Part shown: piece by piece, positions 1 through 64,000 of the stretch
How positions within the stretch are numbered: the stretch's first letter is position 1
Layout: every line of letters starts with the position of its first letter
Sequence record: PV806337.1
Reading direction: 5' to 3' (one strand)
Origin: a phage
DNA length: 64,000 nucleotides
Notes under the pieces: generated by a model
What the model was told of the DNA's origin: nothing
The model's input: the letters and a program-made list of their open reading frames with translations, nothing else
Databases searched by the model: none
Translations under genes and position numbers: made by a program

Positions 1-864
1 TATAATAGTCTCTCGATATTCAGGATGATTATACACATCGTTAGCACGTAATGCCCATGGTACGTTTTGATTTCCTGATAGCTCAACAGGCACGGAGTAC
101 CTATGGATTGTAGGAGCAACAGTATTATTAACCGGAGGACTAAAGATTTTATATCCAAAGAAATCTTTGAACATAACTTGCAAGCCATCCTTACGTTTTA
201 ACGTACCAGATAGTCCAATCTTGTAGCGAGCACATGATATTTCTAGGAAGTTAGTGAAAGTTGTAGCCACACAATGGTGAACTTCATCAACTATAACAGT
301 ACCGAATACTTTAGAAAGATTATTCGCATGTTTATTCACTGTTTGAATATTACTGACTACAATTGGTGGATCAATATTGTATTTCCCAGAACCTATGATG
401 CCCGGTTCAAACCCAAACCATTTACGAACTTCTGCCGCCCACATTTCACGAATGGATGTATTCGTACAGATTACCAAAGTTTTCTGGCCAAATTTATACG
501 CAAGTGCAAGGGCTAGGATAGTTTTACCAAATCCAGGCTTACCATTAATAATACAGGTATCATCGCATTCTTCATATATTGGAAGCTGATCTTCTTCACG
601 CAGCTTGAACTTAGGTTTTGGTATATCTACCGGAGCTAATGTGCGTTTATCGACTAATTCATATTTTATTCCTTTAGCATCTAGTAAGTCCAGACGCGTA
701 ATAGGAATCCACTTAATCTCTTTGGCAACAACACCACTATTCTTATACATAATAGGGTATTTACTAGTCATTGTCTCAATGTGATAAGTGGTTTGTTTAC
801 TACAATAATCCCAAAGTTCATCATCGGGCTTGAAATAGGCTTTATTAGATATAACAACCTTCAT
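1..864 (-). CDS. SF2 DExH-box helicase, N-terminal part (ORF runs off window start; T5 D10-like)
   Basis: Minus-strand ATG at 864-862 gives MKVVISNKAYF...; Walker A GKPGFGKT and DExH box VDEVHH in translation; frame open to position 1; start overlaps upstream stop (ATGA). Confidence 0.75.
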   Translation of the reverse strand, partial: MKVVISNKAYFKPDDELWDYCSKQTTYHIETMTSKYPIMYKNSGVVAKEIKWIPITRLDLLDAKGIKYELVDKRTLAPVDIPKPKFKLREEDQLPIYEECDDTCIINGKPGFGKTILALALAYKFGQKTLVICTNTSIREMWAAEVRKWFGFEPGIIGSGKYNIDPPIVVSNIQTVNKHANNLSKVFGTVIVDEVHHCVATTFTNFLEISCARYKIGLSGTLKRKDGLQVMFKDFFGYKIFSPPVNNTVAPTIHRYSVPVELSGNQNVPWALRANDVYNHPEYRETII

Positions 865-1358
865 AATTTTATTCTAAGTCTAGGAATTTCAGGCTCCTCT
901 TGATGGACTTGGTAAATAACAGGGCTATTATTTACCAGAATATAGCTTATATAAGCTGGAACATAGGATAATACAAATGGATATGGAACTTTAGCTACAT
1001 AGCATTGGTATTTTCCGTTGTAAATTCTAGCTGAATGCAAAACTTTAGAGGTGACAACATCATAAAACGTAGTTTTCTTCCAGTTAATAAGATTTCCATC
1101 AGAATCTATAAATTGGCTACGCTTTGACCCAACTAATTGAGACAACATGGATATTCTGCCCCTAATAGGATAGAGCTTATATGGTAATTCTTTCCGTTTC
1201 TCAAATAGAATAAGCCTACGTTGAGAAAAAGTGCCAGGCAACTTCCTGTTATCTAGTACATATTTATTATATCTTGTTGTAATTACGGAATAATCACCTT
1301 CTTGCTCAATTGATACAAAAGCCCGTAAAGCATATACGGGCAATTTGAAATCAAGCAC
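861..1358 (-). CDS. hypothetical protein (165 aa)
   Basis: Track ORF; GTG start overlapping polymerase stop; no recognisable motif. Confidence 0.5.
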   Translation of the reverse strand: MLDFKLPVYALRAFVSIEQEGDYSVITTRYNKYVLDNRKLPGTFSQRRLILFEKRKELPYKLYPIRGRISMLSQLVGSKRSQFIDSDGNLINWKKTTFYDVVTSKVLHSARIYNGKYQCYVAKVPYPFVLSYVPAYISYILVNNSPVIYQVHQEEPEIPRLRIKL

Positions 1359-3918
1359 CGAGAATCCTTCTCACGTTATCCAAATCTTTACATACAGCAA
1401 TAAACTTATCATCCTTGTATTTGCTATGATCTGGATGCTCTTTATCCATTGCAGCTAGTTTCTTATACTCGAATTCTGCATCAAGTAATACACCCTTGAC
1501 ATAACGAGTATATTCATCATCATCAATACAAGCGATTGATGGGTGCTGTTTCTTCATCTTACCACAAGAGTAGTCGCGAGAACCTCCAGCTTCAGAATCT
1601 GAATCAATACCAATCGGACAGCCAGGAATACTAATACCGCGGTCTTTCTGAATATTACGAATCAGGATTTCATTGTATTGGTCGATCAAATCCTCACGAA
1701 CAATAGCAACTACGGAGTCGTGAACCAGCATAACAATCTTCATCTCTTGTTCTAGGCCAAGAGAAATGATCTCATTATCTGCATCTACAGCACCTAAAAG
1801 GAGACTATCAGAAGAAGCAGACTGAATGATTGCGTTAAATCCAGAACGGATTTCTTCACCTTGAACACCACGGTCTTCGGAGTGGATATTATGCAGACGA
1901 CGTTTACGACCAAAGTGACTATAGATAAATCCATGATTCTTGATCTGATCATGGCACTTATCAATCCAACGCTTAAGCTGCGGGAACTGACCGAAGTAAG
2001 TTTCTATATACTCTTTAGCATCTGCAACCGTACACTCTACAAACGGTTCGCCTGTCTTAGCAGCCTGTTCCAGAAGAGCTTCGTTAACAGAATGAGCTAC
2101 TTTAGCTGGGCCAGAACCATACAGAATACCAAAGGTGATTGCTTTAGCTGCTTGACGCAGAGCTGGGAATAACTTTTTAACATCACGAGGCTCGCATTGG
2201 AGCTTAAATACCATGTGTGCGATGTTAGAGTGGAAGTCGGGGTATTTATCTGGTTCATTTCTCATGTTGATAAATACTTGTTGCATATTTCTATCACCAG
2301 ATAGAACAGCAGCATAATAAACTTCCGCAGTTGTTAAGTCCCATGCGATTACACGATACCCAGGAGGAGCTACTACACAACCCTTGATAATAGATTCATC
2401 ACGAGGTAACTGTTGCAAGTTCAGTTTACCGGAAGAACTCAGACGACCAGAAGTAGTCATATGTTCGTGGAAACCAGTACGAATGCAACCATCTGCATCA
2501 ATACTCAGAAGAATCTTCTCAACATAAGTAGAGATCAGCTTAGTTAGCTTACGAATCTCTAGTAGAGTCTTAGCAATTGGATGCTGCGTAGACAATTCGT
2601 TCAGAGCTTCTGCATCTGTAGAATCTGCTCCAGTATCCGTCAATTTACCTGTTGGAGTTAAGCCAACATAATCAAACAGAAGAACACGGAGTTGTTTAAC
2701 AGAGTTTGGGTTAAACGCTTCGTTCTGATCTTTCTCTAGCTGAACGACTTCTGGATAAGTATACAGTTTTTCACGAGCTTTATTCAGATTATGGGTTAAC
2801 TGGTACTGAGCTTCTTTTAAACGATCAATAGAAATAGGTACACCACGATCCTCAACACGCTGGAGAAATACACAACCAGGCATTAGGACATCATAATACA
2901 GACTACAAAGTTTTTCATTCTTCTCAATTTTTGGTAAGAAGAAGTTGTGCAAACGTATGGTAGCATCGGTATCTTTCGCAGCGTAAGGCCACATAATATC
3001 AAACGGAATTAAATCATAGGTGAAATCTTCTTTCTTGATTTTATGTGCTTTGCAGTAATCCTCTTTGAACTTATCTAGTTCGAAGTCATAGTCACCCATA
3101 TCGGTATACTTCATTGCTAGAGATTTCAAGCCATGAGTACCACGACGTTCATCTAGAACATAATGCTGCAACATAGTATCATGGAGCCTGCGTTCTTTAT
3201 GCGCTTTATCAAAAGTAAGTCCCAGATGGTACTTATAAAAGTGCATATCAAACTTCAGGTTGTGAAAAACAATAGTGTGGTTTTCACTATCCAGAATTTT
3301 CTGGAGATAATATACTGCAACCTCTGTGAGACAATCAGAATCGATATATACACCCTGATACTCTTGGTGAGACATAGAAACACCAAGCAGATAACCATCT
3401 CGACAGTATAGTGCTGAGGTTTCGGAGTCGAATGCGACAGGTCCGATAACCATATTATACACCATCTTGATATATTCTTCCGCCTCGTCAGGGTCAGTAA
3501 TAGGACGGTAATCACCAGCTTTTGCAATCTTCTCACGACCATTGATAATATCGTGGATATTCTCTACTGTTGCATCGAAAACTGGTTTCATTTCAGGCTT
3601 AAAGTGTAACTGGGCTGGGCTGATACTCGCAATCCAGTTAGCATATCCATTATACTCTACACGTTTACCGGTATAATCACCAATACCTTTCTTACCTGCA
3701 AAGTACAGGAAAGGTTCGGCACCTACTAGTATAACAAAATCATAATCATTAGGATCAAATGGGTTTTCTGGTGTTCCAATAGTAATGTGCTTTTTAAGCA
3801 AACGACCAGATAACTTCTCGTTACACATATGGAATACATCAACTTCCTCGCCGTATAGCTGGAAATGTTTATCATAACGAGTGTTATTTAGAGCTTTATC
3901 AACTACTGCGATTTTCAA
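1351..3918 (-). CDS. DNA polymerase, family A with 3'-5' exonuclease domain (855 aa)
   Basis: Exo motif VAFDSETSALY; motif B RQAAKAITFGILYGSG; motif C LVHDSVV; length equals the 855 aa I recall for T5 polymerase. Confidence 0.9.
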   Translation of the reverse strand: MKIAVVDKALNNTRYDKHFQLYGEEVDVFHMCNEKLSGRLLKKHITIGTPENPFDPNDYDFVILVGAEPFLYFAGKKGIGDYTGKRVEYNGYANWIASISPAQLHFKPEMKPVFDATVENIHDIINGREKIAKAGDYRPITDPDEAEEYIKMVYNMVIGPVAFDSETSALYCRDGYLLGVSMSHQEYQGVYIDSDCLTEVAVYYLQKILDSENHTIVFHNLKFDMHFYKYHLGLTFDKAHKERRLHDTMLQHYVLDERRGTHGLKSLAMKYTDMGDYDFELDKFKEDYCKAHKIKKEDFTYDLIPFDIMWPYAAKDTDATIRLHNFFLPKIEKNEKLCSLYYDVLMPGCVFLQRVEDRGVPISIDRLKEAQYQLTHNLNKAREKLYTYPEVVQLEKDQNEAFNPNSVKQLRVLLFDYVGLTPTGKLTDTGADSTDAEALNELSTQHPIAKTLLEIRKLTKLISTYVEKILLSIDADGCIRTGFHEHMTTSGRLSSSGKLNLQQLPRDESIIKGCVVAPPGYRVIAWDLTTAEVYYAAVLSGDRNMQQVFINMRNEPDKYPDFHSNIAHMVFKLQCEPRDVKKLFPALRQAAKAITFGILYGSGPAKVAHSVNEALLEQAAKTGEPFVECTVADAKEYIETYFGQFPQLKRWIDKCHDQIKNHGFIYSHFGRKRRLHNIHSEDRGVQGEEIRSGFNAIIQSASSDSLLLGAVDADNEIISLGLEQEMKIVMLVHDSVVAIVREDLIDQYNEILIRNIQKDRGISIPGCPIGIDSDSEAGGSRDYSCGKMKKQHPSIACIDDDEYTRYVKGVLLDAEFEYKKLAAMDKEHPDHSKYKDDKFIAVCKDLDNVRRILGA

Positions 3919-4011
3919 ATTTAATCTCCTCTTGGTAAGTAAGTATAACTTCAGTGTTTCTTCTCTAACTTACCAATATATTATATCAAAATATTGGGAT
4001 AATAGCAAATA

Positions 4012-4341
4012 CTATTTATAGGTGTGAAGTAATTTACGCATTTCATTGCGCTGCTTTTCTAGTACCCGAAATTCTTCATCTATACGCAGAAAAGCATCTA
4101 GCGCTTTCATAGATTGCTCAGTATTTTCTACAACAGCCCAATCATATGTTAGGTATACCTCTTGACCTGTATCTTTTACTTTAAAGTAAATATAAGATGC
4201 AGGTAATTTAGGATCACCAAATAAATGGAAATTCTTTCGTTTATTAAGGGACTCCAGTGTTGTAAACCGCTCTAGTTTAACCTCTTTGTGTGTTACACTA
4301 TCATACACTGGAACATCCGCATAAATATATACATATTCCAT
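4012..4341 (-). CDS. hypothetical protein (109 aa)
   Basis: Track ORF between polymerase and primase; no motif recognised. Confidence 0.5.
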   Translation of the reverse strand: MEYVYIYADVPVYDSVTHKEVKLERFTTLESLNKRKNFHLFGDPKLPASYIYFKVKDTGQEVYLTYDWAVVENTEQSMKALDAFLRIDEEFRVLEKQRNEMRKLLHTYK

Positions 4342-4367
4342 AGTAGCTCCTCAGTTATTTAGGACTA

Positions 4368-5258
4368 TTATACCAAATCTTTAAGCGATTCAGCAACTAA
4401 AATTTCAATACGTTTTGCTAACGTATCGACTTCTTCTTTATTTAAATCACCAGGATCCTTACCCTCTGGAAGTAAGAAGTTAGCAACTACAGGTGTTAAA
4501 CGTGTTTTTGTACGGATTAGTTTAGCCAGTGCTTGCGCAGCTTTATTACCAGAAGCATCATTATCTAGTAAGATAACAACAACTTTTACACCGGCAATAA
4601 TATAAGGACTGAACTTATCTGCAATGTTATCTGAAGTAAACTGATGTGTACCAAAGCAGCAAGAAGTATAGTCTATACCATTATCCTCTAGGTTCAGCAT
4701 ATCAAAGATGCCTTCAACTAGAATAAGAACTGGAGTATTATATCGTACAGGAAAAATTGGCGGTGAAACTTGTTTTGGTTTTACTAAGTATTTAGGAGGG
4801 GCAGAACTGTTTATAGAACGACCCAAAAATAGGATATTGCGTCCAACAGCATCTGTGATTGGGAATACAATTCTGCCTTCCCAGTCTGCTTGGTGTTGGA
4901 AAGCAAAATATTTCTTCAAGGTCTTAGAACTTATACCTCGGAAATCACCTTCGAAAAGGCAAGCAGATTCAGGAATTGCAAGATTCGTTGATCCATTCCT
5001 AATCTCTGAAATCTTTTTACGTACTTGCGATAGCCTTGGGGACTGTCGGTACTGAGTCTCATTAAAATAATGGTAAATGCTCGGTATACCTTTACCGAAG
5101 CCACAACTCAAGCAGTGCATAATACCTGTTTCAGGGTCAATACGCAAACTTGGGTGTTTATCGTCATGATCTGGATTGAGACAACAGATGAGGATGTCCC
5201 CACCTGTGTCTTTATATTCAATGCCTTTCAGATCAAGTAGTTCTGTTATTCTACTCAT
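4368..5258 (-). CDS. DNA primase (DnaG-like: CHC2 zinc finger + Toprim)
   Basis: Zinc finger CCLNPDHDDKHPS...HCLSCG; Toprim Glu (LILVEGIFD) and DxD (ILLDNDASG). Confidence 0.8.
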   Translation of the reverse strand: MSRITELLDLKGIEYKDTGGDILICCLNPDHDDKHPSLRIDPETGIMHCLSCGFGKGIPSIYHYFNETQYRQSPRLSQVRKKISEIRNGSTNLAIPESACLFEGDFRGISSKTLKKYFAFQHQADWEGRIVFPITDAVGRNILFLGRSINSSAPPKYLVKPKQVSPPIFPVRYNTPVLILVEGIFDMLNLEDNGIDYTSCCFGTHQFTSDNIADKFSPYIIAGVKVVVILLDNDASGNKAAQALAKLIRTKTRLTPVVANFLLPEGKDPGDLNKEEVDTLAKRIEILVAESLKDLV

Positions 5259-6778
5259 ATATCGCTGGCCTGTTCACCTGTTGAATTTTCAGTTTTGTCT
5301 TTCTTAGCACGTTTAGGTTGAGCCGGCTTATCCTTCTCAATAGGGATAACGAACTCAGCTTCCATTTGAGATATATCTTCCATTGCTAGATTGGTAGTGT
5401 TATCCATCCGCAGGGTTTCCCAGTTCATTTTAGGCATAAACTTCACGCTATCAGAAGAACGAGTCTTAACGAAGTCAAACATAATAGCACCTTGACCATT
5501 ATCAGCTTTTGCAGCATTAAGATTAGCAGCCATGTCTGCGGAATCAAGAATCCCCTTTGACATACGTGTTCTACCATCTTGATCGATCTGGTAAGGAGCT
5601 ACGCCAGCCACGTTATGTTTCTGGCAGATGGATTTGAAAGACGAGCTAACAACCATCTGTTCTTTCCAGTCATACATATCAATGGTTTTAGAATCTGGAA
5701 GTCGGGTTTGGTTAATATAGTCCAGTAAAGCTACTGTAACTTTATCACCATATCTAGCAACTAATTTATTTAATTCTACGTCAACTGTTGTAATGGACAG
5801 TTCAGGGTCATAAACGATAATCATAGGAGTATGTAGTTCATACCCTTCTATTAGCTTACTCTCCATATCGTAGAAATCACTCATCTTAGCCATTGTATAC
5901 TGTTTAACGAAGTTATCGAAAAGCTCTTCACCACCGTTGAACATTCTAGCTCTAGTTCTGGCTAATCTCAATAGAGCTGCACCTTCTAGAGTATTATTAC
6001 GCATTGCTAGTGCTGATACCCCGGCTAACATGGCTAGATTACGTCTAAATACTTCATGTTCTTTCATCTCAATTGAGAAGTATGGAGCAATATCTCCATT
6101 CAAATATTGCTGAACCTGTATGTTTGAACAGATAATGGATTTACCAGTACCACGCCAACCACCAAGCAGTAACGTTTCTGTGCGAGCTAAACCAATTTGA
6201 GCGTCGAACTCATTACAAATACCAAGAGCGATTAAGTTCAGTTTGGTATCTTCTTCTCTCTGGAAAATACGCATGTTATCTGCGTTGAATACTTTTCCAG
6301 TATTCGTTACTTTCTCTTCTAATTTTAAGTGAAGGGAGGCAACTCGGTTGAGAATTTCTCCCTGATCCAGCATTGTTAAATCTTGAAGCACGTCTGTTTC
6401 TAGAAGCTTCAGGAATAAATCCTGTGTATATTCAGCCTCTAGGACTTCAAGTGCCTGTTCCATGCTCACTTCTGGAATTTGAGTGTTAGCTAAGACGACT
6501 AGAGCTTGAGAAAGGCGGGCGTTCCTATTAGCTTCAAGCATAAGTGCGTCAATGGACGGCATTGTGTTATATTTTTTATAATAATTCTGGACGGCTTGGT
6601 AAATTGAGGAGAAAGCGTCATTAAAATGATCTTTATGCAGTTTTGAGAATGTTTCCAATGCTATTTGCTTCTGTTCGGAAGCTAGAAGCATCTTCAACAC
6701 TACAGCTTGCACGTTAAACAAGGTCATTCTCCTTTGCACGCTTTCGTGCCTTCTAAATGCAAAAAGGGGAAGGAGCAT
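5255..6778 (-). CDS. replicative DNA helicase (DnaB/RecA-fold, 507 aa)
   Basis: Walker A GGWRGTGKS; directly upstream of primase in same operon; strong RBS (AAGGGGAGGGGG) before ATG 6778. Confidence 0.7.
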   Translation of the reverse strand: MLLPLFAFRRHESVQRRMTLFNVQAVVLKMLLASEQKQIALETFSKLHKDHFNDAFSSIYQAVQNYYKKYNTMPSIDALMLEANRNARLSQALVVLANTQIPEVSMEQALEVLEAEYTQDLFLKLLETDVLQDLTMLDQGEILNRVASLHLKLEEKVTNTGKVFNADNMRIFQREEDTKLNLIALGICNEFDAQIGLARTETLLLGGWRGTGKSIICSNIQVQQYLNGDIAPYFSIEMKEHEVFRRNLAMLAGVSALAMRNNTLEGAALLRLARTRARMFNGGEELFDNFVKQYTMAKMSDFYDMESKLIEGYELHTPMIIVYDPELSITTVDVELNKLVARYGDKVTVALLDYINQTRLPDSKTIDMYDWKEQMVVSSSFKSICQKHNVAGVAPYQIDQDGRTRMSKGILDSADMAANLNAAKADNGQGAIMFDFVKTRSSDSVKFMPKMNWETLRMDNTTNLAMEDISQMEAEFVIPIEKDKPAQPKRAKKDKTENSTGEQASDI

Positions 6779-6800
6779 AGCCCCCTCCCCTTAGGTTTAA
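6764..6800 (-). promoter_or_regulatory. hairpin plus T-run spanning RBS and start codon of the DnaB-like helicase gene
   Basis: Minus-strand AAGGGGAGGGGG-CTATGCT-CCTTCCCCTT then TTTTT; start codon lies in the loop. Confidence 0.45.
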
Positions 6801-6809
6801 TTTACCAGA

Positions 6810-7577
6810 TTATTCAGCAGCCGCAGCTTTTGCATCCAGTTTAGCACGCTTAGCGGCACCATCATAGTCCTTAGCAACCAGACCACGACGAGACAGCATA
6901 GATTTAACACCGCGCTCAGACTTACCAGTTTTCTCAGCGATCTCAGCAACAGTCATGTTAACCAGATCCAGACCTTCTAACAGATCTTCACGAGTTTTAG
7001 CACTTGAGGTTTCCTGTACCGGCATAGCAGCGATACGACCTTCACGAAGCAGGCTCAGAGCTTTACCGCGGATCTGCTTAATATTACGACCGAAGTGAGC
7101 AGCGATAGCTTCAATAGTAGCACCAGCAACAACCTGATTAACAAAATCAGTTTCTTCATCTGGAGTGAAGGAACGAACAGCAGCAGCTTTTTCGGTTGGC
7201 TTAACAGAAGCGGTCATTTCCAGACTCAGAATCTTACCCTGTACCTGCTTAGCACCGAACTGACCACCAGCCACAGCAGCAGCGATTTCAGCATAGGTAT
7301 ACTGACCAGCATGAGCGTTCAGGAAATCAACCAGTTCAGCTTCCTGCTCAGGAGTCCACGGGGATTTCTGTACTTCGTTAGCTTTCTGTACTTCAAAACC
7401 TTCTTTACGCAGTTTAGAGCCAACAGAGCGAGCGGTAACATCTTTGCCAGTTTCAGCGGCCAGTTCAGCAGCGATAGCAGCTACTTGTTCTTGAGAGATT
7501 ACAGCAACACCCAGAGCAGTGGCTTTTGCTTTCAGAGACTCGGTTACACCTTCTACGTTCCAGTTCAGTTTAGACAT
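6810..7577 (-). CDS. DNA-binding protein with three internal HTH-like repeats (T5 D5-like)
   Basis: Three repeats (YAEIAAAVAGG..., IEAIAAHFGRNIKQIRGKALSL, VAEIAEKTGKSERGVKSMLSRRGL); Ala-rich; sits in replication module. Confidence 0.6.
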   Translation of the reverse strand: MSKLNWNVEGVTESLKAKATALGVAVISQEQVAAIAAELAAETGKDVTARSVGSKLRKEGFEVQKANEVQKSPWTPEQEAELVDFLNAHAGQYTYAEIAAAVAGGQFGAKQVQGKILSLEMTASVKPTEKAAAVRSFTPDEETDFVNQVVAGATIEAIAAHFGRNIKQIRGKALSLLREGRIAAMPVQETSSAKTREDLLEGLDLVNMTVAEIAEKTGKSERGVKSMLSRRGLVAKDYDGAAKRAKLDAKAAAAE

Positions 7578-8340
7578 TATTATTTTTCTCCAATAGTTCT
7601 TTAATCGACAGGATTTCTATCCCATTCGTTTCGGCTTTCTTATAAGATGAGGAAGAACGTTTTGATTCATCCTCACAGATTAGGTATTTGACGTCTTTGG
7701 TAACGGATTTCTTAACCGTGTATCCTAGACCTTCTAAGTAGTTTGTTGCATCCGTTCGATTTGCAAAATCTTGCAAAGATCCGGTAATACATACCGCGAT
7801 TCCATTTGGCTGGGCAACTAAATCATCAGTAACGACGGTTTTAGCTTTAGCACCAGTTGAGAATTTCCACGGTAATTCGATAACATCCTTGCCTTGTGGG
7901 GAATTTAGCCAGGCTTTATAATTTTCTCCAGCCTTGCCGTCAGCCTTCACATCATGGAAGCTAGTGCAATTTTGGGATAATTTCTTTGCTGCAACCTCTC
8001 CAATTAGAGGGATTCCTAAAGAACCGAGAACTGAACCAAAGTCAATGTCTCCGCGAACTTTAGTATTTAATTCGCTAATTAACTTAGCGGCAACCTTGCT
8101 ACCCACGGCTCTAACCAAATCTTCTTCGGTTAGGTAAAAGAGTTCTGAAATCTTCGTCAGCTCCAGCTTCTCAATAGTTTTCGGGCCAAAGCCCTTTAAC
8201 TTCATTTTTGAACAGAAGTTCTCAATTAACTTACTTGATTGCGCTGGACAGTTGGACTTATTCCGACAGAATAATTGTCCGTTGACAAGATCTAGCTTAG
8301 AACCACAAGAGGGACATTGTGTTGGAATTTCGATTTTCAT
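7570..8340 (-). CDS. ligB: NAD-dependent DNA ligase, C-terminal subunit (Zn finger, HhH, BRCT)
   Basis: C4 zinc finger CPSCGSKLDL...CRNKSNC, HhH-like GFGPKTIEKL, C-terminal BRCT-like region; track start 8343 is TTG, ATG at 8340. Confidence 0.8.
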   Translation of the reverse strand: MKIEIPTQCPSCGSKLDLVNGQLFCRNKSNCPAQSSKLIENFCSKMKLKGFGPKTIEKLELTKISELFYLTEEDLVRAVGSKVAAKLISELNTKVRGDIDFGSVLGSLGIPLIGEVAAKKLSQNCTSFHDVKADGKAGENYKAWLNSPQGKDVIELPWKFSTGAKAKTVVTDDLVAQPNGIAVCITGSLQDFANRTDATNYLEGLGYTVKKSVTKDVKYLICEDESKRSSSSYKKAETNGIEILSIKELLEKNNNV

Positions 8341-8370
8341 CAAATTTCTTCCTTATCAATTTATATAAAT

Positions 8371-8399
8371 ATTATAGCAAGTATTTAAGCATTTAGCAA
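8371..8399 (-). promoter_or_regulatory. T5-type promoter upstream of ligB
   Basis: -35 TTGCTA and -10 TATAAT on minus strand, 17-bp spacer, then RBS AAGGAAG. Confidence 0.65.
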
Positions 8400-8542
8400 C
8401 TACAATTTTAACTAACTTTGCTTACCCTCGCCATAACTTTCTATCCCTCAACTGAATGATAATAGTATATACCTAAGCGGCGAAAATGTCAATAACCACT
8501 TTATAATTCCGATATGGTAGATGGGTAGCAAAGGGTTATGTA

Positions 8543-9514
8543 TTAATCGTATACTCGCTCTACTATGCACGGGATTACACCACCAGCACGAATCACTCGA
8601 ATTTGGCAACCGATCTCTAGATCAAGAGAGTTAATATAATCAACGTTATTAAGAGTCGCTTTAACAATTGTAGCATCATCAATAATTACCGGTTCGAAAT
8701 AACCAACTGGAGTTACTTTACCAGAAGCCCCTACCTGCCATTCAACTTTAGTAAGAGTTGTAATCTCACCTTCTTCATCCTCTTTAATAGCGAATGCTCC
8801 ACGAGGGAATTTATTAGTCCAGCCTTCTCGGAAGAACTTGTTGTTGTCGTTAATACGAACAACTTTACCGTCCGTCGGAATCCATTTAAAGAAGGAACGC
8901 ACATTAACAACTGTTAAGAAGTTCTCATTCTCTAGCCAAAGCATATCTTTTAAATACGCTTCTGTAATACCTACAGATTCAGCAGAACACTGGATACCAT
9001 ATGCAACGAAGATTAAACCACCTTCCCCGATACGTTGTACAAAATCATCACTATCTTTGAGGTTAATAGCACCAGAGGCAAAGTTACGTTTATTTTCTAC
9101 TTCTTTTGTAATTAGAACTTCACCAGTGATTTGAGTAGGTACTTTTTGGGAAATCTTTTTAGGGATGTTCAGCAATCTTACGTTGCTTGTGACATCATTC
9201 CCTAGAATACCATTACCACGAGTTAGTGCTTGAACAAATTCGCCATTAATATATAACAGAGAAATCGCACAACCATCTAACTTATCAGTTTCTACTTGAC
9301 CTAACGGGTTAAATGGGGGTTTATCTCCACGATTATAATAAACTTTCTGTAAAGAATACATACGATACAGATGTGGAATATCACCCTTAGGTCCGATCTC
9401 TTCTTCTAACGGGAAGCGTTTTACCAGGCAATCATACTCCTCATCTGAGATTAAAGACATACCTTGATAATATGCTTCTTGGCAACGTTTAATAAAGTCT
9501 TTTACATTGGTCAT
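8543..9514 (-). CDS. ligA: NAD-dependent DNA ligase, adenylation/OB subunit
   Basis: KxDG adenylation motif (KLDGCAISLLY); N-terminal Ia-like region; separate gene from Zn/HhH/BRCT part, as in T5 split ligase. Confidence 0.8.
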   Translation of the reverse strand: MTNVKDFIKRCQEAYYQGMSLISDEEYDCLVKRFPLEEEIGPKGDIPHLYRMYSLQKVYYNRGDKPPFNPLGQVETDKLDGCAISLLYINGEFVQALTRGNGILGNDVTSNVRLLNIPKKISQKVPTQITGEVLITKEVENKRNFASGAINLKDSDDFVQRIGEGGLIFVAYGIQCSAESVGITEAYLKDMLWLENENFLTVVNVRSFFKWIPTDGKVVRINDNNKFFREGWTNKFPRGAFAIKEDEEGEITTLTKVEWQVGASGKVTPVGYFEPVIIDDATIVKATLNNVDYINSLDLEIGCQIRVIRAGGVIPCIVERVYD

Positions 9515-9787
9515 TTATTCTGCCTCATAGTATGTGGGTTGTCTAGTGGATCCGTGCCATGTATAATTTTTGCAAAGATGCAAATATGTAGTTTTTACTA
9601 GCCTATCTGACAACGGAGAGTATATTTCAGCTACTAATACTTCTTTTTCGTAATGAAGTGAAATCAGCTTATACCCACTTCTAGTTTTAGTATACTTTTC
9701 TCCATTAATCTTCTCCTCCCACATAAGTATAAGAGGCTGTCCGATGTACGGGAAAGGTTTAAGTGTACTTATACTTATCTTTTTCAC
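9515..9787 (-). CDS. hypothetical protein (90 aa)
   Basis: Track ORF, GTG start, own T5-type promoter upstream. Confidence 0.5.
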   Translation of the reverse strand: MKKISISTLKPFPYIGQPLILMWEEKINGEKYTKTRSGYKLISLHYEKEVLVAEIYSPLSDRLVKTTYLHLCKNYTWHGSTRQPTYYEAE

Positions 9788-9817
9788 TTTGCAACCCTCT
9801 CATTAATTTATATAAAT

Positions 9818-9846
9818 ATTATATAACAAAACTGAGTTGAAAGCAA
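9818..9846 (-). promoter_or_regulatory. T5-type promoter
   Basis: -35 TTGCTT, 17 bp, -10 TATAAT on minus strand upstream of 9515-9787. Confidence 0.65.
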
Positions 9847-9873
9847 GTACATTTATAAAGAAAAAGCCAAGAA

Positions 9874-10182
9874 CTAGGCATTCTTGGCTTTGAGTTCTTC
9901 AGCTCGTTTCTGTACTTCATGTAAAACCTCAGATTCGCTAAGAATCTGTGTAAACGCATAGAAAAGCTGTGATGTTGTTTCTAGGGTGTAAGGAAAAGAG
10001 AAGCCAGATTTCGTTGGAAACCATTCATCATTAATATCAAGAAGCCAGTAACGAATACCCATGTATAGATTCCCACGAAATTCAGATACTGTTAATCTTA
10101 CTTGTTCCCCCTCCTTCTCCCAAAGTATGATGGACTGGTCATCAACGTGTCCTTCATAGTTTTGATTTACCTGTTCGCTCAT
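9874..10182 (-). CDS. hypothetical protein (102 aa)
   Basis: Track ORF; no motif recognised. Confidence 0.5.
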   Translation of the reverse strand: MSEQVNQNYEGHVDDQSIILWEKEGEQVRLTVSEFRGNLYMGIRYWLLDINDEWFPTKSGFSFPYTLETTSQLFYAFTQILSESEVLHEVQKRAEELKAKNA

Positions 10183-10200
10183 TTACATATCCCAAATACA

Positions 10201-10222
10201 CAAAAAGCCCCATATAGGGGCT
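10201..10222 (-). terminator. rho-independent terminator
   Basis: Minus-strand AGCCCC-TATAT-GGGGCT followed by TTTTTG, just after stop of 10233-10529. Confidence 0.65.
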
Positions 10223-10232
10223 AATTGGTTTC

Positions 10233-10529
10233 TTATCGGCCTACTGGAGAAGCACGATCTAACTCTGATTGGAGGCTAGTCACACGACGGACTTTCTCGA
10301 CAGGAATAAAACGGAAGCTATCATTAGTACGAGAGAAGACAAGGATCTCATCATCTTTCGCTTTACGAATACGTTCACGTTTAATACGCTCAGCCAGATA
10401 TTTATCTTGGGCTGGATCAAATTCCATCGTACCCTGAAGGTACGTGGTTCCTTTCTGACGAAGTTTCTCGTAATGAAGATAAAACTCACCAAATTTTTCA
10501 CATTGTGCGATAATTTCAGCTTTGGTCAT
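10233..10529 (-). CDS. hypothetical protein (98 aa)
   Basis: Track ORF; followed by minus-strand terminator hairpin at 10201-10222. Confidence 0.5.
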   Translation of the reverse strand: MTKAEIIAQCEKFGEFYLHYEKLRQKGTTYLQGTMEFDPAQDKYLAERIKRERIRKAKDDEILVFSRTNDSFRFIPVEKVRRVTSLQSELDRASPVGR

Positions 10530-10565
10530 AACTGTGTTCCTTTTGTTGGTGGATTTATCTAAAAA

Positions 10566-10976
10566 TTACTTAGTGATAGCTCGGATTGCTTCTGCCAGAT
10601 GAGCAGCCGCTTTACCGGTCAGTTTGTCGATAATTGCATCATCCAGAAAATCTGGTGCTAGGCCAGCATCAGAGAATGCTGAACGAAGATCGGCATGAGC
10701 TTGGGCTTTGGAAGTGCGAGAACCACCAGAAGCTTTTTCTCCAGTAGATGCACTAGATTTAGAAGCAGAGCCAGCAGCTTTCTTGATATATACACCTGCT
10801 TTGGTCAACTTCATACGAAAACCGTTCGGAGTTACACCATTTTCCTGAGCAATTTCGCTAACAATTTCCATGCTAACACCCGGACGTTCATCCTCTGGGA
10901 ATTGCTCCATACGAGCAACGTATTCGGAAGACATTTTTTCGAACAGTTCATCAGTCCACTGAGTTGGAGTAGTCAT
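10566..10976 (-). CDS. hypothetical protein (136 aa), S/A/G-rich linker
   Basis: Track ORF; RBS AAGGAA; T5-type promoter upstream on minus strand. Confidence 0.5.
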   Translation of the reverse strand: MTTPTQWTDELFEKMSSEYVARMEQFPEDERPGVSMEIVSEIAQENGVTPNGFRMKLTKAGVYIKKAAGSASKSSASTGEKASGGSRTSKAQAHADLRSAFSDAGLAPDFLDDAIIDKLTGKAAAHLAEAIRAITK

Positions 10977-11033
10977 ATTTTATATTTCCTTAATTAAGAA
11001 TTAAACAGAATAGTTCTTTCAAACTATGAGAAT

Positions 11034-11062
11034 ATTATATCAAGAATTATAGGATTAAGCAA
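11034..11062 (-). promoter_or_regulatory. T5-type promoter
   Basis: -35 TTGCTT, 17 bp, -10 TATAAT on minus strand upstream of 10566-10976. Confidence 0.65.
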
Positions 11063-11079
11063 CTGAAATTTTTCTGTAG

Positions 11080-11355
11080 TTACTCCACCAGGCCAACAGC
11101 AAGCATATCATCAATGCTGGCAATCTCCCAATCGTCAGCAATAGCTTCGCATACTGTTAACGTAACAACCTCACTATAGGGATAATTACCAGCTACCCAG
11201 GTATGTTGGGTAACTACATCTGAGTCAGCGTCTAAAGTTAGTAACACTAAGCCATTATTGTCATTATCCCAGCTTCTACGATATAGAGTTTTTACTTCCC
11301 CATCTTTAAGCAAATCTGTTAGCTTACTCACGGCGTTTTCCTTTTTCTTTATCAA
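11080..11355 (-). CDS. hypothetical protein (91 aa)
   Basis: Track ORF overlapping stop of upstream gene. Confidence 0.5.
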   Translation of the reverse strand: MIKKKENAVSKLTDLLKDGEVKTLYRRSWDNDNNGLVLLTLDADSDVVTQHTWVAGNYPYSEVVTLTVCEAIADDWEIASIDDMLAVGLVE

Positions 11356-12028
11356 GTTTCAGGGCAGCCTTAACAGCTTCGTTAATCAACGTAATAATTT
11401 CTTCACGAGTCCACTTATATCCTAGAGATTTTACGTCTACCCCTAACTTTTCCAGATGTTTAACAGAAGCCAGCTCGTAATTCATATAATGAACGTTCTG
11501 TTGTTTGCCTTCTGATAGAAGCCATACACGGTAACAACCAACAGGGTTATCCATTGCTTTTTTGATTTCACCGATACACTGGTATCCAGGAACCCAAACA
11601 AGCTCACCAACTGCAAATTCTTCTGCTACAGCATCATCAGGAATAATTGGAGGATTCAATGGATCTACAATATCATTCAAACGAAGCAGAGCACCATATC
11701 GTTCCAGAACAGATTTAACCATTGCTACAGAGCGGTAATTACGATCGGCAATCTCTTCGAAAGAATCACCAGATAAATACTGCTCAATAACGTTAGCTAA
11801 CTCAATGCCTTCAATGAGTGTGCCACGTTTCTTTTTCTTCATTTCGGCAACTTGAATCTGGCGGTCTTGCCACTCCTCAATCATCCTTTCCATAGTTGGA
11901 TTGGATGATACGCCGAGCATTTCACATGCTGCTTTCTTGGTACCACCGTTCTCCAGATGCTCTATAACCTTTTTAAAGACTTCATCTGGGATTTCATGGA
12001 TATGTTTCTTTCTACGAGAACCGGCCAT
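11324..12028 (-). CDS. hypothetical protein with HTH-like segment (234 aa); first gene after PN25-type promoter
   Basis: RBS GAGAGAGGAG and ATG at 12028 immediately downstream of PN25-like promoter; possible HTH KKAACEMLGVSSNPTMERM. Confidence 0.6.
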   Translation of the reverse strand: MAGSRRKKHIHEIPDEVFKKVIEHLENGGTKKAACEMLGVSSNPTMERMIEEWQDRQIQVAEMKKKKRGTLIEGIELANVIEQYLSGDSFEEIADRNYRSVAMVKSVLERYGALLRLNDIVDPLNPPIIPDDAVAEEFAVGELVWVPGYQCIGEIKKAMDNPVGCYRVWLLSEGKQQNVHYMNYELASVKHLEKLGVDVKSLGYKWTREEIITLINEAVKAALKLDKEKGKRRE

Positions 12029-12059
12029 ATTTAAACTCCTCTCTCAAATTTATGAATCT

Positions 12060-12088
12060 ATTATACAGAAAAATTTTCCTGAAAGCAA
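12060..12088 (-). promoter_or_regulatory. T5 early promoter, PN25-type
   Basis: Reverse complement reads AAAAATTTATTTGCTTTCAGGAAAATTTTTCTGTATAATAGATTCATAAATTTGAGAGAGGAGTT; -35 TTGCTT, 17-bp spacer, -10 TATAAT. Confidence 0.85.
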
Positions 12089-12096
12089 ATAAATTT

Positions 12097-12339
12097 TTAC
12101 GATTCCTTGAGCAAAGAAGCAAGTTCAGCATAGACTTTATCTAACTCAAAGCCTATGCGAAGAGACACGTTAGTTTTCCGTTGTTTAAGTAACCACTCGG
12201 ATATGTTAGGGATGCCAGCTAATCTATGTGGTACCACCCTACATAACTTTTCCGAAGTGTCGTAAACAGGAACTTTACGTTCTTTTACTGGGAACTTCCT
12301 TATTTCCCATTTTTTATTCTTCACTGTCATTTCTAGCAC
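12097..12339 (-). CDS. hypothetical protein (80 aa)
   Basis: Track ORF; no motif. Confidence 0.45.
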   Translation of the reverse strand: MLEMTVKNKKWEIRKFPVKERKVPVYDTSEKLCRVVPHRLAGIPNISEWLLKQRKTNVSLRIGFELDKVYAELASLLKES

Positions 12340-15103
12340 CTAGTTCTGCCATTGCTTCATCATGCATATGTTTCTCCTCATCAGTCATAAACTTATATGG
12401 GATTGGCATACACTCGATTTTACAATAGGTTCTGTACCAGTCTACAATATTCTCCGTGTTCATATCCTTACCAATACCCATCATACCAAGATACATTCTT
12501 GCATATTTAGGGTTAGCACTCTGACCTGTTTTAAGGAAGAAATCTTTCTTCTTACCTTTCAGAGCTTCTATGAATGGTTTGATAGTGACGTTTGAACACT
12601 TCTTAATATCTTCCCAGAACATCTCGTGCATCTTATGGAAGAATGCAGCCCGATCATTAGGTTTATCCTTGATATATTGTTCAACATGCTCAACTGTTAC
12701 ATCTTTAATAGACTCAAGATGGTAATAGCGAACAAGAAGTAGTTTAGCTTCATACGCATCTGCATGTCGTGGAGCACAATAATCAGGAGTTGAATACAAA
12801 ATGGCTTTGATTCGCTCTTCTGTATACTCTTTACCTGCACCTTCGATAGTTCCCCAGCTTTCACTGAAAATATCAATAGTTGCACCCTGATCAAGCAAGT
12901 AATAACGTAAAGTACTAGTATAGTTCCTAGACTCCAGCTCCCTGCGACGTGCGTATAATTGCTGTGCTAACTCCAGCCAACCTTCATCAATGTTATATTG
13001 TTCAGAACCTGCGGAGAATCCACTCGTAGATTTATCAATAAAATAATAAATGTTCTGAGCACCACGGTCGCGCCTGATTGCTTGGAAACGCATGTTTGGC
13101 GCCTGGTTACTAGTTCTAGTAATAACAAATACGTTATCAAAATAGTTGAAGTCAACTCCACTCGTTACGGATGGACTACATAATAAGCAATCAATTTGTT
13201 GGTCAATTAGCTCATTAGTTGTATAATCCAGAATACGTCTAATATCCACATCAGATGTAGAGTTTGAGTGGATTTCCTTAACTAACGCACCCGTATTACG
13301 ACGCAATGCCATGCCCTTCTCATTCAGTTCATCTGGCCCACAGTCAGATACTAGGATAGATTTCTCACCCATCTCTAGAGAAGTCTGAAGTGCAACCCAA
13401 ATACTGGATTCATCAGGGAACTCATAAGCATGAGCTTTTGATAGCATTTTACGGTGATGATTATAAAATGCAACCGGTTTATCAAACTCAATCAAAGAAC
13501 CATATGCTTCAATTGTTTCTGCACTAATATCCCCATCAGATAATATAATGATTTTTGCAGTTGCAAGAATATCCCGAAGAACCTGAATACATTCACGACG
13601 TTGTTTAACAACCGGGGCGAATAATAGGTCGTTCATTACTGCATCACATTCATCGATAAAGATTGCATCAATTTGACCAATAAAACTCTTGAACTTATGC
13701 AAAGAGTGAATAGTTGTGGACATACGGTCAATAGCACCACGCTTAAAATTAAGCATATCTACAGACTTATCGTATTGTCCTGCACTAAATTTCTTAGCAT
13801 TTGAAGATACCAGTGCTCTAGTATTGGTAATTGCTAAAAAATTACCTTTAATAACTCCTGAATCTAACCAACGCACAACCGCCGTGGTTTTACCTGTGCC
13901 TAAACTCGCTTTTACAAAAGTCATATAACCTTCTGGTGGCACAGTATTTAGTTTCAAGAAATTATCAGTTTCTAGAGAATTAGTTTCTAGCTTTTTAAGT
14001 GGAATACCTTTTAAAATATCGGGTATATCGCGTTTAGAATTATTAACAAACGCTTTCAGAGCCTGCTTACGACCGTTATTAAAATAATCTTGAATATTAC
14101 GACTGTTATCTTTAGTTGCGATATATTCTGATAAGGCTGGACGGATTTCTTTTTCTAGCCATGCAAAATCAACACCATCCTCTAATGCTCTATGGTATAG
14201 TTTGGGGATAATACGCAAGTACACCCCATCCTCAGCTTCTTCTAGTTCGCTGATAGTTTCCTCTACTTTATCAGAGGCAGCTTTTTTACCTTTAATTTGA
14301 TCGAGTAAAGAGTAAAACTCCTCCTTAAACTCACCTCTAGTTGTTTCATAGTCAACCAGATTATTTGGTAAATTTACTTTAGAACCTTTAACAAATACCA
14401 GACGTGAAGCACCCTCCGCTTTAAACGGATCTACTATACCATCGGTAAATAACGGATCTGCAAAATAATGGAGCTGTACGGAAGAGTAATAAGCTAAGTC
14501 GGCAATATCAAAGCCGTACTTTTGTCTACTACTTTCATTGATAGATGTAAATAAGAATTTGATTTGACCCTGAGTTACTTTAACATTAGATTCTAGTATT
14601 AAGTGCATTCGGATACCTGGTTTTAGCCCAGCCGAAGACGATGCATGAGCGATAAACCCTGCATCAAGAGGAAACATATCCTCACTAATACTATTTAACA
14701 TCCTAATAATATGTCGAGCCATGCCAACAAGATCAAACTTGTTACAACCACCTGTATCTACAATACCATCCACGTCCATTGCAATTATATGACTTGGGTT
14801 AGATACATTAAAGTTGCCCTTCTTACGTCGCACATTATTTTTAGGTGCAAGACATCGACCTCGTACCGCAACGATATGAGGGTCAGACGTTAAACGTCTC
14901 ATAAGAGGAAGCATTTCTACTAGGGTTTGAGGATCAACTTCATCAATTACATCAAACTTGAAGGGCATTGAGGCTGGTTTACCTTCAGGATGCTTTGAGG
15001 AAAATCTTTTAGCAAAAAGATAGTCTTCTGCTTTAACTTCTCGCCAATTGCCTGTGGCTAAATCGCGATGAAATCCTGCATGACCTTGTAGGATTGAGAA
15101 CAC
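12314..15103 (-). CDS. large SF2 helicase / putative replication-origin-binding protein (T5 D2-like)
   Basis: Walker A ASLGTGKTT, Walker B IFIDECD; about 930 aa; track start 15181 is TTG, likely GTG at 15103 with AGGAG 7 nt upstream. Confidence 0.7.
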   Translation of the reverse strand: MFSILQGHAGFHRDLATGNWREVKAEDYLFAKRFSSKHPEGKPASMPFKFDVIDEVDPQTLVEMLPLMRRLTSDPHIVAVRGRCLAPKNNVRRKKGNFNVSNPSHIIAMDVDGIVDTGGCNKFDLVGMARHIIRMLNSISEDMFPLDAGFIAHASSSAGLKPGIRMHLILESNVKVTQGQIKFLFTSINESSRQKYGFDIADLAYYSSVQLHYFADPLFTDGIVDPFKAEGASRLVFVKGSKVNLPNNLVDYETTRGEFKEEFYSLLDQIKGKKAASDKVEETISELEEAEDGVYLRIIPKLYHRALEDGVDFAWLEKEIRPALSEYIATKDNSRNIQDYFNNGRKQALKAFVNNSKRDIPDILKGIPLKKLETNSLETDNFLKLNTVPPEGYMTFVKASLGTGKTTAVVRWLDSGVIKGNFLAITNTRALVSSNAKKFSAGQYDKSVDMLNFKRGAIDRMSTTIHSLHKFKSFIGQIDAIFIDECDAVMNDLLFAPVVKQRRECIQVLRDILATAKIIILSDGDISAETIEAYGSLIEFDKPVAFYNHHRKMLSKAHAYEFPDESSIWVALQTSLEMGEKSILVSDCGPDELNEKGMALRRNTGALVKEIHSNSTSDVDIRRILDYTTNELIDQQIDCLLCSPSVTSGVDFNYFDNVFVITRTSNQAPNMRFQAIRRDRGAQNIYYFIDKSTSGFSAGSEQYNIDEGWLELAQQLYARRRELESRNYTSTLRYYLLDQGATIDIFSESWGTIEGAGKEYTEERIKAILYSTPDYCAPRHADAYEAKLLLVRYYHLESIKDVTVEHVEQYIKDKPNDRAAFFHKMHEMFWEDIKKCSNVTIKPFIEALKGKKKDFFLKTGQSANPKYARMYLGMMGIGKDMNTENIVDWYRTYCKIECMPIPYKFMTDEEKHMHDEAMAELGARNDSEE

Positions 15104-15602
15104 AACAATACTCCTGTGTTGGAAATAAAATAAGTTTTCTTTAGGACTATTCAGAAAGAATAGAACAACTGTTACTGTCAATTTCTCAACAAATTAATCG
15201 CAAATACTGAAGTGGGGTGGCAACTTCCACTTTCACGCTGCGCTGCTGCTTTGCTATATCGCACAAATCCTTGAGGATGGCCGCTAAGCCAGATTTGCTC
15301 ACCTAATGCTTCATATACTAGCTCATACTAGATGCAATATAACTTACAGAATCACGTCTCGGAGTTTTTCACTCCTCCCATCTCACTTCACAACCACCTC
15401 ATACTAGGTTGCTTCGAGGCCTTACCAGGGTTCCTATGGGACGCAGATCGCTAAGTATTCTATTAACTATTTGTTTAAAAACTAACACGTAACAGTTAAA
15501 ACAACCCTTAATGGGGCAGCCTAACTGTTCCGTATCGCGGATTGTAAACAAGAAAAATTAGCAAAATCAATTTTTACTAATGTCTCTCAATTCAATATAA
15601 AT

Positions 15603-15631
15603 ATTATATCAAGATTTTGGGCATCCTGCAA
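15603..15631 (-). promoter_or_regulatory. promoter heading a roughly 500-nt leader before the D2-like gene
   Basis: -35 TTGCAG, 17 bp, -10 TATAAT on minus strand; no ORF for about 500 nt downstream. Confidence 0.5.
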
Positions 15632-15722
15632 GTAAAATTTTCCGGATGGTGCTATCATTGGTCTTGAGTACGGATAAAACCGAGCCAAAATGACTCGGTA
15701 ATCAGAGTTCAGCTAATAAAAA

Positions 15723-16115
15723 TCATTCATCATTTAAGCCTGGAACATAAATCCCAACACGGTTTAATTGTTCTTTAGCTTCTTTGAGAATATCTGGAGT
15801 GTACTCCCAAATATCATCTTCCACCTGTAAAAGATGGGGCGAACAACCATCATCCGACACACGACATATGGCCAAACCACGTGGGTGGAACAAAGAGAAA
15901 TTTAGGGCAACAATTAAACCCATAGCAGACAACTCATTCCAATCCAACTCCCATTCCCCCGCGTAGCCGGATAGGAAAACACCAACACAGGGATCATCTA
16001 TTTGCTGCTCCGGAAAAGTGAAGGAGGCTTGTCTTACCCCCAACCAACGTTGTAGCAGCTTCTCCGCACGTTTCACCAAACTAGGATCAATCTGACGCCA
16101 ATATACTTGTTCCAT
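15723..16115 (-). CDS. hypothetical protein (130 aa), paralog of 16125-16553
   Basis: Shares blocks with neighbour (PCVGVFLSG, MGLIVALNFSLFHP, RVGIYVPGLN vs PCIGLIVQV, MGLVFALNYKLFMP, RFGYMIPGLT). Confidence 0.5.
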   Translation of the reverse strand: MEQVYWRQIDPSLVKRAEKLLQRWLGVRQASFTFPEQQIDDPCVGVFLSGYAGEWELDWNELSAMGLIVALNFSLFHPRGLAICRVSDDGCSPHLLQVEDDIWEYTPDILKEAKEQLNRVGIYVPGLNDE

Positions 16116-16124
16116 TCTGCCTCC

Positions 16125-16553
16125 TTAAGCAGTTAAACCTGGGATCATATACCCGAAACGTCGAAGTTTCTGAATCCCCTCATTTACTTCTTCCGGTGAG
16201 TAAGACCAACCATAACGTTCATTAACCTGAAAACCAGGAGATTCACTAGTTTTATAGTTAACAACAAGGCGATGCTTAGCAGGCATAAACAGCTTATAAT
16301 TTAACGCAAAAACTAAGCCCATTTCGTCTAACTCTTTCCAGCCCACAATCTCTTCAAGACCATCCTCTACCTGCACAATTAAACCAATACAGGGGGCCTC
16401 ATCAATATCATCTTTAAAAGCAAAGGAGATTTCGTTATTCTCACACCATATTTTCAAGGAGTTAATAGCCTCATTATACAGGCTAGCCGGTAGAGTACGC
16501 CAAAAGTTAACCAAAATTGGGTTAGCTTCTTTAGAGAATACATTATTGAACAT
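16125..16553 (-). CDS. hypothetical protein (142 aa), paralog of 15723-16115
   Basis: Same motif blocks as neighbour; tandem duplication. Confidence 0.5.
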   Translation of the reverse strand: MFNNVFSKEANPILVNFWRTLPASLYNEAINSLKIWCENNEISFAFKDDIDEAPCIGLIVQVEDGLEEIVGWKELDEMGLVFALNYKLFMPAKHRLVVNYKTSESPGFQVNERYGWSYSPEEVNEGIQKLRRFGYMIPGLTA

Positions 16554-16555
16554 AT

Positions 16556-17062
16556 TTACACCTTAAATTGTTGTAGGGCTTTACACATTTCAAGATCTGG
16601 ACTAAATTCTAGCATATAGCTAACAGCCATTAAATCTTGAAGATTTATTCCAGTTCTACCGTTGACTATAACCGTTGGATACTGGTACATCATAGCACCA
16701 GCGTCATCCAGAACACACCAATGTTTGAGCTTATGCTTTTCAACGAAGCGAAGAACAGAATTACCCCTAGATAATCCACCCCCAGTAAAATCCGTTGTAC
16801 CAAGAAAACGATCGATAAGACCTAATCCGGTCATAATCTGAACGTTCTCCATCTCATTCCTGACAGAGAACCATGAGGATACTCCAACAATCATTATCGG
16901 AGAAGGACGAATAAAGTCCTGAAAAGCCTTGAGAAGCGGTTTGAAAACCCAATCACTTCCAAAGAAAATCTTTTCGTCATCAGGTGCATGATGGTGGGAG
17001 ATGCTCGAATTGAGCACCCCATCAATATCTAGAAAAATAATTGGAGTATTACTTATTTCCAT
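16556..17062 (-). CDS. HAD-superfamily phosphatase-like protein (168 aa)
   Basis: HAD motif I IIFLDIDGVLNS and motif IV-like VLDDAG. Confidence 0.6.
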   Translation of the reverse strand: MEISNTPIIFLDIDGVLNSSISHHHAPDDEKIFFGSDWVFKPLLKAFQDFIRPSPIMIVGVSSWFSVRNEMENVQIMTGLGLIDRFLGTTDFTGGGLSRGNSVLRFVEKHKLKHWCVLDDAGAMMYQYPTVIVNGRTGINLQDLMAVSYMLEFSPDLEMCKALQQFKV

Positions 17063-17258
17063 TTTTGTTCCTTTCTAAGAACCTATCATACTCAACCGTA
17101 TCAACATATATAACACCATAGTCATCGGATTTATAGTCCATCTCCCACAGCTCACAGCGATAGCACCAACTACCATCCGCCCATACAAATATATCATCGG
17201 GGTGTGTATACACAGATTTAACTATGGACATACCTGTTTCCCTTGCTTCTCGACACAT
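17049..17258 (-). CDS. hypothetical protein (69 aa), Cys/Trp-rich
   Basis: Track ORF overlapping both neighbours. Confidence 0.4.
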   Translation of the reverse strand: MCREARETGMSIVKSVYTHPDDIFVWADGSWCYRCELWEMDYKSDDYGVIYVDTVEYDRFLERNKNGNK

Positions 17259-18054
17259 AAGGTCTACCCTCTAAATGAGCTTCTACACGAGCAATAAAAT
17301 CAGGATCACTAAAAGCATCTACCGCACCTTTACTCCAGTAAGGGACACCACGTTCTTCCAGCTGGTACATCTCACTACGAGTCATACCTTGATAGCCCGG
17401 TTCCGCCGCGAGGGCACTATCATAGTAGTTAACTACCATAAATTTCGCAGCAGTCCTATTAAGAACAGGAAATAATTCCCAGTAGAAGTTAATTACTTGG
17501 TTAGAGCAACCAACCACAATGATCATATCTTGACTGGTAATACCATCAAAAACATTATACATTTCTGCGTATGCAGGAGCATGCTCTCCAAAGAAGATTA
17601 CATTAGGTTTAACCCATTTATAATCATCTGGATCAATAGAATTGTATCCTACATCAATAATCCGTTTATTGCTACTATTGTAGCTATCAGCTACAACAAC
17701 CTCTTTTAAATATCCGTGAATATGCAGAATGTCACTATGTGGAACGCCAGCACGCTCAATAAGGTCATCAACGTTGGTAGTCAAGTTTACTACTTGACCT
17801 GGATATTGTTTATACCATTCACCAATACGCAAATGCGCAAGATTGGGTTCAACAGTTTTTAGCTCTTCACGACGCTTGTTGTAAAACATATGGGTTTTAT
17901 GATAAAAATTACCACGAAAGGCATGAATATTACATACTTCTTCTAGATCATAGTCATCCCACAATGCTTTACCACTAGCAGTATCAGTACGGAAGGCTCG
18001 TACACCACTTTCAACACTCAAACCCGCACCACTAATAATAATTAATCTACGCAT
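17218..18054 (-). CDS. Sir2-family (sirtuin-like) NAD-binding protein lacking the zinc ribbon
   Basis: Sirtuin motifs ISGAGLSVESGVRAFR, TTNVDDLIERAG, HIHGYL, KPNVIFFGE, IIVVGCS; no CxxC...CxxC zinc module. Confidence 0.65.
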   Translation of the reverse strand: MRRLIIISGAGLSVESGVRAFRTDTASGKALWDDYDLEEVCNIHAFRGNFYHKTHMFYNKRREELKTVEPNLAHLRIGEWYKQYPGQVVNLTTNVDDLIERAGVPHSDILHIHGYLKEVVVADSYNSSNKRIIDVGYNSIDPDDYKWVKPNVIFFGEHAPAYAEMYNVFDGITSQDMIIVVGCSNQVINFYWELFPVLNRTAAKFMVVNYYDSALAAEPGYQGMTRSEMYQLEERGVPYWSKGAVDAFSDPDFIARVEAHLEGRPYVSRSKGNRYVHS

Positions 18055-18268
18055 TTTTCACCTGTTCTCTGAAGTTTTGCCCAATACTGTCTAATAGCTC
18101 AGCTAATTCTTTATTGCCTTTCTCCATTAAGGTATTAGCAATAACTTCTAGCATAGTAGCGCAGGATTCAACACCATCCTTATAGCCAGTTTCCCACTGC
18201 TGCATTAATGCATTTTCCAAAGCGGAGTTTAAACCCTTATCTGGTAGCATCGGCTTCGAGAATGCCAT
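18047..18268 (-). CDS. hypothetical protein (73 aa)
   Basis: Track ORF in overlapping operon. Confidence 0.45.
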   Translation of the reverse strand: MAFSKPMLPDKGLNSALENALMQQWETGYKDGVESCATMLEVIANTLMEKGNKELAELLDSIGQNFREQVKNA

Positions 18269-18461
18269 AAAGTTTCTCCTCTAGTTCCATAACACGATTT
18301 TCATAAGAGGCACGCAACTTTTCAATTGCCAGTGCACGCACTGTAACCTCATTAGAGTTAATAGCTAATTGGGCCAGATCTTCTGTTTCCATACGTCCGT
18401 TGTAAATTAATCGATATTTAAGGTGTTTCACATTCTTAGTCATTATTAAACTCCACTGCAA
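18237..18461 (-). CDS. hypothetical protein (74 aa)
   Basis: Track ORF in overlapping operon. Confidence 0.45.
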   Translation of the reverse strand: MQWSLIMTKNVKHLKYRLIYNGRMETEDLAQLAINSNEVTVRALAIEKLRASYENRVMELEEKLYGILEADATR

Positions 18462-18816
18462 CTGTTTCTAGGTCTTCGTCAGAAAAACTAGAGTATACAT
18501 CTTTAAGATACTGTTTAATACTCCAAGTAATATCTTCGTACCCATTGGGGCTACGTTGGTATACTTTTAACACTCTATTATACACAAATTCAAGATTACA
18601 TTTTACTTCATCTCTGTCTTCATCAAACAAGCAATATGGGTTATAAGGCGATACATCTAGATTTGTTCCCACCCAATCGCCAATAATGGTAGGGTATCCA
18701 ACACCCTCTATATGCGAGTAATCACCTGTGGCAGCAAAGACAGCCTCAGCAATATCATCTACACCCAGATGGAAACTACCACATGTAGATTCAACTATAT
18801 AGGGCTTTAATTCCAT
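18436..18816 (-). CDS. hypothetical protein (126 aa)
   Basis: Track ORF; RBS GAGAGGAGAAAG; T5-type promoter upstream. Confidence 0.55.
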   Translation of the reverse strand: MELKPYIVESTCGSFHLGVDDIAEAVFAATGDYSHIEGVGYPTIIGDWVGTNLDVSPYNPYCLFDEDRDEVKCNLEFVYNRVLKVYQRSPNGYEDITWSIKQYLKDVYSSFSDEDLETVAVEFNND

Positions 18817-18844
18817 ATCTTTCTCCTCTCAAATTTATAAATCT

Positions 18845-18873
18845 ATTATATATAAATTTTTGGCTGAAAGCAA
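18845..18873 (-). promoter_or_regulatory. T5-type promoter for the 18816-15723 operon
   Basis: -35 TTGCTT, 17 bp, -10 TATAAT, then ATTTATAAATTTGAGAGGAGAAAG RBS region. Confidence 0.7.
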
Positions 18874-18915
18874 ATAAAATAAAAGCCAGGTCGACTAGCA
18901 ACCCGGCTGATTAGC

Positions 18916-20763
18916 TTACTTAGCTCGAATATCCTGATGTTTCACCCTGCCCATAACCTCATGCTGTTTGCCTGGGTTAAATGGACGAGCACCTGGATTT
19001 CCAAGATACCCACAAACTCGACGAGTTACTTCAAGAGTTTCGGGGTCATGATTACCACAGATAGGGCACTTAAATCCATCTTCGGATGCTATTGTTTCAC
19101 CTAAGAATCCACATTTACCACAAGAATCCACTGGAGTATTAATACCGAAGTAATGAACTTTACTAGCAGCATAATTAATAACCCATTCTAGTGCATCTGG
19201 GAATCGTTTCATATCCGGTAGTTCTACATAGGAAATACACCCACCAGAAGCAATCGGAGTAAAGTTAGATTCATAATCAAATTTCACATTGGGAGCAACT
19301 TTACGTTCCACATCAAGGTGGTGAGAGTTAGTGTAGTATCCTTTGGACAGAATATCTTCATGCTCCGGGAAATATTCACGATCTAAACGGCAAAACCTAT
19401 CACACAGGGACTCTGACGGTGTAGCATACAGGCTATAACCTAACTTAGTTTCTTCCTTCTTCTGATCGACTCTATCTCGCATGTACTGCAATACACGCTG
19501 AACAAACTTGATGCTGGTCTCGGACATTGTGTCTACATCTTTGCCAAACATGAACTGTAGCATTTCATGACAACCAATATATCCTAGAGATACAGAAGCA
19601 CGGTTATAGAAATGATCGAATACGTATTCATCAGGCTCCAAGCGCAGTCCAAAGGCTCCTGACATATAGAGGATGGGTGCAGCTTTAGCTTGAATGTATT
19701 TTAAGCGATCAACTCTCCACTCCAACGCTTTTAATGCTGTATCCACACGTAGCTCAAGCAAATCAAAGAATAGATCAATATTTCCTTCAGCTTCGATAGC
19801 AATTCTAGGCAAGTTTACAGAAACAACACCTAAGTTATTACGACCTGCAGTTTCACCATCTTCTGTAGCAGCTAGGAATGAACGGCAGCCCATAGAAACT
19901 TTATAGTCACCAGTAACTTCCACAACCTTATCATAGCTGATATAATCTGGATACATACGTTCAGCAGTACATTTCATAGCTAACTTCTTGATGTCATAAT
20001 TAACATCCCCTGGTTTCATATTAACGCCATCACGGAGTACAAATACCAGTTTAGGGAAGATAGCTGTACGCTTATTGATACCTAAACCATCCATGCGTAC
20101 TTTCAGTATTGCTTTCTGTACTAGACGTGCTTCCCAAGAAGTTCCTAGACCAAAACCAAAGGTAATAAATGGACTCTGCCCATTAGAGTTGAACATGGTA
20201 TTGATTTCATATTCTAAACCCTGACAAGCGTCATAGACTTCTTTTTCAGTCATCTCCGTAGCCATTACGGATGCTTTGGCTTCATCCTTAGTCCAACGTT
20301 TTGCAAACGCATGATTTTTGTCATAAGATTTACGAACATAAGGGGCTAATACTTCATCAAGGCGATCTACAGAAGTACCACCATACTGATGGGAGCTAAC
20401 CTGAGTGATAATCTGAGCAGTAATAGCCGCCGCAGTAGTGATAGAGTTTGGAGTGCTAATTTCAGCATTACCAACCTTCATACCATTCTTCAACATATCT
20501 TCCAGAGCTACCAGGCAACAGTTAGTCATACCTAATGCAGCATAATCAGCATCATGGAAATGAATATCCCCAATCATATGAGCATTTCGAATCTGAATTG
20601 GCATTTCTTCTAAAATCAGATACTTACTCAATTCACCTGCAAGCATATCCCTTTGTGTAGGGAAACGTTCACTCGGTTTGTTCGCGTTATTAAAAAGTAA
20701 CTCTTCATTGGCAGATCCCTCAATAATTTCCTTACAATTTCTAATCAATTCATCTTTGTTCAT
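18916..20763 (-). CDS. nrdD: anaerobic ribonucleoside-triphosphate reductase (class III RNR)
   Basis: C-terminal zinc site CGKCGF...CPICGNHD and glycyl-radical motif RVCGYLG; 615 aa. Confidence 0.9.
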   Translation of the reverse strand: MNKDELIRNCKEIIEGSANEELLFNNANKPSERFPTQRDMLAGELSKYLILEEMPIQIRNAHMIGDIHFHDADYAALGMTNCCLVALEDMLKNGMKVGNAEISTPNSITTAAAITAQIITQVSSHQYGGTSVDRLDEVLAPYVRKSYDKNHAFAKRWTKDEAKASVMATEMTEKEVYDACQGLEYEINTMFNSNGQSPFITFGFGLGTSWEARLVQKAILKVRMDGLGINKRTAIFPKLVFVLRDGVNMKPGDVNYDIKKLAMKCTAERMYPDYISYDKVVEVTGDYKVSMGCRSFLAATEDGETAGRNNLGVVSVNLPRIAIEAEGNIDLFFDLLELRVDTALKALEWRVDRLKYIQAKAAPILYMSGAFGLRLEPDEYVFDHFYNRASVSLGYIGCHEMLQFMFGKDVDTMSETSIKFVQRVLQYMRDRVDQKKEETKLGYSLYATPSESLCDRFCRLDREYFPEHEDILSKGYYTNSHHLDVERKVAPNVKFDYESNFTPIASGGCISYVELPDMKRFPDALEWVINYAASKVHYFGINTPVDSCGKCGFLGETIASEDGFKCPICGNHDPETLEVTRRVCGYLGNPGARPFNPGKQHEVMGRVKHQDIRAK

Positions 20764-21421
20764 TAATTATTTCCTCAATAAACCTTGCTACTACTTCTGG
20801 CTCAATACTAAAAAATTCTGTAGCACCATCAAAATCTTTATATTGACAATTATATTCCTTAAACTGTAAATGGGTTTCTCTCTCAATATGCATAGCTTTT
20901 GATCTATCTGAAAAGCTATACTCCTTAAATATTTTTAAATCATGTATGTTAGAGGAAGTTTTAATATCTCTGAGTCTATCTTTAGTTCTGCTAGACACAC
21001 CTATTTTGGTTCCCACATTACTTACTAAAATATATACGTTAGTAGGATAATTATCCTTCTCTAATAAACATATAGGACAACCAGAATTATGATTTCTAAC
21101 ACTATCAAGTGTAGACTCCCATTTATGATCATTCTCACAGCTGAACATGATTTTACTCTTGGAATTGATATATTTACCTTCCATCTTTATTCCACGGGCA
21201 GCTAAAGATTCATTTACTTCTTTAAGATCTAAAGTACGGCTAGCACAATAAGGGCAACCTCTACCACCTTTTACGTTATCTACTCTAGCCTCCCAACTAT
21301 GCCCATTAGAGCACTTAAATATAGCCTTGGATTTAGCTGATACATACGTGCTTAGCATAACTATTCCTCTAGGAGCAAGTGCTAAGTTCACATCTTCTGT
21401 AGTTATTTTCTTTCTTACCAT
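20750..21421 (-). CDS. zinc-ribbon x2 plus T5orf172/GIY-YIG-like domain protein (homing-endonuclease-like)
   Basis: Two repeats C..GH.W......CP.C; C-terminal NVYILVSN...KIGVSSR...EFF resembling T5orf172 domain; overlaps nrdD start. Confidence 0.6.
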   Translation of the reverse strand: MVRKKITTEDVNLALAPRGIVMLSTYVSAKSKAIFKCSNGHSWEARVDNVKGGRGCPYCASRTLDLKEVNESLAARGIKMEGKYINSKSKIMFSCENDHKWESTLDSVRNHNSGCPICLLEKDNYPTNVYILVSNVGTKIGVSSRTKDRLRDIKTSSNIHDLKIFKEYSFSDRSKAMHIERETHLQFKEYNCQYKDFDGATEFFSIEPEVVARFIEEIINEQR

Positions 21422-21442
21422 TAAATTCTCCTTAATTCACAT

Positions 21443-21471
21443 ATTATACATAATTCCACCCCATACGTCAA
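21443..21471 (-). promoter_or_regulatory. sigma70-like promoter for 21421 gene and nrdD
   Basis: -35 TTGACG, 17 bp, -10 TATAAT on minus strand; RBS AAGGAG. Confidence 0.6.
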
Positions 21472-21643
21472 CTACATTTTTCTAATACTATTTGACTTTT
21501 GATTTTTATCAATTTTTATTGATGCTATACAGCATAATATCTTTACATATAAATAAATGATTATCTAGTATCATATTTCTACCTTTATAAGCAAGTAAAT
21601 TTTTTATTTAAAAGCAATATCATAGGTTTATTTAAAATTATAC

Positions 21644-21673
21644 TTGCTTTTTGCTGTAAACCTTGTTATAATA
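21644..21673 (+). promoter_or_regulatory. T5-type promoter for phoH
   Basis: -35 TTGCTT, 17 bp, -10 TATAAT about 75 nt upstream of phoH. Confidence 0.65.
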
Positions 21674-21748
21674 TATTTGTAAGTTGATAAACAAGATCTC
21701 TTTGTTGATCCTCTGTTAGAAGCGAAGTACACTATAGGAGTGTTATTT

Positions 21749-22501
21749 ATGGGAAAAGCACGTCAAAAAAGAGAGAACCGCAATGGTTCAAGAAAGCGTG
21801 GCAACAAGTATGAGAATAACGTAATTCAGGCTGATTTTTCTAATGATTACGCTAACCCAGTTGCTAAATCCCTAGTAGGTAAAAACCGCGAGCAAAAATC
21901 ATATATCAATATGATCAAGAACAACACAGTGACTGTGGGCATCGGTGAGCCAGGTACTGGTAAAACCTTTATTCCGTCCGTTCTTGCAGCTCAGGAACTC
22001 GTAGACATTCACTCAGATATTGAGCAAGTGATCCTCGTACGTCCTAATGAACCTCTAGGTAAGTCTCTTGGTATGCTTCCTGGTGATCTAGCAGAAAAGC
22101 TAGAGCCTTGGTTGGAGCCAATAGCTGATGGTATGAAATGGGCCATCGGCGATCATGCCTATAAGGGATATGTCGAACGTCAGAAAATTAAATTTTTGGC
22201 TGTCGAACATGCTCGTGGCAGAACTTTCAACAACTCCTATGTAATTGTCGATGAAGCTCAGAATATTTCCGTTGAGGCAATGATTTGTCTTCTAACTCGT
22301 GTAGGGCAAGACTGCCGTTTAATTATCTGCGGAGATATAGCTCAGAAAGACATTAAAGGTGACTCAGGTCTAGCACTCCTTATGGAAGTCTATGAGAAAT
22401 ACGAAAATGCCCCATTCTCAATGATCGAATTGATTGATAACGTTCGTTCTGTTGAGTCTAAAGCATTCTATGACATCTTTAAAGACATGGGGAAGGTGTA
22501 A
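21749..22501 (+). CDS. phoH: PhoH-like ATPase
   Basis: Walker A GEPGTGKTF, Walker B VIVDEAQN; track start 21740 is GTG, ATG at 21749 with AGGAG upstream. Confidence 0.85.
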   Translation: MGKARQKRENRNGSRKRGNKYENNVIQADFSNDYANPVAKSLVGKNREQKSYINMIKNNTVTVGIGEPGTGKTFIPSVLAAQELVDIHSDIEQVILVRPNEPLGKSLGMLPGDLAEKLEPWLEPIADGMKWAIGDHAYKGYVERQKIKFLAVEHARGRTFNNSYVIVDEAQNISVEAMICLLTRVGQDCRLIICGDIAQKDIKGDSGLALLMEVYEKYENAPFSMIELIDNVRSVESKAFYDIFKDMGKV

Positions 22502-22502
22502 T

Positions 22503-22724
22503 ATGGGAAACGTCGTTCATCTGAGCCGTAAAACTAAAATACATCGTACTTCACTGAGTGCTGCTAATATGATTACACGTAAGGAAGGGGAAGAAAGTCC
22601 TAAGACAACCCTAGCGTGGAAAATTGTAACCTCAAATCCAAATAAACCATTCAATTATAACGAGTTGAGCACCTCCATAGATATTCTATTAAAAGAAGTA
22701 GCTAGAACTAAAGTAATTGAATAA
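22503..22724 (+). CDS. hypothetical protein (73 aa)
   Basis: ATG at 22503 with RBS GGGGAAGG; track start 22434 lies inside phoH. Confidence 0.5.
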   Translation: MGNVVHLSRKTKIHRTSLSAANMITRKEGEESPKTTLAWKIVTSNPNKPFNYNELSTSIDILLKEVARTKVIE

Positions 22725-22866
22725 GCTAAAAAGCTAGACTGGTAATATACAGGGCCTGGGTATGAAAATACTCGGGCCTTTTCTATCAGAAAATTTTATT
22801 TGCCTAATGACCGATAATAAAGTAGAATATTCCTTAAATCCTGATAACTATAAAAAGGAAAGCCAA

Positions 22867-25197
22867 ATGAGCCATCGCATTGAAAAAGTAATTAAACGTG
22901 ACGGTACTGTAGAAGACTTTGCTCCTGAAAAAATCAATGGTTGGGCAGAGTATGGTTGCAAAACAGTTGATGTAAGCTGGTCAGCCATTACTATGGCTGC
23001 TCAAAAAACTCTGCCTAAAGGGGTTGTAGATTCCGACACTCTGATGGATGCATTAATTAAAGCTGCTGAAAGTCTTATTAAAGATAATCCAGCATACGAT
23101 GTGCCAGCAAAGGAATTACGTCTTGCGCAAATGCGTAAACGCCTTTATGACTCTTTCGAACCACCTTCTTTACGCTTCTTCCATGACCACATGGTTAGCG
23201 TAGGTGCATGGGAAGACATGAGTGCATGGATTACCGATGAGCAATTTGAAGCTCTGAATCAGGTTATCGACCATGATCGTGACCGTCTTTTTACTAGTGG
23301 TGGGCTGAAGCAGTTCTTTGATAAGTATTCCCGTCGTAATATAGCCACTGGTGAAATTTATGAAACCCCGCAATTCGCCTACATGGGTATGGCAATGGCG
23401 ATGTTATCTCAACCTAACTGGACAATTCTAGATGCAATCGACCTCTACAACGCAATGTCGCTCCACAAAATCAACGTTCCTACGCCGCCACTGGTTGGTC
23501 TGCGCTCTAGTGACCGTGGATTTGCTAGTTGCTGTCTCGTGGATTCCACTGACACGTTGGATTCAATCGACACCGCCGAGCACATCGTCTTCAAAATGGT
23601 CGCAGCCAGAGCGGGAATCGGGTATCATCTTGAAAGCCGATCAATTGCTGATCCGGTGCGAAATGGGGCATTCCCGCATTCCGGAAAACTGCCATATTAT
23701 CGACACATTGACCGCTCAGTAAAGGCCAATACTCAGCAAACTCGTGGTGGTTCTGCTACAGTGTCTTATCCATACTTCGACCCTGAAATCATTCAATTGA
23801 TGCAGGTTAAGCAACAACGTGCTACAGATGAGAATAAAATCGATAAGATGGATTATTCTCTGAGCTTTAACAATCTTTTGTTAAAACGTTATCTTAAAAA
23901 CGAAGATATTACGCTAATGTCATACTTCTATGCTCCAGAAGTTCATGAAGCGTTTTATAGTGATGACGAGGCTAAATTTGAAGAAATCTACGTGGCAGCG
24001 GAGAAACGTGTGGCATCTCTTACAAAGATCGACCACGAAGGAAAAACAGTTCCTGCAGCTCCTAAAGTCTCTGCAAAAGAAATCCTAGATACTTGGCTAC
24101 GTATCCGAATGGAAACAGGACGTATGTATGCTCACCACATTGGGGAATCTAATCGTCACGGTAACTTCCTTGATCCGATCCGTATGACAAACCTTTGTGT
24201 TGAAATTACTCAGCCTACACGCCCGTTCCATCACATTACAGAGCTGTACAAGACAAAAGAGCAGCTTGATCAAATGAAGCCGGAGGATATTGGTGAAGTA
24301 TCTCTGTGTAACTTAGGTGGTGTTGTACTTGGACGCATGGAATCTCTGGCTGAGTGGGAAAAAACTTGCTACATCCTTCTGAAGTTTGTTGATACAATTA
24401 TTGAAATTCAGGATTATCCGTTCCCAACTATGGAATATACGGCCAAGAAACGTCGTAATGTCGGTATTGGCCTAATGAACGCAGCAGGTGCAATGGCAGC
24501 AGAAGGTCTGGCTTACGAAGGTATTGAAGCTCGTAACTGGATCCACCGTGAGGCTGAAAAACTGTCTTACTTCCTGCATAAAGCCTCTGTACGCCTGGCT
24601 AAGGAACAGGGTGCATGTGAGTGGTTTGATCGTACTAAACCATCTAAAGGAATTCTGGTAATCGACACGTACAAGAAAACTGTTGATGAGCTGGTATCCG
24701 TAGGTCTAGAAATGGACTGGGAGTCTCTGCGTGCAGATATTCTGAAATATGGTATGCGTAACTCTGTTCTGACTGCTCAGATGCCGGGAGAAAGTTCTTC
24801 TGTTCTGTTAGGTGTTACTAACTCTATCGAACCACCTCGTAAGATTGTATCTATCAAGGGTAGTGCAGTAAATAAAGTAATTGCAATTGCTCCAGGTGCA
24901 ACCGATTGGGAAACGTTAATGAGCTATAAATTGGCTTATGATGTAGATCGTATCGAGTGGATCAAATGGGTAGCAACTATGCAGAAATTCTTCAGCCAGT
25001 CTGTTAGTACTAATATGTACTACGACTACACCAAGTTTGAGAATGAAATTATTCCTGGCCCAGTAGTAGTTCGTGATTTCATGACTGCTGTTAAATACGG
25101 GTGGAAAACTTGGTATTATGCTAACTTCAACACCGCAAATGGTGGTGGTGCTGGAGAAGAAGCAGCTGGTTGTGCATCAGGCGGTTGTACTATTTAA
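22867..25197 (+). CDS. nrdA: ribonucleotide reductase class Ia large subunit
   Basis: N-terminal ATP-cone-like region, C-terminal redox pair GCASGGC; likely start M36 of track ORF with RBS AAAGGAAAG. Confidence 0.9.
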   Translation: MSHRIEKVIKRDGTVEDFAPEKINGWAEYGCKTVDVSWSAITMAAQKTLPKGVVDSDTLMDALIKAAESLIKDNPAYDVPAKELRLAQMRKRLYDSFEPPSLRFFHDHMVSVGAWEDMSAWITDEQFEALNQVIDHDRDRLFTSGGLKQFFDKYSRRNIATGEIYETPQFAYMGMAMAMLSQPNWTILDAIDLYNAMSLHKINVPTPPLVGLRSSDRGFASCCLVDSTDTLDSIDTAEHIVFKMVAARAGIGYHLESRSIADPVRNGAFPHSGKLPYYRHIDRSVKANTQQTRGGSATVSYPYFDPEIIQLMQVKQQRATDENKIDKMDYSLSFNNLLLKRYLKNEDITLMSYFYAPEVHEAFYSDDEAKFEEIYVAAEKRVASLTKIDHEGKTVPAAPKVSAKEILDTWLRIRMETGRMYAHHIGESNRHGNFLDPIRMTNLCVEITQPTRPFHHITELYKTKEQLDQMKPEDIGEVSLCNLGGVVLGRMESLAEWEKTCYILLKFVDTIIEIQDYPFPTMEYTAKKRRNVGIGLMNAAGAMAAEGLAYEGIEARNWIHREAEKLSYFLHKASVRLAKEQGACEWFDRTKPSKGILVIDTYKKTVDELVSVGLEMDWESLRADILKYGMRNSVLTAQMPGESSSVLLGVTNSIEPPRKIVSIKGSAVNKVIAIAPGATDWETLMSYKLAYDVDRIEWIKWVATMQKFFSQSVSTNMYYDYTKFENEIIPGPVVVRDFMTAVKYGWKTWYYANFNTANGGGAGEEAAGCASGGCTI

Positions 25198-25206
25198 TAA
25201 AAACAA

Positions 25207-25233
25207 GGAGATCTTCGGGTCTCCTTTTTCTTT
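25207..25233 (+). terminator. rho-independent terminator after nrdA
   Basis: GGAGAT-CTTCGG-GTCTCC followed by TTTTTCTTTG. Confidence 0.7.
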
Positions 25234-25243
25234 GAAATTTTAC

Positions 25244-25272
25244 TTGCTAATCGCTACCAGATTTGCTATAAT
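25244..25272 (+). promoter_or_regulatory. T5-type promoter for nrdB
   Basis: -35 TTGCTA, 17 bp, -10 TATAAT directly after terminator hairpin. Confidence 0.7.
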
Positions 25273-25303
25273 ATTCCTGAAATAGTGAGAAAGAGGAAAA
25301 TCA

Positions 25304-26449
25304 ATGACTACTTTACTAAACCTGAATTGGGATCATACTAACGCCGACCTTTTCCTGGGAGATTCTCTCGGTATCGCAGATTATGTACGTGTAGCACATC
25401 CAGAACTAGAACGTCTGGCACTTCTGCAGCGCTCTCAATTTTGGACTGAAACTGAAATCAGTCTGGAAGCAGATAAGAAACAATGGCCTAATCTCCCACG
25501 AGAAATTCAGGAAATTACACTCCTGAACTTAGCATGGCAAACTCAAACTGATTCCTTTATCAGTCGTGCCCCTGAAGCAGCTATTATGCCGCTTGTAAGT
25601 CGTCCAGAATTGGAAGGTATGCTCAAACAGTGGAGCTATTTTGAAGACCTGCATAGTCGTGCTTATAGCAATATTATTCGTAATGTGCTGACTGATCCAG
25701 CAGAATTTATTGATTCTGTAACCAAAAACCAAGAAGCATTCGCGCGCATCGCTGATTCTGTTGAACTATTCGATGAACTGTACCAGTTAGGTCAGTATTT
25801 CATCGCAGTACGCGATCATCGTGGCGACAATACATATCCAGAAACTGAGTTCCCTGAAGTTAAACGTGAAACTCAGGCTAAACTATTAGACGCTTACTTT
25901 GCGATCTATGGTCTGGAAGCAATGCAGTTTTACGCATCCTTTGCATGTACCTTTGCATTAGCAGAGAACGATATTCTGCAAGGTATTGCTAAAAATCTGC
26001 AATTAATCGCTAAAGATGAAGCTCTGCACACTCAGATGTCCAAAGCAATCATCCAGATTATGTTTCAGCAATTTGACAAAGATCTGGTAGATGAAGCAGT
26101 GGCTAAAGCACCAGCACAGCTCCTGAAAACTCTGAAAACTGAAATTGAATGGGGTCATTTCATTTTCAAAGGTCGTAGTCTGATTGGCTTGAATGCAGAA
26201 CTTCTAGAAGAATATCTGTATTTTGTGGGACGTAATGCATTTATGCACATCGGTGTAGAATGGCCTAGTCATTTACCAGTAATCACCAAAAACCCTATTC
26301 CGTGGATTATGAACTGGTTGGATACTACTTCTCTACAGCCTGCTCCACAAGAAATCCAGATTGGTGCAGCCTACCGTGTAGGTCAGGTAACTGAGACCTC
26401 TACTGATACTCTGAAAGATCTGGGTAATGAATTTGGAGATTTCTTATGA
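25304..26449 (+). CDS. nrdB: ribonucleotide reductase class Ia small subunit
   Basis: Diiron ligand blocks (EAMQFYASFA, DEALHTQ); own promoter and terminator upstream. Confidence 0.9.
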   Translation: MTTLLNLNWDHTNADLFLGDSLGIADYVRVAHPELERLALLQRSQFWTETEISLEADKKQWPNLPREIQEITLLNLAWQTQTDSFISRAPEAAIMPLVSRPELEGMLKQWSYFEDLHSRAYSNIIRNVLTDPAEFIDSVTKNQEAFARIADSVELFDELYQLGQYFIAVRDHRGDNTYPETEFPEVKRETQAKLLDAYFAIYGLEAMQFYASFACTFALAENDILQGIAKNLQLIAKDEALHTQMSKAIIQIMFQQFDKDLVDEAVAKAPAQLLKTLKTEIEWGHFIFKGRSLIGLNAELLEEYLYFVGRNAFMHIGVEWPSHLPVITKNPIPWIMNWLDTTSLQPAPQEIQIGAAYRVGQVTETSTDTLKDLGNEFGDFL

Positions 26450-26979
26450 TTACAGCAATGTATGCAGTTGGGCCGAATGGGGAGTTCGGCCTCCGCGGTA
26501 AACTTCCATGGGGTTCCTTCAAAGAAGAACTAGATGCTTTCTATTCTCAACTGGACGTGTTGAATCCAGATAACATCATCATTGGTGCGGGTACTTATTT
26601 AGCTCTTCCATACGCCGTTAGAGAACGTATGATTGGAGCTTCTGACCTATTTATTCGTGCTGATCGTCCACTGCCAGATGATATTACACATGATATTTAC
26701 ACCCCAATTTCTAAGATTGGGGATGCTTTACCTACATTTCTGAAAGATCAGCAGACAGTAGTTCTAGGTGGTGCTAACCTTCTTCTAGAAATGTATCAAT
26801 ATGGTCATATTGAAAGTGCTTTTGTATCCACAATCTTTAGTAATCAAAAACTAGAGGCAGATGTATATCTGGATAATACGATTCTAGATTACAACTATGA
26901 ATCTACTCGTTTAGTTTACGCAACTGGCGCAAACAGTGATAACAGCCTGCGATTTGTACAGGAATTGGTTACTTATTAA
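26446..26979 (+). CDS. frd: dihydrofolate reductase
   Basis: N-terminal [23 protein letters not shown] signature; overlaps nrdB stop and thyA start. Confidence 0.8.
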
Positions 26980-27833
26980 TGGATCAGTATATAGAAGTTG
27001 GAAAACGTATTCTATCAGAAGGTCAGTGGGTAACGAATCCCAGAACAGGGGTTCGTTGCCTCACCATTATTGATGCAGATTTTACTTTTAACGTAGGTGC
27101 AGGTGAATTCCCACTTATTACTACTCGTAAGGCGTTTGCAAAACAAGCAATAATGGAAATGATTGGGTATCTACGTGGGTATGATTCAGCAGCACAATTC
27201 CGCGCTATTGGTGTTAACACATGGAATGCTAATGCAAATGAAAACTTAGCTTGGCTAGACAATCCATACCGTAAAGGTGAGGATGATATGGGACGAGTCT
27301 ATGGTGTTCAAGGACGTCAGTGGACTAATTCCGATGGTCTTATGTTTGACCAACTAGTCAAGATTTATCATAATCTGAAAAAGGGCATTGATGATCGTGG
27401 GGAAATTCTAACCTTCTGGAATCCGGGGGAGTTCTCAAAGGGTTGCTTACGTCCATGTATGCATACTCATCAGTTCTCTATTTTGGGAGATACATTATAT
27501 CTGAACTCTTTCCAGAGATCTAATGACTTCCTGTTAGGCCAAGTATTTAACATGGTTCAGTGCTATACGCTTCTAGCATTAATGGCACAGATTACAGGCC
27601 TTAAACCAGGAATTGCACGCCAGAAGATTATCAATCTTCATATCTATGAGGATCAGTATAATGTTTTGATGGAGCACAAGCAATTCGATCGTGAACCTTT
27701 TGCACTCCCAACTCTAGAAATTAATCCAAATATTAAGACTTTAGATGACGTATTGACTTGGGTAAGTAAGGATGATTTTACTGTTCAAGGTTATGAACAT
27801 CATCCAGCTATTGCATACCCATTCACTGTTTAA
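26979..27833 (+). CDS. thyA: thymidylate synthase
   Basis: ThyA-like blocks (FWNPGEF, catalytic Cys region [19 protein letters not shown]); adjacent to frd. Confidence 0.8.
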
Positions 27834-27846
27834 TTTAAAATATTAT

Positions 27847-27876
27847 TTGCTTTAATCCCAGTACTTATAGTATAAT
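27847..27876 (+). promoter_or_regulatory. T5-type promoter for HNH endonuclease gene
   Basis: -35 TTGCTT, 18 bp, -10 TATAAT. Confidence 0.65.
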
Positions 27877-27903
27877 ATCTCCTATATACATTATAGGAGA
27901 TAT
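27875..27903 (+). promoter_or_regulatory. 12-bp perfect inverted repeat occluding the RBS of the HNH gene
   Basis: ATATCTCCTATA-TACAT-TATAGGAGATAT; right arm contains the AGGAG Shine-Dalgarno 5 nt before ATG 27908. Confidence 0.6.
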
Positions 27904-27907
27904 ATTT

Positions 27908-28462
27908 ATGATCGTACAAGAGGGGTGGACAAAAGAATCCGCACGTAATAGGTTTATCTATAATCCTCTTACTGGGGAGATTTTAAATAGAATTAACAGT
28001 GGTAGGGCTAAGAAAGGACAGATAGCCGGGTACCTAGACAAGTCTACTGGATATATTCGGGTAACATTGGCAGGAAAAAGAATGAAAGGACATCAGTTAG
28101 CCTTCTTATACATGGAAGGATATATACCTGATACTATAGATCACATCAACAGAATAAAATCTGATAATAGATGGTGTAATTTAAGGGAATCTTCACCCCA
28201 AGAGAATGCTAGAAATATTAAAGCAAGAAGTAAATCTGGTTATTTAGGGGTTGGGTGGCATAAGCCAAGTCAAAAATGGTGGGTATATACTAAAGATGTA
28301 AAAGGAGCGCAGATTAATGGTGGTTACTTTGATTATACGAAATTAGAGGAAGCAGTCAATAAAGCTAATGAACTCCGTCAGCAATTACATGGACATACTG
28401 CTATTTTAGAAGTTTTTAATCCTGATCAACCAATACCTACCATAGAGGAACTTAATAAATGA
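27908..28462 (+). CDS. HNH homing endonuclease with AP2-like DNA-binding region
   Basis: HNH motif HQLAFLYMEG...IDHINRIKSDNRWCNLRE; AP2-like GYLGVGWHKPSQKWWVY. Confidence 0.75.
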   Translation: MIVQEGWTKESARNRFIYNPLTGEILNRINSGRAKKGQIAGYLDKSTGYIRVTLAGKRMKGHQLAFLYMEGYIPDTIDHINRIKSDNRWCNLRESSPQENARNIKARSKSGYLGVGWHKPSQKWWVYTKDVKGAQINGGYFDYTKLEEAVNKANELRQQLHGHTAILEVFNPDQPIPTIEELNK

Positions 28463-28935
28463 GTGTTTTCCACATTTACACAGATGGTGCTTGTAAGTCT
28501 AACCCAGGTCCAGGTGCTTGGGGATTTATTGTCTATGATGATAACGATGATCGTTTAGGTTCTAAATCTGGATATAGTCCTAAAACTACAAATAATGAGA
28601 TGGAACTCACGGCTATTGTAGAGGCTCTACGTTGGTCAGTTAAAAAAGATAATAGACCAATTGTTATCTATACTGATTCTGCTTATTGCAAAAATGGTAT
28701 GGAAAGTTGGATGTTTTCTTGGCAAAGGAAAGGCTGGAAGAAAGCAGATGGTGAAGTTCCTCTTAATCTAGAACTTTGGCAGGAAGCATTTAAATTAACA
28801 CAGCAGTATATCAACTTTCATAATACTAACCCTACCTTTATTAAGGTTAAAGGACATTCTGGTATTAGTGGTAATGAAGCTGTAGACGCCTTATGTAACA
28901 CAGTTATTACTGAAGCTGAAATGGCTGAGATGTGA
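28459..28935 (+). CDS. rnh: ribonuclease H (RNase HI)
   Basis: HIYTDGACKSNPGPGAWGF, ELTAIVEAL, IYTDSAY, GHSGISGNEAVDAL. Confidence 0.85.
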   Translation: MSVFHIYTDGACKSNPGPGAWGFIVYDDNDDRLGSKSGYSPKTTNNEMELTAIVEALRWSVKKDNRPIVIYTDSAYCKNGMESWMFSWQRKGWKKADGEVPLNLELWQEAFKLTQQYINFHNTNPTFIKVKGHSGISGNEAVDALCNTVITEAEMAEM

Positions 28936-28956
28936 TAAATAAATTAAAAAATTTTC

Positions 28957-28985
28957 TTGCTTAAAGCCCTCTAATTTAGTATAAT
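28957..28985 (+). promoter_or_regulatory. T5-type promoter
   Basis: -35 TTGCTT, 17 bp, -10 TATAAT upstream of 29013. Confidence 0.7.
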
Positions 28986-29012
28986 ATTCGTATTGAAAGT
29001 GAGGAGGGCTTT

Positions 29013-29291
29013 ATGAGAATTTATAACTCAAATTCATTAGGATTTAAACCGTTGAGAAAACGTGCACAATCACCTCGTCAAATAAGAAAGGCTAATATTG
29101 GTGAGCCAGAAACACGTCTTCCACCTCCTCCGGAACAACGTTTAGTTTATCTGGATGAAGAATTAGCTGAACGCGAAAGAAAAGCTCAAGAAGAGATTGA
29201 GCGTAAGAAAATGTGTACTGCTCCAGCATATAATAAAGGAGCGTATCAATATGTTTCCGATGCAGAACAAGCCAAGATGGTTGGTAGATAA
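29013..29291 (+). CDS. hypothetical protein (92 aa)
   Basis: Track ORF with T5-type promoter and RBS GAGGAGGG. Confidence 0.55.
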   Translation: MRIYNSNSLGFKPLRKRAQSPRQIRKANIGEPETRLPPPPEQRLVYLDEELAERERKAQEEIERKKMCTAPAYNKGAYQYVSDAEQAKMVGR

Positions 29292-29307
29292 TTTTTAAAA
29301 AATTCAT

Positions 29308-29336
29308 TTGCTAAACGCTTCAAATTCTCGTATAAT
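29308..29336 (+). promoter_or_regulatory. T5-type promoter
   Basis: AAAAATTCATTTGCTAAACGCTTCAAATTCTCGTATAAT; -35 TTGCTA, 17 bp, -10 TATAAT. Confidence 0.75.
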
Positions 29337-29374
29337 ATACTTCATAAATTGATAAACAAAAAGGAAAATAAATA

Positions 29375-29890
29375 ATGGCTAAGCAGAAAAACGCAAAAAC
29401 TCAAGCAGCCCCGGCAGTTAAAACTTTCCCTCAGACTGAGGCTAACCGCAAAGCTCGTCTGGAACGCCACCTGCGCAAGCACCCTACTGATGCTCAAGCT
29501 GCACAGGCACTGAATCGTCCGGCTCCGATTCGTCAAAAGCCGAAGGCTAAGAATACCACTCGTTCTGTAGTCCGCCTTGTGACCTATGTACAGGGTTATG
29601 GTCACAAATCTGTTCCAGTAGCACTGAGTTTCAATGCTGGAGCAGAATTGTTCCCTCGTAATGGCATGGCCATGAAAGATTACGAGAAAGCAGTTAACCA
29701 GAAACGCAAACCAACGGCAGATGTATTGCGTGATACTCGTGGACAGTTTGGTTCTGTTAAGCCAAATATCTTCGGTGTAGAGTATAGCAAAGATAATGTT
29801 CGTGCTCTATGTTACGGTGTAGGCATTAAGTTCACGGGTGATTCTGCTCGTAAATCTGCTAAACCAGCTCGTAAACGTAAAGCGAAGTAA
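29375..29890 (+). CDS. hypothetical basic protein (171 aa)
   Basis: Lys/Arg-rich; own promoter; RBS AAAGGAAAA. Confidence 0.55.
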   Translation: MAKQKNAKTQAAPAVKTFPQTEANRKARLERHLRKHPTDAQAAQALNRPAPIRQKPKAKNTTRSVVRLVTYVQGYGHKSVPVALSFNAGAELFPRNGMAMKDYEKAVNQKRKPTADVLRDTRGQFGSVKPNIFGVEYSKDNVRALCYGVGIKFTGDSARKSAKPARKRKAK

Positions 29891-29899
29891 TAGATAAAT

Positions 29900-29915
29900 A
29901 GGGGCAGAAGCCCCT
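29900..29915 (+). other. GC-rich GNRA-tetraloop hairpin (intergenic RNA element)
   Basis: AGGGGC-AGAA-GCCCCT immediately after stop of 29375-29890; no T-run. Confidence 0.5.
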
Positions 29916-29954
29916 ACAATCTACTAATTCTCTAACTAATCAAGGATATTTTTT

Positions 29955-30170
29955 ATGTTCTCTAAGAAACCACGTTCCGTTACTGAAATCGTTGCTTCCT
30001 TTACCACTATCACTGATGAGCTTCAAGCTCGTATTGAGGCTGATCAAAAAATTGCGGCGGATATTCAGAAACAGCAGGAAGAACTCGCTTTAAAGTTGGC
30101 TGAAACCAACAAGAGTGAAAAATCTGCCCAAACTATTATGGAAAATATCCTTAAACTGCTGGGCAAGTGA
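29955..30170 (+). CDS. hypothetical protein (71 aa), coiled-coil-like
   Basis: Track ORF with RBS AAGGA. Confidence 0.5.
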   Translation: MFSKKPRSVTEIVASFTTITDELQARIEADQKIAADIQKQQEELALKLAETNKSEKSAQTIMENILKLLGK

Positions 30171-30178
30171 TTTAAATC

Positions 30179-30196
30179 AGGGGGCGAAAGCCCCTC
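30179..30196 (+). other. GC-rich GNRA-tetraloop hairpin (intergenic RNA element)
   Basis: AGGGGGC-GAAA-GCCCCT after stop of 29955-30170; near-identical to hairpin at 29900. Confidence 0.5.
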
Positions 30197-30211
30197 TTAT
30201 TTGGAGAAACT

Positions 30212-30448
30212 ATGCGTAATTTTGTAGCAAAGAATGATTTTAACCGTGCTAGCACTCATAAGTCCGCTAGAGATTATACACGACTTTCTAGTCATGAGGT
30301 AATGGACACCTGTTATGAAGAGCTGGAAGGTAGCTGGAATGAATGGCCCGACTTCTCTATGGAAGAGAACTGGGATGTCAGTGAGGATATGCTTCCTGGC
30401 TTTAAAGACCCCAAGAAGTGGGAGTCTATTAAAGAGCTGTCTCTTTAA
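30212..30448 (+). CDS. hypothetical acidic protein (78 aa)
   Basis: Track ORF with RBS GGAG. Confidence 0.5.
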   Translation: MRNFVAKNDFNRASTHKSARDYTRLSSHEVMDTCYEELEGSWNEWPDFSMEENWDVSEDMLPGFKDPKKWESIKELSL

Positions 30449-30476
30449 TAGTTTTCTACACAATAAAGGATAAGTT

Positions 30477-31178
30477 ATGAAAGTAAAACCATTTGGTATG
30501 CTAGATATTGAATCTCTGGGAACTCCAGGAGATTGTGGTACTACTCATATCGCAATGCCTTCTTTCGCTTTTGTGGCTATGCATGGAATTGATAAAGACC
30601 CTGATCTAATATTTGTTACTTTGGATGTACAAGATCAGCTTAATTCTGGTGCCAAAGTTACAGCATCTACTCTAGCATTCTGGATGGATCAAGCTAAAAA
30701 TAGCCCGTCTGCTATCCACATTATGGAAGCTATGAAGGAACGTAATCCAAAACTGATTGCCTTCCAAAATGGTAAACATCATTGCACTAATAAACTCGGC
30801 TCTAACTATGCTGCCTACTCTATGGCTAAAAATATTATGGAGTTGGCTTTAGGCGAAAATGCTTTGTATTATGGAAACGGTCCAGAGTTTGATATGACTA
30901 TCTACTCTGCAAACACGTTCCATGCTGGAACCAATGAAGAGGTAGTTCCGTGGAAATTCTGGAATTTGGGTAATGTTCGATCTCTTCGTAACCTCTGGAT
31001 GCAGGCTGGATACAGTTATAAAGCTCTAGAGACCGAAGGTATTAGCTGGGCAATAGCTAAAATGGAGAAGATGGACACCATTCGTTATGGGATCTATCCG
31101 GTTAAGCACGACCCAGCATTTGATGCCTTAGTTGAGAGCTATTGTGTTGCAGCTATGATCGAAAAAATGAAAATTTGA
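30477..31178 (+). CDS. DEDDh-family 3'-5' exonuclease-like protein
   Basis: Exo I-like MLDIESLG and Exo III-like HDPAFDALVE. Confidence 0.6.
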   Translation: MKVKPFGMLDIESLGTPGDCGTTHIAMPSFAFVAMHGIDKDPDLIFVTLDVQDQLNSGAKVTASTLAFWMDQAKNSPSAIHIMEAMKERNPKLIAFQNGKHHCTNKLGSNYAAYSMAKNIMELALGENALYYGNGPEFDMTIYSANTFHAGTNEEVVPWKFWNLGNVRSLRNLWMQAGYSYKALETEGISWAIAKMEKMDTIRYGIYPVKHDPAFDALVESYCVAAMIEKMKI

Positions 31179-31179
31179 T

Positions 31180-31208
31180 TTGCTTCCGGCTCCAAAATTC
31201 TGTATAAT
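31180..31208 (+). promoter_or_regulatory. T5-type promoter
   Basis: -35 TTGCTT, 17 bp, -10 TATAAT upstream of 31249. Confidence 0.7.
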
Positions 31209-31248
31209 ATATTCATAAATTTGAGAAAACAATAAAAGGAAAACAAAT

Positions 31249-31431
31249 ATGCCAGTATCTAAAAATGTTCGTAAAAATGGTAAGAAAGCTACTCGTAATC
31301 TGGGTATCCGTCGTATGGCTGAACGTCAATCAGGTATCCAGAAAATCTTTGATCTGCTAAATCGTGCTAATCCTAAAATTGATAACAGTAACGATACTGT
31401 TCTGCGCACTCTGCTGGCAATTGGTCTGTAA
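31249..31431 (+). CDS. hypothetical small basic protein (60 aa)
   Basis: Track ORF with own promoter. Confidence 0.5.
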   Translation: MPVSKNVRKNGKKATRNLGIRRMAERQSGIQKIFDLLNRANPKIDNSNDTVLRTLLAIGL

Positions 31432-31484
31432 TAGACCAACTTTAAACAAATTCAAATCTCAAACTTCATATAAGGAAGCAAATA

Positions 31485-32123
31485 ATGACTACTCGTATCT
31501 CTAAAACTCGCGCTCTGGCAACTATCAAATCTCTGGAAGCTAAAATCCGTAAAGCTACTGAACAACAGCTTCTGATCGCTGTTGGTGAAGGTAAGGATAA
31601 AAATAAGGTTGTAGTTGGCGCTGCAATCGAAGTAGATGATTTATCTGAGCGTATTAAGACAGATTTCCAGTCCCTGCTGGATATGATGTCCCAGCGTGAT
31701 CGTATCAAAGCTGCTCTGATTAAGAGCAATGCAGAAACGATCGTTGAGATAGGCTCTCGTAAAATGACTGTTGCGGAAGCAATTGAAGCTAAGCGTTCTA
31801 TGGAACTTAAAGCCCAACTGCTGGCTAACATGCGTAAGCAGTTCCATGCCGCCACGGTTAAGTTTAATACGCAGAAAGCACAGTTTGATGCTAAATATGA
31901 GCGTTTGCAGGATAGCATGGCTACCCGTGATAAGAAAACTTCCGAAGATGAAGTTAAAATGCAGCTCAACCTGCTGGAACTCAAGAATACTCCATTCTTG
32001 ATTGATCCGCTGGAACTGGAGAAGCTGATTAAGCAGCATGACGAGGAATACCAGGACTTTGCAACAAATGTTGATTTTGTTCTGTCCGAGTCTAACGCCT
32101 CTACCTTCATTGAAGTAGAGTAA
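31485..32123 (+). CDS. hypothetical protein (212 aa), coiled-coil-rich
   Basis: Track ORF with RBS AAGGAAG; antisense track ORFs look spurious. Confidence 0.6.
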   Translation: MTTRISKTRALATIKSLEAKIRKATEQQLLIAVGEGKDKNKVVVGAAIEVDDLSERIKTDFQSLLDMMSQRDRIKAALIKSNAETIVEIGSRKMTVAEAIEAKRSMELKAQLLANMRKQFHAATVKFNTQKAQFDAKYERLQDSMATRDKKTSEDEVKMQLNLLELKNTPFLIDPLELEKLIKQHDEEYQDFATNVDFVLSESNASTFIEVE

Positions 32124-32506
32124 TAATTTAAAAGCTAGTAAATCGGTAGACGAAAGCCCAAGCATCTTACCTCGCAGCAGCGGTTGAAATACGAGGTTAA
32201 ATAAGACCGCTGACCATACTATAAAGTATAATCTATTGGAGATTATGTTTATTACACCAGCCTTTTAAGCTGACACGTAAGAACAAAGCGTCGTTGATAT
32301 TACCGACACAACTTCAAAGATCAACATTTAAGTATGAAAGCTGAAAAGTTTAAAGAACTCAAACTTCTAAACTTCTAAAGCTAAAAGATGCAAAGTATTC
32401 GTTGATGATTCAAACCCTAGATCAAAGGTACATGGCTCATAAGATATGGCCTGTGGCGCCTCTAGGCTGTTTATCGGTTTACTAGTTTCACAATTTAAAA
32501 ATGTAT

Positions 32507-32535
32507 TTGCTAATTTACTAAGTTATCTGTATAAT
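32507..32535 (+). promoter_or_regulatory. T5-type promoter
   Basis: -35 TTGCTA, 17 bp, -10 TATAAT upstream of 32566. Confidence 0.7.
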
Positions 32536-32565
32536 ATATTTTTAAATTGATGAAACGAGGCTATT

Positions 32566-32883
32566 ATGACTTTTCATATTTTGATTGATGATGTGCGTAA
32601 TCTTCACGGAATGGATATTATCATTCGAACCCCAGAAGCCGCTGTAGAGTTTCTGAATAAAACTGATACCACCGGCCATTTCGTTTATATGGATAATGAC
32701 TTGGCTGTAGATGGTATGGAAGGTTATCAAATTCTTCGTTTACTCTTAGAATTTGGGCAGAGACCAAAGAAAGTGGTACTAGTAACCTCGAACCCAGTAG
32801 CTAAGCAAAATATGCGTAATGATTTGCTTGACTTAGGGTATAAAGAAAATCCCAATCGTGTTGAATATGATTGGCAGGAGTAA
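32566..32883 (+). CDS. hypothetical protein (105 aa), possibly receiver-like fold
   Basis: Track ORF with own promoter; acidic residues ILIDDV...MDNDL; weak. Confidence 0.5.
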   Translation: MTFHILIDDVRNLHGMDIIIRTPEAAVEFLNKTDTTGHFVYMDNDLAVDGMEGYQILRLLLEFGQRPKKVVLVTSNPVAKQNMRNDLLDLGYKENPNRVEYDWQE

Positions 32884-32888
32884 AAAGA

Positions 32889-33338
32889 ATGAAGGCAGCT
32901 TTGCTTTTAGTAGCTGCCCTTACCTTCAGCTTTAGTAGTCAGGCATCGCACGATGCAAAAGAAATAGATTGCATTGCTAAAAATATCTATTTCGAAAGTC
33001 GTGGTGAGGGCATAAAGGGAATGACGGCGATTGCACATGTTACTAAAAACCGTGTAAACTCCGGTAAATTCCCAGATTCCTACTGTAAAGTAGTATATCA
33101 GTCTAACCAGTTCTCTTGGGTATCTAAGAGACCAAAAGTTGATAAAACTGATGAGGCTTGGCAAACCGCTAAGAATTTAGCTAGAGTGATATACTACGTT
33201 GATTTACCACAAGATCCTACATATGGAGCACTATACTTCCATAGTGGTAAAGATAAACCTTACTGGACAAAGAAGTTTAAGAAAACAACTAAGATTAAGG
33301 GACATACATTCTATAAACCTGTTGTCACTAAAACTTAA
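32889..33338 (+). CDS. secreted cell-wall hydrolase, SleB/CwlJ-like
   Basis: Signal peptide MKAALLLVAALTFSFSSQA; block NIYFESRGEGIKGMTAIAHVTKNR typical of SleB-type hydrolases. Confidence 0.6.
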   Translation: MKAALLLVAALTFSFSSQASHDAKEIDCIAKNIYFESRGEGIKGMTAIAHVTKNRVNSGKFPDSYCKVVYQSNQFSWVSKRPKVDKTDEAWQTAKNLARVIYYVDLPQDPTYGALYFHSGKDKPYWTKKFKKTTKIKGHTFYKPVVTKT

Positions 33339-33346
33339 AAATTTAC

Positions 33347-33375
33347 TTGCTTAGCTACTTAAATTTCTGTATAAT
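33347..33375 (+). promoter_or_regulatory. T5-type promoter
   Basis: -35 TTGCTT, 17 bp, -10 TATAAT upstream of small ORF 33407. Confidence 0.7.
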
Positions 33376-33406
33376 ACTTTCATAAATTAATGAGAGGAAG
33401 CGAAAT

Positions 33407-33577
33407 ATGAAATCAGTTGTAATTATTGGTGTTAACACTCGCGGTATTCGTACTACGAAAACTGTTAAAACTTCTAACGTTGCTGAAATAACTACGAACC
33501 CTAAAAAGTTTGATTTCGCCAAAGTCTCAGCAGTTATGACAGAACAATCTTTTAACCAAGCATTGGGGATGAAATAA
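33407..33577 (+). CDS. hypothetical small protein (56 aa)
   Basis: Not in track (<60 aa); T5-type promoter and RBS GAGAGGAAG upstream; stop overlaps next start. Confidence 0.4.
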   Translation: MKSVVIIGVNTRGIRTTKTVKTSNVAEITTNPKKFDFAKVSAVMTEQSFNQALGMK

Positions 33578-34011
33578 TGGGTGAAAATATTCTAATGACC
33601 CTTCGTGGACTACTTAGTCTAGCACGTACTCACGGTGATAAGGAACGGGCACTTAATCTTCAGACCATGATTGGTGATCTGCAACGTATTGATAAAGACA
33701 TTGTTACTCGAACCGAGTTCGTAGCCTATCTGAAAGCTCAGATTAAGGCTCTAGAAAATGCAAAACAACGCGCTATTAAAGTTGGTATGGAAGTTCCTAC
33801 TGATGTAGACTATGAGCAACTGCTTTATTCCATGCTGCAAGAGTATCAGCCAAGTCAACTGACTGAGGTTCAGATTCGTGAGTATTTTGCAGAACTGGTT
33901 AAATTAAACCCAGGTATTACCAAAGCTCTATTAATGAAAACTATTAAGGCAGAATTTCCCGGACGTTATGACGGTAAAACAACTGCTTTGATTGCTAGTG
34001 AATTTTTCTAA
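33577..34011 (+). CDS. hypothetical protein (144 aa)
   Basis: Track ORF. Confidence 0.55.
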   Translation: MGENILMTLRGLLSLARTHGDKERALNLQTMIGDLQRIDKDIVTRTEFVAYLKAQIKALENAKQRAIKVGMEVPTDVDYEQLLYSMLQEYQPSQLTEVQIREYFAELVKLNPGITKALLMKTIKAEFPGRYDGKTTALIASEFF

Positions 34012-34019
34012 AAATTCAT

Positions 34020-34048
34020 TTGCTAAATGCTTATAAATTCTGTATAAT
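34020..34048 (+). promoter_or_regulatory. T5-type promoter driving an about 800-nt non-coding transcript ending in tRNA-Arg
   Basis: -35 TTGCTA, 17 bp, -10 TATAAT; no ORF with RBS until 34955. Confidence 0.7.
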
Positions 34049-34270
34049 ATATTCATAAATTAGGGAACAGCGAGCCGATTACGCTGAGTGCAGAATCCCA
34101 ACCGGAGCGCATTGAATAGAGTCGGTGGGTTAGTTGTAAAACTAGTACACAGGGGGCGGCAATCCCGGTTAGTGGCTAGAACGTGTAAAATGAGGCGTCT
34201 GAAACCTCTCCCCTAAACTCTTCTCTGATTTATAAATAGTGGGGTGTGGAAATCACTTATGTAGTAACAC

Positions 34271-34342
34271 TGCCGTCCTAGTATAATTGGTATTATCAAG
34301 CCGTAACTGGTGGAAGATGTAGGTTCGAATCCTACGGTCGGT
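34271..34342 (+). ncRNA. degenerate tRNA-like fragment (T-arm and acceptor only)
   Basis: T-arm GTAGG-TTCGAAT-CCTAC and 6/7-bp acceptor GCCGTCC/GGTCGGT, no convincing anticodon arm, no CCA. Confidence 0.3.
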
Positions 34343-34845
34343 AAGAACTGGATAACTGATGCTTTTAACATAAAAGCTTCCGAGGTTAGTTGCGCACTGC
34401 CTAAACCACGCGGTAGTTGGTTCCAGACTAACCAACCAGTCTGCTGAATAGTTTTATTACGATTTAACTATGTCCAGGCTAAAGAAGAACTTTAGAAGGT
34501 ATTCTAGGATAGTGAAGTTCTTTCTCCATATCGGAGTAGTTTTTCAAGCTATCCACAAAGTGGGAAATGCTGACATGAGAGATGTCACTAATGGTGCACA
34601 ATAGCACAGGTAATTCGCGATAACTCCTGTTGAGTAGCAGCAAAAGGTGGGAAGTCATGACCCCAAGCCTAACCGAGTCCTCAATATACCGCAGGACATA
34701 ACCACTAAGTCACCCTGACTTAAACTGGAAAATAATAGACGTTACTGTATTTTGTCTTGAAATACTTAATGAGTGAGACTTATGACTCTCCCGGTATCGT
34801 CTGTATTTTTAAGAGTTTTTACGAGAGTTCTTAAAAATACTTAAA

Positions 34846-34920
34846 CGGGGTGTAGTCTAAGGGAGAGGCAGGAGTCTTCTAAATTCCTTTATGCAGGTTC
34901 GAATCCTGTCACCTCGGCCA
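34846..34920 (+). tRNA. tRNA-Arg (anticodon TCT)
   Basis: Acceptor CGGGGTG/CACCTCG, anticodon stem GGAGT/ATTCC with loop CTTCTAA, T-arm GCAGG-TTCGAAT-CCTGT, encoded CCA. Confidence 0.8.
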
Positions 34921-34954
34921 ATTTTATTAACTGTAACTAAAACAAAGGAAATAT

Positions 34955-35902
34955 ATGTTTGCTACTAAAAATATGAAAGAACTGACTTCTGAGCAGAAAG
35001 TAATTCGTACTATTAAACGTTGGGGTATTGGTGCTGTAGTTGGTTTAGCAGGTTTAATCCTAGCTTTTAATTCATATACTATTGTTTCTGATGGTACGGT
35101 TAAAACCCAAACATTCCTGGGTAAAGTAGACCCTAATCCAGTATTGCCGGGCTTCCATCTTGTAAACCCGTTTGCATCTTTCGATACTTTTAGTACAAAA
35201 GATATTGCTGTAAAATTAGATAAACTTCAGGTTCCTAGCCAGGATAAGTTTAAATCCACTGTTGACCTGACTGTTATGTTGCAGTTTGATGGTTCTAAAG
35301 CACCGATTAACCGTATTAACGCAGGTACTCAGGATCAGGCACTAGACAAGTATGTAACTGAAAAATTACTGTCTACTATTCGTGAGTTTGGTAAGTCTGT
35401 ACCTAAAGCACAAGATTTATTTGATGCTAAAATTCAGGCTCAATTGCAAACTGCAATTCAACAGGAAGTTGAAGAGTATGCGCGCCCATATGGTTACACA
35501 GTTAAGCAGGTATTCCTTCAGGATATTACCTTGCCGCCAGTAATCATGGAACAGGTACAGAATACCAAAGTTCGTGAAGAGCAAGTTAATGCTGCGAAAG
35601 CTGAACTTGCTCGCGTTGAACAGGAAGCACAGCAAAAAGTTAAACAAGCAGAAGCAGATCGTGAAGCTCGTAACAACCAAGCTATTGCTAATGAACGTGA
35701 CGCAGATGCTAAACTGTACGCAGCTAAGAAAGAAGCTGAAGCTAACGCCGCATTGCAACGTACCATTACTCCTGAAATGATTCGTTGGAAACAACTGGAA
35801 GTTGAAATGATCCGTGCTCAGAAGTATCAAGGTGGTGTACCTCAGACTGTGGTAGGTACTGGCTACGATGGTCAAATGATCATGGATATGCGTAACAAGT
35901 AA
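34955..35902 (+). CDS. SPFH/band-7 (stomatin/prohibitin-like) membrane protein
   Basis: N-terminal TM (WGIGAVVGLAGLILAF), SPFH-like core, long Ala/Glu/Gln coiled coil. Confidence 0.65.
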   Translation: MFATKNMKELTSEQKVIRTIKRWGIGAVVGLAGLILAFNSYTIVSDGTVKTQTFLGKVDPNPVLPGFHLVNPFASFDTFSTKDIAVKLDKLQVPSQDKFKSTVDLTVMLQFDGSKAPINRINAGTQDQALDKYVTEKLLSTIREFGKSVPKAQDLFDAKIQAQLQTAIQQEVEEYARPYGYTVKQVFLQDITLPPVIMEQVQNTKVREEQVNAAKAELARVEQEAQQKVKQAEADREARNNQAIANERDADAKLYAAKKEAEANAALQRTITPEMIRWKQLEVEMIRAQKYQGGVPQTVVGTGYDGQMIMDMRNK

Positions 35903-35925
35903 TAGTTACACGTAATCTTCGAACC

Positions 35926-35960
35926 AAGCCCGCGTTTCCTACGAGAGCGCGGGCTTTTCT
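35926..35960 (+). terminator. rho-independent terminator after SPFH gene
   Basis: AAGCCCGCG ... CGCGGGCTT followed by TTTCTGTATTT. Confidence 0.7.
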
Positions 35961-35970
35961 GTATTTAAGG

Positions 35971-36015
35971 CAAAAGAAAAAGCCCCTTACCTTTCGGCAG
36001 GGGCTTTTGTTTTTG
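35971..36015. terminator. bidirectional terminator between convergent units
   Basis: AGCCCCT-TACCTTTCGGC-AGGGGCT flanked by A-run upstream and T-run downstream. Confidence 0.65.
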
Positions 36016-36221
36016 GTTTAGAACCATACTCTCGGTGTACAGCAACCACCCATACGGGAGGCCAATCTTGACTGAAAATCTACTCTAGGGGGCAGGATAA
36101 GAGTAGGCTTAAAGGCAAAGGGATTGAACGCCGGTATTTGCGTAAACATTGCTGGAGAGCAACAACGTGCTACAGGCACTGGGCAGCACGAAACAGATTT
36201 TCTGCAACACATATTTCCTCC

Positions 36222-36638
36222 TTAGGAGTTACTACCCCCATTTTGAGCTTTTGCAACTTGGCTTTGGCAGAAGCTATTAAACTTACCCATAAGTGATACA
36301 AGCTGTTTCCCATCCTCTGTCTTTGCGAAGTCTTCGAAAAGGGCTAGTACTGCCTGTCCTTCCGCAGAAACCTGCGGTTGTTGGGTTTGTTGCTGAACTT
36401 GCTGCTGAGGCACCTGTTGCTGCATTTGTTGAGGCATTTGCGACTGCCCGCTCATTTGCTGCATCATTTGCATAGGACTCACACTTCCAGGGTTTTGCTG
36501 GAGTTGTTGCTGCATCTGTTGCGCTTCTGCTAAACGCTGTTGCAACTGTTGTAAGTAGGGGTTATCCAGACCCGGAATGGGCTGCTGGGAGCCCATACTT
36601 TGATTAAGTCCGTTATTTACAAAACCATATTTACTCAT
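36222..36638 (-). CDS. Gln-rich low-complexity protein (138 aa)
   Basis: Track ORF; extreme Q/M/P composition (QQMQQQLQQ...). Confidence 0.5.
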   Translation of the reverse strand: MSKYGFVNNGLNQSMGSQQPIPGLDNPYLQQLQQRLAEAQQMQQQLQQNPGSVSPMQMMQQMSGQSQMPQQMQQQVPQQQVQQQTQQPQVSAEGQAVLALFEDFAKTEDGKQLVSLMGKFNSFCQSQVAKAQNGGSNS

Positions 36639-36659
36639 AATGGGCTCCTCCCCTTAATA

Positions 36660-37649
36660 TTAAGCCGGCAGTTTAGCCTGCAGACCAGCCAGAGTCTGAG
36701 TGATAGCACCAAGACTTAAAGCGATTTGATTAATTACCTGACCGTTAGCACCGCTACCCGCAGCGATTGCTTCACGTAGGCGACATGCGTCTAACTCATC
36801 CTGGATACGCGCAGTAGTTACACCAGCGATCGCAGTCTGAAGTTCACAGCAACATTCAGCGATCTGACGTTCCAGAGAGTTCTGGTTAGCACACATCTGA
36901 GCCTGAACAGCGGCAAACTGGTTATTAGTTTGTAAAGTCTGCTGGAAAGCGATCTGTGCAGAATCAAACTTATCTTGTGCACGAGCTATCTGGTTAGCTG
37001 CGAAAGATTGATCAATCTGGCGAGAAAGATCGAACTGACCCTGAATAACGTTGCGAGTTTCCTGGCAGATCTGATTAGACAGATTAGCACCTGTACCGTA
37101 GATCGTAGTTAGTACAGACTGAGTATCACGGCTCTGGTTTTGGGTTGTCTGGCTAAAACCATTGTTAACTGCGCTTAAAACAGCTCCAGTACCCTGGTTA
37201 GCCTCTGTACGAGTAGTGTTGATAGCTGCTAGAATACTAGCGGTATCTTGGTTCTGAAGTACTGCATCAACTGCGGTACCTTCACCAACTACACCACGTC
37301 CACCGAATCCACCGAAACCACCGAATCCGCCGGTTAATAGAGCACCGATTAGGATAGCTCCGAATAGTCCCATACCTTCACCACCGAAAGCACCTGCGTT
37401 TGCTGGGTAACCACCCAGTAGGCCAGGGAAGCCACTAGTGAATACGTTTACTGGTTCTTGCATTTTATGTTTTCCATATTTATGACAATGTTCATCATCG
37501 TCATCTTCTTCTTCATCATCGTGTTCACGATGTTTTTCTTCGTAGGCTCTGACCTTCTCCCACTTTTTCTTATCTGATTCCTCGTGACGGTGCAGTTCTG
37601 CTGCAACGCTAGCGACGGTCTCAGGACTCTTAGCTACTTCTTCTGTCAT
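36660..37649 (-). CDS. membrane protein with His/acidic N-terminus, Gly-rich TM and Q/N/T-rich C-terminus
   Basis: Likely start M21 of track ORF with RBS AGGAGGTG; HREHDDEEEDDDDEH block; GALLTGGFGGFGGFGG; own sigma70-like promoter. Confidence 0.55.
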   Translation of the reverse strand: MTEEVAKSPETVASVAAELHRHEESDKKKWEKVRAYEEKHREHDDEEEDDDDEHCHKYGKHKMQEPVNVFTSGFPGLLGGYPANAGAFGGEGMGLFGAILIGALLTGGFGGFGGFGGRGVVGEGTAVDAVLQNQDTASILAAINTTRTEANQGTGAVLSAVNNGFSQTTQNQSRDTQSVLTTIYGTGANLSNQICQETRNVIQGQFDLSRQIDQSFAANQIARAQDKFDSAQIAFQQTLQTNNQFAAVQAQMCANQNSLERQIAECCCELQTAIAGVTTARIQDELDACRLREAIAAGSGANGQVINQIALSLGAITQTLAGLQAKLPA

Positions 37650-37711
37650 ATTTTGACACCTCCTAGTATATAGAAAATGTGTGTCTCTTTGATCACTCAT
37701 CCATAACATAT

Positions 37712-37740
37712 ACTTTACACTACCCCAGCGAAAATGTCAA
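37712..37740 (-). promoter_or_regulatory. sigma70-like promoter for antisense island gene
   Basis: -35 TTGACA, 17 bp, -10 TAAAGT on minus strand; lacks the T5 early promoter downstream box. Confidence 0.5.
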
Positions 37741-37856
37741 GGGGTCTTTAAAAATTGCCCCCGGATTTTTAGTGGGGTCACAAATTTTGGTCCTCCCCAC
37801 TTATCTGCTACCCTTAAGTGCCCTATGATTTTCCTCTAAAAAGTTAAAAAATTTGA

Positions 37857-37885
37857 TTGCTTGAATGCTAAATTCTCTGTATAAT
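37857..37885 (+). promoter_or_regulatory. T5-type promoter for Toprim gene
   Basis: -35 TTGCTT, 17 bp, -10 TATAAT. Confidence 0.7.
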
Positions 37886-37915
37886 ATATCTATAAATTTG
37901 AGAGAGGAACCAAAT

Positions 37916-38434
37916 ATGAATGTTGATGAGCTAACACAGCACCTCTTATCCAGAGGATTTGATACAGATAAATATCATTGCTGGTTAAGTCCGGAAGGAT
38001 GGCTAACAGTCCCGTTGTATGACTTCTCCGGGATGTTGCGAGGCTATCAGACGTATAATCCTTCTGCTCCAAAAGGTCATGGTAAGTGTCCCTTTGAAGC
38101 TAAATATTTTACTTATTCTACTACCCAGTGTGTATGGGGACTAGAAACTCTCAATGGAGATGAAAAAGTAGTATTGATCGCTGAATCTGTATTTAAGGCA
38201 GTTGCGCTACATAACGCTGGTTATCCAGCCCTGGCAATGTTAGGTTCTTCTCCAGGAAAAGCGTTATTAAAGCAACTGAAATTATTACCTTTTAAATTGG
38301 TAGCTGTCGGAGACAACGATCCTGCGGGTGAAAAATTTGCTAGAAAATTAAACGGCTTTGTTTCTCCCGTAGATGTGGATGAGATGTCTACCGAAAACTT
38401 GAAAAATTTTCTTGCTATGAAGCTAAATTTCTAA
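37916..38434 (+). CDS. Toprim-domain protein (possible RNase M5-like/primase-like nuclease)
   Basis: Toprim Glu (VVLIAESVFKAV) and DxD (AVGDNDPAGEKFARKL); likely start M18 of track ORF. Confidence 0.6.
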   Translation: MNVDELTQHLLSRGFDTDKYHCWLSPEGWLTVPLYDFSGMLRGYQTYNPSAPKGHGKCPFEAKYFTYSTTQCVWGLETLNGDEKVVLIAESVFKAVALHNAGYPALAMLGSSPGKALLKQLKLLPFKLVAVGDNDPAGEKFARKLNGFVSPVDVDEMSTENLKNFLAMKLNF

Positions 38435-38440
38435 TATAAT
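38412..38440 (+). promoter_or_regulatory. T5-type promoter directly upstream of tRNA-Ser
   Basis: -35 TTGCTA, 17 bp, -10 TATAAT; tRNA starts about 16 nt after -10. Confidence 0.65.
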
Positions 38441-38455
38441 ATATCTTATAAATTC

Positions 38456-38544
38456 GGAAGAATAGCATAACGGTATTGCAGCAGATTGCTAATCTGTCGG
38501 TTTGAAATATAGCCTTGTGGGTTCGATTCCCACTTCTTCCGCCA
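38456..38544 (+). tRNA. tRNA-Ser (anticodon GCT), long variable arm
   Basis: Acceptor GGAAGAA/TTCTTCC, anticodon loop TTGCTAA, T-arm GTGGG-TTCGATT-CCCAC, CCA; T5-type promoter directly upstream. Confidence 0.8.
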
Positions 38545-38550
38545 AATTCT

Positions 38551-38628
38551 GGTTCTCAAGCTCATATGGTATGAGCACCCGGCTCATAACCGGAAGGTAC
38601 GTAGGTTCGAATCCTCGGGGAGCCACCA
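38551..38628 (+). tRNA. tRNA with CAT anticodon (Met/fMet/Ile2), non-canonical T-stem
   Basis: Acceptor GGTTCTC/GGGAGCC with G-U pairs; anticodon loop CTCATAA; T-loop TTCGAAT with bulged stem; CCA. Confidence 0.55.
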
Positions 38629-38648
38629 ACTTAATTAGGGGATTACAA

Positions 38649-38837
38649 GTGGAATTATACATAGTTTATGTTGTATTTATTCAAGATAGAGAATACCCGG
38701 ATGAATATAAAAAAGGATATAGGTTAGCCAGAGCTACCTCTGAGGCCCAAGCTATGGATAAAGTGGCAGATTATATGATTATGGTAGAAAACGTATACTA
38801 TATCGACTCCCTTGAAGCCTCAAAAGTAATTGACTAA
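38649..38837 (+). CDS. hypothetical small protein (62 aa, GTG start)
   Basis: C-terminal part of track ORF 38502..38837 downstream of two tRNAs; weak. Confidence 0.3.
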   Translation: MELYIVYVVFIQDREYPDEYKKGYRLARATSEAQAMDKVADYMIMVENVYYIDSLEASKVID

Positions 38838-38846
38838 GGAGACTAT

Positions 38847-39032
38847 ATGTCCAAGTTTCAAGAACTCAAGCAAGAGCTAGAAGAATGTGCCTGCCCTGAG
38901 TGTAGGGGAATTGGTGAAAGTTCTGATGCAGAAGCAGGAGATACTTTTTGCAATATCTGGATTTGTTCAAATTGCAACGGTACAGGTATTAATCCTAACT
39001 GCGGTGTTTCCCTAGATATTGAACGAGGATAA
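38847..39032 (+). CDS. small Cys-rich zinc-ribbon-like protein (61 aa)
   Basis: CPECRG...CNIWICSNCNGTG; RBS AAGGAG. Confidence 0.5.
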   Translation: MSKFQELKQELEECACPECRGIGESSDAEAGDTFCNIWICSNCNGTGINPNCGVSLDIERG

Positions 39033-39037
39033 TACCT

Positions 39038-39127
39038 GTGAAACTAAAAGATTATTATATTGGTTGGTTTGTGGGACTAGTAGTAGGATTTTCACTAGGC
39101 TATAATATGTATCAACTAATAAACTGA
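39038..39127 (+). CDS. possible hydrophobic micro-peptide (29 aa, GTG start)
   Basis: VKLKDYYIGWFVGLVVGFSLGYNMYQLIN; speculative. Confidence 0.2.
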   Translation: MKLKDYYIGWFVGLVVGFSLGYNMYQLIN

Positions 39128-39133
39128 TTACAT

Positions 39134-39210
39134 GGGGGTGTAATCGAATTGGCATAGGTACTGGACTTAAAATTCAGGTTTTGTGGGTTCGAATCCCACC
39201 ACCCCTACCA
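39134..39210 (+). tRNA. tRNA, probable anticodon TAA (Leu), short variable arm
   Basis: Acceptor GGGGGTG/CACCCCT, anticodon stem CTGGA/TTCAG with loop CTTAAAA, T-arm GTGGG-TTCGAAT-CCCAC, CCA. Confidence 0.6.
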
Positions 39211-39225
39211 ACTTAAGGAAATAAG

Positions 39226-39393
39226 ATGTATAGACATCCACCTCCGCCAACACGTCGTTCTAGGGAAGTCATCCTTATGGAATTGACTAAAAACTTCAAG
39301 GCAACTCTTGAAGATAGAGATTTAGGCACGGATGAAGACATTGATTTTATTTGTAGACTATTAAAGATGAAACTGGAGAAACAACATGGCTAA
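39226..39393 (+). CDS. hypothetical small protein (55 aa)
   Basis: ATG 11 nt after RBS AAGGAA; stop overlaps next start (ATGGCTAA). Confidence 0.4.
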   Translation: MYRHPPPPTRRSREVILMELTKNFKATLEDRDLGTDEDIDFICRLLKMKLEKQHG

Positions 39394-39592
39394 TCCTGAA
39401 ATTACCGCACAACGTTTCATGCTTAAAGGCATGATTGCTGAAGCAGGTATGACTCAAGAGGTTGCAGACTTTCATAAGCAATTTCTTGATATTATAACTC
39501 TAGCTAAAGAGACTGGAGAAAGAGAACACGGTGCAGCAATTATGGCTATATCTCTTATTAGCCTAGACTTAGCTGAAGAATCTGGAATTTAG
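39386..39592 (+). CDS. hypothetical protein (68 aa)
   Basis: Track ORF. Confidence 0.5.
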   Translation: MANPEITAQRFMLKGMIAEAGMTQEVADFHKQFLDIITLAKETGEREHGAAIMAISLISLDLAEESGI

Positions 39593-39622
39593 CTCCTCCA
39601 AACAGAATTTTTAAAAATGTAC

Positions 39623-39652
39623 TTGCCTTTTGCTTTAAATTTCTGATATAAT
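39623..39652 (+). promoter_or_regulatory. T5-type promoter
   Basis: -35 TTGCCT, 18 bp, -10 TATAAT upstream of 39683. Confidence 0.6.
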
Positions 39653-39682
39653 AGTTATATAAATTGATGAAGGAGTTAACTA

Positions 39683-39958
39683 ATGCAAAATCGTGTTGTA
39701 GCAACTGGTATTGAAAGTGCAATCTGTAAATCCTGGGAAGGCTGGGAAGGTGAGATTGAATGGCTTTATTTCTATGATGTAGAACTTCTACCGGAAGTTA
39801 AAGCTAAATGTGTTGAAGCTGGCATGGCTCCAGATGCAAAAGCTGATATTGATATTTCAATGTCTGAACTTAAAGGTCGTGTAATTACTGTTAGTGATGA
39901 GGGCGAAGAAGTCTTCGAACTTCCATTCTCCTTAACTGTCACTCCTAAGTTCGACTAA
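39683..39958 (+). CDS. hypothetical protein (91 aa)
   Basis: Track ORF with promoter and RBS AAGGAG. Confidence 0.55.
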   Translation: MQNRVVATGIESAICKSWEGWEGEIEWLYFYDVELLPEVKAKCVEAGMAPDAKADIDISMSELKGRVITVSDEGEEVFELPFSLTVTPKFD

Positions 39959-39994
39959 CTAATACAGCATTGGGTAAGTTCTTTAAAATTTGAC

Positions 39995-40023
39995 TTGCTC
40001 AGTGCCTTAAAACTTGGTATAAT
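39995..40023 (+). promoter_or_regulatory. promoter for tRNA sub-cluster (Tyr, Glu, Trp)
   Basis: -35 TTGCTC (overlapping TTGACT), 17 bp, -10 TATAAT. Confidence 0.6.
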
Positions 40024-40039
40024 AGTTATCTAATTTGGA

Positions 40040-40089
40040 AACATATTTAAAAGTGTTTAAACTAGTATTTGAATACTTTTAAATATGTT
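40040..40089 (+). promoter_or_regulatory. 15-bp perfect inverted repeat in tRNA leader
   Basis: AACATATTTAAAAGT ... ACTTTTAAATATGTT separated by 20 nt; right arm ends 3 nt into tRNA-Tyr. Confidence 0.6.
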
Positions 40090-40177
40090 GGATTAGTATC
40101 GTAGAGGTAGCGAAGCAGACTGTAAATCTGCCGACTCGGAAGGGTCTCGGGTGGTTCGACTCCATCATCCAACACCA
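40087..40177 (+). tRNA. tRNA-Tyr (anticodon GTA), long variable arm
   Basis: Acceptor GTTGGAT/ATCCAAC, anticodon stem GCAGA/TCTGC with loop CTGTAAA, T-loop TTCGACT, CCA. Confidence 0.8.
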
Positions 40178-40184
40178 AATTTAA

Positions 40185-40261
40185 GTCCTGTTAGACAAAC
40201 TGGTAAAGTCACTACCCTTTCAAGGTAGGATTTGCGGGTTCGATCCCCGCACAGGACGCCA
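40185..40261 (+). tRNA. tRNA-Glu (anticodon TTC)
   Basis: Acceptor GTCCTGT/ACAGGAC, anticodon stem CTACC/GGTAG with loop CTTTCAA, T-arm GCGGG-TTCGATC-CCCGC, CCA. Confidence 0.8.
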
Positions 40262-40267
40262 TTTTCT

Positions 40268-40346
40268 GCATTCCTAGAGTGTTACTGGACAGCATGTCGG
40301 TCTCCAAAACCGTACGGTCTAGGTTCGAGTCCTAGTAGGTTTGCCA
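40268..40346 (+). tRNA. putative tRNA-Trp (anticodon CCA); acceptor and D stems poorly paired
   Basis: T-arm CTAGG-TTCGAGT-CCTAG then ...G-CCA; anticodon loop CTCCAAA; weak acceptor pairing, possible pseudogene. Confidence 0.45.
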
Positions 40347-40352
40347 AAATTT

Positions 40353-40427
40353 GCACCTTTAGCTGAGATGGATTAGCGCTTGCCTGAAGAGCTTGAGAGG
40401 TTGGATCGTTACCAACGGGGTGCTCCA
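40353..40427 (+). tRNA. tRNA-like, possibly Phe (anticodon GAA), non-canonical T-loop
   Basis: Acceptor GCACCTT/GGGGTGC, D-arm GCTG...TAGC, anticodon loop CTGAAGA with mismatched stem, T-arm GTTGG-ATCGTTA-CCAAC, CCA. Confidence 0.45.
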
Positions 40428-40444
40428 AATTGAAGGAGCTGCTG

Positions 40445-40717
40445 ATGCATCCTGAAAACTTCTTTATTTACTGCGCTGATAAGTCGCTGAAACGTAGAAT
40501 TAACAAAGTCTATCATTATAGTGCTAGTCAACAGCCTTATGTATACGCTTTTGACGGTGATCACATTCCACTAGAACAATTATCTTGTGATTACATGATA
40601 TTGAAGAACTTTGATGAGACGAAGATCTCGAGCGTTCACAATCGACAGAATCCATTAACGTGGAAATATAAGAAGAAAAAGAAAGGCATCAAATTCTTAA
40701 AAAATGTAGTTGCTTAG
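40445..40717 (+). CDS. hypothetical protein (90 aa)
   Basis: ATG 40445 with RBS GAAGGAG; track start 40430 is TTG. Confidence 0.5.
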   Translation: MHPENFFIYCADKSLKRRINKVYHYSASQQPYVYAFDGDHIPLEQLSCDYMILKNFDETKISSVHNRQNPLTWKYKKKKKGIKFLKNVVA

Positions 40718-40738
40718 TTTCCAAAAGTTCTGTATAAT
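40710..40738 (+). promoter_or_regulatory. T5-type promoter upstream of tRNA-Cys
   Basis: -35 TTGCTT, 17 bp, -10 TATAAT. Confidence 0.65.
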
Positions 40739-40786
40739 AATTACATAAATTGAACTGGAGAAGCAACATGACAGAACAAGATAAAC

Positions 40787-40862
40787 CGACCGTTGGCTGA
40801 ATGGCTTAGGCGAAGGATTGCAAATCCTTTTTATGTGAGTTCAAATCTCATGCGGTCGTCCA
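40787..40862 (+). tRNA. tRNA-Cys (anticodon GCA)
   Basis: Acceptor CGACCGT/GCGGTCG, anticodon stem AAGGA/TCCTT with loop TTGCAAA, T-loop TTCAAAT, CCA; promoter directly upstream. Confidence 0.8.
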
Positions 40863-40883
40863 AATTACTAAAGGAAAGAAGTA

Positions 40884-41402
40884 GTGCATACAAAAGTTTT
40901 TGATAGTTTGGTAAAGAAAGGCGTTGTTACTAACGAGCCCTTCTATATAACCGCAGAACTAATCCAGAGATTTATGGAAGAATATATAAATCTTTCAGGA
41001 ACCAATGGTAATACCAAAAAGAATACAAATACTATGTATTCGAGAAAACTTGCTGCACTTTCCTTTATAAAGTTTAAGCAGGAAAATAAACTTCCTATTT
41101 CTGAAGGTTTTGTATACTGTATTAGTAATCCTGCATGGAAAAATCAGTATAAAATAGGTATGAGTCAAAATCCAAAAGAGAGATTAGCTCAATATCAGAC
41201 TTATTCCCCTTATAGGGATTATAAGTTAGAGCATTGGTCTTTTTGGTTTGACAAACGAAAAGGTGAAAAACTAATTCACCAGTATTTCAAAGATTTAAAA
41301 GAACATGAGTGGTTTAGTATAAATTCTAGGGATCTTAGTAAATATCTAGAACGTATTAACTCTAGTTCTGACTTATATGGTTCCTTAGCTCTAATTGGTT
41401 AG
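40884..41402 (+). CDS. T5orf172/GIY-YIG-like domain protein
   Basis: GFVYCISNPAWKNQYKIGMSQNPKERL...EWF; GTG start with RBS AAGGAAAG; last 24 nt overlap a tRNA 5' end. Confidence 0.6.
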   Translation: MHTKVFDSLVKKGVVTNEPFYITAELIQRFMEEYINLSGTNGNTKKNTNTMYSRKLAALSFIKFKQENKLPISEGFVYCISNPAWKNQYKIGMSQNPKERLAQYQTYSPYRDYKLEHWSFWFDKRKGEKLIHQYFKDLKEHEWFSINSRDLSKYLERINSSSDLYGSLALIG

Positions 41403-41456
41403 AGCGGCATCTTGTTAAGTTGAGGGTTGCTGGTTCGAATCCTGCAGGAACCGCCA
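41379..41456 (+). tRNA. tRNA, probable Asn (anticodon GTT)
   Basis: Perfect acceptor GGTTCCT/AGGAACC, D-arm GCTC...GAGC, loop TTGTTAA, T-loop TTCGAAT, CCA; 5' end overlaps CDS 40884-41402. Confidence 0.6.
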
Positions 41457-41558
41457 AATTCTGTGTAGAGTTAAGTAAACCGGTAGCCAACCAGCTATCA
41501 TTGCTGACATCGAATTCAGCCATAGATACCATTTTCGTTAATAACTGAGGAAACAAGC

Positions 41559-41744
41559 ATGTCCAAGAATGTAATTGCGCAGCTAGAAGTTCATCGTGAT
41601 AGCACTATCAACAATATTGAAGTTGAGAAGAAATACATAGAAGAACTTAAACATGATATACTGGTAAGTCTCAACCGTCTTAATGTACGAAAAGAGTTTC
41701 TTAAAGAACTTAATGCAGCTATTGAAAAACTCAAAGCTGAGTAA
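41559..41744 (+). CDS. hypothetical protein (61 aa), coiled coil
   Basis: Track ORF with RBS GAGGAAA. Confidence 0.5.
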   Translation: MSKNVIAQLEVHRDSTINNIEVEKKYIEELKHDILVSLNRLNVRKEFLKELNAAIEKLKAE

Positions 41745-41753
41745 ATGAATTAT

Positions 41754-41830
41754 GCGACCGGGGCTGGCTTGGTAATGGTACTCCCCTGTCACGGGAGAGA
41801 ATGTGGGTTCAAATCCCATCGGTCGCGCCA
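41754..41830 (+). tRNA. tRNA-Asp (anticodon GTC)
   Basis: Acceptor GCGACCG/CGGTCGC, anticodon stem CTCCC/GGGAG with loop CTGTCAC, T-loop TTCAAAT, CCA. Confidence 0.8.
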
Positions 41831-41847
41831 AATAAGGTAGGTTAGCT

Positions 41848-42006
41848 ATGGAACGTAGGGAGTTTACTCCAGAAGAGATAGAGCAGATAAAAGAATCTGC
41901 TATGAAAAATGCTAGAATATCTCTGTCACTGGAAGGTATCATTATTAGTGATGTAAACTTTGAAAAAATCAAAGCCATAGCTGATGAACTGGAAAAAGTA
42001 ATTTAA
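41848..42006 (+). CDS. hypothetical small protein (52 aa)
   Basis: Not in track; ATG after RBS AAGG. Confidence 0.35.
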   Translation: MERREFTPEEIEQIKESAMKNARISLSLEGIIISDVNFEKIKAIADELEKVI

Positions 42007-42007
42007 T

Positions 42008-42083
42008 ACATCCATAGCTCAATGGTTAGAGCTACCGCCTCTTAAGCGGAGGGTTCTAGGTTCAAGTCCTAGTGGGTGTACCA
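42008..42083 (+). tRNA. tRNA-Lys (anticodon CTT)
   Basis: Acceptor ACATCCA/TGGGTGT, D-arm GCTC..GAGC, loop CTCTTAA, T-arm CTAGG-TTCAAGT-CCTAG, CCA. Confidence 0.65.
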
Positions 42084-42109
42084 AATTAAACTAGCACGAG
42101 AAATATGCT

Positions 42110-42457
42110 ATGATTAATGCTAAAGAAGAATTGTTACTTGCCCTAAAGAATACTAATTCTGAAGTTAAGTGTATTAAGATAGAATTCGGTTATTATGGGG
42201 ATAAAGAAGTTTGGGTATTACCCGTAGGTTATACAGAAAAAGATATTGAAGATTTTCTAGATAATCTAGACTTTAAATATGATTCTGGTTTCGGCGGACA
42301 ATTGCTTTATGGTAACGTATGGTTTACCGATGGAACTTGGTTAGAACGTGGTGAATATGATGGTTCTGAATGGTGGGAATATAAGACTACACCAGCAATC
42401 CCAGAAGAATGCCGAACAATTAATGGTGAAGTAGATCGTACTTTACTATTAAATTAA
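42110..42457 (+). CDS. hypothetical protein (115 aa)
   Basis: Track ORF. Confidence 0.55.
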   Translation: MINAKEELLLALKNTNSEVKCIKIEFGYYGDKEVWVLPVGYTEKDIEDFLDNLDFKYDSGFGGQLLYGNVWFTDGTWLERGEYDGSEWWEYKTTPAIPEECRTINGEVDRTLLLN

Positions 42458-42579
42458 CAAAATTTCAGTGCAGAACACGGAGCTAGCAATTCGGAAGTGC
42501 TGACTCATGATAAGCTGCCTATGTACTTGCGAAGCGGTCGTGTCCAAGACTCGGACTCTTGCACTGAAAACAATCAAAC

Positions 42580-42700
42580 ATTCTAGCGTGGTTGATGGGG
42601 AAACCAGCTTGGCGAGGGCAGAAGCTCGTTCGATTCGAGTGAAAGAATGGTTCTCGTAAGTCCGCACAAGTGATAACAGGTTCGAGTCCTGTCTAGAATG
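42580..42700 (+). ncRNA. tRNA-like element about 121 nt, tRNA ends with expanded internal region
   Basis: Perfect 7-bp acceptor ATTCTAG/CTAGAAT, D-arm-like TGGTT-GATGGGGA-AACCA, 3' T-arm ACAGG-TTCGAGT-CCTGT, internal second T-arm-like CTCG-TTCGATT-CGAG; no CCA. Confidence 0.4.
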
Positions 42701-42711
42701 ACACTATAAAG

Positions 42712-42833
42712 TTTACTTATTATGTAGGTTCCGATAGACCGGCGGGTCTATTCTGGCATTTAAGAGAGGTCTCGCAAACTTCTTTGTCAGCCGTGGGGTT
42801 GGTAGCCTCCAGGTGGCCTACACAATAAGTAAA
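42712..42833 (+). ncRNA. structured non-coding element closed by a 17-bp long-range stem
   Basis: TTTACTTATTATGTAGG pairs with CCTACACAATAAGTAAA 105 nt downstream (16/17); internal hairpins AGACC-GGCG-GGTCT; no ORF. Confidence 0.4.
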
Positions 42834-42849
42834 TTTATTAAAAATTCAT

Positions 42850-42878
42850 TTGCTATTCTGCTTTATTATCTGTATAAT
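42850..42878 (+). promoter_or_regulatory. T5-type promoter
   Basis: -35 TTGCTA, 17 bp, -10 TATAAT upstream of small membrane ORF 42911. Confidence 0.7.
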
Positions 42879-42910
42879 ATATTTTATAAAGTGAAGAGAA
42901 GGAAAGCAAA

Positions 42911-43069
42911 ATGAAACACAAGATAGCTCAAGTTTTTATGGCATTATGGTGTATACCAATAGCTATAACAGCATTTAATCTAGATACTTTTACTATAGAA
43001 GAAAAATGTATCGGATTAGTTAGCGGTTTTATTATGCTGGGCTTATCTTTGCTGTGGTTAAAGAACTAA
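42911..43069 (+). CDS. small membrane protein (52 aa)
   Basis: Promoter and RBS GAAGAGAAGGAAAG; two hydrophobic segments. Confidence 0.4.
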   Translation: MKHKIAQVFMALWCIPIAITAFNLDTFTIEEKCIGLVSGFIMLGLSLLWLKN

Positions 43070-43073
43070 TATT

Positions 43074-43151
43074 CTCCGTGTAGCTCAGTTTGGCCAGAGC
43101 GTTTCGTTTGGGGCGATAGGGTCGGGGGTTCAAATCCTCCCACGGAGACCA
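43074..43151 (+). tRNA. tRNA-Pro (anticodon TGG)
   Basis: Acceptor CTCCGTG/CACGGAG, D-arm GCTCAGTTTGGCCAGAGC, loop TTTGGGG, T-loop TTCAAAT, CCA. Confidence 0.7.
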
Positions 43152-43157
43152 AACAAT

Positions 43158-43235
43158 TGCGGGTTAGATCTCTGGTAGAGATCGCTAGTCTCATAAGCTA
43201 GAAAGAGGTAGGTTCGATTCCTGCACCCGCTTCCA
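43158..43235 (+). tRNA. tRNA with CAT anticodon (Met/fMet/Ile2)
   Basis: Anticodon stem CTAGT/GCTAG with loop CTCATAA, T-loop TTCGATT, CCA end. Confidence 0.65.
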
Positions 43236-43255
43236 CTTTAATAGAGGATTTCGAA

Positions 43256-43423
43256 ATGAAAGTATTTCGATTAGTAGTAAGTGACAAACGTTTAGGTAAG
43301 AATACCTCAAAATCCTTACTTGCTCATTATGGAAAAGATGAGAAAGAAGTAATGGCGGAGTTTGGGATTAATCACCCTTACTTGAAAGTTCACTCTATTA
43401 AAGAAGTATATAATGGTTACTAA
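43256..43423 (+). CDS. hypothetical small protein (55 aa)
   Basis: ATG after RBS AGAGGA between two tRNAs. Confidence 0.4.
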   Translation: MKVFRLVVSDKRLGKNTSKSLLAHYGKDEKEVMAEFGINHPYLKVHSIKEVYNGY

Positions 43424-43424
43424 T

Positions 43425-43503
43425 AGATCGCTAGCTCAATAGGTTTAGTAGCATCCGACTTTTAATCGGAAGGTTCTGGGTTCGAGTCCCAGGCGATCTA
43501 CCA
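43425..43503 (+). tRNA. tRNA-Lys (anticodon TTT)
   Basis: Acceptor AGATCGC/GCGATCT, anticodon stem TCCGA/TCGGA with loop CTTTTAA, T-arm CTGGG-TTCGAGT-CCCAG, CCA. Confidence 0.8.
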
Positions 43504-43521
43504 ATTTCAAGAAAAACGCAG

Positions 43522-43550
43522 TTGCTTGATGCTTAATTTCTTGTTATAAT
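43522..43550 (+). promoter_or_regulatory. T5-type promoter driving a structured leader and tRNAs
   Basis: -35 TTGCTT, 17 bp, -10 TATAAT; followed by GAAA-tetraloop hairpin 43564-43583. Confidence 0.65.
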
Positions 43551-43563
43551 ATTTATATAAATT

Positions 43564-43583
43564 GATGAGGAGAAATCCTCATC
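43564..43583 (+). other. GAAA-tetraloop hairpin at 5' end of a promoter-driven transcript
   Basis: GATGAGGA-GAAA-TCCTCATC, about 14 nt downstream of -10 TATAAT. Confidence 0.5.
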
Positions 43584-43787
43584 ATAGTTCACTAAGGTAT
43601 TAGCTCGACCTAGGACTGGCTACCAAAAAGCACGATCCCTACGATTTGGAGAAGTTCTAGATTAGTCCACTAGATTCAGCGGCAACTGAATAGTGTATTG
43701 GGTTTGCGAGATGACGCAGTTCCTTCCGCTCGAAGCGAAGGTGCTGTAGTTACGCCGAGCTAATAGCCTTAGTAAACTAAAGAATTT

Positions 43788-43866
43788 GGGGGATGGGTCT
43801 GCTAGGGGTGGACACCTCACTTGCACCGAGGACATCAGAACGATTCGAATTCGTTATCCTCCACCA
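43788..43866 (+). tRNA. tRNA, probable Ala (anticodon TGC)
   Basis: Acceptor GGGGGAT/ATCCTCC, D-arm GTCT...GGAC, loop CTTGCAC, T-arm AACGA-TTCGAAT-TCGTT, CCA. Confidence 0.6.
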
Positions 43867-43871
43867 AATAC

Positions 43872-43948
43872 GCGTGATTGATGGAATTGGCATACATACC
43901 GTCCTTAGAAGTCGGGTTTTGAGGGTTCGAATCCCTTGTCACGCACCA
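43872..43948 (+). tRNA. tRNA, probable anticodon TAG (Leu), short variable arm
   Basis: Acceptor GCGTGAT/GTCACGC, loop CTTAGAA, T-arm GAGGG-TTCGAAT-CCCTT, CCA. Confidence 0.55.
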
Positions 43949-44073
43949 AATTTGATGGTCAGAGTAAATTAAACCTACTATCTCGGTTGAGCTGTTTTAA
44001 TGGGTTCGAATCCCAGCGAGGCGTAACTGCCTGGTGTGATAGAGGCATCATTCCACTAACATTGGAAAAACTA

Positions 44074-44304
44074 ATGAAACGAAAATTAAAAAAGTCTTAT
44101 ATAATTAAGATAAATAAGCTACGAAGTAGGGCAAAAGGATGGCCACTTCGAATATTAATTGCGGATAACCATACTAGATACCATGCGGAACAACGTCATT
44201 ACAAACAGTGGGAGTCATACTGCCGCTCAAAAGCAGGTCGTTTAGATGGATCTTATGAGTTTCTATTTGGTAAGAAGCCTACTAGAGTAGCTTTAGGTAA
44301 TTAA
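44074..44304 (+). CDS. hypothetical small basic protein (76 aa)
   Basis: Internal ATG of track ORF 43936..44304, whose N-terminus overlaps a tRNA; weak RBS. Confidence 0.3.
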   Translation: MKRKLKKSYIIKINKLRSRAKGWPLRILIADNHTRYHAEQRHYKQWESYCRSKAGRLDGSYEFLFGKKPTRVALGN

Positions 44305-44309
44305 TACTT

Positions 44310-44400
44310 GGAAGAGCAAATCGAATTGGCGACGAAAACCGCTTGGAAAGTGGCTGACTGGTAAAACGGCTTGAGAGTTCAAATCTCTCCTCTTCCGCCA
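44310..44400 (+). tRNA. tRNA-Ser-like (probable anticodon GGA), long variable arm
   Basis: Acceptor GGAAGAG/CTCTTCC, T-arm GAGAG-TTCAAAT-CTCTC, CCA; candidate loop TTGGAAA. Confidence 0.55.
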
Positions 44401-44412
44401 AACAATTTATAT

Positions 44413-44507
44413 GGTAGGTCAATCCAATGGCTGGCGTGGGACTCCGACTTGAAATCGGTTGATCGTAGTGATACGGTGTAAGGGTTCGATCCCCTTACCT
44501 ACCTCCA
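44413..44507 (+). tRNA. tRNA-Ser-like (probable anticodon TGA), long variable arm
   Basis: Acceptor GGTAGGT/ACCTACC, anticodon hairpin CCGA-CTTGAAA-TCGG, extra arm CGTA-GTGA-TACG, T-arm AAGGG-TTCGATC-CCCTT, CCA. Confidence 0.6.
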
Positions 44508-44512
44508 AATCT

Positions 44513-44644
44513 TGAAGTATGCCGGAATCGGTAGACGGGGCTGCCTAAAAGGTTTATAGGGAACATCCACTCCCTGCAACATACCTCATAAAGCGGCTGA
44601 GATAAATGGTCTATCTCGTGAAGGTTCAAGTCCTTCTGCTTCTT
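44513..44644 (+). ncRNA. tRNA-Leu-like element about 130 nt with extra internal sequence
   Basis: 5' TGAAGTA-TG-CCG-GAATCGGTAGA-CGG resembles type II Leu D-arm; 3' T-arm GAAGG-TTCAAGT-CCTTC; acceptor 6/7 pairs; extra hairpin GAGATA/TATCTC. Confidence 0.35.
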
Positions 44645-44873
44645 GATATATCTATGGCTCAAAGTGTAACGGTGCTATTTGATGCTCTTAGTAAGACTTT
44701 CCCGACATGCGTTCGGGAGTAAGCTGCTAAGGCTAGAGTAGAAGAGTTTCGGAGAGCCGCCACAATTGAAAATTCGTACTCGTCTTGAGCTGCGCGCAAT
44801 AGGAGATAACTTGATTAGTATTCTAGAACATGCTAATTGAGGATGGTTTCGCTAACCCTGCGAGTTTTCAATT

Positions 44874-44950
44874 GTGGCTATATCATAATTGGTTAATGAT
44901 CCTGATTGTGAATCAGGCCTATGTGGATTCGAATTCCACTAGCCACCCCA
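44874..44950 (+). tRNA. tRNA-His (anticodon GTG)
   Basis: Acceptor GTGGCTA/TAGCCAC, anticodon stem CCTGA/TCAGG with loop TTGTGAA, T-arm GTGGA-TTCGAAT-TCCAC, CCA. Confidence 0.8.
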
Positions 44951-44975
44951 AATTAACTTAAACAGGAAATAAAAT

Positions 44976-45170
44976 ATGGCTGATTTCTGCAAACAATGCT
45001 CCATTGATATGTGGGGCAGAGATACTGGTGATCTTTCTGGTTTGATTACAGAAGCTGAAGTTAAAGAAGGCTACGGTGCAGTTGTAGTTTGCGAAGGCTG
45101 TGGAGTTATTCGAGTAGATCATGAAGGCAAACGTTTAGAAGAACCTGGGCCAACTACTCTAATTCCATAG
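44976..45170 (+). CDS. hypothetical Cys-containing protein (64 aa)
   Basis: Track ORF with RBS AGGAAA; CxxC...CxxC. Confidence 0.5.
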   Translation: MADFCKQCSIDMWGRDTGDLSGLITEAEVKEGYGAVVVCEGCGVIRVDHEGKRLEEPGPTTLIP

Positions 45171-45182
45171 AGTAATAATTAT

Positions 45183-45258
45183 TGGGATGTAGATCAATTG
45201 GCAGATCGTCGGCCTCTGACTCCGAAGGTTCCACGTTCGATCCGTGGCATCCCAGCCA
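45183..45258 (+). tRNA. tRNA-Gln (anticodon CTG)
   Basis: Acceptor TGGGATG/CATCCCA, D-arm GATC..GATC, loop CTCTGAC, T-arm CCACG-TTCGATC-CGTGG, CCA. Confidence 0.7.
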
Positions 45259-45264
45259 AACAAT

Positions 45265-45340
45265 TGGAGAGTAGTGTAACGGTTAGCACAACGGCCTTTG
45301 ACTCCGTTAATGGTAGGTTCGATTCCTCCTTCTCCAGCCA
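45265..45340 (+). tRNA. tRNA-Gln (anticodon TTG)
   Basis: Acceptor TGGAGAG/TTCTCCA, loop CTTTGAC (paralogous to previous tRNA), T-loop TTCGATT, CCA. Confidence 0.7.
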
Positions 45341-45348
45341 AATAATAA

Positions 45349-45424
45349 GCGGTTAAGCACACGGGTTGTGTCGCAGGCCTTCCAAGCCTCGCTGAGTAGG
45401 GTTCGATTCCCTCTAGCCGCTCCA
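45349..45424 (+). tRNA. tRNA-Gly (anticodon TCC)
   Basis: Acceptor GCGGTTA/TAGCCGC, anticodon stem AGGC/GCCT with loop CTTCCAA, T-loop TTCGATT, CCA. Confidence 0.7.
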
Positions 45425-45440
45425 ACTTTAAGGAAATGTT

Positions 45441-45662
45441 ATGCACGTTTTTGAGTTTCGTAATAAAAATACTGATAAGCGAGTTATCATTATTGGAGAA
45501 ACATACCGAGCATATGAACAAACTGACGGCTCTGTTATCTTGAATGATGAGAAAGGAGGTTTTAGCTTTTATCCAGAAGAACCTTATGAAGAGTTTCGTA
45601 CTAAGTTTCTTTTACCAGACTGGCTAGCAGTAGCTGAGCAACGAGAATCCGAAGATGGCTGA
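45441..45662 (+). CDS. hypothetical protein (73 aa)
   Basis: Track ORF with RBS AAGGAAA. Confidence 0.55.
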   Translation: MHVFEFRNKNTDKRVIIIGETYRAYEQTDGSVILNDEKGGFSFYPEEPYEEFRTKFLLPDWLAVAEQRESEDG

Positions 45663-45819
45663 TAACCTAAAATTAAGGGTCGACAAACAAAAGAAATACA
45701 TTGAGGTTGAATTAGGCGAAGAACGCTTAAAGCTAACTTTCGAGTTTCTTCAGCAGTTGGCAATGACAGTTATGACTGATAAGTCTCCTGTTATTGAAAA
45801 AGAAATCCCGTTGAAATAA
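45655..45819 (+). CDS. hypothetical small protein (54 aa)
   Basis: ATG overlapping previous stop (ATGGCTGA); not in track. Confidence 0.35.
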   Translation: MADNLKLRVDKQKKYIEVELGEERLKLTFEFLQQLAMTVMTDKSPVIEKEIPLK

Positions 45820-45827
45820 CGGGTTCT

Positions 45828-45902
45828 GCTCCTAAAGCATTGCTGGCGATGCAGTTGCCTTGTAAGCATCTGAACCGGGTTCGATTCCTGGTGGGAGCAC
45901 CA
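45828..45902 (+). tRNA. tRNA-Thr (anticodon TGT)
   Basis: Acceptor GCTCCTA/TGGGAGC, D-arm GCAT..ATGC, loop CTTGTAA, T-arm CCGGG-TTCGATT-CCTGG, CCA. Confidence 0.7.
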
Positions 45903-45917
45903 AATTTAAAAATTCAT

Positions 45918-45946
45918 TTGCCTTCTCTCTTATTTCTTGTTATAAT
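45918..45946 (+). promoter_or_regulatory. T5-type promoter
   Basis: -35 TTGCCT, 17 bp, -10 TATAAT upstream of 45977. Confidence 0.7.
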
Positions 45947-45976
45947 ATTTATATAAATTAATGAGAGGGAAACCAA

Positions 45977-46270
45977 ATGAAACGTTATCTTTCTGTAGTA
46001 TTTCAAACTGGTGGTCAAAGATATACCTATGAATTTCCTAACTCTTGGAAAATCAAAGAAGGTGATCAAGTTGTTGTGTTAACACCACGTGAAGGATATA
46101 AAGTAGTAACTGTTAAACAAGTATTCCCAAAAGATCATGAACCAGCTAAAGGCATTTGCTATAAGATGATTCATGGTGTAGTTCGTCAAGTACCACGAGC
46201 GGAAGTCGAAATCAAAATAGATAAAGATGGTAAACTTAAATACACCTCCTGCTTAGACGAGTTGCTATAA
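45977..46270 (+). CDS. hypothetical protein (97 aa)
   Basis: Track ORF with promoter and RBS GAGAGGGAAA. Confidence 0.55.
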   Translation: MKRYLSVVFQTGGQRYTYEFPNSWKIKEGDQVVVLTPREGYKVVTVKQVFPKDHEPAKGICYKMIHGVVRQVPRAEVEIKIDKDGKLKYTSCLDELL

Positions 46271-46476
46271 TGAGGATTACTTTTACAGAAAAGATCATGA
46301 GTAATGGTGTTATGATCATTACCGCATGGGATGGTAATCAGTGGTGTAGTGTTTCAGGTATTAAACCTGAAGAACAAACACTAGAAAATATCTCAAAGAT
46401 TAAGCGAAGAATGGCAGAACGTGCACGACTTCCAGGTGCACCCAGAAATGGCAAACGTTCTGCAACTAAATGTTAA
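46270..46476 (+). CDS. hypothetical protein (68 aa)
   Basis: Track ORF overlapping previous stop. Confidence 0.5.
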   Translation: MRITFTEKIMSNGVMIITAWDGNQWCSVSGIKPEEQTLENISKIKRRMAERARLPGAPRNGKRSATKC

Positions 46477-46477
46477 T

Positions 46478-46554
46478 GCTTCGGTAGCTTAGCGATCTAA
46501 AGCACTCGGCTGATAACCGAGAGATCGGGGGTTTAAATCCCTCCCGGAGTACCA
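46478..46554 (+). tRNA. tRNA-Ile (anticodon GAT)
   Basis: Acceptor GCTTCGG/CCGGAGT, anticodon stem CTCGG/CCGAG with loop CTGATAA, T-loop TTTAAAT, CCA. Confidence 0.75.
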
Positions 46555-46650
46555 AATTTAGGAATTAAGACTATGCGTCCAGGAAAGTTTAAAAAAGCTA
46601 ATTGGTCTAAAGAGTATAAAGAATACTTACTTAGTCTAATAAAACATAAT

Positions 46651-46726
46651 AGTTAGTTGGCAGAGTGGTTATGCACCTCCTTCATACGGAGCGATTACAG
46701 TGGTTCAAATCCACTACTAACTACCA
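46651..46726 (+). tRNA. tRNA with CAT anticodon (Met/fMet/Ile2)
   Basis: Acceptor AGTTAGT/ACTAACT, anticodon stem CTCC/GGAG with loop TTCATAC, T-arm AGTGG-TTCAAAT-CCACT, CCA. Confidence 0.7.
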
Positions 46727-46763
46727 TTAAAAGAGCTAGAGATAGCTAAATATAGGAGCAGTT

Positions 46764-46958
46764 ATGTTAACAGTTAAAGTAATGGCCACTAATGGTGGTG
46801 AAGAAATTCATGACGGTACTAGTGTAGGATTTAATCCCAAAAATAAAAGTATTCATATTTCAGGATTAGATCAACCAATTTTCTTAAAAGAGAATGAAGT
46901 TGCCTATGTTATGAACCAAAATGGTAAAACTGTTTCCGTATACTATGGAAAAGTATAA
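46764..46958 (+). CDS. hypothetical protein (64 aa)
   Basis: Track ORF with RBS AGGAG; terminator follows. Confidence 0.55.
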   Translation: MLTVKVMATNGGEEIHDGTSVGFNPKNKSIHISGLDQPIFLKENEVAYVMNQNGKTVSVYYGKV

Positions 46959-46968
46959 AGAATAAAAT

Positions 46969-46995
46969 ATCAGGCCTTTGTGCCTGATTTCTATG
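46969..46995 (+). terminator. rho-independent terminator
   Basis: ATCAGGC-CTTTGT-GCCTGAT followed by TTCTATGTTTATT. Confidence 0.6.
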
Positions 46996-47143
46996 TTTAT
47001 TAAGCTGAATGGGACTATCAATCCACAAGCCGGACTACGAGCGATTATCGGGTATTCACTTAATAAACAGCCTGCCTTCCAGTTTTTATCTTGCTTCTGG
47101 GTTAACAAAAAGCTGAGCCAAATTCTAACATCGGGGAGATCTA

Positions 47144-47512
47144 ATGAAAGCATATCAAAATCTTAAATCTGGCGTAATTAACCTTGTTCATGAAAATCAG
47201 ATTATTCAGCTGTACTCCGACAATGGTGAACTTAAACAGAAAGTTCTAGTTGAAGATCTAGAAGGTATCACACCACAATTCGATTCCGAAGCCTTCCGTG
47301 AAGTCAAAGTGGAAGTCGCTCCTCAAATCGAAGGTGGTCAGCACCTAAATGTCAATGTGTTAAGCCGTGATCAGCTTTTGGATGCGCAGAAACATCCTGA
47401 AAAATATCCTCAGTTGACCATCCGTGTCTCTGGCTACGCTGTTCGATTTAATGCACTGACTCGCGAACAACAGAACGACGTTATTAGTCGTACGTTTACT
47501 CAGGCGATGTAA
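47144..47512 (+). CDS. grcA: autonomous glycyl-radical cofactor (GrcA/YfiD-like)
   Basis: C-terminal half [57 protein letters not shown] closely resembles E. coli GrcA incl. RVSGY glycyl radical motif. Confidence 0.8.
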
Positions 47513-47593
47513 TGGGGTTTGGATACGATTTCTCCCAGCTACGCAAGGTAGTCGAGCAAACTCCATTTATCTCCCAAGTTTTAGGAGAAATGT

Positions 47594-47908
47594 GTGGATC
47601 GAGCATTAAGACGCCATCACCGGCAACGTATGAAGAACAACCGCAAGAAGTACTGGACAGTCTTTCCACATGAAGAAAGCCCTAAGCGGTTAGGTATCAT
47701 CACTACTACTCCTTGCATCTGTTCTTGTTGGATGTGTGGGAACCCTCGCAAATATTATAAGAATAGTAAAGCAGGACTGAAAATTTCGGAGATTAGGAAA
47801 ATGGAAGCAATGATTATGGGCATTTCAAATGATGAATTTGATGGCTTTGTAGGATTCGGAGAAGGAATCAGCTCAGGCTGTTTCGAAGATGAATGCCACG
47901 ATCTGTAA
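47594..47908 (+). CDS. hypothetical protein with basic N-terminus and CxCxCxxC cluster (104 aa)
   Basis: GTG start with RBS AGGAG; TPCICSCWMCGNP; not a CX3CX2C radical-SAM motif. Confidence 0.5.
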   Translation: MDRALRRHHRQRMKNNRKKYWTVFPHEESPKRLGIITTTPCICSCWMCGNPRKYYKNSKAGLKISEIRKMEAMIMGISNDEFDGFVGFGEGISSGCFEDECHDL

Positions 47909-47917
47909 TTAATAACA

Positions 47918-47953
47918 AACCCCAGCTATTGAACAAGTAGTCTGGGGTTTTTC
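47918..47953 (+). terminator. rho-independent terminator
   Basis: AACCCCAG ... CTGGGGTT followed by TTTCT. Confidence 0.7.
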
Positions 47954-48029
47954 TGTATACAGGTAAATAGTTTATGTATAATAAAATTCATCCACATTAG
48001 GTTAATTTAAAAGACTTAATGGAGGTAAT

Positions 48030-48377
48030 ATGAGCCGTACTTATCGTAAACAATCTGGTGATCAGTGGTGGAAGTCTAAAGAACAATTCTCTCAAGAATA
48101 TTCTTTCATCAAAGAAAATGGCTACTGGATTCGTGTTATTTATGCCAAATCTTGGGACTACATCAAAAAAGAAATGAAGGAAGCAACCATTCGTAATGAG
48201 AAAAAGGATGGTTATAACTGGAATTCCATTAGTAAGAATGTTAAGTGGCACTCTAATAAAATGGTTCGTCAAGGGAATCGTCAAGAACTCCACCGCGTGA
48301 TGAAAGATACAGAAAATTATGATTATAATCGCGATCATGACATGCGTAAGCGTGGATTATGGTGGTGCTATGACTAA
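48030..48377 (+). CDS. hypothetical protein (115 aa), Trp/Lys-rich
   Basis: Track ORF with RBS GGAGG. Confidence 0.55.
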   Translation: MSRTYRKQSGDQWWKSKEQFSQEYSFIKENGYWIRVIYAKSWDYIKKEMKEATIRNEKKDGYNWNSISKNVKWHSNKMVRQGNRQELHRVMKDTENYDYNRDHDMRKRGLWWCYD

Positions 48378-48394
48378 ATTCTGAAATAATTCAT

Positions 48395-48423
48395 TTGCTA
48401 AACCTCTCTTTTCTTGCTATAAT
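48395..48423 (+). promoter_or_regulatory. T5-type promoter
   Basis: -35 TTGCTA, 17 bp, -10 TATAAT upstream of 48454. Confidence 0.7.
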
Positions 48424-48453
48424 ATATTTATAAATTGATGGGAGAGGTTTGAA

Positions 48454-48735
48454 ATGAAAACTCGTCTAGACTGTGCCCTTCATGTTCTTGAGCATGATGT
48501 TGTGGGAACCTGTATGTCTTACCACGAAGCAGGTCGTTTAATTAAAGAACGTGTGGCAGATGTGTGCGGATTGAAGATTACTGCTGAGGAATCTGAGGAT
48601 CTTTTAGGTCAAGCACTGGAGAAAACCGAAATGTTTCTCTGCGATTCTTGTTCTTGGTGGTGTGAAGCTCACGAACGTTCTTTCAACGATTATGATGTAT
48701 GTCGTGATTGTAGTGGGGAGGATGAAAATGAATAA
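48454..48735 (+). CDS. hypothetical Cys-rich protein (93 aa)
   Basis: Track ORF with promoter; CDSCSWWCEAH...CRDCSG. Confidence 0.55.
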   Translation: MKTRLDCALHVLEHDVVGTCMSYHEAGRLIKERVADVCGLKITAEESEDLLGQALEKTEMFLCDSCSWWCEAHERSFNDYDVCRDCSGEDENE

Positions 48736-49027
48736 GTTTATTATTGCACTGATGATCTCCGCAGTTAGTTTCGGTTCTATGGCGTCTACCAAAGTTTCTA
48801 TGAAAAATGGCAGTGTTAAAGTCCAACAGAACGGCATTATTACCGAGTATGGTAAAGTTCGTGATGTTAAAGAACGTAATGGTAAAGTAGAAATCTATAC
48901 TAACAAAAACTTTTCTACTCCAGCTGTTACTATTGGCAAACGCGGTGAAATAACCACTCAACGTACTAATAGCTCTAGTTCTTTTACTTGTCGTTATGAT
49001 TGCGACTTTGAAGGTGAAGATGAATAA
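48728..49027 (+). CDS. secreted protein with signal peptide (99 aa)
   Basis: MNKFIIALMISAVSFGSMAS signal peptide; RBS GGGAGG; track start 48662 lies in upstream gene. Confidence 0.5.
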   Translation: MNKFIIALMISAVSFGSMASTKVSMKNGSVKVQQNGIITEYGKVRDVKERNGKVEIYTNKNFSTPAVTIGKRGEITTQRTNSSSSFTCRYDCDFEGEDE

Positions 49028-49412
49028 TTTAGACCCTAGAATTAAATTTGCAATTACCGAAATCCAAGATCAAATTGATGAGGACTTTACTGTTTGGTCA
49101 AGGTCCGGTAACGGGGAATACTGCCAGCTTTATAGTATGAAAATGGGTATCTCAATTGAGCTTAATATCAACTCTGAGGGTAGAGTTGAAGCCCAACCCA
49201 TGTTCAGTGTTCCAGGCTTCTCTGGATTTGTTGCAGGTATAAAATTGTGCCTACCAAATAACCATCTTCATCGAGTTATTTGTCAGCTAGAGACTATTAA
49301 GCATTTCTTGCCAGAAGGTAATATTAATGACTACTACCATGAAGTTGTAGCAGCTCATATGATGAAAGAAAGTAAACGTCGGAGAGAAGAACGTGAAAAG
49401 ACTAAACATTAA
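49020..49412 (+). CDS. hypothetical protein (130 aa)
   Basis: Internal ATG of track ORF 48996..49412 with RBS GAAGGTGAAG. Confidence 0.5.
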   Translation: MNNLDPRIKFAITEIQDQIDEDFTVWSRSGNGEYCQLYSMKMGISIELNINSEGRVEAQPMFSVPGFSGFVAGIKLCLPNNHLHRVICQLETIKHFLPEGNINDYYHEVVAAHMMKESKRRREEREKTKH

Positions 49413-49689
49413 CAGCACAGTGCAGATTCCAGCAACTAAGGATGTTTTAACATTCCTACGAAGTGAAAACGCTCAGTTTTGGCATGATCATGTTGTAAAG
49501 AACGGTAGTATTCCAGATGTAGTTGCCTTTGCCAAAAAACGTATCGAAGAATATAAAGATCCAGAGATTAAAGATGGGATGATCACTATGCAATTGTGGG
49601 TAGCCATGAATACGTTTGGACCTACTATGAGTCTAGGAGTTACTCCACTGTTTACTAATATTCTAATTAATGAAAAGGATCTGAAATGA
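49393..49689 (+). CDS. hypothetical protein (98 aa)
   Basis: Track ORF, GTG start. Confidence 0.5.
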   Translation: MKRLNINSTVQIPATKDVLTFLRSENAQFWHDHVVKNGSIPDVVAFAKKRIEEYKDPEIKDGMITMQLWVAMNTFGPTMSLGVTPLFTNILINEKDLK

Positions 49690-49970
49690 TTATCTCTCCA
49701 TTTGCTCTTTGGTTCGTCATTGGATCTATAGTAGCTATTTACAGCTTGGTTGATGATCTGTATATTTCTAAGAATAAAGATGTAATATTATACGTTATAC
49801 ATAAAACTCGACCGTTAGATCTGCCTCCTCTTGATGATAAAACATTACTCAGATGTGCTAGATCTATGATATTTATTGTGGATATTCTTCTAGGCCCAAC
49901 ATCTGTGTTTTTCTTTTATAGAAAGACTCGTAATATGAAAAAATTTAAAGCTGAAATGCAGAATACCTAA
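49686..49970 (+). CDS. membrane protein (94 aa)
   Basis: Track ORF; N-terminal TM FALWFVIGSIVAIYSLV. Confidence 0.5.
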   Translation: MIISPFALWFVIGSIVAIYSLVDDLYISKNKDVILYVIHKTRPLDLPPLDDKTLLRCARSMIFIVDILLGPTSVFFFYRKTRNMKKFKAEMQNT

Positions 49971-50080
49971 AGAACTCGCGTAGGACCGAGTTGCGTCACC
50001 TGCAACTGTTACGGATAAGGGAGTCGTGCCCCTTAGTGCGGTAAGTGGTGAGGTGGCTGCTAGCCATAACTGGAGATAAT

Positions 50081-50425
50081 ATGACTATATTACTAATTCT
50101 TGTTACAACTTGGTTTTTAATCGGTGCTGTATATGCGATAGCTATTATTAGACATTTGGATGAACATTCTGCTGAATGGTTTGTTAAGTATCTACGTATT
50201 GATGATCAAGAACAGAAGTTTAAAGATGAAAAGCAGAAAAAAGCAGTAAATAATATGACAGCCAAAGAATGCTTGTTCTACATGCGTATTGTAGGGTTCT
50301 TTGGACTATTAGTTGCTGGCCCAATTGGTTCTACCATTGCTCCATATAAAGAAACAGTTGCTGACATCAAATTGTGGAGAAATGCAGGGGTACTACGCAA
50401 AGCTAGAGAAACTAATATTACATAA
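50081..50425 (+). CDS. membrane protein (114 aa)
   Basis: ATG with RBS GGAGA; two predicted TM segments; terminator follows. Confidence 0.5.
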   Translation: MTILLILVTTWFLIGAVYAIAIIRHLDEHSAEWFVKYLRIDDQEQKFKDEKQKKAVNNMTAKECLFYMRIVGFFGLLVAGPIGSTIAPYKETVADIKLWRNAGVLRKARETNIT

Positions 50426-50469
50426 GATTGATACTAAATCAACTTACTAGCAAAAGCAAATAATGACAA

Positions 50470-50505
50470 AGCCCAGCCTGCACTTTTGCGACTGGGCTAT
50501 TTTTA
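50470..50505 (+). terminator. rho-independent terminator
   Basis: GCCCAG-CCTGCACTTTTGCGA-CTGGGC followed by TATTTTTAT. Confidence 0.65.
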
Positions 50506-50519
50506 TAATAAAATTTTAG

Positions 50520-50548
50520 TTGCTTAGATGCCCAAACTTTTGTATAAT
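50520..50548 (+). promoter_or_regulatory. T5-type promoter
   Basis: -35 TTGCTT, 17 bp, -10 TATAAT upstream of 50580. Confidence 0.7.
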
Positions 50549-50579
50549 ATGTTTATAGATTGAGGCAAGAGGATTAAAT

Positions 50580-51278
50580 ATGAGGATTATTTCTAAGTTC
50601 GCCGATGTGTATGATTTGCAGAACAGTTTGTTCGACCCAGATCGTGTTTGGGAGCGTAAAACTGAAGAGTTGCTGGTTAAAGTAACCGATGATGCAGAAA
50701 AGAACATTGTGCATACTCGCCAGGTATTTCGTGATGGCTCGCTATCTTTTCGTGGTGATTTCGAATATTTTGTAAACCCACTATTTGTTGCAGGTGAAGT
50801 TTACTGGTTGCACGAGCTGTACTGCTGGCATCCGGCATTTAGCTTCAAAACGTTCAACCTCGACACTATGTTCGATAAAATGGAAGAGATGGGGTTGCAT
50901 GCCCGCTCTTATTTAATGGATAAGAGTCGCGGAGATGTTCGTGAAACAATGCGTGATTTGCTCGCTGAAGCAAAACCTAAAGCAGAACGTATCTTATCCG
51001 AACTGCGTGTACCGATTGCATATGTGAAAGGTATTAAAAAGAACGATAACGATGATGTTCGTAACTTCGTGATTCAGACTAACATTCGTTTCCATCAGTC
51101 AGGTATTCCGTGGCAGGAAATTGAAAGTAACTTATACCGTTTACACCAAGTTCTCGAACAGTATATCTTCGGTGTACTAGGAACTGGTGAGCCTGATATG
51201 ATTAAAGTATCAGATAAAGACAGGTTAGCAGCGCATGGATTTGATACAAAAACTTCTTTCAGGAATATGGCAAGGTAA
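50580..51278 (+). CDS. hypothetical protein (232 aa)
   Basis: Track ORF with promoter and RBS. Confidence 0.6.
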   Translation: MRIISKFADVYDLQNSLFDPDRVWERKTEELLVKVTDDAEKNIVHTRQVFRDGSLSFRGDFEYFVNPLFVAGEVYWLHELYCWHPAFSFKTFNLDTMFDKMEEMGLHARSYLMDKSRGDVRETMRDLLAEAKPKAERILSELRVPIAYVKGIKKNDNDDVRNFVIQTNIRFHQSGIPWQEIESNLYRLHQVLEQYIFGVLGTGEPDMIKVSDKDRLAAHGFDTKTSFRNMAR

Positions 51279-51684
51279 GTGGTATATCCTGGGAGCAGGT
51301 CTAGCGATAGGCATCGGGTTCGGTGCTTATCACTTAGTAGATAAAGTGGAGACTTTAGCAGGAGATCTTGCGGTAGCTACTAAAAAGATTTCTTCTCTAG
51401 AGACTTCCCTCAATAAGGTGAAAGCTGAAAGCGAACTTCGTGAGACTAGAATGAATCAGTATTTCACAATGAATAATATTTCGCAAGCAGATCTAGACAA
51501 AAAGATTAAGCAGTTAGACAAAGCTCTTAGTCGCCAAGATATTATAGCTGCAAAGCCTGGATTGGTAACATTAATTGCTAAAAAGCAGAGTAAAGAGTTC
51601 GAGGAAAGATTAGCATGTTTAACTGGAAACTTGGAATACTGCTCGCAGCCGCAATCACAATCACAGGCTGTGCAGAAGAAATAA
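51235..51684 (+). CDS. membrane-anchored coiled-coil protein (possible i-spanin-like)
   Basis: N-terminal TM WYILGAGLAIGIGFGAYHLV then coiled coil; overlaps both neighbours. Confidence 0.5.
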   Translation: MDLIQKLLSGIWQGKWYILGAGLAIGIGFGAYHLVDKVETLAGDLAVATKKISSLETSLNKVKAESELRETRMNQYFTMNNISQADLDKKIKQLDKALSRQDIIAAKPGLVTLIAKKQSKEFEERLACLTGNLEYCSQPQSQSQAVQKK

Positions 51685-51968
51685 AACCAGAGCCATCTCA
51701 TGAGTTAAAGCAAGCTCATGTAGACTGGCCTAAAGGACTTCAACCTTGTAGCTTTGACTTTAAGTTTGAAAAGAAAGTAGCTACAAATGGAGAAGATGGC
51801 GTAGTAGTTGTTGTACCATATAAAGATTGGAATATGTTGGCAAAATGCCGTGAGGCAGAATATTCATATATTTCACGACTGACAAGTATGGTTTGCTTCT
51901 ATCGCCAAGATTTACAAGAAAAACGTTGCTTAGTTTACTATCCACCCATTACAAATAGGAAAGATTAA
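51615..51968 (+). CDS. lipoprotein (possible o-spanin-like)
   Basis: Lipobox LAAAITITGC; start embedded in upstream gene; RBS GAGGAAAG. Confidence 0.5.
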   Translation: MFNWKLGILLAAAITITGCAEEIKPEPSHELKQAHVDWPKGLQPCSFDFKFEKKVATNGEDGVVVVVPYKDWNMLAKCREAEYSYISRLTSMVCFYRQDLQEKRCLVYYPPITNRKD

Positions 51969-52720
51969 TGTCAGTATTAGTCGGTTTACATGGTGAAGCT
52001 GGTTCGGGAAAAGATACCGTTGCAAAATTAATTATCGATTGGTGTAATGACACGTATCCAACGTGTTTACCCCGTCGTTATAGTTTTGCTAAGCCCGTTT
52101 ATGAACTTGCATCCGTAATCCTCGGTGTAACTCCAGAGTTTCTAGGAGAGCGCAGGGGAAAAGAGGTTGACCAATGGTTTACGGTCACACAATCTCAATT
52201 GGAGCGAGCCAGAGATGTGTGGTTTAAGTACGGTATCGATAAGTTTGAAGACTTCTCGTACGTTTGGCCTATTTTTGAGGAAAAATATCTTAATCCTCAA
52301 CAACTTATCTCAGAGAGTAAAAAAGACGGACTTTATAGTTTATTTATTTCTCCGAGAAAAATGTTACAGCTCGTAGGAACTGAGCTAGGAAGGCAGCTGG
52401 TGCATGAACGCATTTGGCTCATAATTCTGGAGCAATCCATCGCTAAAGACGACCCAGACGTCGCCGTAATAACAGATGTTAGATTCCCCAATGAAGGAGA
52501 GTTACTCAGAGAAACAAACCATTTAGATATGGATTCTTTGATAGTAAATGTAGTACCCGCTGAGCAGAAGTTCACTATTAAATCAGATCATCCATCTGAA
52601 AGTGGTATTCCTGCAAAATATATTACTCACGAATTAGTTAATAAATTCGATGGTATCAATAACCTTAAACTAGAAGTTTATAACTTCTGTGACTTAGAGC
52701 TAGAACCACTAGTTGGATAA
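51968..52720 (+). CDS. deoxynucleoside monophosphate kinase-like P-loop kinase
   Basis: P-loop GLHGEAGSGKDT at N-terminus; about 250 aa. Confidence 0.65.
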   Translation: MSVLVGLHGEAGSGKDTVAKLIIDWCNDTYPTCLPRRYSFAKPVYELASVILGVTPEFLGERRGKEVDQWFTVTQSQLERARDVWFKYGIDKFEDFSYVWPIFEEKYLNPQQLISESKKDGLYSLFISPRKMLQLVGTELGRQLVHERIWLIILEQSIAKDDPDVAVITDVRFPNEGELLRETNHLDMDSLIVNVVPAEQKFTIKSDHPSESGIPAKYITHELVNKFDGINNLKLEVYNFCDLELEPLVG

Positions 52721-52732
52721 TCAAGGATCGCT

Positions 52733-53332
52733 ATGACTAATAAAAAAGAAGAAAAGACTAACCTGTTTCACTCCATTCGCCAATCTAATGAGTATACCTT
52801 TTTCTTTGATGAAGAATTAGGTCCACCTGATGAATACCGTGATTTATCAATGGTACTTATGCAGGCAAATGAGGACGACGAAATTAATCTGATGATTAAT
52901 GGCCCGGGTGGTTATGTTGATACTGCCGCACAGTTATCTAACTTAATTGCTAATTGCCGTGGAACAGTTATAGGACACCTGATTGGTCCTAGTGCTTCTG
53001 CTTACTGCACAATTTTCCTATCTTGTCATGGATGGGTAGTACACCCACATGCTACGCTAATGGGACACACGTTCTCTGGCGGGTTCTGTGAGAAAGGTCA
53101 AGAAATCAAGAAAGCCTATGAATCTTACAACAAGTTCGTAGAAGATATGATGCTAGATGTCTACTATCCATTCTTCTCAATAGATGAAATCGACGAGATG
53201 GTAAAAGACAACAAAAATATCTATCTAGATAGCAAGGAAATACATAAGCGTATTGAAATCTTGGCAAAATATCGATCTGAGCAATATAATAAAATGCAGT
53301 TACCTCAATCCGAGGGGCACAACGAAGAGTAA
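52733..53332 (+). CDS. ClpP-like serine peptidase (S14 fold)
   Basis: ClpP-type INGPGGYVDTAAQL and Ser/His region GPSASAY...HPHATLMGH. Confidence 0.55.
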   Translation: MTNKKEEKTNLFHSIRQSNEYTFFFDEELGPPDEYRDLSMVLMQANEDDEINLMINGPGGYVDTAAQLSNLIANCRGTVIGHLIGPSASAYCTIFLSCHGWVVHPHATLMGHTFSGGFCEKGQEIKKAYESYNKFVEDMMLDVYYPFFSIDEIDEMVKDNKNIYLDSKEIHKRIEILAKYRSEQYNKMQLPQSEGHNEE

Positions 53333-53342
53333 GTAATTTTAA

Positions 53343-53374
53343 GCCAGGGTTAAGTACCCTGGCTTTTCTTTTAT
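53343..53374 (+). terminator. rho-independent terminator before lysis cassette
   Basis: GCCAGGG-TTAAGTA-CCCTGGC followed by TTTTCTTTT. Confidence 0.75.
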
Positions 53375-53434
53375 CTAAAATTCTTCTTGACAACGACATA
53401 ATTTTGTGCTCCAAGTGTAACATTTAAAAACCCA

Positions 53435-53463
53435 TTGAAATTTTCCTCCAAAATTAGTATAAT
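53435..53463 (+). promoter_or_regulatory. promoter for holin-endolysin cassette
   Basis: -35 TTGAAA, 17 bp, -10 TATAAT, then RBS AGAGGAGG and TTG start. Confidence 0.6.
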
Positions 53464-53488
53464 GGTACTGGTTAGAGGAGGTTACAAA

Positions 53489-54145
53489 TTGGAAAAGTTC
53501 TTACAATTATTAACAGTACTGCTCCAAGAAGCGAAAGACCCAGCATCGCTTCTTAAACGTCTGCTAACTATCTTAGTTGCTGTCATTATTTTCTTATTTG
53601 TTAGTAATACTAGTGAAGTGATGTCATTCTTAAAGACTTTTTCCACGTCTGCAGTTTTACAGGATTTACAAACCCAGAGGATAGATAACTTCCCTAATGT
53701 GGCGAGGGAAAAGAGCATGGTTCTCTTCTCTCAGACGGGTGCAGATGCTGTTTTTGTAGTCAAGTATAAACCAGATGCTATCAATGACTATTCCAATATT
53801 ATTGCATGGGAAAGTAATGCGCAATTAGATAGGGCTGACTTGGCCGATAAAGCGGTAAATAAAACGTCTGAATTATACAGACGTCATTTAGAGGGCTTTA
53901 ACTACGCATCGGATCTAAGTGTAAGAGTAAATAAATATATGGGGTTAAATATACCTGCGTTTAAAAACGTTACTTTTAATTACATATACACTTGTCCATA
54001 CTTCAATCTAAAAAATATCTATGCTGGGTACATTGGTATTGCTTGGAAAGATAATCCGGTAGATACAGCTGATTCTGAACAGTTCAAGGAATATTTAGCA
54101 AAGCTCTGTTCCCCACAACAGAGATCTTTAGGTAGATCAATATGA
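53489..54145 (+). CDS. hol: holin (218 aa, TTG start)
   Basis: RBS AGAGGAGG then TTG; N-terminal TM; immediately upstream of and overlapping endolysin. Confidence 0.65.
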   Translation: MEKFLQLLTVLLQEAKDPASLLKRLLTILVAVIIFLFVSNTSEVMSFLKTFSTSAVLQDLQTQRIDNFPNVAREKSMVLFSQTGADAVFVVKYKPDAINDYSNIIAWESNAQLDRADLADKAVNKTSELYRRHLEGFNYASDLSVRVNKYMGLNIPAFKNVTFNYIYTCPYFNLKNIYAGYIGIAWKDNPVDTADSEQFKEYLAKLCSPQQRSLGRSI

Positions 54146-54555
54146 GTTTTAAATTTGGTAAAAATAGTGAAAAACAATTAGCTACCGTTAAGCCCGAACT
54201 ACAAAAAGTAGCTCGTAGGGCTTTAGAACTATCTCCGTATGATTTCACAATCGTGCAAGGTATTCGTACAGTAGCACAAAGTGCCCAGAACATTGCTAAT
54301 GGTACTTCATTTCTAAAAGATCCTAGTAAAAGCAAACATATTACTGGGGATGCTATTGATTTTGCTCCATATATTAATGGCAAAATTGATTGGAATGACT
54401 TAGAAGCATTTTGGGCAGTTAAAAAGGCTTTTGAACAAGCTGGTAAAGAGCTAGGCATTAAACTTCGTTTTGGTGCTGATTGGAATGCTTCGGGAGATTA
54501 TCACGACGAAATAAAACGTGGTACCTATGATGGCGGTCATGTCGAACTAGTTTAA
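54142..54555 (+). CDS. lys: endolysin, zinc L-alanyl-D-glutamate peptidase (M15)
   Basis: 137 aa MSFKFGKNSEKQLATVKPEL... matches my recollection of T5 endolysin; zinc ligands HITGDAID and GGHVEL. Confidence 0.9.
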   Translation: MSFKFGKNSEKQLATVKPELQKVARRALELSPYDFTIVQGIRTVAQSAQNIANGTSFLKDPSKSKHITGDAIDFAPYINGKIDWNDLEAFWAVKKAFEQAGKELGIKLRFGADWNASGDYHDEIKRGTYDGGHVELV

Positions 54556-54566
54556 TTAATAACTGA

Positions 54567-54590
54567 GGCGGGAATATTCCCGCCTTTTTA
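54567..54590 (+). terminator. rho-independent terminator after endolysin
   Basis: GGCGGGA-ATAT-TCCCGCC followed by TTTTT. Confidence 0.8.
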
Positions 54591-54632
54591 GGCAAAGGGG
54601 GCTTTAATAATTTTTGAAGATAGGAGAAAGCC

Positions 54633-55049
54633 ATGTTTGCAGAACTATTCACTATGATGCTGCTAGGTATCTGGAAAATAAGTCTAGTAGTATTCGTTTT
54701 AATGATAGTCTTTACTATCATTGCATTAACTACCCGAAATAGCTTATTAATAAAGGTTATTCACGGACTAGAGTATATAATTATGGGTTCATTCGGCGTT
54801 TGTAAATGCAATTGCCATAGAGATACGAAATATTGTTGGTTATGGATGGAACTAGAGAATCCTATATCCATAGCTTTGGCTGTTTCATTCGGTATGATTC
54901 TTATGGCCCTTACTCTAGCATTAATACCTTTGATGTTAGCTGGGGGAGTTACAGCGTATTTCACCCTTTTCTCCCCGATACTTATGTACTCAATTTACCC
55001 AATAACTATGTATCTAGTTAGGAAAAAATTTATACATACAGTAGATTAA
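54633..55049 (+). CDS. multi-pass membrane protein (138 aa)
   Basis: Track ORF with RBS AGGAGAAAG; four hydrophobic segments. Confidence 0.5.
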   Translation: MFAELFTMMLLGIWKISLVVFVLMIVFTIIALTTRNSLLIKVIHGLEYIIMGSFGVCKCNCHRDTKYCWLWMELENPISIALAVSFGMILMALTLALIPLMLAGGVTAYFTLFSPILMYSIYPITMYLVRKKFIHTVD

Positions 55050-55062
55050 GATAAAAAAGTAG

Positions 55063-55091
55063 TTGACTTTTAGCCCTAGTTATTATATAAT
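55063..55091 (+). promoter_or_regulatory. sigma70 consensus-like promoter
   Basis: -35 TTGACT, about 17 bp, -10 TATAAT upstream of 55125. Confidence 0.65.
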
Positions 55092-55124
55092 ATATACATA
55101 AATTAGTTAAGAGAGGTATATATT

Positions 55125-55556
55125 ATGTCTGATCGTTTCTATACTCAAATGGCGGAACATTTTCGTATACCACATTACGAGCTAAACATTGCACTCCGTG
55201 ATCATGACTCTCCTGAGTACAAAAAGCTCGAAAAGAAAGCGGAAAAATCTATTGATACAAAGGTAGGTGCATCTATGTCTAAGGGCAAAAAGTTAACTCG
55301 TCTTGATCTTAATAAAATTTTAACTGAACTTTTGGGTACTGATATTGAAGGTGCTAAATTACCGCTTCTTGTACTAGAGACTATGATTAAAAAGGTCAAA
55401 AATAAAGAATATAAGAAGGTAGAAGTGCCAGAAGGCAGATTGAAGGCTCCTTATCAGGAAGCATTAACCGAGTGTTTGGGTGTAAATCTTGATCTAAGCA
55501 CCGCAACCGTAAAAACTATGAAAAACTTCTTAGAGGCCATTAATAACTATGAGTAA
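55125..55556 (+). CDS. hypothetical protein (143 aa)
   Basis: Track ORF with promoter (TTGACT/TATAAT) and RBS. Confidence 0.55.
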   Translation: MSDRFYTQMAEHFRIPHYELNIALRDHDSPEYKKLEKKAEKSIDTKVGASMSKGKKLTRLDLNKILTELLGTDIEGAKLPLLVLETMIKKVKNKEYKKVEVPEGRLKAPYQEALTECLGVNLDLSTATVKTMKNFLEAINNYE

Positions 55557-55839
55557 ATTAGTATATCTATTGAAAGGTTCCACTTGCAATCCTTGCAAAA
55601 TGTTTGAGCCAGTATTTGATAAAGTAGTCAATGACTATAATTTGGAAATCCATAAAGAGACTGATAATACAGAATTAATGCAGAAATTTGGTGTGCGCCA
55701 AGTTCCTGTAGTAGTTCTGGCAGATCGCTTACCTAATGGTCGAGTAGAAGCTAATCATATTCTGATTGGACGTCAGCTTCGTAAAGAAACTATGCACGAA
55801 GCTATTAAAAATTTCCTGGATGATAATCCAGAGGACTAA
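55549..55839 (+). CDS. thioredoxin/glutaredoxin-like redoxin
   Basis: CxxC active site GSTCNPCKMFEPVF near N-terminus; 96 aa. Confidence 0.6.
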   Translation: MSKLVYLLKGSTCNPCKMFEPVFDKVVNDYNLEIHKETDNTELMQKFGVRQVPVVVLADRLPNGRVEANHILIGRQLRKETMHEAIKNFLDDNPED

Positions 55840-55847
55840 TAAACAAA

Positions 55848-55878
55848 GCCTGATCTTAGCGGATCAGGCTTTTATTTT
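55848..55878 (+). terminator. rho-independent terminator
   Basis: AGCCTGATC-TTAGCG-GATCAGGCT followed by TTTATTTT. Confidence 0.75.
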
Positions 55879-55880
55879 AC

Positions 55881-55909
55881 TTGCTTTTTGCTAAAAATTT
55901 TGGTATAAT
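55881..55909 (+). promoter_or_regulatory. T5-type promoter
   Basis: -35 TTGCTT, 17 bp, -10 TATAAT upstream of 55937. Confidence 0.7.
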
Positions 55910-55936
55910 ATTTATATAAATTGATCGGAGGATTAA

Positions 55937-56182
55937 ATGTTAGCGGAACAGGCAAAACGTTTAGCCAGAATAAATAGAGCTGCACTTCTTAAAAGCAGAA
56001 AGAAACAATATAAGTATGTTAAAAAGAGAATAGTTTCTTCTGTGGGGATTGGAGGTTCTTTTGTACAGTTTAATCGTGATGAAATTGGTTATGAAGCTAT
56101 AAAAGCCCTCTATAAAGAGGGTTATACCCTCCAACTATCTAATGATTATGGCACAACTATTTTAACTGTTATTTGGGAATAA
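55937..56182 (+). CDS. hypothetical protein (81 aa)
   Basis: Track ORF with promoter and RBS GGAGGA. Confidence 0.5.
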   Translation: MLAEQAKRLARINRAALLKSRKKQYKYVKKRIVSSVGIGGSFVQFNRDEIGYEAIKALYKEGYTLQLSNDYGTTILTVIWE

Positions 56183-56184
56183 TT

Positions 56185-57048
56185 ATGAAAAAAGAATTTA
56201 ATGTACATAAAACTCTAGTAGTGCCGGATGATGCCAACTTGTTTTTCGTTGGTGATATTCATGGGTGCAACGATTTGCTAGAAGATGCGTTAAAATTAGC
56301 TGGGTATAATAGCAAAAAAGATTGCGTAGTATGTGTTGGTGACTTAATTGACCGAGGCACACAAAACTTACAAGTTTTAGCCAAATTCCTGTATAATCCA
56401 CGCTTTATCAGTGTCCGTGGCAATCATGACCAATTTATGATTGTGGGAGATTGGGCTAACTGGATGTATAATGGTGGTATGTGGGCCATGAATGAACTAG
56501 ATGCTGACACCATTAAAAATATTGCCGAAGATATGGCTGAAAAAATGCCAGTATTCCTAACTGTTAGACATCGTGGTAAGAAGTTTGGTGTTGTTCATGG
56601 TGGTATACCTTTTACATACAAAGAATGTGGTAATGAAGTAGAAACCCCAGTATGGGATAATCTTATTGCACAAGTAGAAGCAACTAAGGAAGACCCACAT
56701 GACCATCCGGGATACCATGTTGAACCATATTTATGGGATCGAGATGTAATCCAAGAAATAGGCTTCTACTTGTCCAAAAATGGTGAGGAACACCCATATT
56801 TCCAGCGTTATGCAGGATTTAAAGAAAAATACATGGTAGAAGTGCCTGAAGTTAAAGGGGTAGATTTCGTGTTTCACGGGCATACTGGGGTCCCTTACCC
56901 ACTTCTTTATAAAAACCGTGTTTATCTTGATACTGGCGGTGTTTTCAACGGGCAGTTGACGGTTGCGCAGGTTAATGATGAAACGGGCAAAATCACCACA
57001 TTTACTACACTCCGGGAAGATAGCTGTGGTGTACAGAGGATTCTTTAA
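56185..57048 (+). CDS. Ser/Thr protein phosphatase (PPP-family metallophosphatase)
   Basis: GDIHGC, GDLIDRG, GNHD, GH motifs; track start 56173 is TTG, ATG at 56185. Confidence 0.8.
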   Translation: MKKEFNVHKTLVVPDDANLFFVGDIHGCNDLLEDALKLAGYNSKKDCVVCVGDLIDRGTQNLQVLAKFLYNPRFISVRGNHDQFMIVGDWANWMYNGGMWAMNELDADTIKNIAEDMAEKMPVFLTVRHRGKKFGVVHGGIPFTYKECGNEVETPVWDNLIAQVEATKEDPHDHPGYHVEPYLWDRDVIQEIGFYLSKNGEEHPYFQRYAGFKEKYMVEVPEVKGVDFVFHGHTGVPYPLLYKNRVYLDTGGVFNGQLTVAQVNDETGKITTFTTLREDSCGVQRIL

Positions 57049-57347
57049 TGAATGATAGAATGAAAGAAGTACGAGAAGAATTACGAGCAATGCGTATTGA
57101 TGCCCTTCGTTGGAGGGCATTAGTTAATGCTTTCGTCAAAGGAGATACTGGGGTAATATATTCTGGGATAGCAGTCAATTTTTGTTTTAATTCTCCTACT
57201 GAAATAGAGGTAGAAACAAGGCTTACTACCTATCTTAATGAGGTAGACCTTAAGGAAGGAGAGACTTCCGAGGAGTTTAAAACCAAAGTGTTAACCTCTT
57301 GGGTTGATAGTTTAATACAGAATAAGGAAAAGAGTAATGAAAGTTAA
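57048..57347 (+). CDS. hypothetical protein (99 aa)
   Basis: Track ORF overlapping previous stop. Confidence 0.5.
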   Translation: MNDRMKEVREELRAMRIDALRWRALVNAFVKGDTGVIYSGIAVNFCFNSPTEIEVETRLTTYLNEVDLKEGETSEEFKTKVLTSWVDSLIQNKEKSNES

Positions 57348-57927
57348 ATTCTGGTCAGACTTGCACCTAGACCACCCTGGAGCGTTACGTTTCCGTCCGT
57401 GGTTTAAGAACATGAAGGAGCACGATGAGTATATTCTAGACACTTTGTCCAAGCATATTGGTAAACGAACAAAACTTATTTTGCTAGGAGATATTGCAGT
57501 AGGTCGTGAAGGTCTGGCCAAGTTAAAGTCGGTTATCCACAATGTCCCTAATCAACTCATTATGGGTAATCATGATGCGGAGCGTCAAGGACTGAGTATT
57601 AGGGACTTAGCGGAAGTTTATGACGATATTCAAGCTCTAGGCAAACAGACTGGAGGTGGCAAAAAGTTTTGGCTATCTCACTGCCCTTTGCATCCCAATG
57701 AACTTCGTGGCAAACTAAATATTCACGGACATGTACATACTACTTCTTTACGTGACCCACGTTATATTAATGTCTCATTTGAAATGAGTAGAACTCCAAT
57801 TCCACTAGAGGATATTGTGTCTGGTAAGTTTACTAGTTACGATAGAGTGGTTAATTGTACTACCGGCGAGGTATTACAAATAGGAGAAGACGTAGCTGCT
57901 GTATTGCGTGGCGATATAAATGTCTAA
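57337..57927 (+). CDS. calcineurin-like metallophosphoesterase
   Basis: SDLHLDH, LLGDIAVG, GNHDAE, GHVH motifs. Confidence 0.7.
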   Translation: MKVKFWSDLHLDHPGALRFRPWFKNMKEHDEYILDTLSKHIGKRTKLILLGDIAVGREGLAKLKSVIHNVPNQLIMGNHDAERQGLSIRDLAEVYDDIQALGKQTGGGKKFWLSHCPLHPNELRGKLNIHGHVHTTSLRDPRYINVSFEMSRTPIPLEDIVSGKFTSYDRVVNCTTGEVLQIGEDVAAVLRGDINV

Positions 57928-58035
57928 GTATATAGCTGAGGTTATTATTAAACGAATCATACAGGCGATAGCAATACTTATAATCATTTGTATTGCTATT
58001 GGCACAGGATTAGGCATTTTAATTAAAAGTTTTAT

Positions 58036-58064
58036 TTGCTAAAATGCTTAAGTTTCTGTATAAT
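58036..58064 (+). promoter_or_regulatory. T5-type promoter
   Basis: -35 TTGCTA, 17 bp, -10 TATAAT upstream of 58095. Confidence 0.7.
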
Positions 58065-58094
58065 TGCTGTATAAATTGATGAGAAGGAATCAAA

Positions 58095-58526
58095 ATGAAC
58101 AAAGTTGATAAAGCTCTAGTTTTCGCAGCAGCAGATAAGTTTGAACAAGTTAAGGCAACTTTCCGAACCCTGTTTCAGTCTTACGTACAGGATAAGTCTA
58201 ATCCTATTTCTGAACGCTTGATGGTTTGGGAGTGTCATGCTTGCAATGCCTTATTAATTGCGGATTATCGTAGCGATATAGATAAAGATCTATGCGAAAT
58301 TCTTATCGCTGAGGAGGCAGAACGTTATCAGTTAGTCTCTTTCCAAGATTTGGCGGAGCATATCATTCCCGATGATCTTTGGGATAAATACTATGGTGAT
58401 CCTGAAGATGAAGGAATGACTCCAGAAGCATGTATTGAGCTGATCTGCAAAGATCATCCTGAAATTGCAGAGAAATTTGAAAAAGTTTTTGCTTCTGAGT
58501 TCTCCGGCGTTGTTAACGATTGGTAA
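58095..58526 (+). CDS. hypothetical acidic protein (143 aa)
   Basis: Track ORF with promoter and RBS. Confidence 0.55.
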   Translation: MNKVDKALVFAAADKFEQVKATFRTLFQSYVQDKSNPISERLMVWECHACNALLIADYRSDIDKDLCEILIAEEAERYQLVSFQDLAEHIIPDDLWDKYYGDPEDEGMTPEACIELICKDHPEIAEKFEKVFASEFSGVVNDW

Positions 58527-58543
58527 GTAATTAAAAAATTCAG

Positions 58544-58572
58544 TTGCTTTAAGCCTTAAAATTCTGTATAAT
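58544..58572 (+). promoter_or_regulatory. T5-type promoter
   Basis: -35 TTGCTT, 17 bp, -10 TATAAT upstream of 58605. Confidence 0.7.
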
Positions 58573-58604
58573 AAGTTCATAAATTAATGAGAGAGGAAAT
58601 TCTA

Positions 58605-58856
58605 ATGGAAAACATGACTAAAAACGAAATGGCTAACGTTCTGGCAATTCTCCTCGACATGCAGGGTTTTGAAGGACAGCTCATGAAGATGTCTATTCCG
58701 GCGATGAAAAAGATGTATGATTCTCTGAATAAGAATGCTATGGCGTTCAACCTTGCAAAACAGGAAGCTCGTTTTGCTAAAGAGCATCAAGCGACTGCCG
58801 AACGTCGTGCAGCATCTTTTGAGCGTGAAGTTAAGCAACTGAAAGGTAAGAAATAA
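58605..58856 (+). CDS. hypothetical protein (83 aa)
   Basis: ATG after RBS GAGAGAGGAAA; track start 58587 lies in promoter leader. Confidence 0.5.
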   Translation: MENMTKNEMANVLAILLDMQGFEGQLMKMSIPAMKKMYDSLNKNAMAFNLAKQEARFAKEHQATAERRAASFEREVKQLKGKK

Positions 58857-58878
58857 GGACTAAGGGAGTATATAATTA

Positions 58879-59160
58879 ATGTTGATTGAAATTCTTATTG
58901 GGTTACTAGTTCTTACTACGCTAGTAGCGATTGGCGGAGTTATTGGGATTGTGAATGCACGAAAAAGCATGGAAAATATGCTTATTACTAATGATGGACT
59001 ACACCACCGTTTGCTAGAGCAAGAGCAGGATATTGAATTAGCACAAAGACGCTCGGATATTCTTAAGGAAAAATTAAATAATATAGAAGCAGTAGTTGGG
59101 AATAATAAATTACCTGCTAAAGTAATGCGTACACAGATAATCACGGAGATTAAAAAATGA
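58879..59160 (+). CDS. membrane protein (93 aa)
   Basis: N-terminal TM LIEILIGLLVLTTLVAIGGVIGIV; RBS AAGGGAG. Confidence 0.5.
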   Translation: MLIEILIGLLVLTTLVAIGGVIGIVNARKSMENMLITNDGLHHRLLEQEQDIELAQRRSDILKEKLNNIEAVVGNNKLPAKVMRTQIITEIKK

Positions 59161-59402
59161 TGATGTTTATCCTAGCATTTTATTTGATTGTGGTAGGGGT
59201 TCTAGTTACTAAGTACCACATATGGGCACCAAATAATGTAGGTAAGGTAGCACTGTTTGTTATCCCAGTTCCACTTATTATACTTTCTATGTTACTGGTG
59301 ATGTTAATAGGTAAAGTAACAAAAACAGATGTTAAGCGCATTGCTGACGAATTGCAACAGTCCTGTGATATGGTTGAGGATATTCTTAAAGATGAAGTTT
59401 AA
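59157..59402 (+). CDS. membrane protein (81 aa)
   Basis: Two TM segments; overlaps previous stop. Confidence 0.5.
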   Translation: MMMFILAFYLIVVGVLVTKYHIWAPNNVGKVALFVIPVPLIILSMLLVMLIGKVTKTDVKRIADELQQSCDMVEDILKDEV

Positions 59403-59718
59403 TTTTAATGAATTAAATACCTTACATGAGATATTACAGTTTGTGAATAATAATATTAGTATTCCAGATGATACACTAGAAGTTCTCATGTTAATCGAGA
59501 AAAAGGTAGGAATTGAAATTGAGGATTCTTGGAAACCACTTTCTGTATTAACACCTCTTAATATGAAAGTGATAGTTAAAAATATTGATACTGGTGAAGA
59601 GTGTGAAATGATTCGTAAAGAACTAGCTGATAGCTACTCACCAAAGTCTGTAGTAATGTACCATGATGATACCGCTAAGACTCTACAGACAGCTAATTAC
59701 GTATGGCGTCTCCCATGA
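59392..59718 (+). CDS. hypothetical protein (108 aa)
   Basis: ATG overlapping previous stop; track start 59329 lies in upstream gene. Confidence 0.45.
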   Translation: MKFNFNELNTLHEILQFVNNNISIPDDTLEVLMLIEKKVGIEIEDSWKPLSVLTPLNMKVIVKNIDTGEECEMIRKELADSYSPKSVVMYHDDTAKTLQTANYVWRLP

Positions 59719-59817
59719 TTAATTTAGTACCAATTACTGCGTGGCTAATAGCACTATTAGTGCTCGCAGTTTTTATTATTGTGGAGCAGGCCAAAGTAAT
59801 AAGGAGACTTAAAAACA

Positions 59818-60018
59818 ATGATAAAACGTCTTGTTTATCAGGCACCAAAGATTGTAACTGAGTATTTTGTATTACTGCCTCAGATTGTATTTCTAACAGC
59901 ATTATTTAATATACTTTTTCGACATCTAGGAATAACGGAAAATATCTTCTACACTTCTGGACTACTTCCTTTTATGTACGAAGGCATTATCGTGGCAATT
60001 AACGGAGTTCGTAAATGA
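59818..60018 (+). CDS. small membrane protein (66 aa)
   Basis: Track ORF with RBS AAGGAGA. Confidence 0.4.
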   Translation: MIKRLVYQAPKIVTEYFVLLPQIVFLTALFNILFRHLGITENIFYTSGLLPFMYEGIIVAINGVRK

Positions 60019-60476
60019 CAGCACTACAACAACTACAGAATTACTGGTTTGATAACCAATTTAACGATCTTTTCATCCAGTTGTTTGTCGAAACGAACGG
60101 ACGCTTCAACTACCGATTCTTTAACAAGTTTCACGAAACAAAATTCTCGCATACAGAAATTAATGCAGCGATCCAAGACCTAACTGGTTCTAAAGTAGTT
60201 CAATATCGTGAAGTAGACTTTACACCAGATTGTTTTGGGTTTGAGTTGTTTAAGAAAGCATATAAATTTGGTAAGTTTGAGGATGCTCGTCAATGGGTTC
60301 ATGATTTCTGGTACAACACTGATATTGTTCCTAGTCGTGTACTGATTCTTAACTGGATTGCTAAACAACATCCGCCTAAAGCTCAATCATCCTTCTTACC
60401 AACTGACACAGGAAACCTCTACCATGACAGAAAAGAAAAATCCATTATTGGAGCAGATGAAGGAGTGGGAGAGTAA
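60015..60476 (+). CDS. hypothetical protein (153 aa)
   Basis: Track ORF overlapping previous stop. Confidence 0.5.
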   Translation: MTALQQLQNYWFDNQFNDLFIQLFVETNGRFNYRFFNKFHETKFSHTEINAAIQDLTGSKVVQYREVDFTPDCFGFELFKKAYKFGKFEDARQWVHDFWYNTDIVPSRVLILNWIAKQHPPKAQSSFLPTDTGNLYHDRKEKSIIGADEGVGE

Positions 60477-60795
60477 TATTGAATCTGGTCTAGTAGACGG
60501 AGAAGATATTGTTAACTCCATGCTAGAAGTAACAGTAGATAATATTAATCCTATTTTGGCCAAAGAAACCTCCGATCTTATAGGACTCTCTAGCACATTT
60601 GATTCTTTAGCTAAATTAGCCTTAGATGACGAAGAGATAACCAAAGAAGATCTCGCCTCAGCTATGAATATGGCTATTAACGCTTACATTGGTAAACGTA
60701 CCGATGAACTTGGTAAACAGATCAATAAGCGTGATGCTACGCTAGGTCTTATGGAAACGGCCACTATGTTAAGAAGTGGTAAACAACTTCATTAA
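60424..60795 (+). CDS. hypothetical protein (about 123 aa)
   Basis: Internal ATG (MTEKKNPLLEQ) of track ORF 60358..60795; start uncertain; terminator follows. Confidence 0.45.
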   Translation: MTEKKNPLLEQMKEWESNIESGLVDGEDIVNSMLEVTVDNINPILAKETSDLIGLSSTFDSLAKLALDDEEITKEDLASAMNMAINAYIGKRTDELGKQINKRDATLGLMETATMLRSGKQLH

Positions 60796-60802
60796 TTCTA
60801 GA

Positions 60803-60840
60803 GGCCAGGACTTAATTGTTCTGGCCTTTTGAGTACATAT
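60803..60840 (+). terminator. rho-independent terminator
   Basis: GGCCAG-GACTTAATTGTT-CTGGCC followed by TTTT. Confidence 0.65.
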
Positions 60841-60854
60841 AAAAGGAGACTATA

Positions 60855-61088
60855 GTGGAAATTGTATTAGTTATTCTTGCAATAGCACTATTATTCGCAA
60901 TCAGCGTATCTATTAAAAAGACTCGTGATCTTAATAGGACTATAGATGATAACAGAAAACTACGTGGTGAAAAGGCTAGGCTTAACCTACAACATGAAGC
61001 TCTGAAGTTATTTGTAGTTCAGGGCAATAGAAACCATACTCCTGAAGACTTTATTAAACAGCTTAAAAAGCACTTAGGGCTCAAATAA
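60855..61088 (+). CDS. small membrane protein (77 aa, GTG start)
   Basis: RBS AAGGAG; N-terminal TM IVLVILAIALLFAISV. Confidence 0.45.
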   Translation: MEIVLVILAIALLFAISVSIKKTRDLNRTIDDNRKLRGEKARLNLQHEALKLFVVQGNRNHTPEDFIKQLKKHLGLK

Positions 61089-61273
61089 TGGAAACTCTTT
61101 TTCTTTTAATGCTCGTAGGTTCTCTGTTACTAATACTAGCACTTCTACTAATCTGCAATATTCTTAATAATAAGAATCTAGAGCTAAAGTGTGAGAACCA
61201 AATCCTTAACCGTGAACTTAAACAATATAATCTAGCAGCCTATAAACTGTTAGACAAACTGGAGAATAAATAA
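61088..61273 (+). CDS. small membrane protein (61 aa)
   Basis: TM LFLLMLVGSLLLILALLLI; overlaps neighbours. Confidence 0.4.
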   Translation: METLFLLMLVGSLLLILALLLICNILNNKNLELKCENQILNRELKQYNLAAYKLLDKLENK

Positions 61274-61875
61274 TGACTTTTAATGCGCAACAATCTATTC
61301 AAGTAGTGCCAGATCATGAACTGAACACATGGGATTATAGCTTTAAAGATTTAACCGCTACTGTACAATTTAAATCTATGAAGCTAACATTTGCACACAC
61401 TGACCTTAGAGCATGTAAAGGTCTTGAGGATAAGCTCGAAGATGCTCGCAAGATTTTTGGTAAGGCTCGCATCCCAGCTGATAATCTAATTAACGCATTA
61501 ATCGATGCAGGGTACAAACTTGTGAAGACTGAGGTGAACCGCCCTAGTACTCCAGTGACTATTAGAGATCCGTGGCAGTCAGGGACAATCGCAATGCTGA
61601 ATAAATCATCGGATTTGCACAATGTTCCTTGTGGGGGTGTGATAAGTAGTACGCAGTCATATAAGTTTGGGGAAGATTACGGCCCTTCTGTACAGTTGAA
61701 ACATACTCAAGAAGCTTTTGAATCTGATATGCGAAGCGTAGCACCTGCGGATGCTGAAGGTTTTAGAAGTCCCATCTATGTTACTCACTTTAATAATCTT
61801 AGGCCTGGGAGTATAAATGATGCTATCCTTGAAGCGTTGGGAGCTGCTATTAATGAAGATAAGAGGGGTAATTAA
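61273..61875 (+). CDS. hypothetical protein (200 aa)
   Basis: Track ORF. Confidence 0.55.
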   Translation: MTFNAQQSIQVVPDHELNTWDYSFKDLTATVQFKSMKLTFAHTDLRACKGLEDKLEDARKIFGKARIPADNLINALIDAGYKLVKTEVNRPSTPVTIRDPWQSGTIAMLNKSSDLHNVPCGGVISSTQSYKFGEDYGPSVQLKHTQEAFESDMRSVAPADAEGFRSPIYVTHFNNLRPGSINDAILEALGAAINEDKRGN

Positions 61876-62600
61876 TGAGTATAAAAAAGAATTTAGCAGA
61901 GATTATTAAGTTAGCTAGAGCTTGTAATGGAAAATGTGTTTCTCAGCTTAATGAACTAGAAGCACATGCAGTAGCATTTTGTGCAGAGTTTTATCCTGCA
62001 TACCTTAATGCTAGTGGGCAACCTAAATATAATAAGGATGCCGAAGAAGTTACGTTAGCTCCTTCATATATTAGCTTGCGTCGTTTAATTCAAACCGTTG
62101 ATCCTACTATTAAAGGATTCTCAGCAGATTCATTCCACGTCTTTGCAGATAAAGAACTCCCGTATTTTAAAGAAGGAAATGCAAAGTCATGTTTAGAATG
62201 TTATCCTAATATACTGATGATTCCTCAAAAGCAATGTAAATACGATCATCTTCCTAGACTTACAAAGAAAGTAGCACCACCTTATTCTTCTCTATCTGAA
62301 TTAAAGCTAGGAATTGTATCTACACTTGCGCAGATTCATCTAAGTATAGTTGACGACTCAACAACATCTAACCCTATTCTAGATGCTGCTCACTTTGAAA
62401 TTTTACGTGATCCTGAACAAGCTAGAAAAGTTGCTAAGTCTGTTAAGTTTGATATATCAACAATTCTTGACACTAAACAAGAAACTAGACCTAGAGGAAG
62501 TGTAGATTATTCTGCGCTAAATTCCGAGTCATCTTACTTAGCAACATTCCTTTTCATGGCGTCAAAAGGGGTTATTCTAAAGGTTAATAAAGATGGATGA
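61875..62600 (+). CDS. hypothetical protein (241 aa)
   Basis: Track ORF. Confidence 0.55.
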   Translation: MSIKKNLAEIIKLARACNGKCVSQLNELEAHAVAFCAEFYPAYLNASGQPKYNKDAEEVTLAPSYISLRRLIQTVDPTIKGFSADSFHVFADKELPYFKEGNAKSCLECYPNILMIPQKQCKYDHLPRLTKKVAPPYSSLSELKLGIVSTLAQIHLSIVDDSTTSNPILDAAHFEILRDPEQARKVAKSVKFDISTILDTKQETRPRGSVDYSALNSESSYLATFLFMASKGVILKVNKDG

Positions 62601-63321
62601 TTTACGTGCTGAAATTAATAAAAAGTTACGAGAGGAAGCCCGGAGGTTTCCTCTTAAAAACTTTTTGAAGTCAAATGGCTCTACTAATATAACGAAGATT
62701 AGGCAACTTCACCCTGACTTCCAACAAGAGGCCTTAAACCTTATCTTTATTAGGAAAGCTTTAAAAGTCCAGAAAGAAGAGTATGGGTATGAAAGAGTTA
62801 ATTATAAGACAGCCAATCAGTTAGTAGAGATATGGTGCTATAAACATAAAGGATACTTTATGCAAACTGCTAGATCTCACCTAGATGGGCACGGTTGTTT
62901 ACAATGTGCTAGGGAAAGCAACCTAAATACACCTATCGAGAAACCGGAGGTAGAAGAAGATGTTCAGTCCCCCACATATCTCTATATCTTCTCTAATAAA
63001 GATCAGTCTAGGAAGAAATTAAAGACAAAGATTGGGGTTTCTAGAGAGCCACATCAAAGGTTTAAGAATCTAGAGTATGATAAATTGCGTGTGCCGGGTT
63101 TTGAAGATATGGAAGTATTTGGTATCTACCAGTATAAGAAAGGATCGAAAGAACTCGCTTACAAAATAGAACACCAAGCACATAAATTTTTCGAGAATAA
63201 ATTTGCTAACCATTATAAATTCGATGGAGCAAAAGAGATATTCAACATTAAAGCTGTAGAGGCAGAAGAATATCTATTAAGTCAAGGTTGCATAAAAATT
63301 TACCCAACTCCAAACTCATGA
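62593..63321 (+). CDS. zinc-ribbon plus T5orf172/GIY-YIG-like domain protein
   Basis: N-terminal CYKHKGYF...GHGCLQCAR; C-terminal YLYIFSNKDQ...KIGVSREPHQR...GAKEIF, same family as 20750-21421 and 40884-41402. Confidence 0.6.
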   Translation: MDDLRAEINKKLREEARRFPLKNFLKSNGSTNITKIRQLHPDFQQEALNLIFIRKALKVQKEEYGYERVNYKTANQLVEIWCYKHKGYFMQTARSHLDGHGCLQCARESNLNTPIEKPEVEEDVQSPTYLYIFSNKDQSRKKLKTKIGVSREPHQRFKNLEYDKLRVPGFEDMEVFGIYQYKKGSKELAYKIEHQAHKFFENKFANHYKFDGAKEIFNIKAVEAEEYLLSQGCIKIYPTPNS

Positions 63322-63348
63322 CAAAAATTTAAAAGTAACGAAATCTGC

Positions 63349-63378
63349 TTGACATTCGTGAGAATAATGTGTTATAAT
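63349..63378 (+). promoter_or_regulatory. sigma70 consensus promoter facing the repeat region
   Basis: -35 TTGACA, 18 bp, -10 TATAAT; no ORF downstream within window. Confidence 0.6.
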
Positions 63379-63699
63379 AATCTCATAGATTAAAAACATC
63401 AACTTGTTTTTACCTCTAGGCCGTAGATTTACATCATTCCTCGTAGGAAAACACTTGATGACGGTTCTGCTCGCAGGTTCTCGTCAATTGTTCTTCCACA
63501 CCGAGACTTAGGAGGATGTATCAAATCGCACGCGCCTAGAGGGGCTAACTCTCATGAAATGGGGGTATATTTACTTTTAAATAACTAAAAAATATTTAAA
63601 GGCAATATCTGTGTTCAAGATGATACACCTGTTGCCGCTCTCCATCTCTAGGATCACATACACTTTCCTAGAAACTCCAGAGTTCTCACTAAATACTCA

Positions 63700-63950
63700 C
63701 GAAATATCACACTTCTAGTGGGCGGTTCTCCTAAGTTTCTAGGAACATATACTAGGCGGTTAATATAGGGCGGTTAATATAGGGCGGTTATTTCTAGGAG
63801 ACATTTTTCCAAAACACATTTCCAGAAATTACTATCGGATTTGCACATTGTGTTTCTAGAAATTTATGGTCGGATTTGCACAAACGCCTAAGTTTTTAGG
63901 AACTCTTACTCCCCTGAAAATGGCAGCATTATTTCGGGCCGAAGGCCCAT
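63700..63950. repeat. iteron-like direct repeats and repeated motifs in non-coding region
   Basis: Three tandem copies of about 14 bp (TAGGCGGTTAATA, TAGGGCGGTTAATA, TAGGGCGGTTATTT); GGGCGGTT 4 times; CTAAGTTTCTAGGAAC twice; TCGGATTTGCACA twice; hairpin GGGCCGAAGGCCC. Confidence 0.6.
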
Positions 63951-64000
63951 AATTGCCTGAGTTTTTAGAGCCACAGAAATTTTCACTTGTCAAGCTATTT

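What the first reader, a model, noticed from the sequence alone, without database searches (positions are those of the whole stretch)
63349..64000. Repeat-rich non-coding region with iteron-like tandem repeats beside a consensus promoter
After the last ORF, at least 600 bp contain no convincing ORF but include three tandem about 14-bp repeats (TAGGGCGGTTAATA), a fourth GGGCGGTT copy, two copies each of CTAAGTTTCTAGGAAC and TCGGATTTGCACA, and a GC hairpin. By position relative to the early genes this may correspond to the boundary with the terminal repeat, where T5-like phages place injection-stop, nick-site or origin-like signals.
Basis: partly seen in the sequence, partly recalled or inferred. 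Interest (0 to 1): 0.55.

Follow-up and report, generated by a model that had tools for sequence, protein, structure and literature searches.

The report
T5-type genome-end junction plus unannotated RNA
This stretch is the conserved, repeat-studded DNA that abuts the long terminal repeat of a T5-like phage (the genome-end cut site lies at 63967|63968), a zone already described in T5, but its left third turns out to be a previously unannotated gene for a highly structured ~195-nt RNA that exists in at least ten interchangeable sequence versions.

Summary
The window is a T5-like phage read opposite to the T5 standard map.

**Terminal-repeat boundary.** Four phages with mapped termini place it at window 63967|63968, 19 nt past the GC hairpin. 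Almost all of the finding is therefore unique DNA just outside the repeat.

**Right part (about 63614-64000).** This is the homologue of the outer edge of T5 "Repeat Region 3": a GGCGGTT tandem array, CTAG palindromes, two of about nine same-strand DRD repeats, and the hairpin. It is nearly invariant in the 28 aligned relatives and detected in 446 phage records. It lies outside the annotated injection-stop signal. It holds no consensus DnaA box and no nick consensus. I found no support for an origin.

**Left part (63349-63582).** This is a self-contained unit: a 12/12 sigma-70 promoter, then a 5' hairpin, a rod of about 130 nt, and a terminator hairpin. Ten unalignable sequence types all fold this way (z -3.2 to -7.2; the sense strand was better in all eight types tested on both strands). 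Compensatory changes are present. There is no Rfam match and no annotation in any record examined.

**Function (inferred).** The repeats plus hairpin most likely form a genome-end formation platform. The RNA's role is unknown.

The parts
63349..63378 (+). Sigma-70 promoter: -35 TTGACA (63349-63354), 18-nt spacer, extended -10 TGtTATAAT (63370-63378)
   Evidence: 12/12 consensus match. At least 11/12 in 22 of 26 relatives; the other four keep TGTTATAAT with -35 TTGCAT. Present, though unannotated, in T5 (TTGACA-17-TATCAT), phiR2-01 and a Sugarlandvirus.
63385..63582 (+). Candidate structured small RNA of about 195 nt. 5' hairpin 63391-63398/63405-63412; rod 63413-63542; terminator-like hairpin 63548-63566; U-rich tail to about 63582
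   Evidence: MFE -64.2 kcal/mol, z -5.85 sense against -2.89 antisense. The same three-part fold appears in 10 unalignable sequence types, z -3.2 to -7.2. Compensatory pairs are present. Terminator-like site. No Rfam hit. No conserved ORF.
63567..63612 (.). AT-rich spacer (15% G+C) between the RNA unit and the conserved block
   Evidence: Composition; partial conservation.
63614..63640 (+). Invariant 27-bp block TTCAAGATGATACACCTGTTGCCGCTC, function unknown
   Evidence: At most 3 mismatches in 25 of 28 relatives and identical in T5. Not an ORF start: T5 has a stop after 9 codons.
63665..63674 (.). CTAG near-palindrome TTCCTAGAAA, forming a 12-nt perfect inverted repeat with 63734-63745
   Evidence: (I5).
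63720..63727 (+). Isolated GGGCGGTT copy
63730..63746 (+). CCTAAGTTTCTAGGAAC, copy 1; contains CTAG palindrome 63736-63745
   Evidence: (D1).
63751..63792 (+). Tandem 14-bp array with core GGCGGTT at 63755, 63769 and 63783
   Evidence: TRF period 14, 2.6 copies, 100% matches. Copy number is 1-5 among relatives with a 14-15 bp period. T5 has 3 copies at 10398-10428.
63835..63847 (+). DRD repeat TCGGATTTGCACA, first of the two copies outside the repeat in the window's reading direction
   Evidence: Homologous to T5 DRD at 10340, one of nine same-strand copies between 9752 and 10477. Invariant in the alignment.
63853..63862 (.). Palindrome TTTCTAGAAA between the two DRD copies
63870..63882 (+). 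DRD repeat TCGGATTTGCACA, second copy outside the repeat, 35 bp after the first
63887..63903 (+). CCTAAGTTTTTAGGAAC, copy 2
   Evidence: (D1); T5 10284.
63936..63948 (.). Hairpin or dyad GGGCC-GAA-GGCCC, 19 nt from the repeat boundary
   Evidence: Exact in 27 of 27 relatives that reach it, and in Sw2, BF23 and phiR2-01. Replaced by a different hairpin (CACGGTG-TGT-CACCGTG) at the equivalent place in a Sugarlandvirus.
63949..63967 (.). Conserved spacer ATAATTGCCTGAGTTTTTA ending at the cut site
63968..64000 (.). First 33 bp of the terminal repeat. It equals T5's physical right genome end read inward, and continues beyond the window
   Evidence: T5's right end maps here. The boundary is identical in four phages. 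This stretch is the only part still alignable in the Sugarlandvirus.

Best explanation
The finding is the unique-sequence flank of the phage's roughly 10-kb terminal repeat. The boundary is at 63967|63968. The region contains two distinct things.

(1) 63349-63582 is a self-contained small-RNA gene. A consensus host sigma-70 promoter, of the type T5 uses for early genes, starts an RNA of about 195 nt. The RNA folds into a 5' hairpin, a long rod of about 130 nt, and a terminator hairpin with a U-rich tail. The fold is shown by computation. Expression is inferred.

(2) About 63614-64000 is the outer part of the conserved protein-binding array known in T5 as Repeat Region 3. In order it holds an invariant 27-bp block, CTAG palindromes, a GGCGGTT tandem array, two of the roughly nine same-strand DRD sites that straddle the boundary, and a small hairpin or dyad 19 nt from the position where the virion DNA ends.

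My inference for part (2): the DRD clusters on both sides, together with the hairpin, assemble a nucleoprotein complex. The likely proteins are the small terminase or another phage DNA-binding protein. The complex positions the terminase cut that creates the right genome end. That end should be packaged first, because the left end is ejected first.

The region is not a replication origin. It is not the injection-stop signal proper, and it is not a nick site.
For: **Identity and position**
- 94.8% identity to T5 10436-10187.
- T5's physical end maps to window 63968.
- Identical boundary in T5, Sw2, BF23 and phiR2-01.

**Constraint**
- 63760-64000 is nearly invariant in 28 relatives whose neighbouring protein is only 52-90% identical.
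- The block is present in 446 phage records.

**Layout**
- The order GGCGGTT array, DRD x2, hairpin, +32 bp boundary, further DRD copies is conserved in all relatives and in T5.
- A Sugarlandvirus keeps this order with a different hairpin sequence at the same distance from TTTTTA|GAGCCACAG. The hairpin is therefore kept as a structure or dyad rather than as a sequence.
- The cut-proximal 39 bp are the only part still alignable in that genus.

**RNA unit**
- Promoter scores 12/12 and is conserved.
- z is -5.85 sense and -2.89 antisense.
- Ten unrelated sequence types share one fold, and the sense strand was better in all eight types tested on both strands.
- Double-compensated pairs occur in the 5' hairpin and in the rod. 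Covariation scores exceed 500 of 500 shuffles, and the slid controls stay lower (at most one third to 40% of the observed score).
- In type F the 3' hairpin is a textbook intrinsic terminator.
Against: - No experiment here or in the literature I could read assigns a function to these repeats. Davison states this explicitly.
- None of the motifs occurs at the other repeat boundary (T5 about 111,532 or position 1). They cannot be a general 'both ends' terminase signal.
- The packaging direction is inferred only from the last-in-first-out rule.
- Covariation rests on few independent events (3-4 pairs per alignment). The terminator is weak in the window's own type.
- No transcript data were examined.
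- The DRD core matches a relaxed DnaA box at 8 of 9 positions. That fits Davison's DnaA-based injection model as well as mine.
Confidence: 0.6

Rival explanations
1. Injection control. The repeats are part of the machinery that halts or restarts DNA entry in two-step transfer. They would be bound by pre-early A1/A2 or by host DnaA at the membrane. Alternatively, they would be sensed at the portal or tail while the first 8% of the genome is inside the cell.
For: - The region continues the repeat zone that contains the annotated iss.
- The DRD array runs from the 7.9% nick outward.
- The DRD core ATTTGCACA matches the relaxed DnaA box at 8 of 9 positions (my reading against the consensus).
- From my own knowledge of tail length, several hundred bp beyond the shear point would lie in the tail or at the portal during the pause. 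That reaches this region.
Against: - The finding lies about 490-1200 bp on the not-yet-injected side of the shear point (T5 about 9698 in NC_005859 numbering). It is outside the annotated iss.
- It has no consensus DnaA box.
- The paired DnaA boxes, IRD'-spacer-IRC' and the DRE repeats that Davison proposes as iss all lie inside the repeat.
- From memory, in-vitro ejection is reported to go to completion without the cell. That argues against a capsid-intrinsic stop.
Confidence: 0.2
2. The rod is not a functional RNA. It would be a DNA-level long imperfect palindrome, or simply a strong structure-plus-terminator 'insulator'. An insulator would stop early-gene read-through from entering the terminal repeat antisense to the pre-early genes, or would stabilise upstream mRNA 3' ends.
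For: - It sits directly after the last early gene, on the same strand.
- The antisense strand also folds better than shuffles (z -2 to -6), as any inverted repeat would.
- No transcript evidence is available.
Against: - A conserved consensus promoter sits immediately upstream, with the 5' hairpin starting about 7 nt after the predicted start. An insulator needs no promoter of its own.
- The sense strand was more stable in all eight types tested on both strands.
- Discrete types are conserved at 92-99% across phages whose neighbouring gene has diverged to 61-77%. That indicates sequence-level constraint beyond mere self-complementarity.
Confidence: 0.12
3. Replication origin. The tandem GGCGGTT repeats would act as iterons. 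The AT-rich 63567-63612 stretch would be the unwinding element. The promoter-driven G-run-containing RNA would act as a primer or R-loop.
For: - The combination is present: promoter, structured RNA ending in GGGGG, a 46-bp stretch at 15% G+C, then direct repeats.
- From memory, this resembles promoter-dependent origins of T7, T4 and ColE1.
Against: - The repeats have a 14-bp period and a 7-8-bp core, not 17-22-bp iterons in helical phase.
- No DnaA box is present.
- The adjacent ORFs have no initiator domain. The last one is a T5orf172/MUG113-domain protein.
- Electron-microscopy mapping places T5 origins near the genome centre (as cited).
- GGCGGTT copy number drops to 1 in phiR2-01.
Confidence: 0.07
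4. Ordinary intergenic DNA with chance repeats.
For: None beyond the absence of direct functional data.
Against: - Motif enrichment is far beyond shuffles.
- The non-coding DNA is nearly invariant across 28 or more relatives and present in 446 records.
- The architecture is kept across genera.
Confidence: 0.01

Closest known systems
T5 'Repeat Region 3' at the inner end of the left terminal repeat (Heusterspreute 1987; Wang 2005; Davison 2015 and bioRxiv 10.1101/866236). In NC_005859 numbering this is about 9274-10489.
   Same: Direct homology: window 63753-64000 equals T5 10436-10187 at 94.8%. It has the same DRD repeats, GGCGGTT copies, hairpin and boundary. As in T5, it 'overruns' about 270 bp into unique DNA.
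   Different: The window holds only the outer, unique-side edge. IRD'-spacer-IRC', the DnaA boxes, the DRE repeats, the 7.9% nick and six DRD copies lie inside the repeat beyond the window end. The tandem array here is more regular (14-bp period, 4 copies) than in T5 (15-16 bp, 3 copies). The RNA slot (T5 about 10650-10860) lies outside Repeat Region 3 and is not described there.
Terminase recognition and cleavage sites: lambda cos (cosN plus R-site repeats), SPP1 pac (pacL/pacC/pacR boxes), and the T7 concatemer-junction/pacB region with promoter and hairpin. All are recalled from general knowledge.
   Same: Short repeated protein-binding motifs flank a precisely positioned end-forming cut. 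As at the T7 right end, a promoter points at the junction and a small hairpin lies nearby.
   Different: No binding or cleavage data exist for T5-like phages. The repeat is 10 kb rather than 160 bp. The motifs are absent from the other repeat boundary. T5 uses host RNA polymerase.
T5 'stable RNAs with unknown functions' (RNAI, RNAIII, RNAIV, RNA1, RNA2, RNA2H, RNA3, RNAX) annotated in the tRNA cluster of NC_005859.
   Same: These are phage-encoded, non-coding, stable-looking RNAs driven by host-type promoters in the early region, with function unknown.
   Different: The junction RNA lies 20 kb away at the repeat boundary. It is unannotated and shares no sequence with them. Its shape is different: a single long rod, against their tRNA-like or multibranched folds. 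It also exists as discrete interchangeable types.
phi29 packaging RNA (pRNA) and 6S RNA, both recalled from general knowledge.
   Same: The size is about 170-200 nt. The secondary structure is kept while the sequence diverges strongly. For pRNA, the gene sits next to a genome end and is transcribed from an early promoter. For 6S, the shape is rod-like.
   Different: There is no Rfam match to either. There is no large central bubble as in 6S. T5 packages with a terminase and is not known to need RNA. Any link to packaging is speculation.

Membership tests
T5 terminal-repeat junction repeats (Repeat Region 3) | Sequence homology to T5 DNA spanning the inner end of the left terminal repeat | tested here: met
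   Window 63753-64000 against T5 10436-10187: 94.8%. 446 T5-like records match.
T5 terminal-repeat junction repeats (Repeat Region 3) | Same-strand DRD repeats (TCGGATTYGCACA) straddling the repeat end | tested here: met
   Two copies in the window at 63835 and 63870. Four to seven more lie just inside the repeat in relatives. T5 has nine copies between 9752 and 10477. The inner copies of this phage itself lie beyond the window.
T5 terminal-repeat junction repeats (Repeat Region 3) | Abuts the physical end of the terminal repeat | tested here: met
   T5's right end maps to 63968. The junction is the same in Sw2, BF23 and phiR2-01. This holds by homology only; the termini of this phage were not mapped.
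Injection stop signal proper (iss) | Lies within the first-step-transfer DNA, left of the 7.9% shear point | tested here: not met
   Annotated iss is T5 9140-10149. The window ends at T5 10187, so the whole finding is on the second-step side.
Injection stop signal proper (iss) | IRD'-spacer-IRC' with paired DnaA boxes (TTWTNCACA) and DRE repeats | tested here: not met
   No consensus DnaA box in 63349-64000. The 8 in the window match the chance expectation of 7.6. These elements lie at T5 about 9400-9700.
Injection stop signal proper (iss) | Cis-acting arrest of DNA entry | not testable with these tools
   Needs infection experiments.
T5 site-specific nick | Consensus 5'-N-Pu^pGCGC-N on the nicked strand, which is the window plus strand | tested here: not met
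   No [AG]GCGC on the plus strand in 63300-64000. The only GCGC (63532) is preceded by C. The consensus comes from the T5 record.
Iteron-type replication origin | Three or more direct repeats of about 17-22 bp, phased, bound by a cognate initiator encoded nearby | tested here: not met
   The period is 14 bp and the core 7-8 bp. Neighbouring ORFs carry no initiator domain; the last is T5orf172/MUG113.
Iteron-type replication origin | Adjacent AT-rich unwinding element and DnaA boxes | tested here: inconclusive
   A 46-bp stretch at 15% G+C lies about 140 bp upstream of the array, but there are no DnaA boxes. T5 origins are reported near the genome centre.
Terminase recognition/cleavage site (pac/cos type) | Coincides with the position where mature DNA ends | tested here: met
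   by homology to four phages with determined termini.
Terminase recognition/cleavage site (pac/cos type) | Specific binding by small terminase and cutting by large terminase | not testable with these tools
   Needs biochemistry.
Small non-coding RNA gene (promoter to intrinsic terminator) | Recognisable promoter and terminator bracketing a region without a conserved ORF | tested here: met
   Promoter 12/12 and conserved. Terminator-like hairpin plus U-run, strong in type F and weak in the window's type. No shared ORF across types.
Small non-coding RNA gene (promoter to intrinsic terminator) | Structure more stable than shuffled sequence, strand-specific, and supported by covariation | tested here: met
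   z -3.2 to -7.2 in ten types, and the sense strand was better in all eight types tested on both strands. Compensatory pairs occur, with covariation scores above 500 of 500 shuffles. Independent events are few.
Small non-coding RNA gene (promoter to intrinsic terminator) | A transcript of that size is made | not testable with these tools
   Public RNA-seq exists (PRJEB101990) but could not be mapped here.
6S RNA / any Rfam family | Match to a curated covariance model | tested here: not met
   No hit at E <= 1 at the RNA slot in the window or in five loci carrying types B, C, E, F and H.

The most novel reading that the evidence does not exclude
The promoter-to-terminator unit at 63349-63582 encodes a previously undescribed family of phage RNAs. 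The family exists as at least ten discrete, horizontally exchanged sequence 'alleles' that share one shape: a 5' hairpin, a rod of about 130 nt, and a terminator. Its invariable position next to the genome-end cut site, together with this allelic pattern, suggests a type-specific role. One possibility is a role in end formation or packaging, comparable to the phi29 packaging RNA or to transcription-coupled maturation in T7. Another is a role as a determinant in competition between co-infecting phages or against host defence.
Probability: 0.15. Interest if true: 0.8.

Novelty: new member of a known kind. Interest (0 to 1): 0.5.

Why it matters
The repeat zone itself is a known, long-unexplained feature of T5, a classical model phage. 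How T5 stops and restarts DNA entry, and how it makes its 10-kb terminal repeats, are still open questions.

This analysis adds four things:
- The terminal-repeat boundary is fixed to the nucleotide in this window.
- The outer repeats lie outside the injection-stop signal. They flank the end-forming cut symmetrically with the inner ones.
- The small hairpin next to the cut is conserved as a structure across genera.
- A strongly structured RNA gene with interchangeable sequence types sits at this junction. It is unannotated in every record examined and absent from Rfam.

All four points give concrete, cheap targets for mutagenesis in T5. If the RNA is real, it adds a new non-coding player to a phage studied for 70 years.

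Tried and rejected
- **Rfam.** Sensitive thresholds on the window and on five loci carrying other RNA types gave nothing at the RNA slot.
- **One alignment across all RNA types.** I used per-type folds and within-group alignments instead.
- **Host mimicry.** No similarity to 5,426 E. coli genomes.
- **Antisense target or second copy in the window.** Only chance-level 12-mers. T5-type RNA occurs once per genome.
- **Consensus DnaA boxes.** None in the finding.
- **Nick consensus.** None in the finding.
- **Same motifs at the other repeat boundary.** Absent, apart from one chance-level GGCGGTT 36 bp from T5's left end.
- **Minus-strand 45-aa ORF annotated in DaisyDussoix.** Rejected as a gene.
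- **Resemblance to T5's annotated stable RNAs.** None.
- **Literature.** No paper on a T5 non-coding RNA at this site. Davison 2015 and the preprint's supplements were not available. I therefore could not map the published names 'DRA' and 'palI/J' onto individual motifs.
- **Extra sequence diversity.** The IMG/VR and metagenome scans added few new lineages.
Full report
**What the window is.** The last 700 bases match 439 phage records, all T5-like Demerecviridae. The closest is E. coli phage NG_A1 at about 99%. The plus strand of the window runs opposite to the standard T5 map. The tRNA cluster and early genes read rightward. The last ORF ends at 63321. In the relative DaisyDussoix a 1.7-kb gene-poor gap follows, and then leftward-facing pre-early genes.

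**Checking the observation.**
- The promoter is a 12/12 match: TTGACA, 18 nt, then TGtTATAAT (63349-63378).
- TRF finds a perfect 14-bp array at 63755-63790. A fourth GGGCGGTT lies at 63720.
- The two TCGGATTTGCACA copies are at 63835 and 63870.
- The two CCTAAGTTTYTAGGAAC copies are at 63730 and 63887.
- The hairpin GGGCC-GAA-GGCCC is at 63936-63948.

These motifs are concentrated far beyond chance.
- Three of the four GGGCGGTT copies in the 64-kb window lie here.
- Three of the four TTYCTAGRAA copies lie here.
- All three exact copies of the 13-mer lie in the last 2.4 kb, on one strand.
- No credible ORF exists. The 45-aa minus-strand ORF that one relative annotates starts with TTG, straddles the repeat boundary, is frame-broken in three relatives, and changes non-conservatively.

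**Where the terminal repeat begins.**
- The T5 record annotates the left terminal repeat as 1-10219, an injection stop signal at 9140-10149, and a major nick at 9748/9749.
- Window 63753-64000 aligns to T5 10436-10187 at 94.8%.
- The last bases of the T5 genome (...TTCTGTGGCTC) are the reverse complement of window 63968 onward.
- T5, Sw2 and BF23 (both by PhageTerm) and phiR2-01 all place the boundary at the same point: GGGCCGAAGGCCC-N8-CCTGAGTTTTT(A/G) | GA(G/T)CCACA.
- By homology, the boundary in the window is therefore 63967|63968. All but 33 bases of the finding are unique DNA just outside the repeat.
- In T5 numbering the finding corresponds to about 10187-10900. That is outside the annotated iss and about 440 bp from the nick.
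- Davison's preprint uses coordinates 80 lower (repeat end 10139). His 'Repeat Region 3' of 9194-10409 therefore equals 9274-10489 in this numbering. [quoted passage not shown] That overrun is the right half of the finding.

**The repeat zone (about 63614-64000).** I fetched 28 relatives by anchoring on the T5.019-like gene.
- All keep the same order: a GGCGGTT array (2-5 copies, 14-15 bp period), two DRD copies 35 bp apart, the hairpin, the boundary 32 bp later, and then four to seven more DRD copies inside the repeat.
- The hairpin is exact in every relative whose contig reaches it.
- T5 has nine same-strand DRD copies between 9752 and 10477, six inside and three outside the repeat. They leave a 330-bp DRD-free gap that holds the boundary and the hairpin.
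- An anchored alignment shows 63760-64000 is almost invariant, although the neighbouring protein is only 52-90% identical. This is strong selection on non-coding DNA.
- A 27-bp block (63614-63640) is also invariant and remains unexplained.
- A Klebsiella Sugarlandvirus matches only the 39 bases across the boundary by BLAST. Read by eye, however, it keeps the whole layout: promoter, long inverted-repeat slot, GGGCGGTT x2, DRD x3, then a different hairpin (CACGGTG-TGT-CACCGTG) 17 nt before TTTTTA|GAGCCACAG. The hairpin is therefore conserved as a structure or dyad next to the cut, not as a sequence.

**What the repeat zone is not.**
- It has no consensus DnaA box. The DRD core is an 8-of-9 match to the relaxed consensus.
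- It has no nick consensus. The three annotated T5 nicks share GTAAT-N28-RA^GCGCAGGG, and the finding has no purine-GCGC on the nicked strand.
- The 14-bp repeats do not look like iterons. No initiator gene is adjacent; the last ORF carries a T5orf172/MUG113 domain. T5 origins have been mapped near the genome centre.
- None of the motifs occurs at the other repeat boundary.

**The unexpected part: an RNA unit (63349-63582).** I printed the 300 bases upstream of the invariant block for all relatives.
- The promoter is conserved: at least 11/12 in 22 of 26 relatives, and the rest keep TGTTATAAT.
- The following 170-205 nt fall into sequence types that cannot be aligned with one another.
- Independent minimum-energy folds of every type still give the same architecture: a 5' hairpin, a single rod of about 130 nt closed by a long-range helix, and a 3' hairpin followed by U's. 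In type F the 3' hairpin is a textbook intrinsic terminator.

Stability and strand preference:
- The window's version has an MFE of -64.2 kcal/mol. Its z-score is -5.85 on the promoter-sense strand and -2.89 on the antisense strand.
- Across ten types, including phiR2-01 and the Sugarlandvirus, z ranges from -3.2 to -7.2. The sense strand was better in all eight types tested on both strands.

Covariation where sequences can be aligned:
- Three pairs of the 5' hairpin change on both sides (A-U to C-G, C-G to U-A, A-U to U-A).
- Within the T5 type, three rod pairs are double-compensated and three more change G-U style. Only 3 of 432 cells are unpaired.
- Covariation scores exceed all 500 shuffles, and the slid controls stay lower (at most one third to 40% of the observed score).
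- The number of independent events is small, so this is supportive rather than conclusive.

Other properties of the RNA:
- There is no Rfam match at the RNA slot for the six types scanned.
- It has no similarity to E. coli genomes.
- It has no antisense target or second copy.
- It has no resemblance to the stable RNAs that the T5 record annotates in the tRNA cluster.
- None of the annotated records I opened (T5 NC_005859, BF23, Sw2, phiR2-01, DaisyDussoix, NG_A1, vB_Kpn_3), nor AY692264 in the hit table, carries an RNA annotation here.
- Literature searches found no report.

The types behave as discrete exchangeable alleles.
- Phages sharing a type have RNAs 92-99% identical, even when the gene 2 kb away encodes a protein only 61-77% identical.
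- Phages with up to 98% identical neighbouring proteins can carry different types.
- The T5 type occurs in 144 records, always at 90% identity or more.

**Most likely mechanism.** Shown here: the position at the repeat boundary, the conservation, the motif layout and the RNA fold.

Inferred:
- The DRD clusters on either side of the cut, the GGCGGTT and CTAG sites, and the hairpin form a protein-binding platform.
- The platform positions the terminase cut that makes the right genome end.
- Because the left end of T5 DNA leaves the capsid first, the right end should be packaged first. This would then be the packaging start.
- The arrangement resembles lambda cos, SPP1 pac and the T7 concatemer junction, which also has a promoter and a hairpin. 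Those resemblances come from memory and are leads, not tests.

A role in the pause or restart of DNA entry remains a serious rival. The region continues the iss repeat zone, and nothing is known experimentally. The RNA's function is unknown. Its constant position next to the cut site and its allelic pattern are the main clues.

**Verdict.** The origin, nick and injection-stop readings are not supported for these coordinates. The repeat zone is an already described feature of T5-like phages. The structured RNA unit is, as far as I can tell, undescribed.

Noticed in passing
window 61609-61621 (inside ORF 61273-61875, the T5.019 homologue): An extra DRD copy (TCGGATTTGCACA) lies inside a coding sequence. 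About half of 29 relatives have TCGGATATGCACA instead, the variant also seen in the Sugarlandvirus. The six codons TCG GAT (T/A)TG CAC AAT GTT show no synonymous variation in 29 sequences, against a gene-wide mean of 0.81. T5 has the same copy at 12153. This suggests an overlapping DNA-level constraint: an outlying DRD site 2.3 kb from the boundary.
   Followed up: partly
window 63614-63640: A 27-bp block, TTCAAGATGATACACCTGTTGCCGCTC, is invariant across nearly all relatives and identical in T5. It is not an ORF start and not promoter-like. It is only loosely recognisable in the Sugarlandvirus. No explanation.
   Followed up: partly
L003 4249-4300 (T5 9748-9800); L091 1337 and 18747 (T5 22336 and 39746): T5's 7.9% nick lies 3 nt after the innermost DRD (TCGGATTTGCACAAAA^GCGCAGGG). 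The three annotated nicks share a longer context than the published consensus: GTAAT about 28 nt upstream, then RA^GCGCAGGG. The 18.5% nick is preceded by AGTTTCTAGGAGA, the CTAG motif that recurs in the finding (for example 63790-63800, TTTCTAGGAGA).
   Followed up: partly
window 62593-63321 and 61875-62600: The gene content between the T5.019 homologue and the junction varies. This phage has two ORFs of 241-242 aa where T5 has T5.018. The last one carries a T5orf172/MUG113 (GIY-YIG-related) domain, and some relatives annotate an endonuclease here. This looks like a hotspot for mobile nuclease-like genes next to the RNA cassette.
   Followed up: partly
L003 about 4480-4700, minus strand (T5 about 9980-10200), just inside the repeat and beyond the window end: A tract of about 200 bp with strong strand asymmetry (C/T-rich and almost G-free on the window's plus strand) lies between the boundary and the inner DRD cluster. 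A similar C-rich tract occurs in the Sugarlandvirus, between GGCGGTT and DRD (L090 about 1190-1380).
   Followed up: no
window 63685-63710: A second small tandem repeat, CTCACGAAATA x 2.5 (TRF score 38), lies in a poorly conserved stretch. It is probably insignificant.
   Followed up: no
window 34846-46726: 21 tRNA genes lie on the plus strand, the T5-type tRNA cluster. The T5 record also annotates eight 'stable RNAs with unknown functions' in the homologous region. I did not look for them in this window.
   Followed up: no
L033 36-42 (T5 left end): A single GGCGGTT, in the same orientation as the junction array, lies 36 bp from T5's left terminus. One 7-mer is at chance level, but the position is suggestive. 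Its conservation was not checked.
   Followed up: no
phage database hits H13/H36 (OR847759, 'Listeria phage LM 4-11-1', 1,724 bp) and similar short unannotated records: Short records labelled as Listeria phage match this T5-like junction at 91-95% identity. They are probably mislabelled or contaminant sequences.
   Followed up: no
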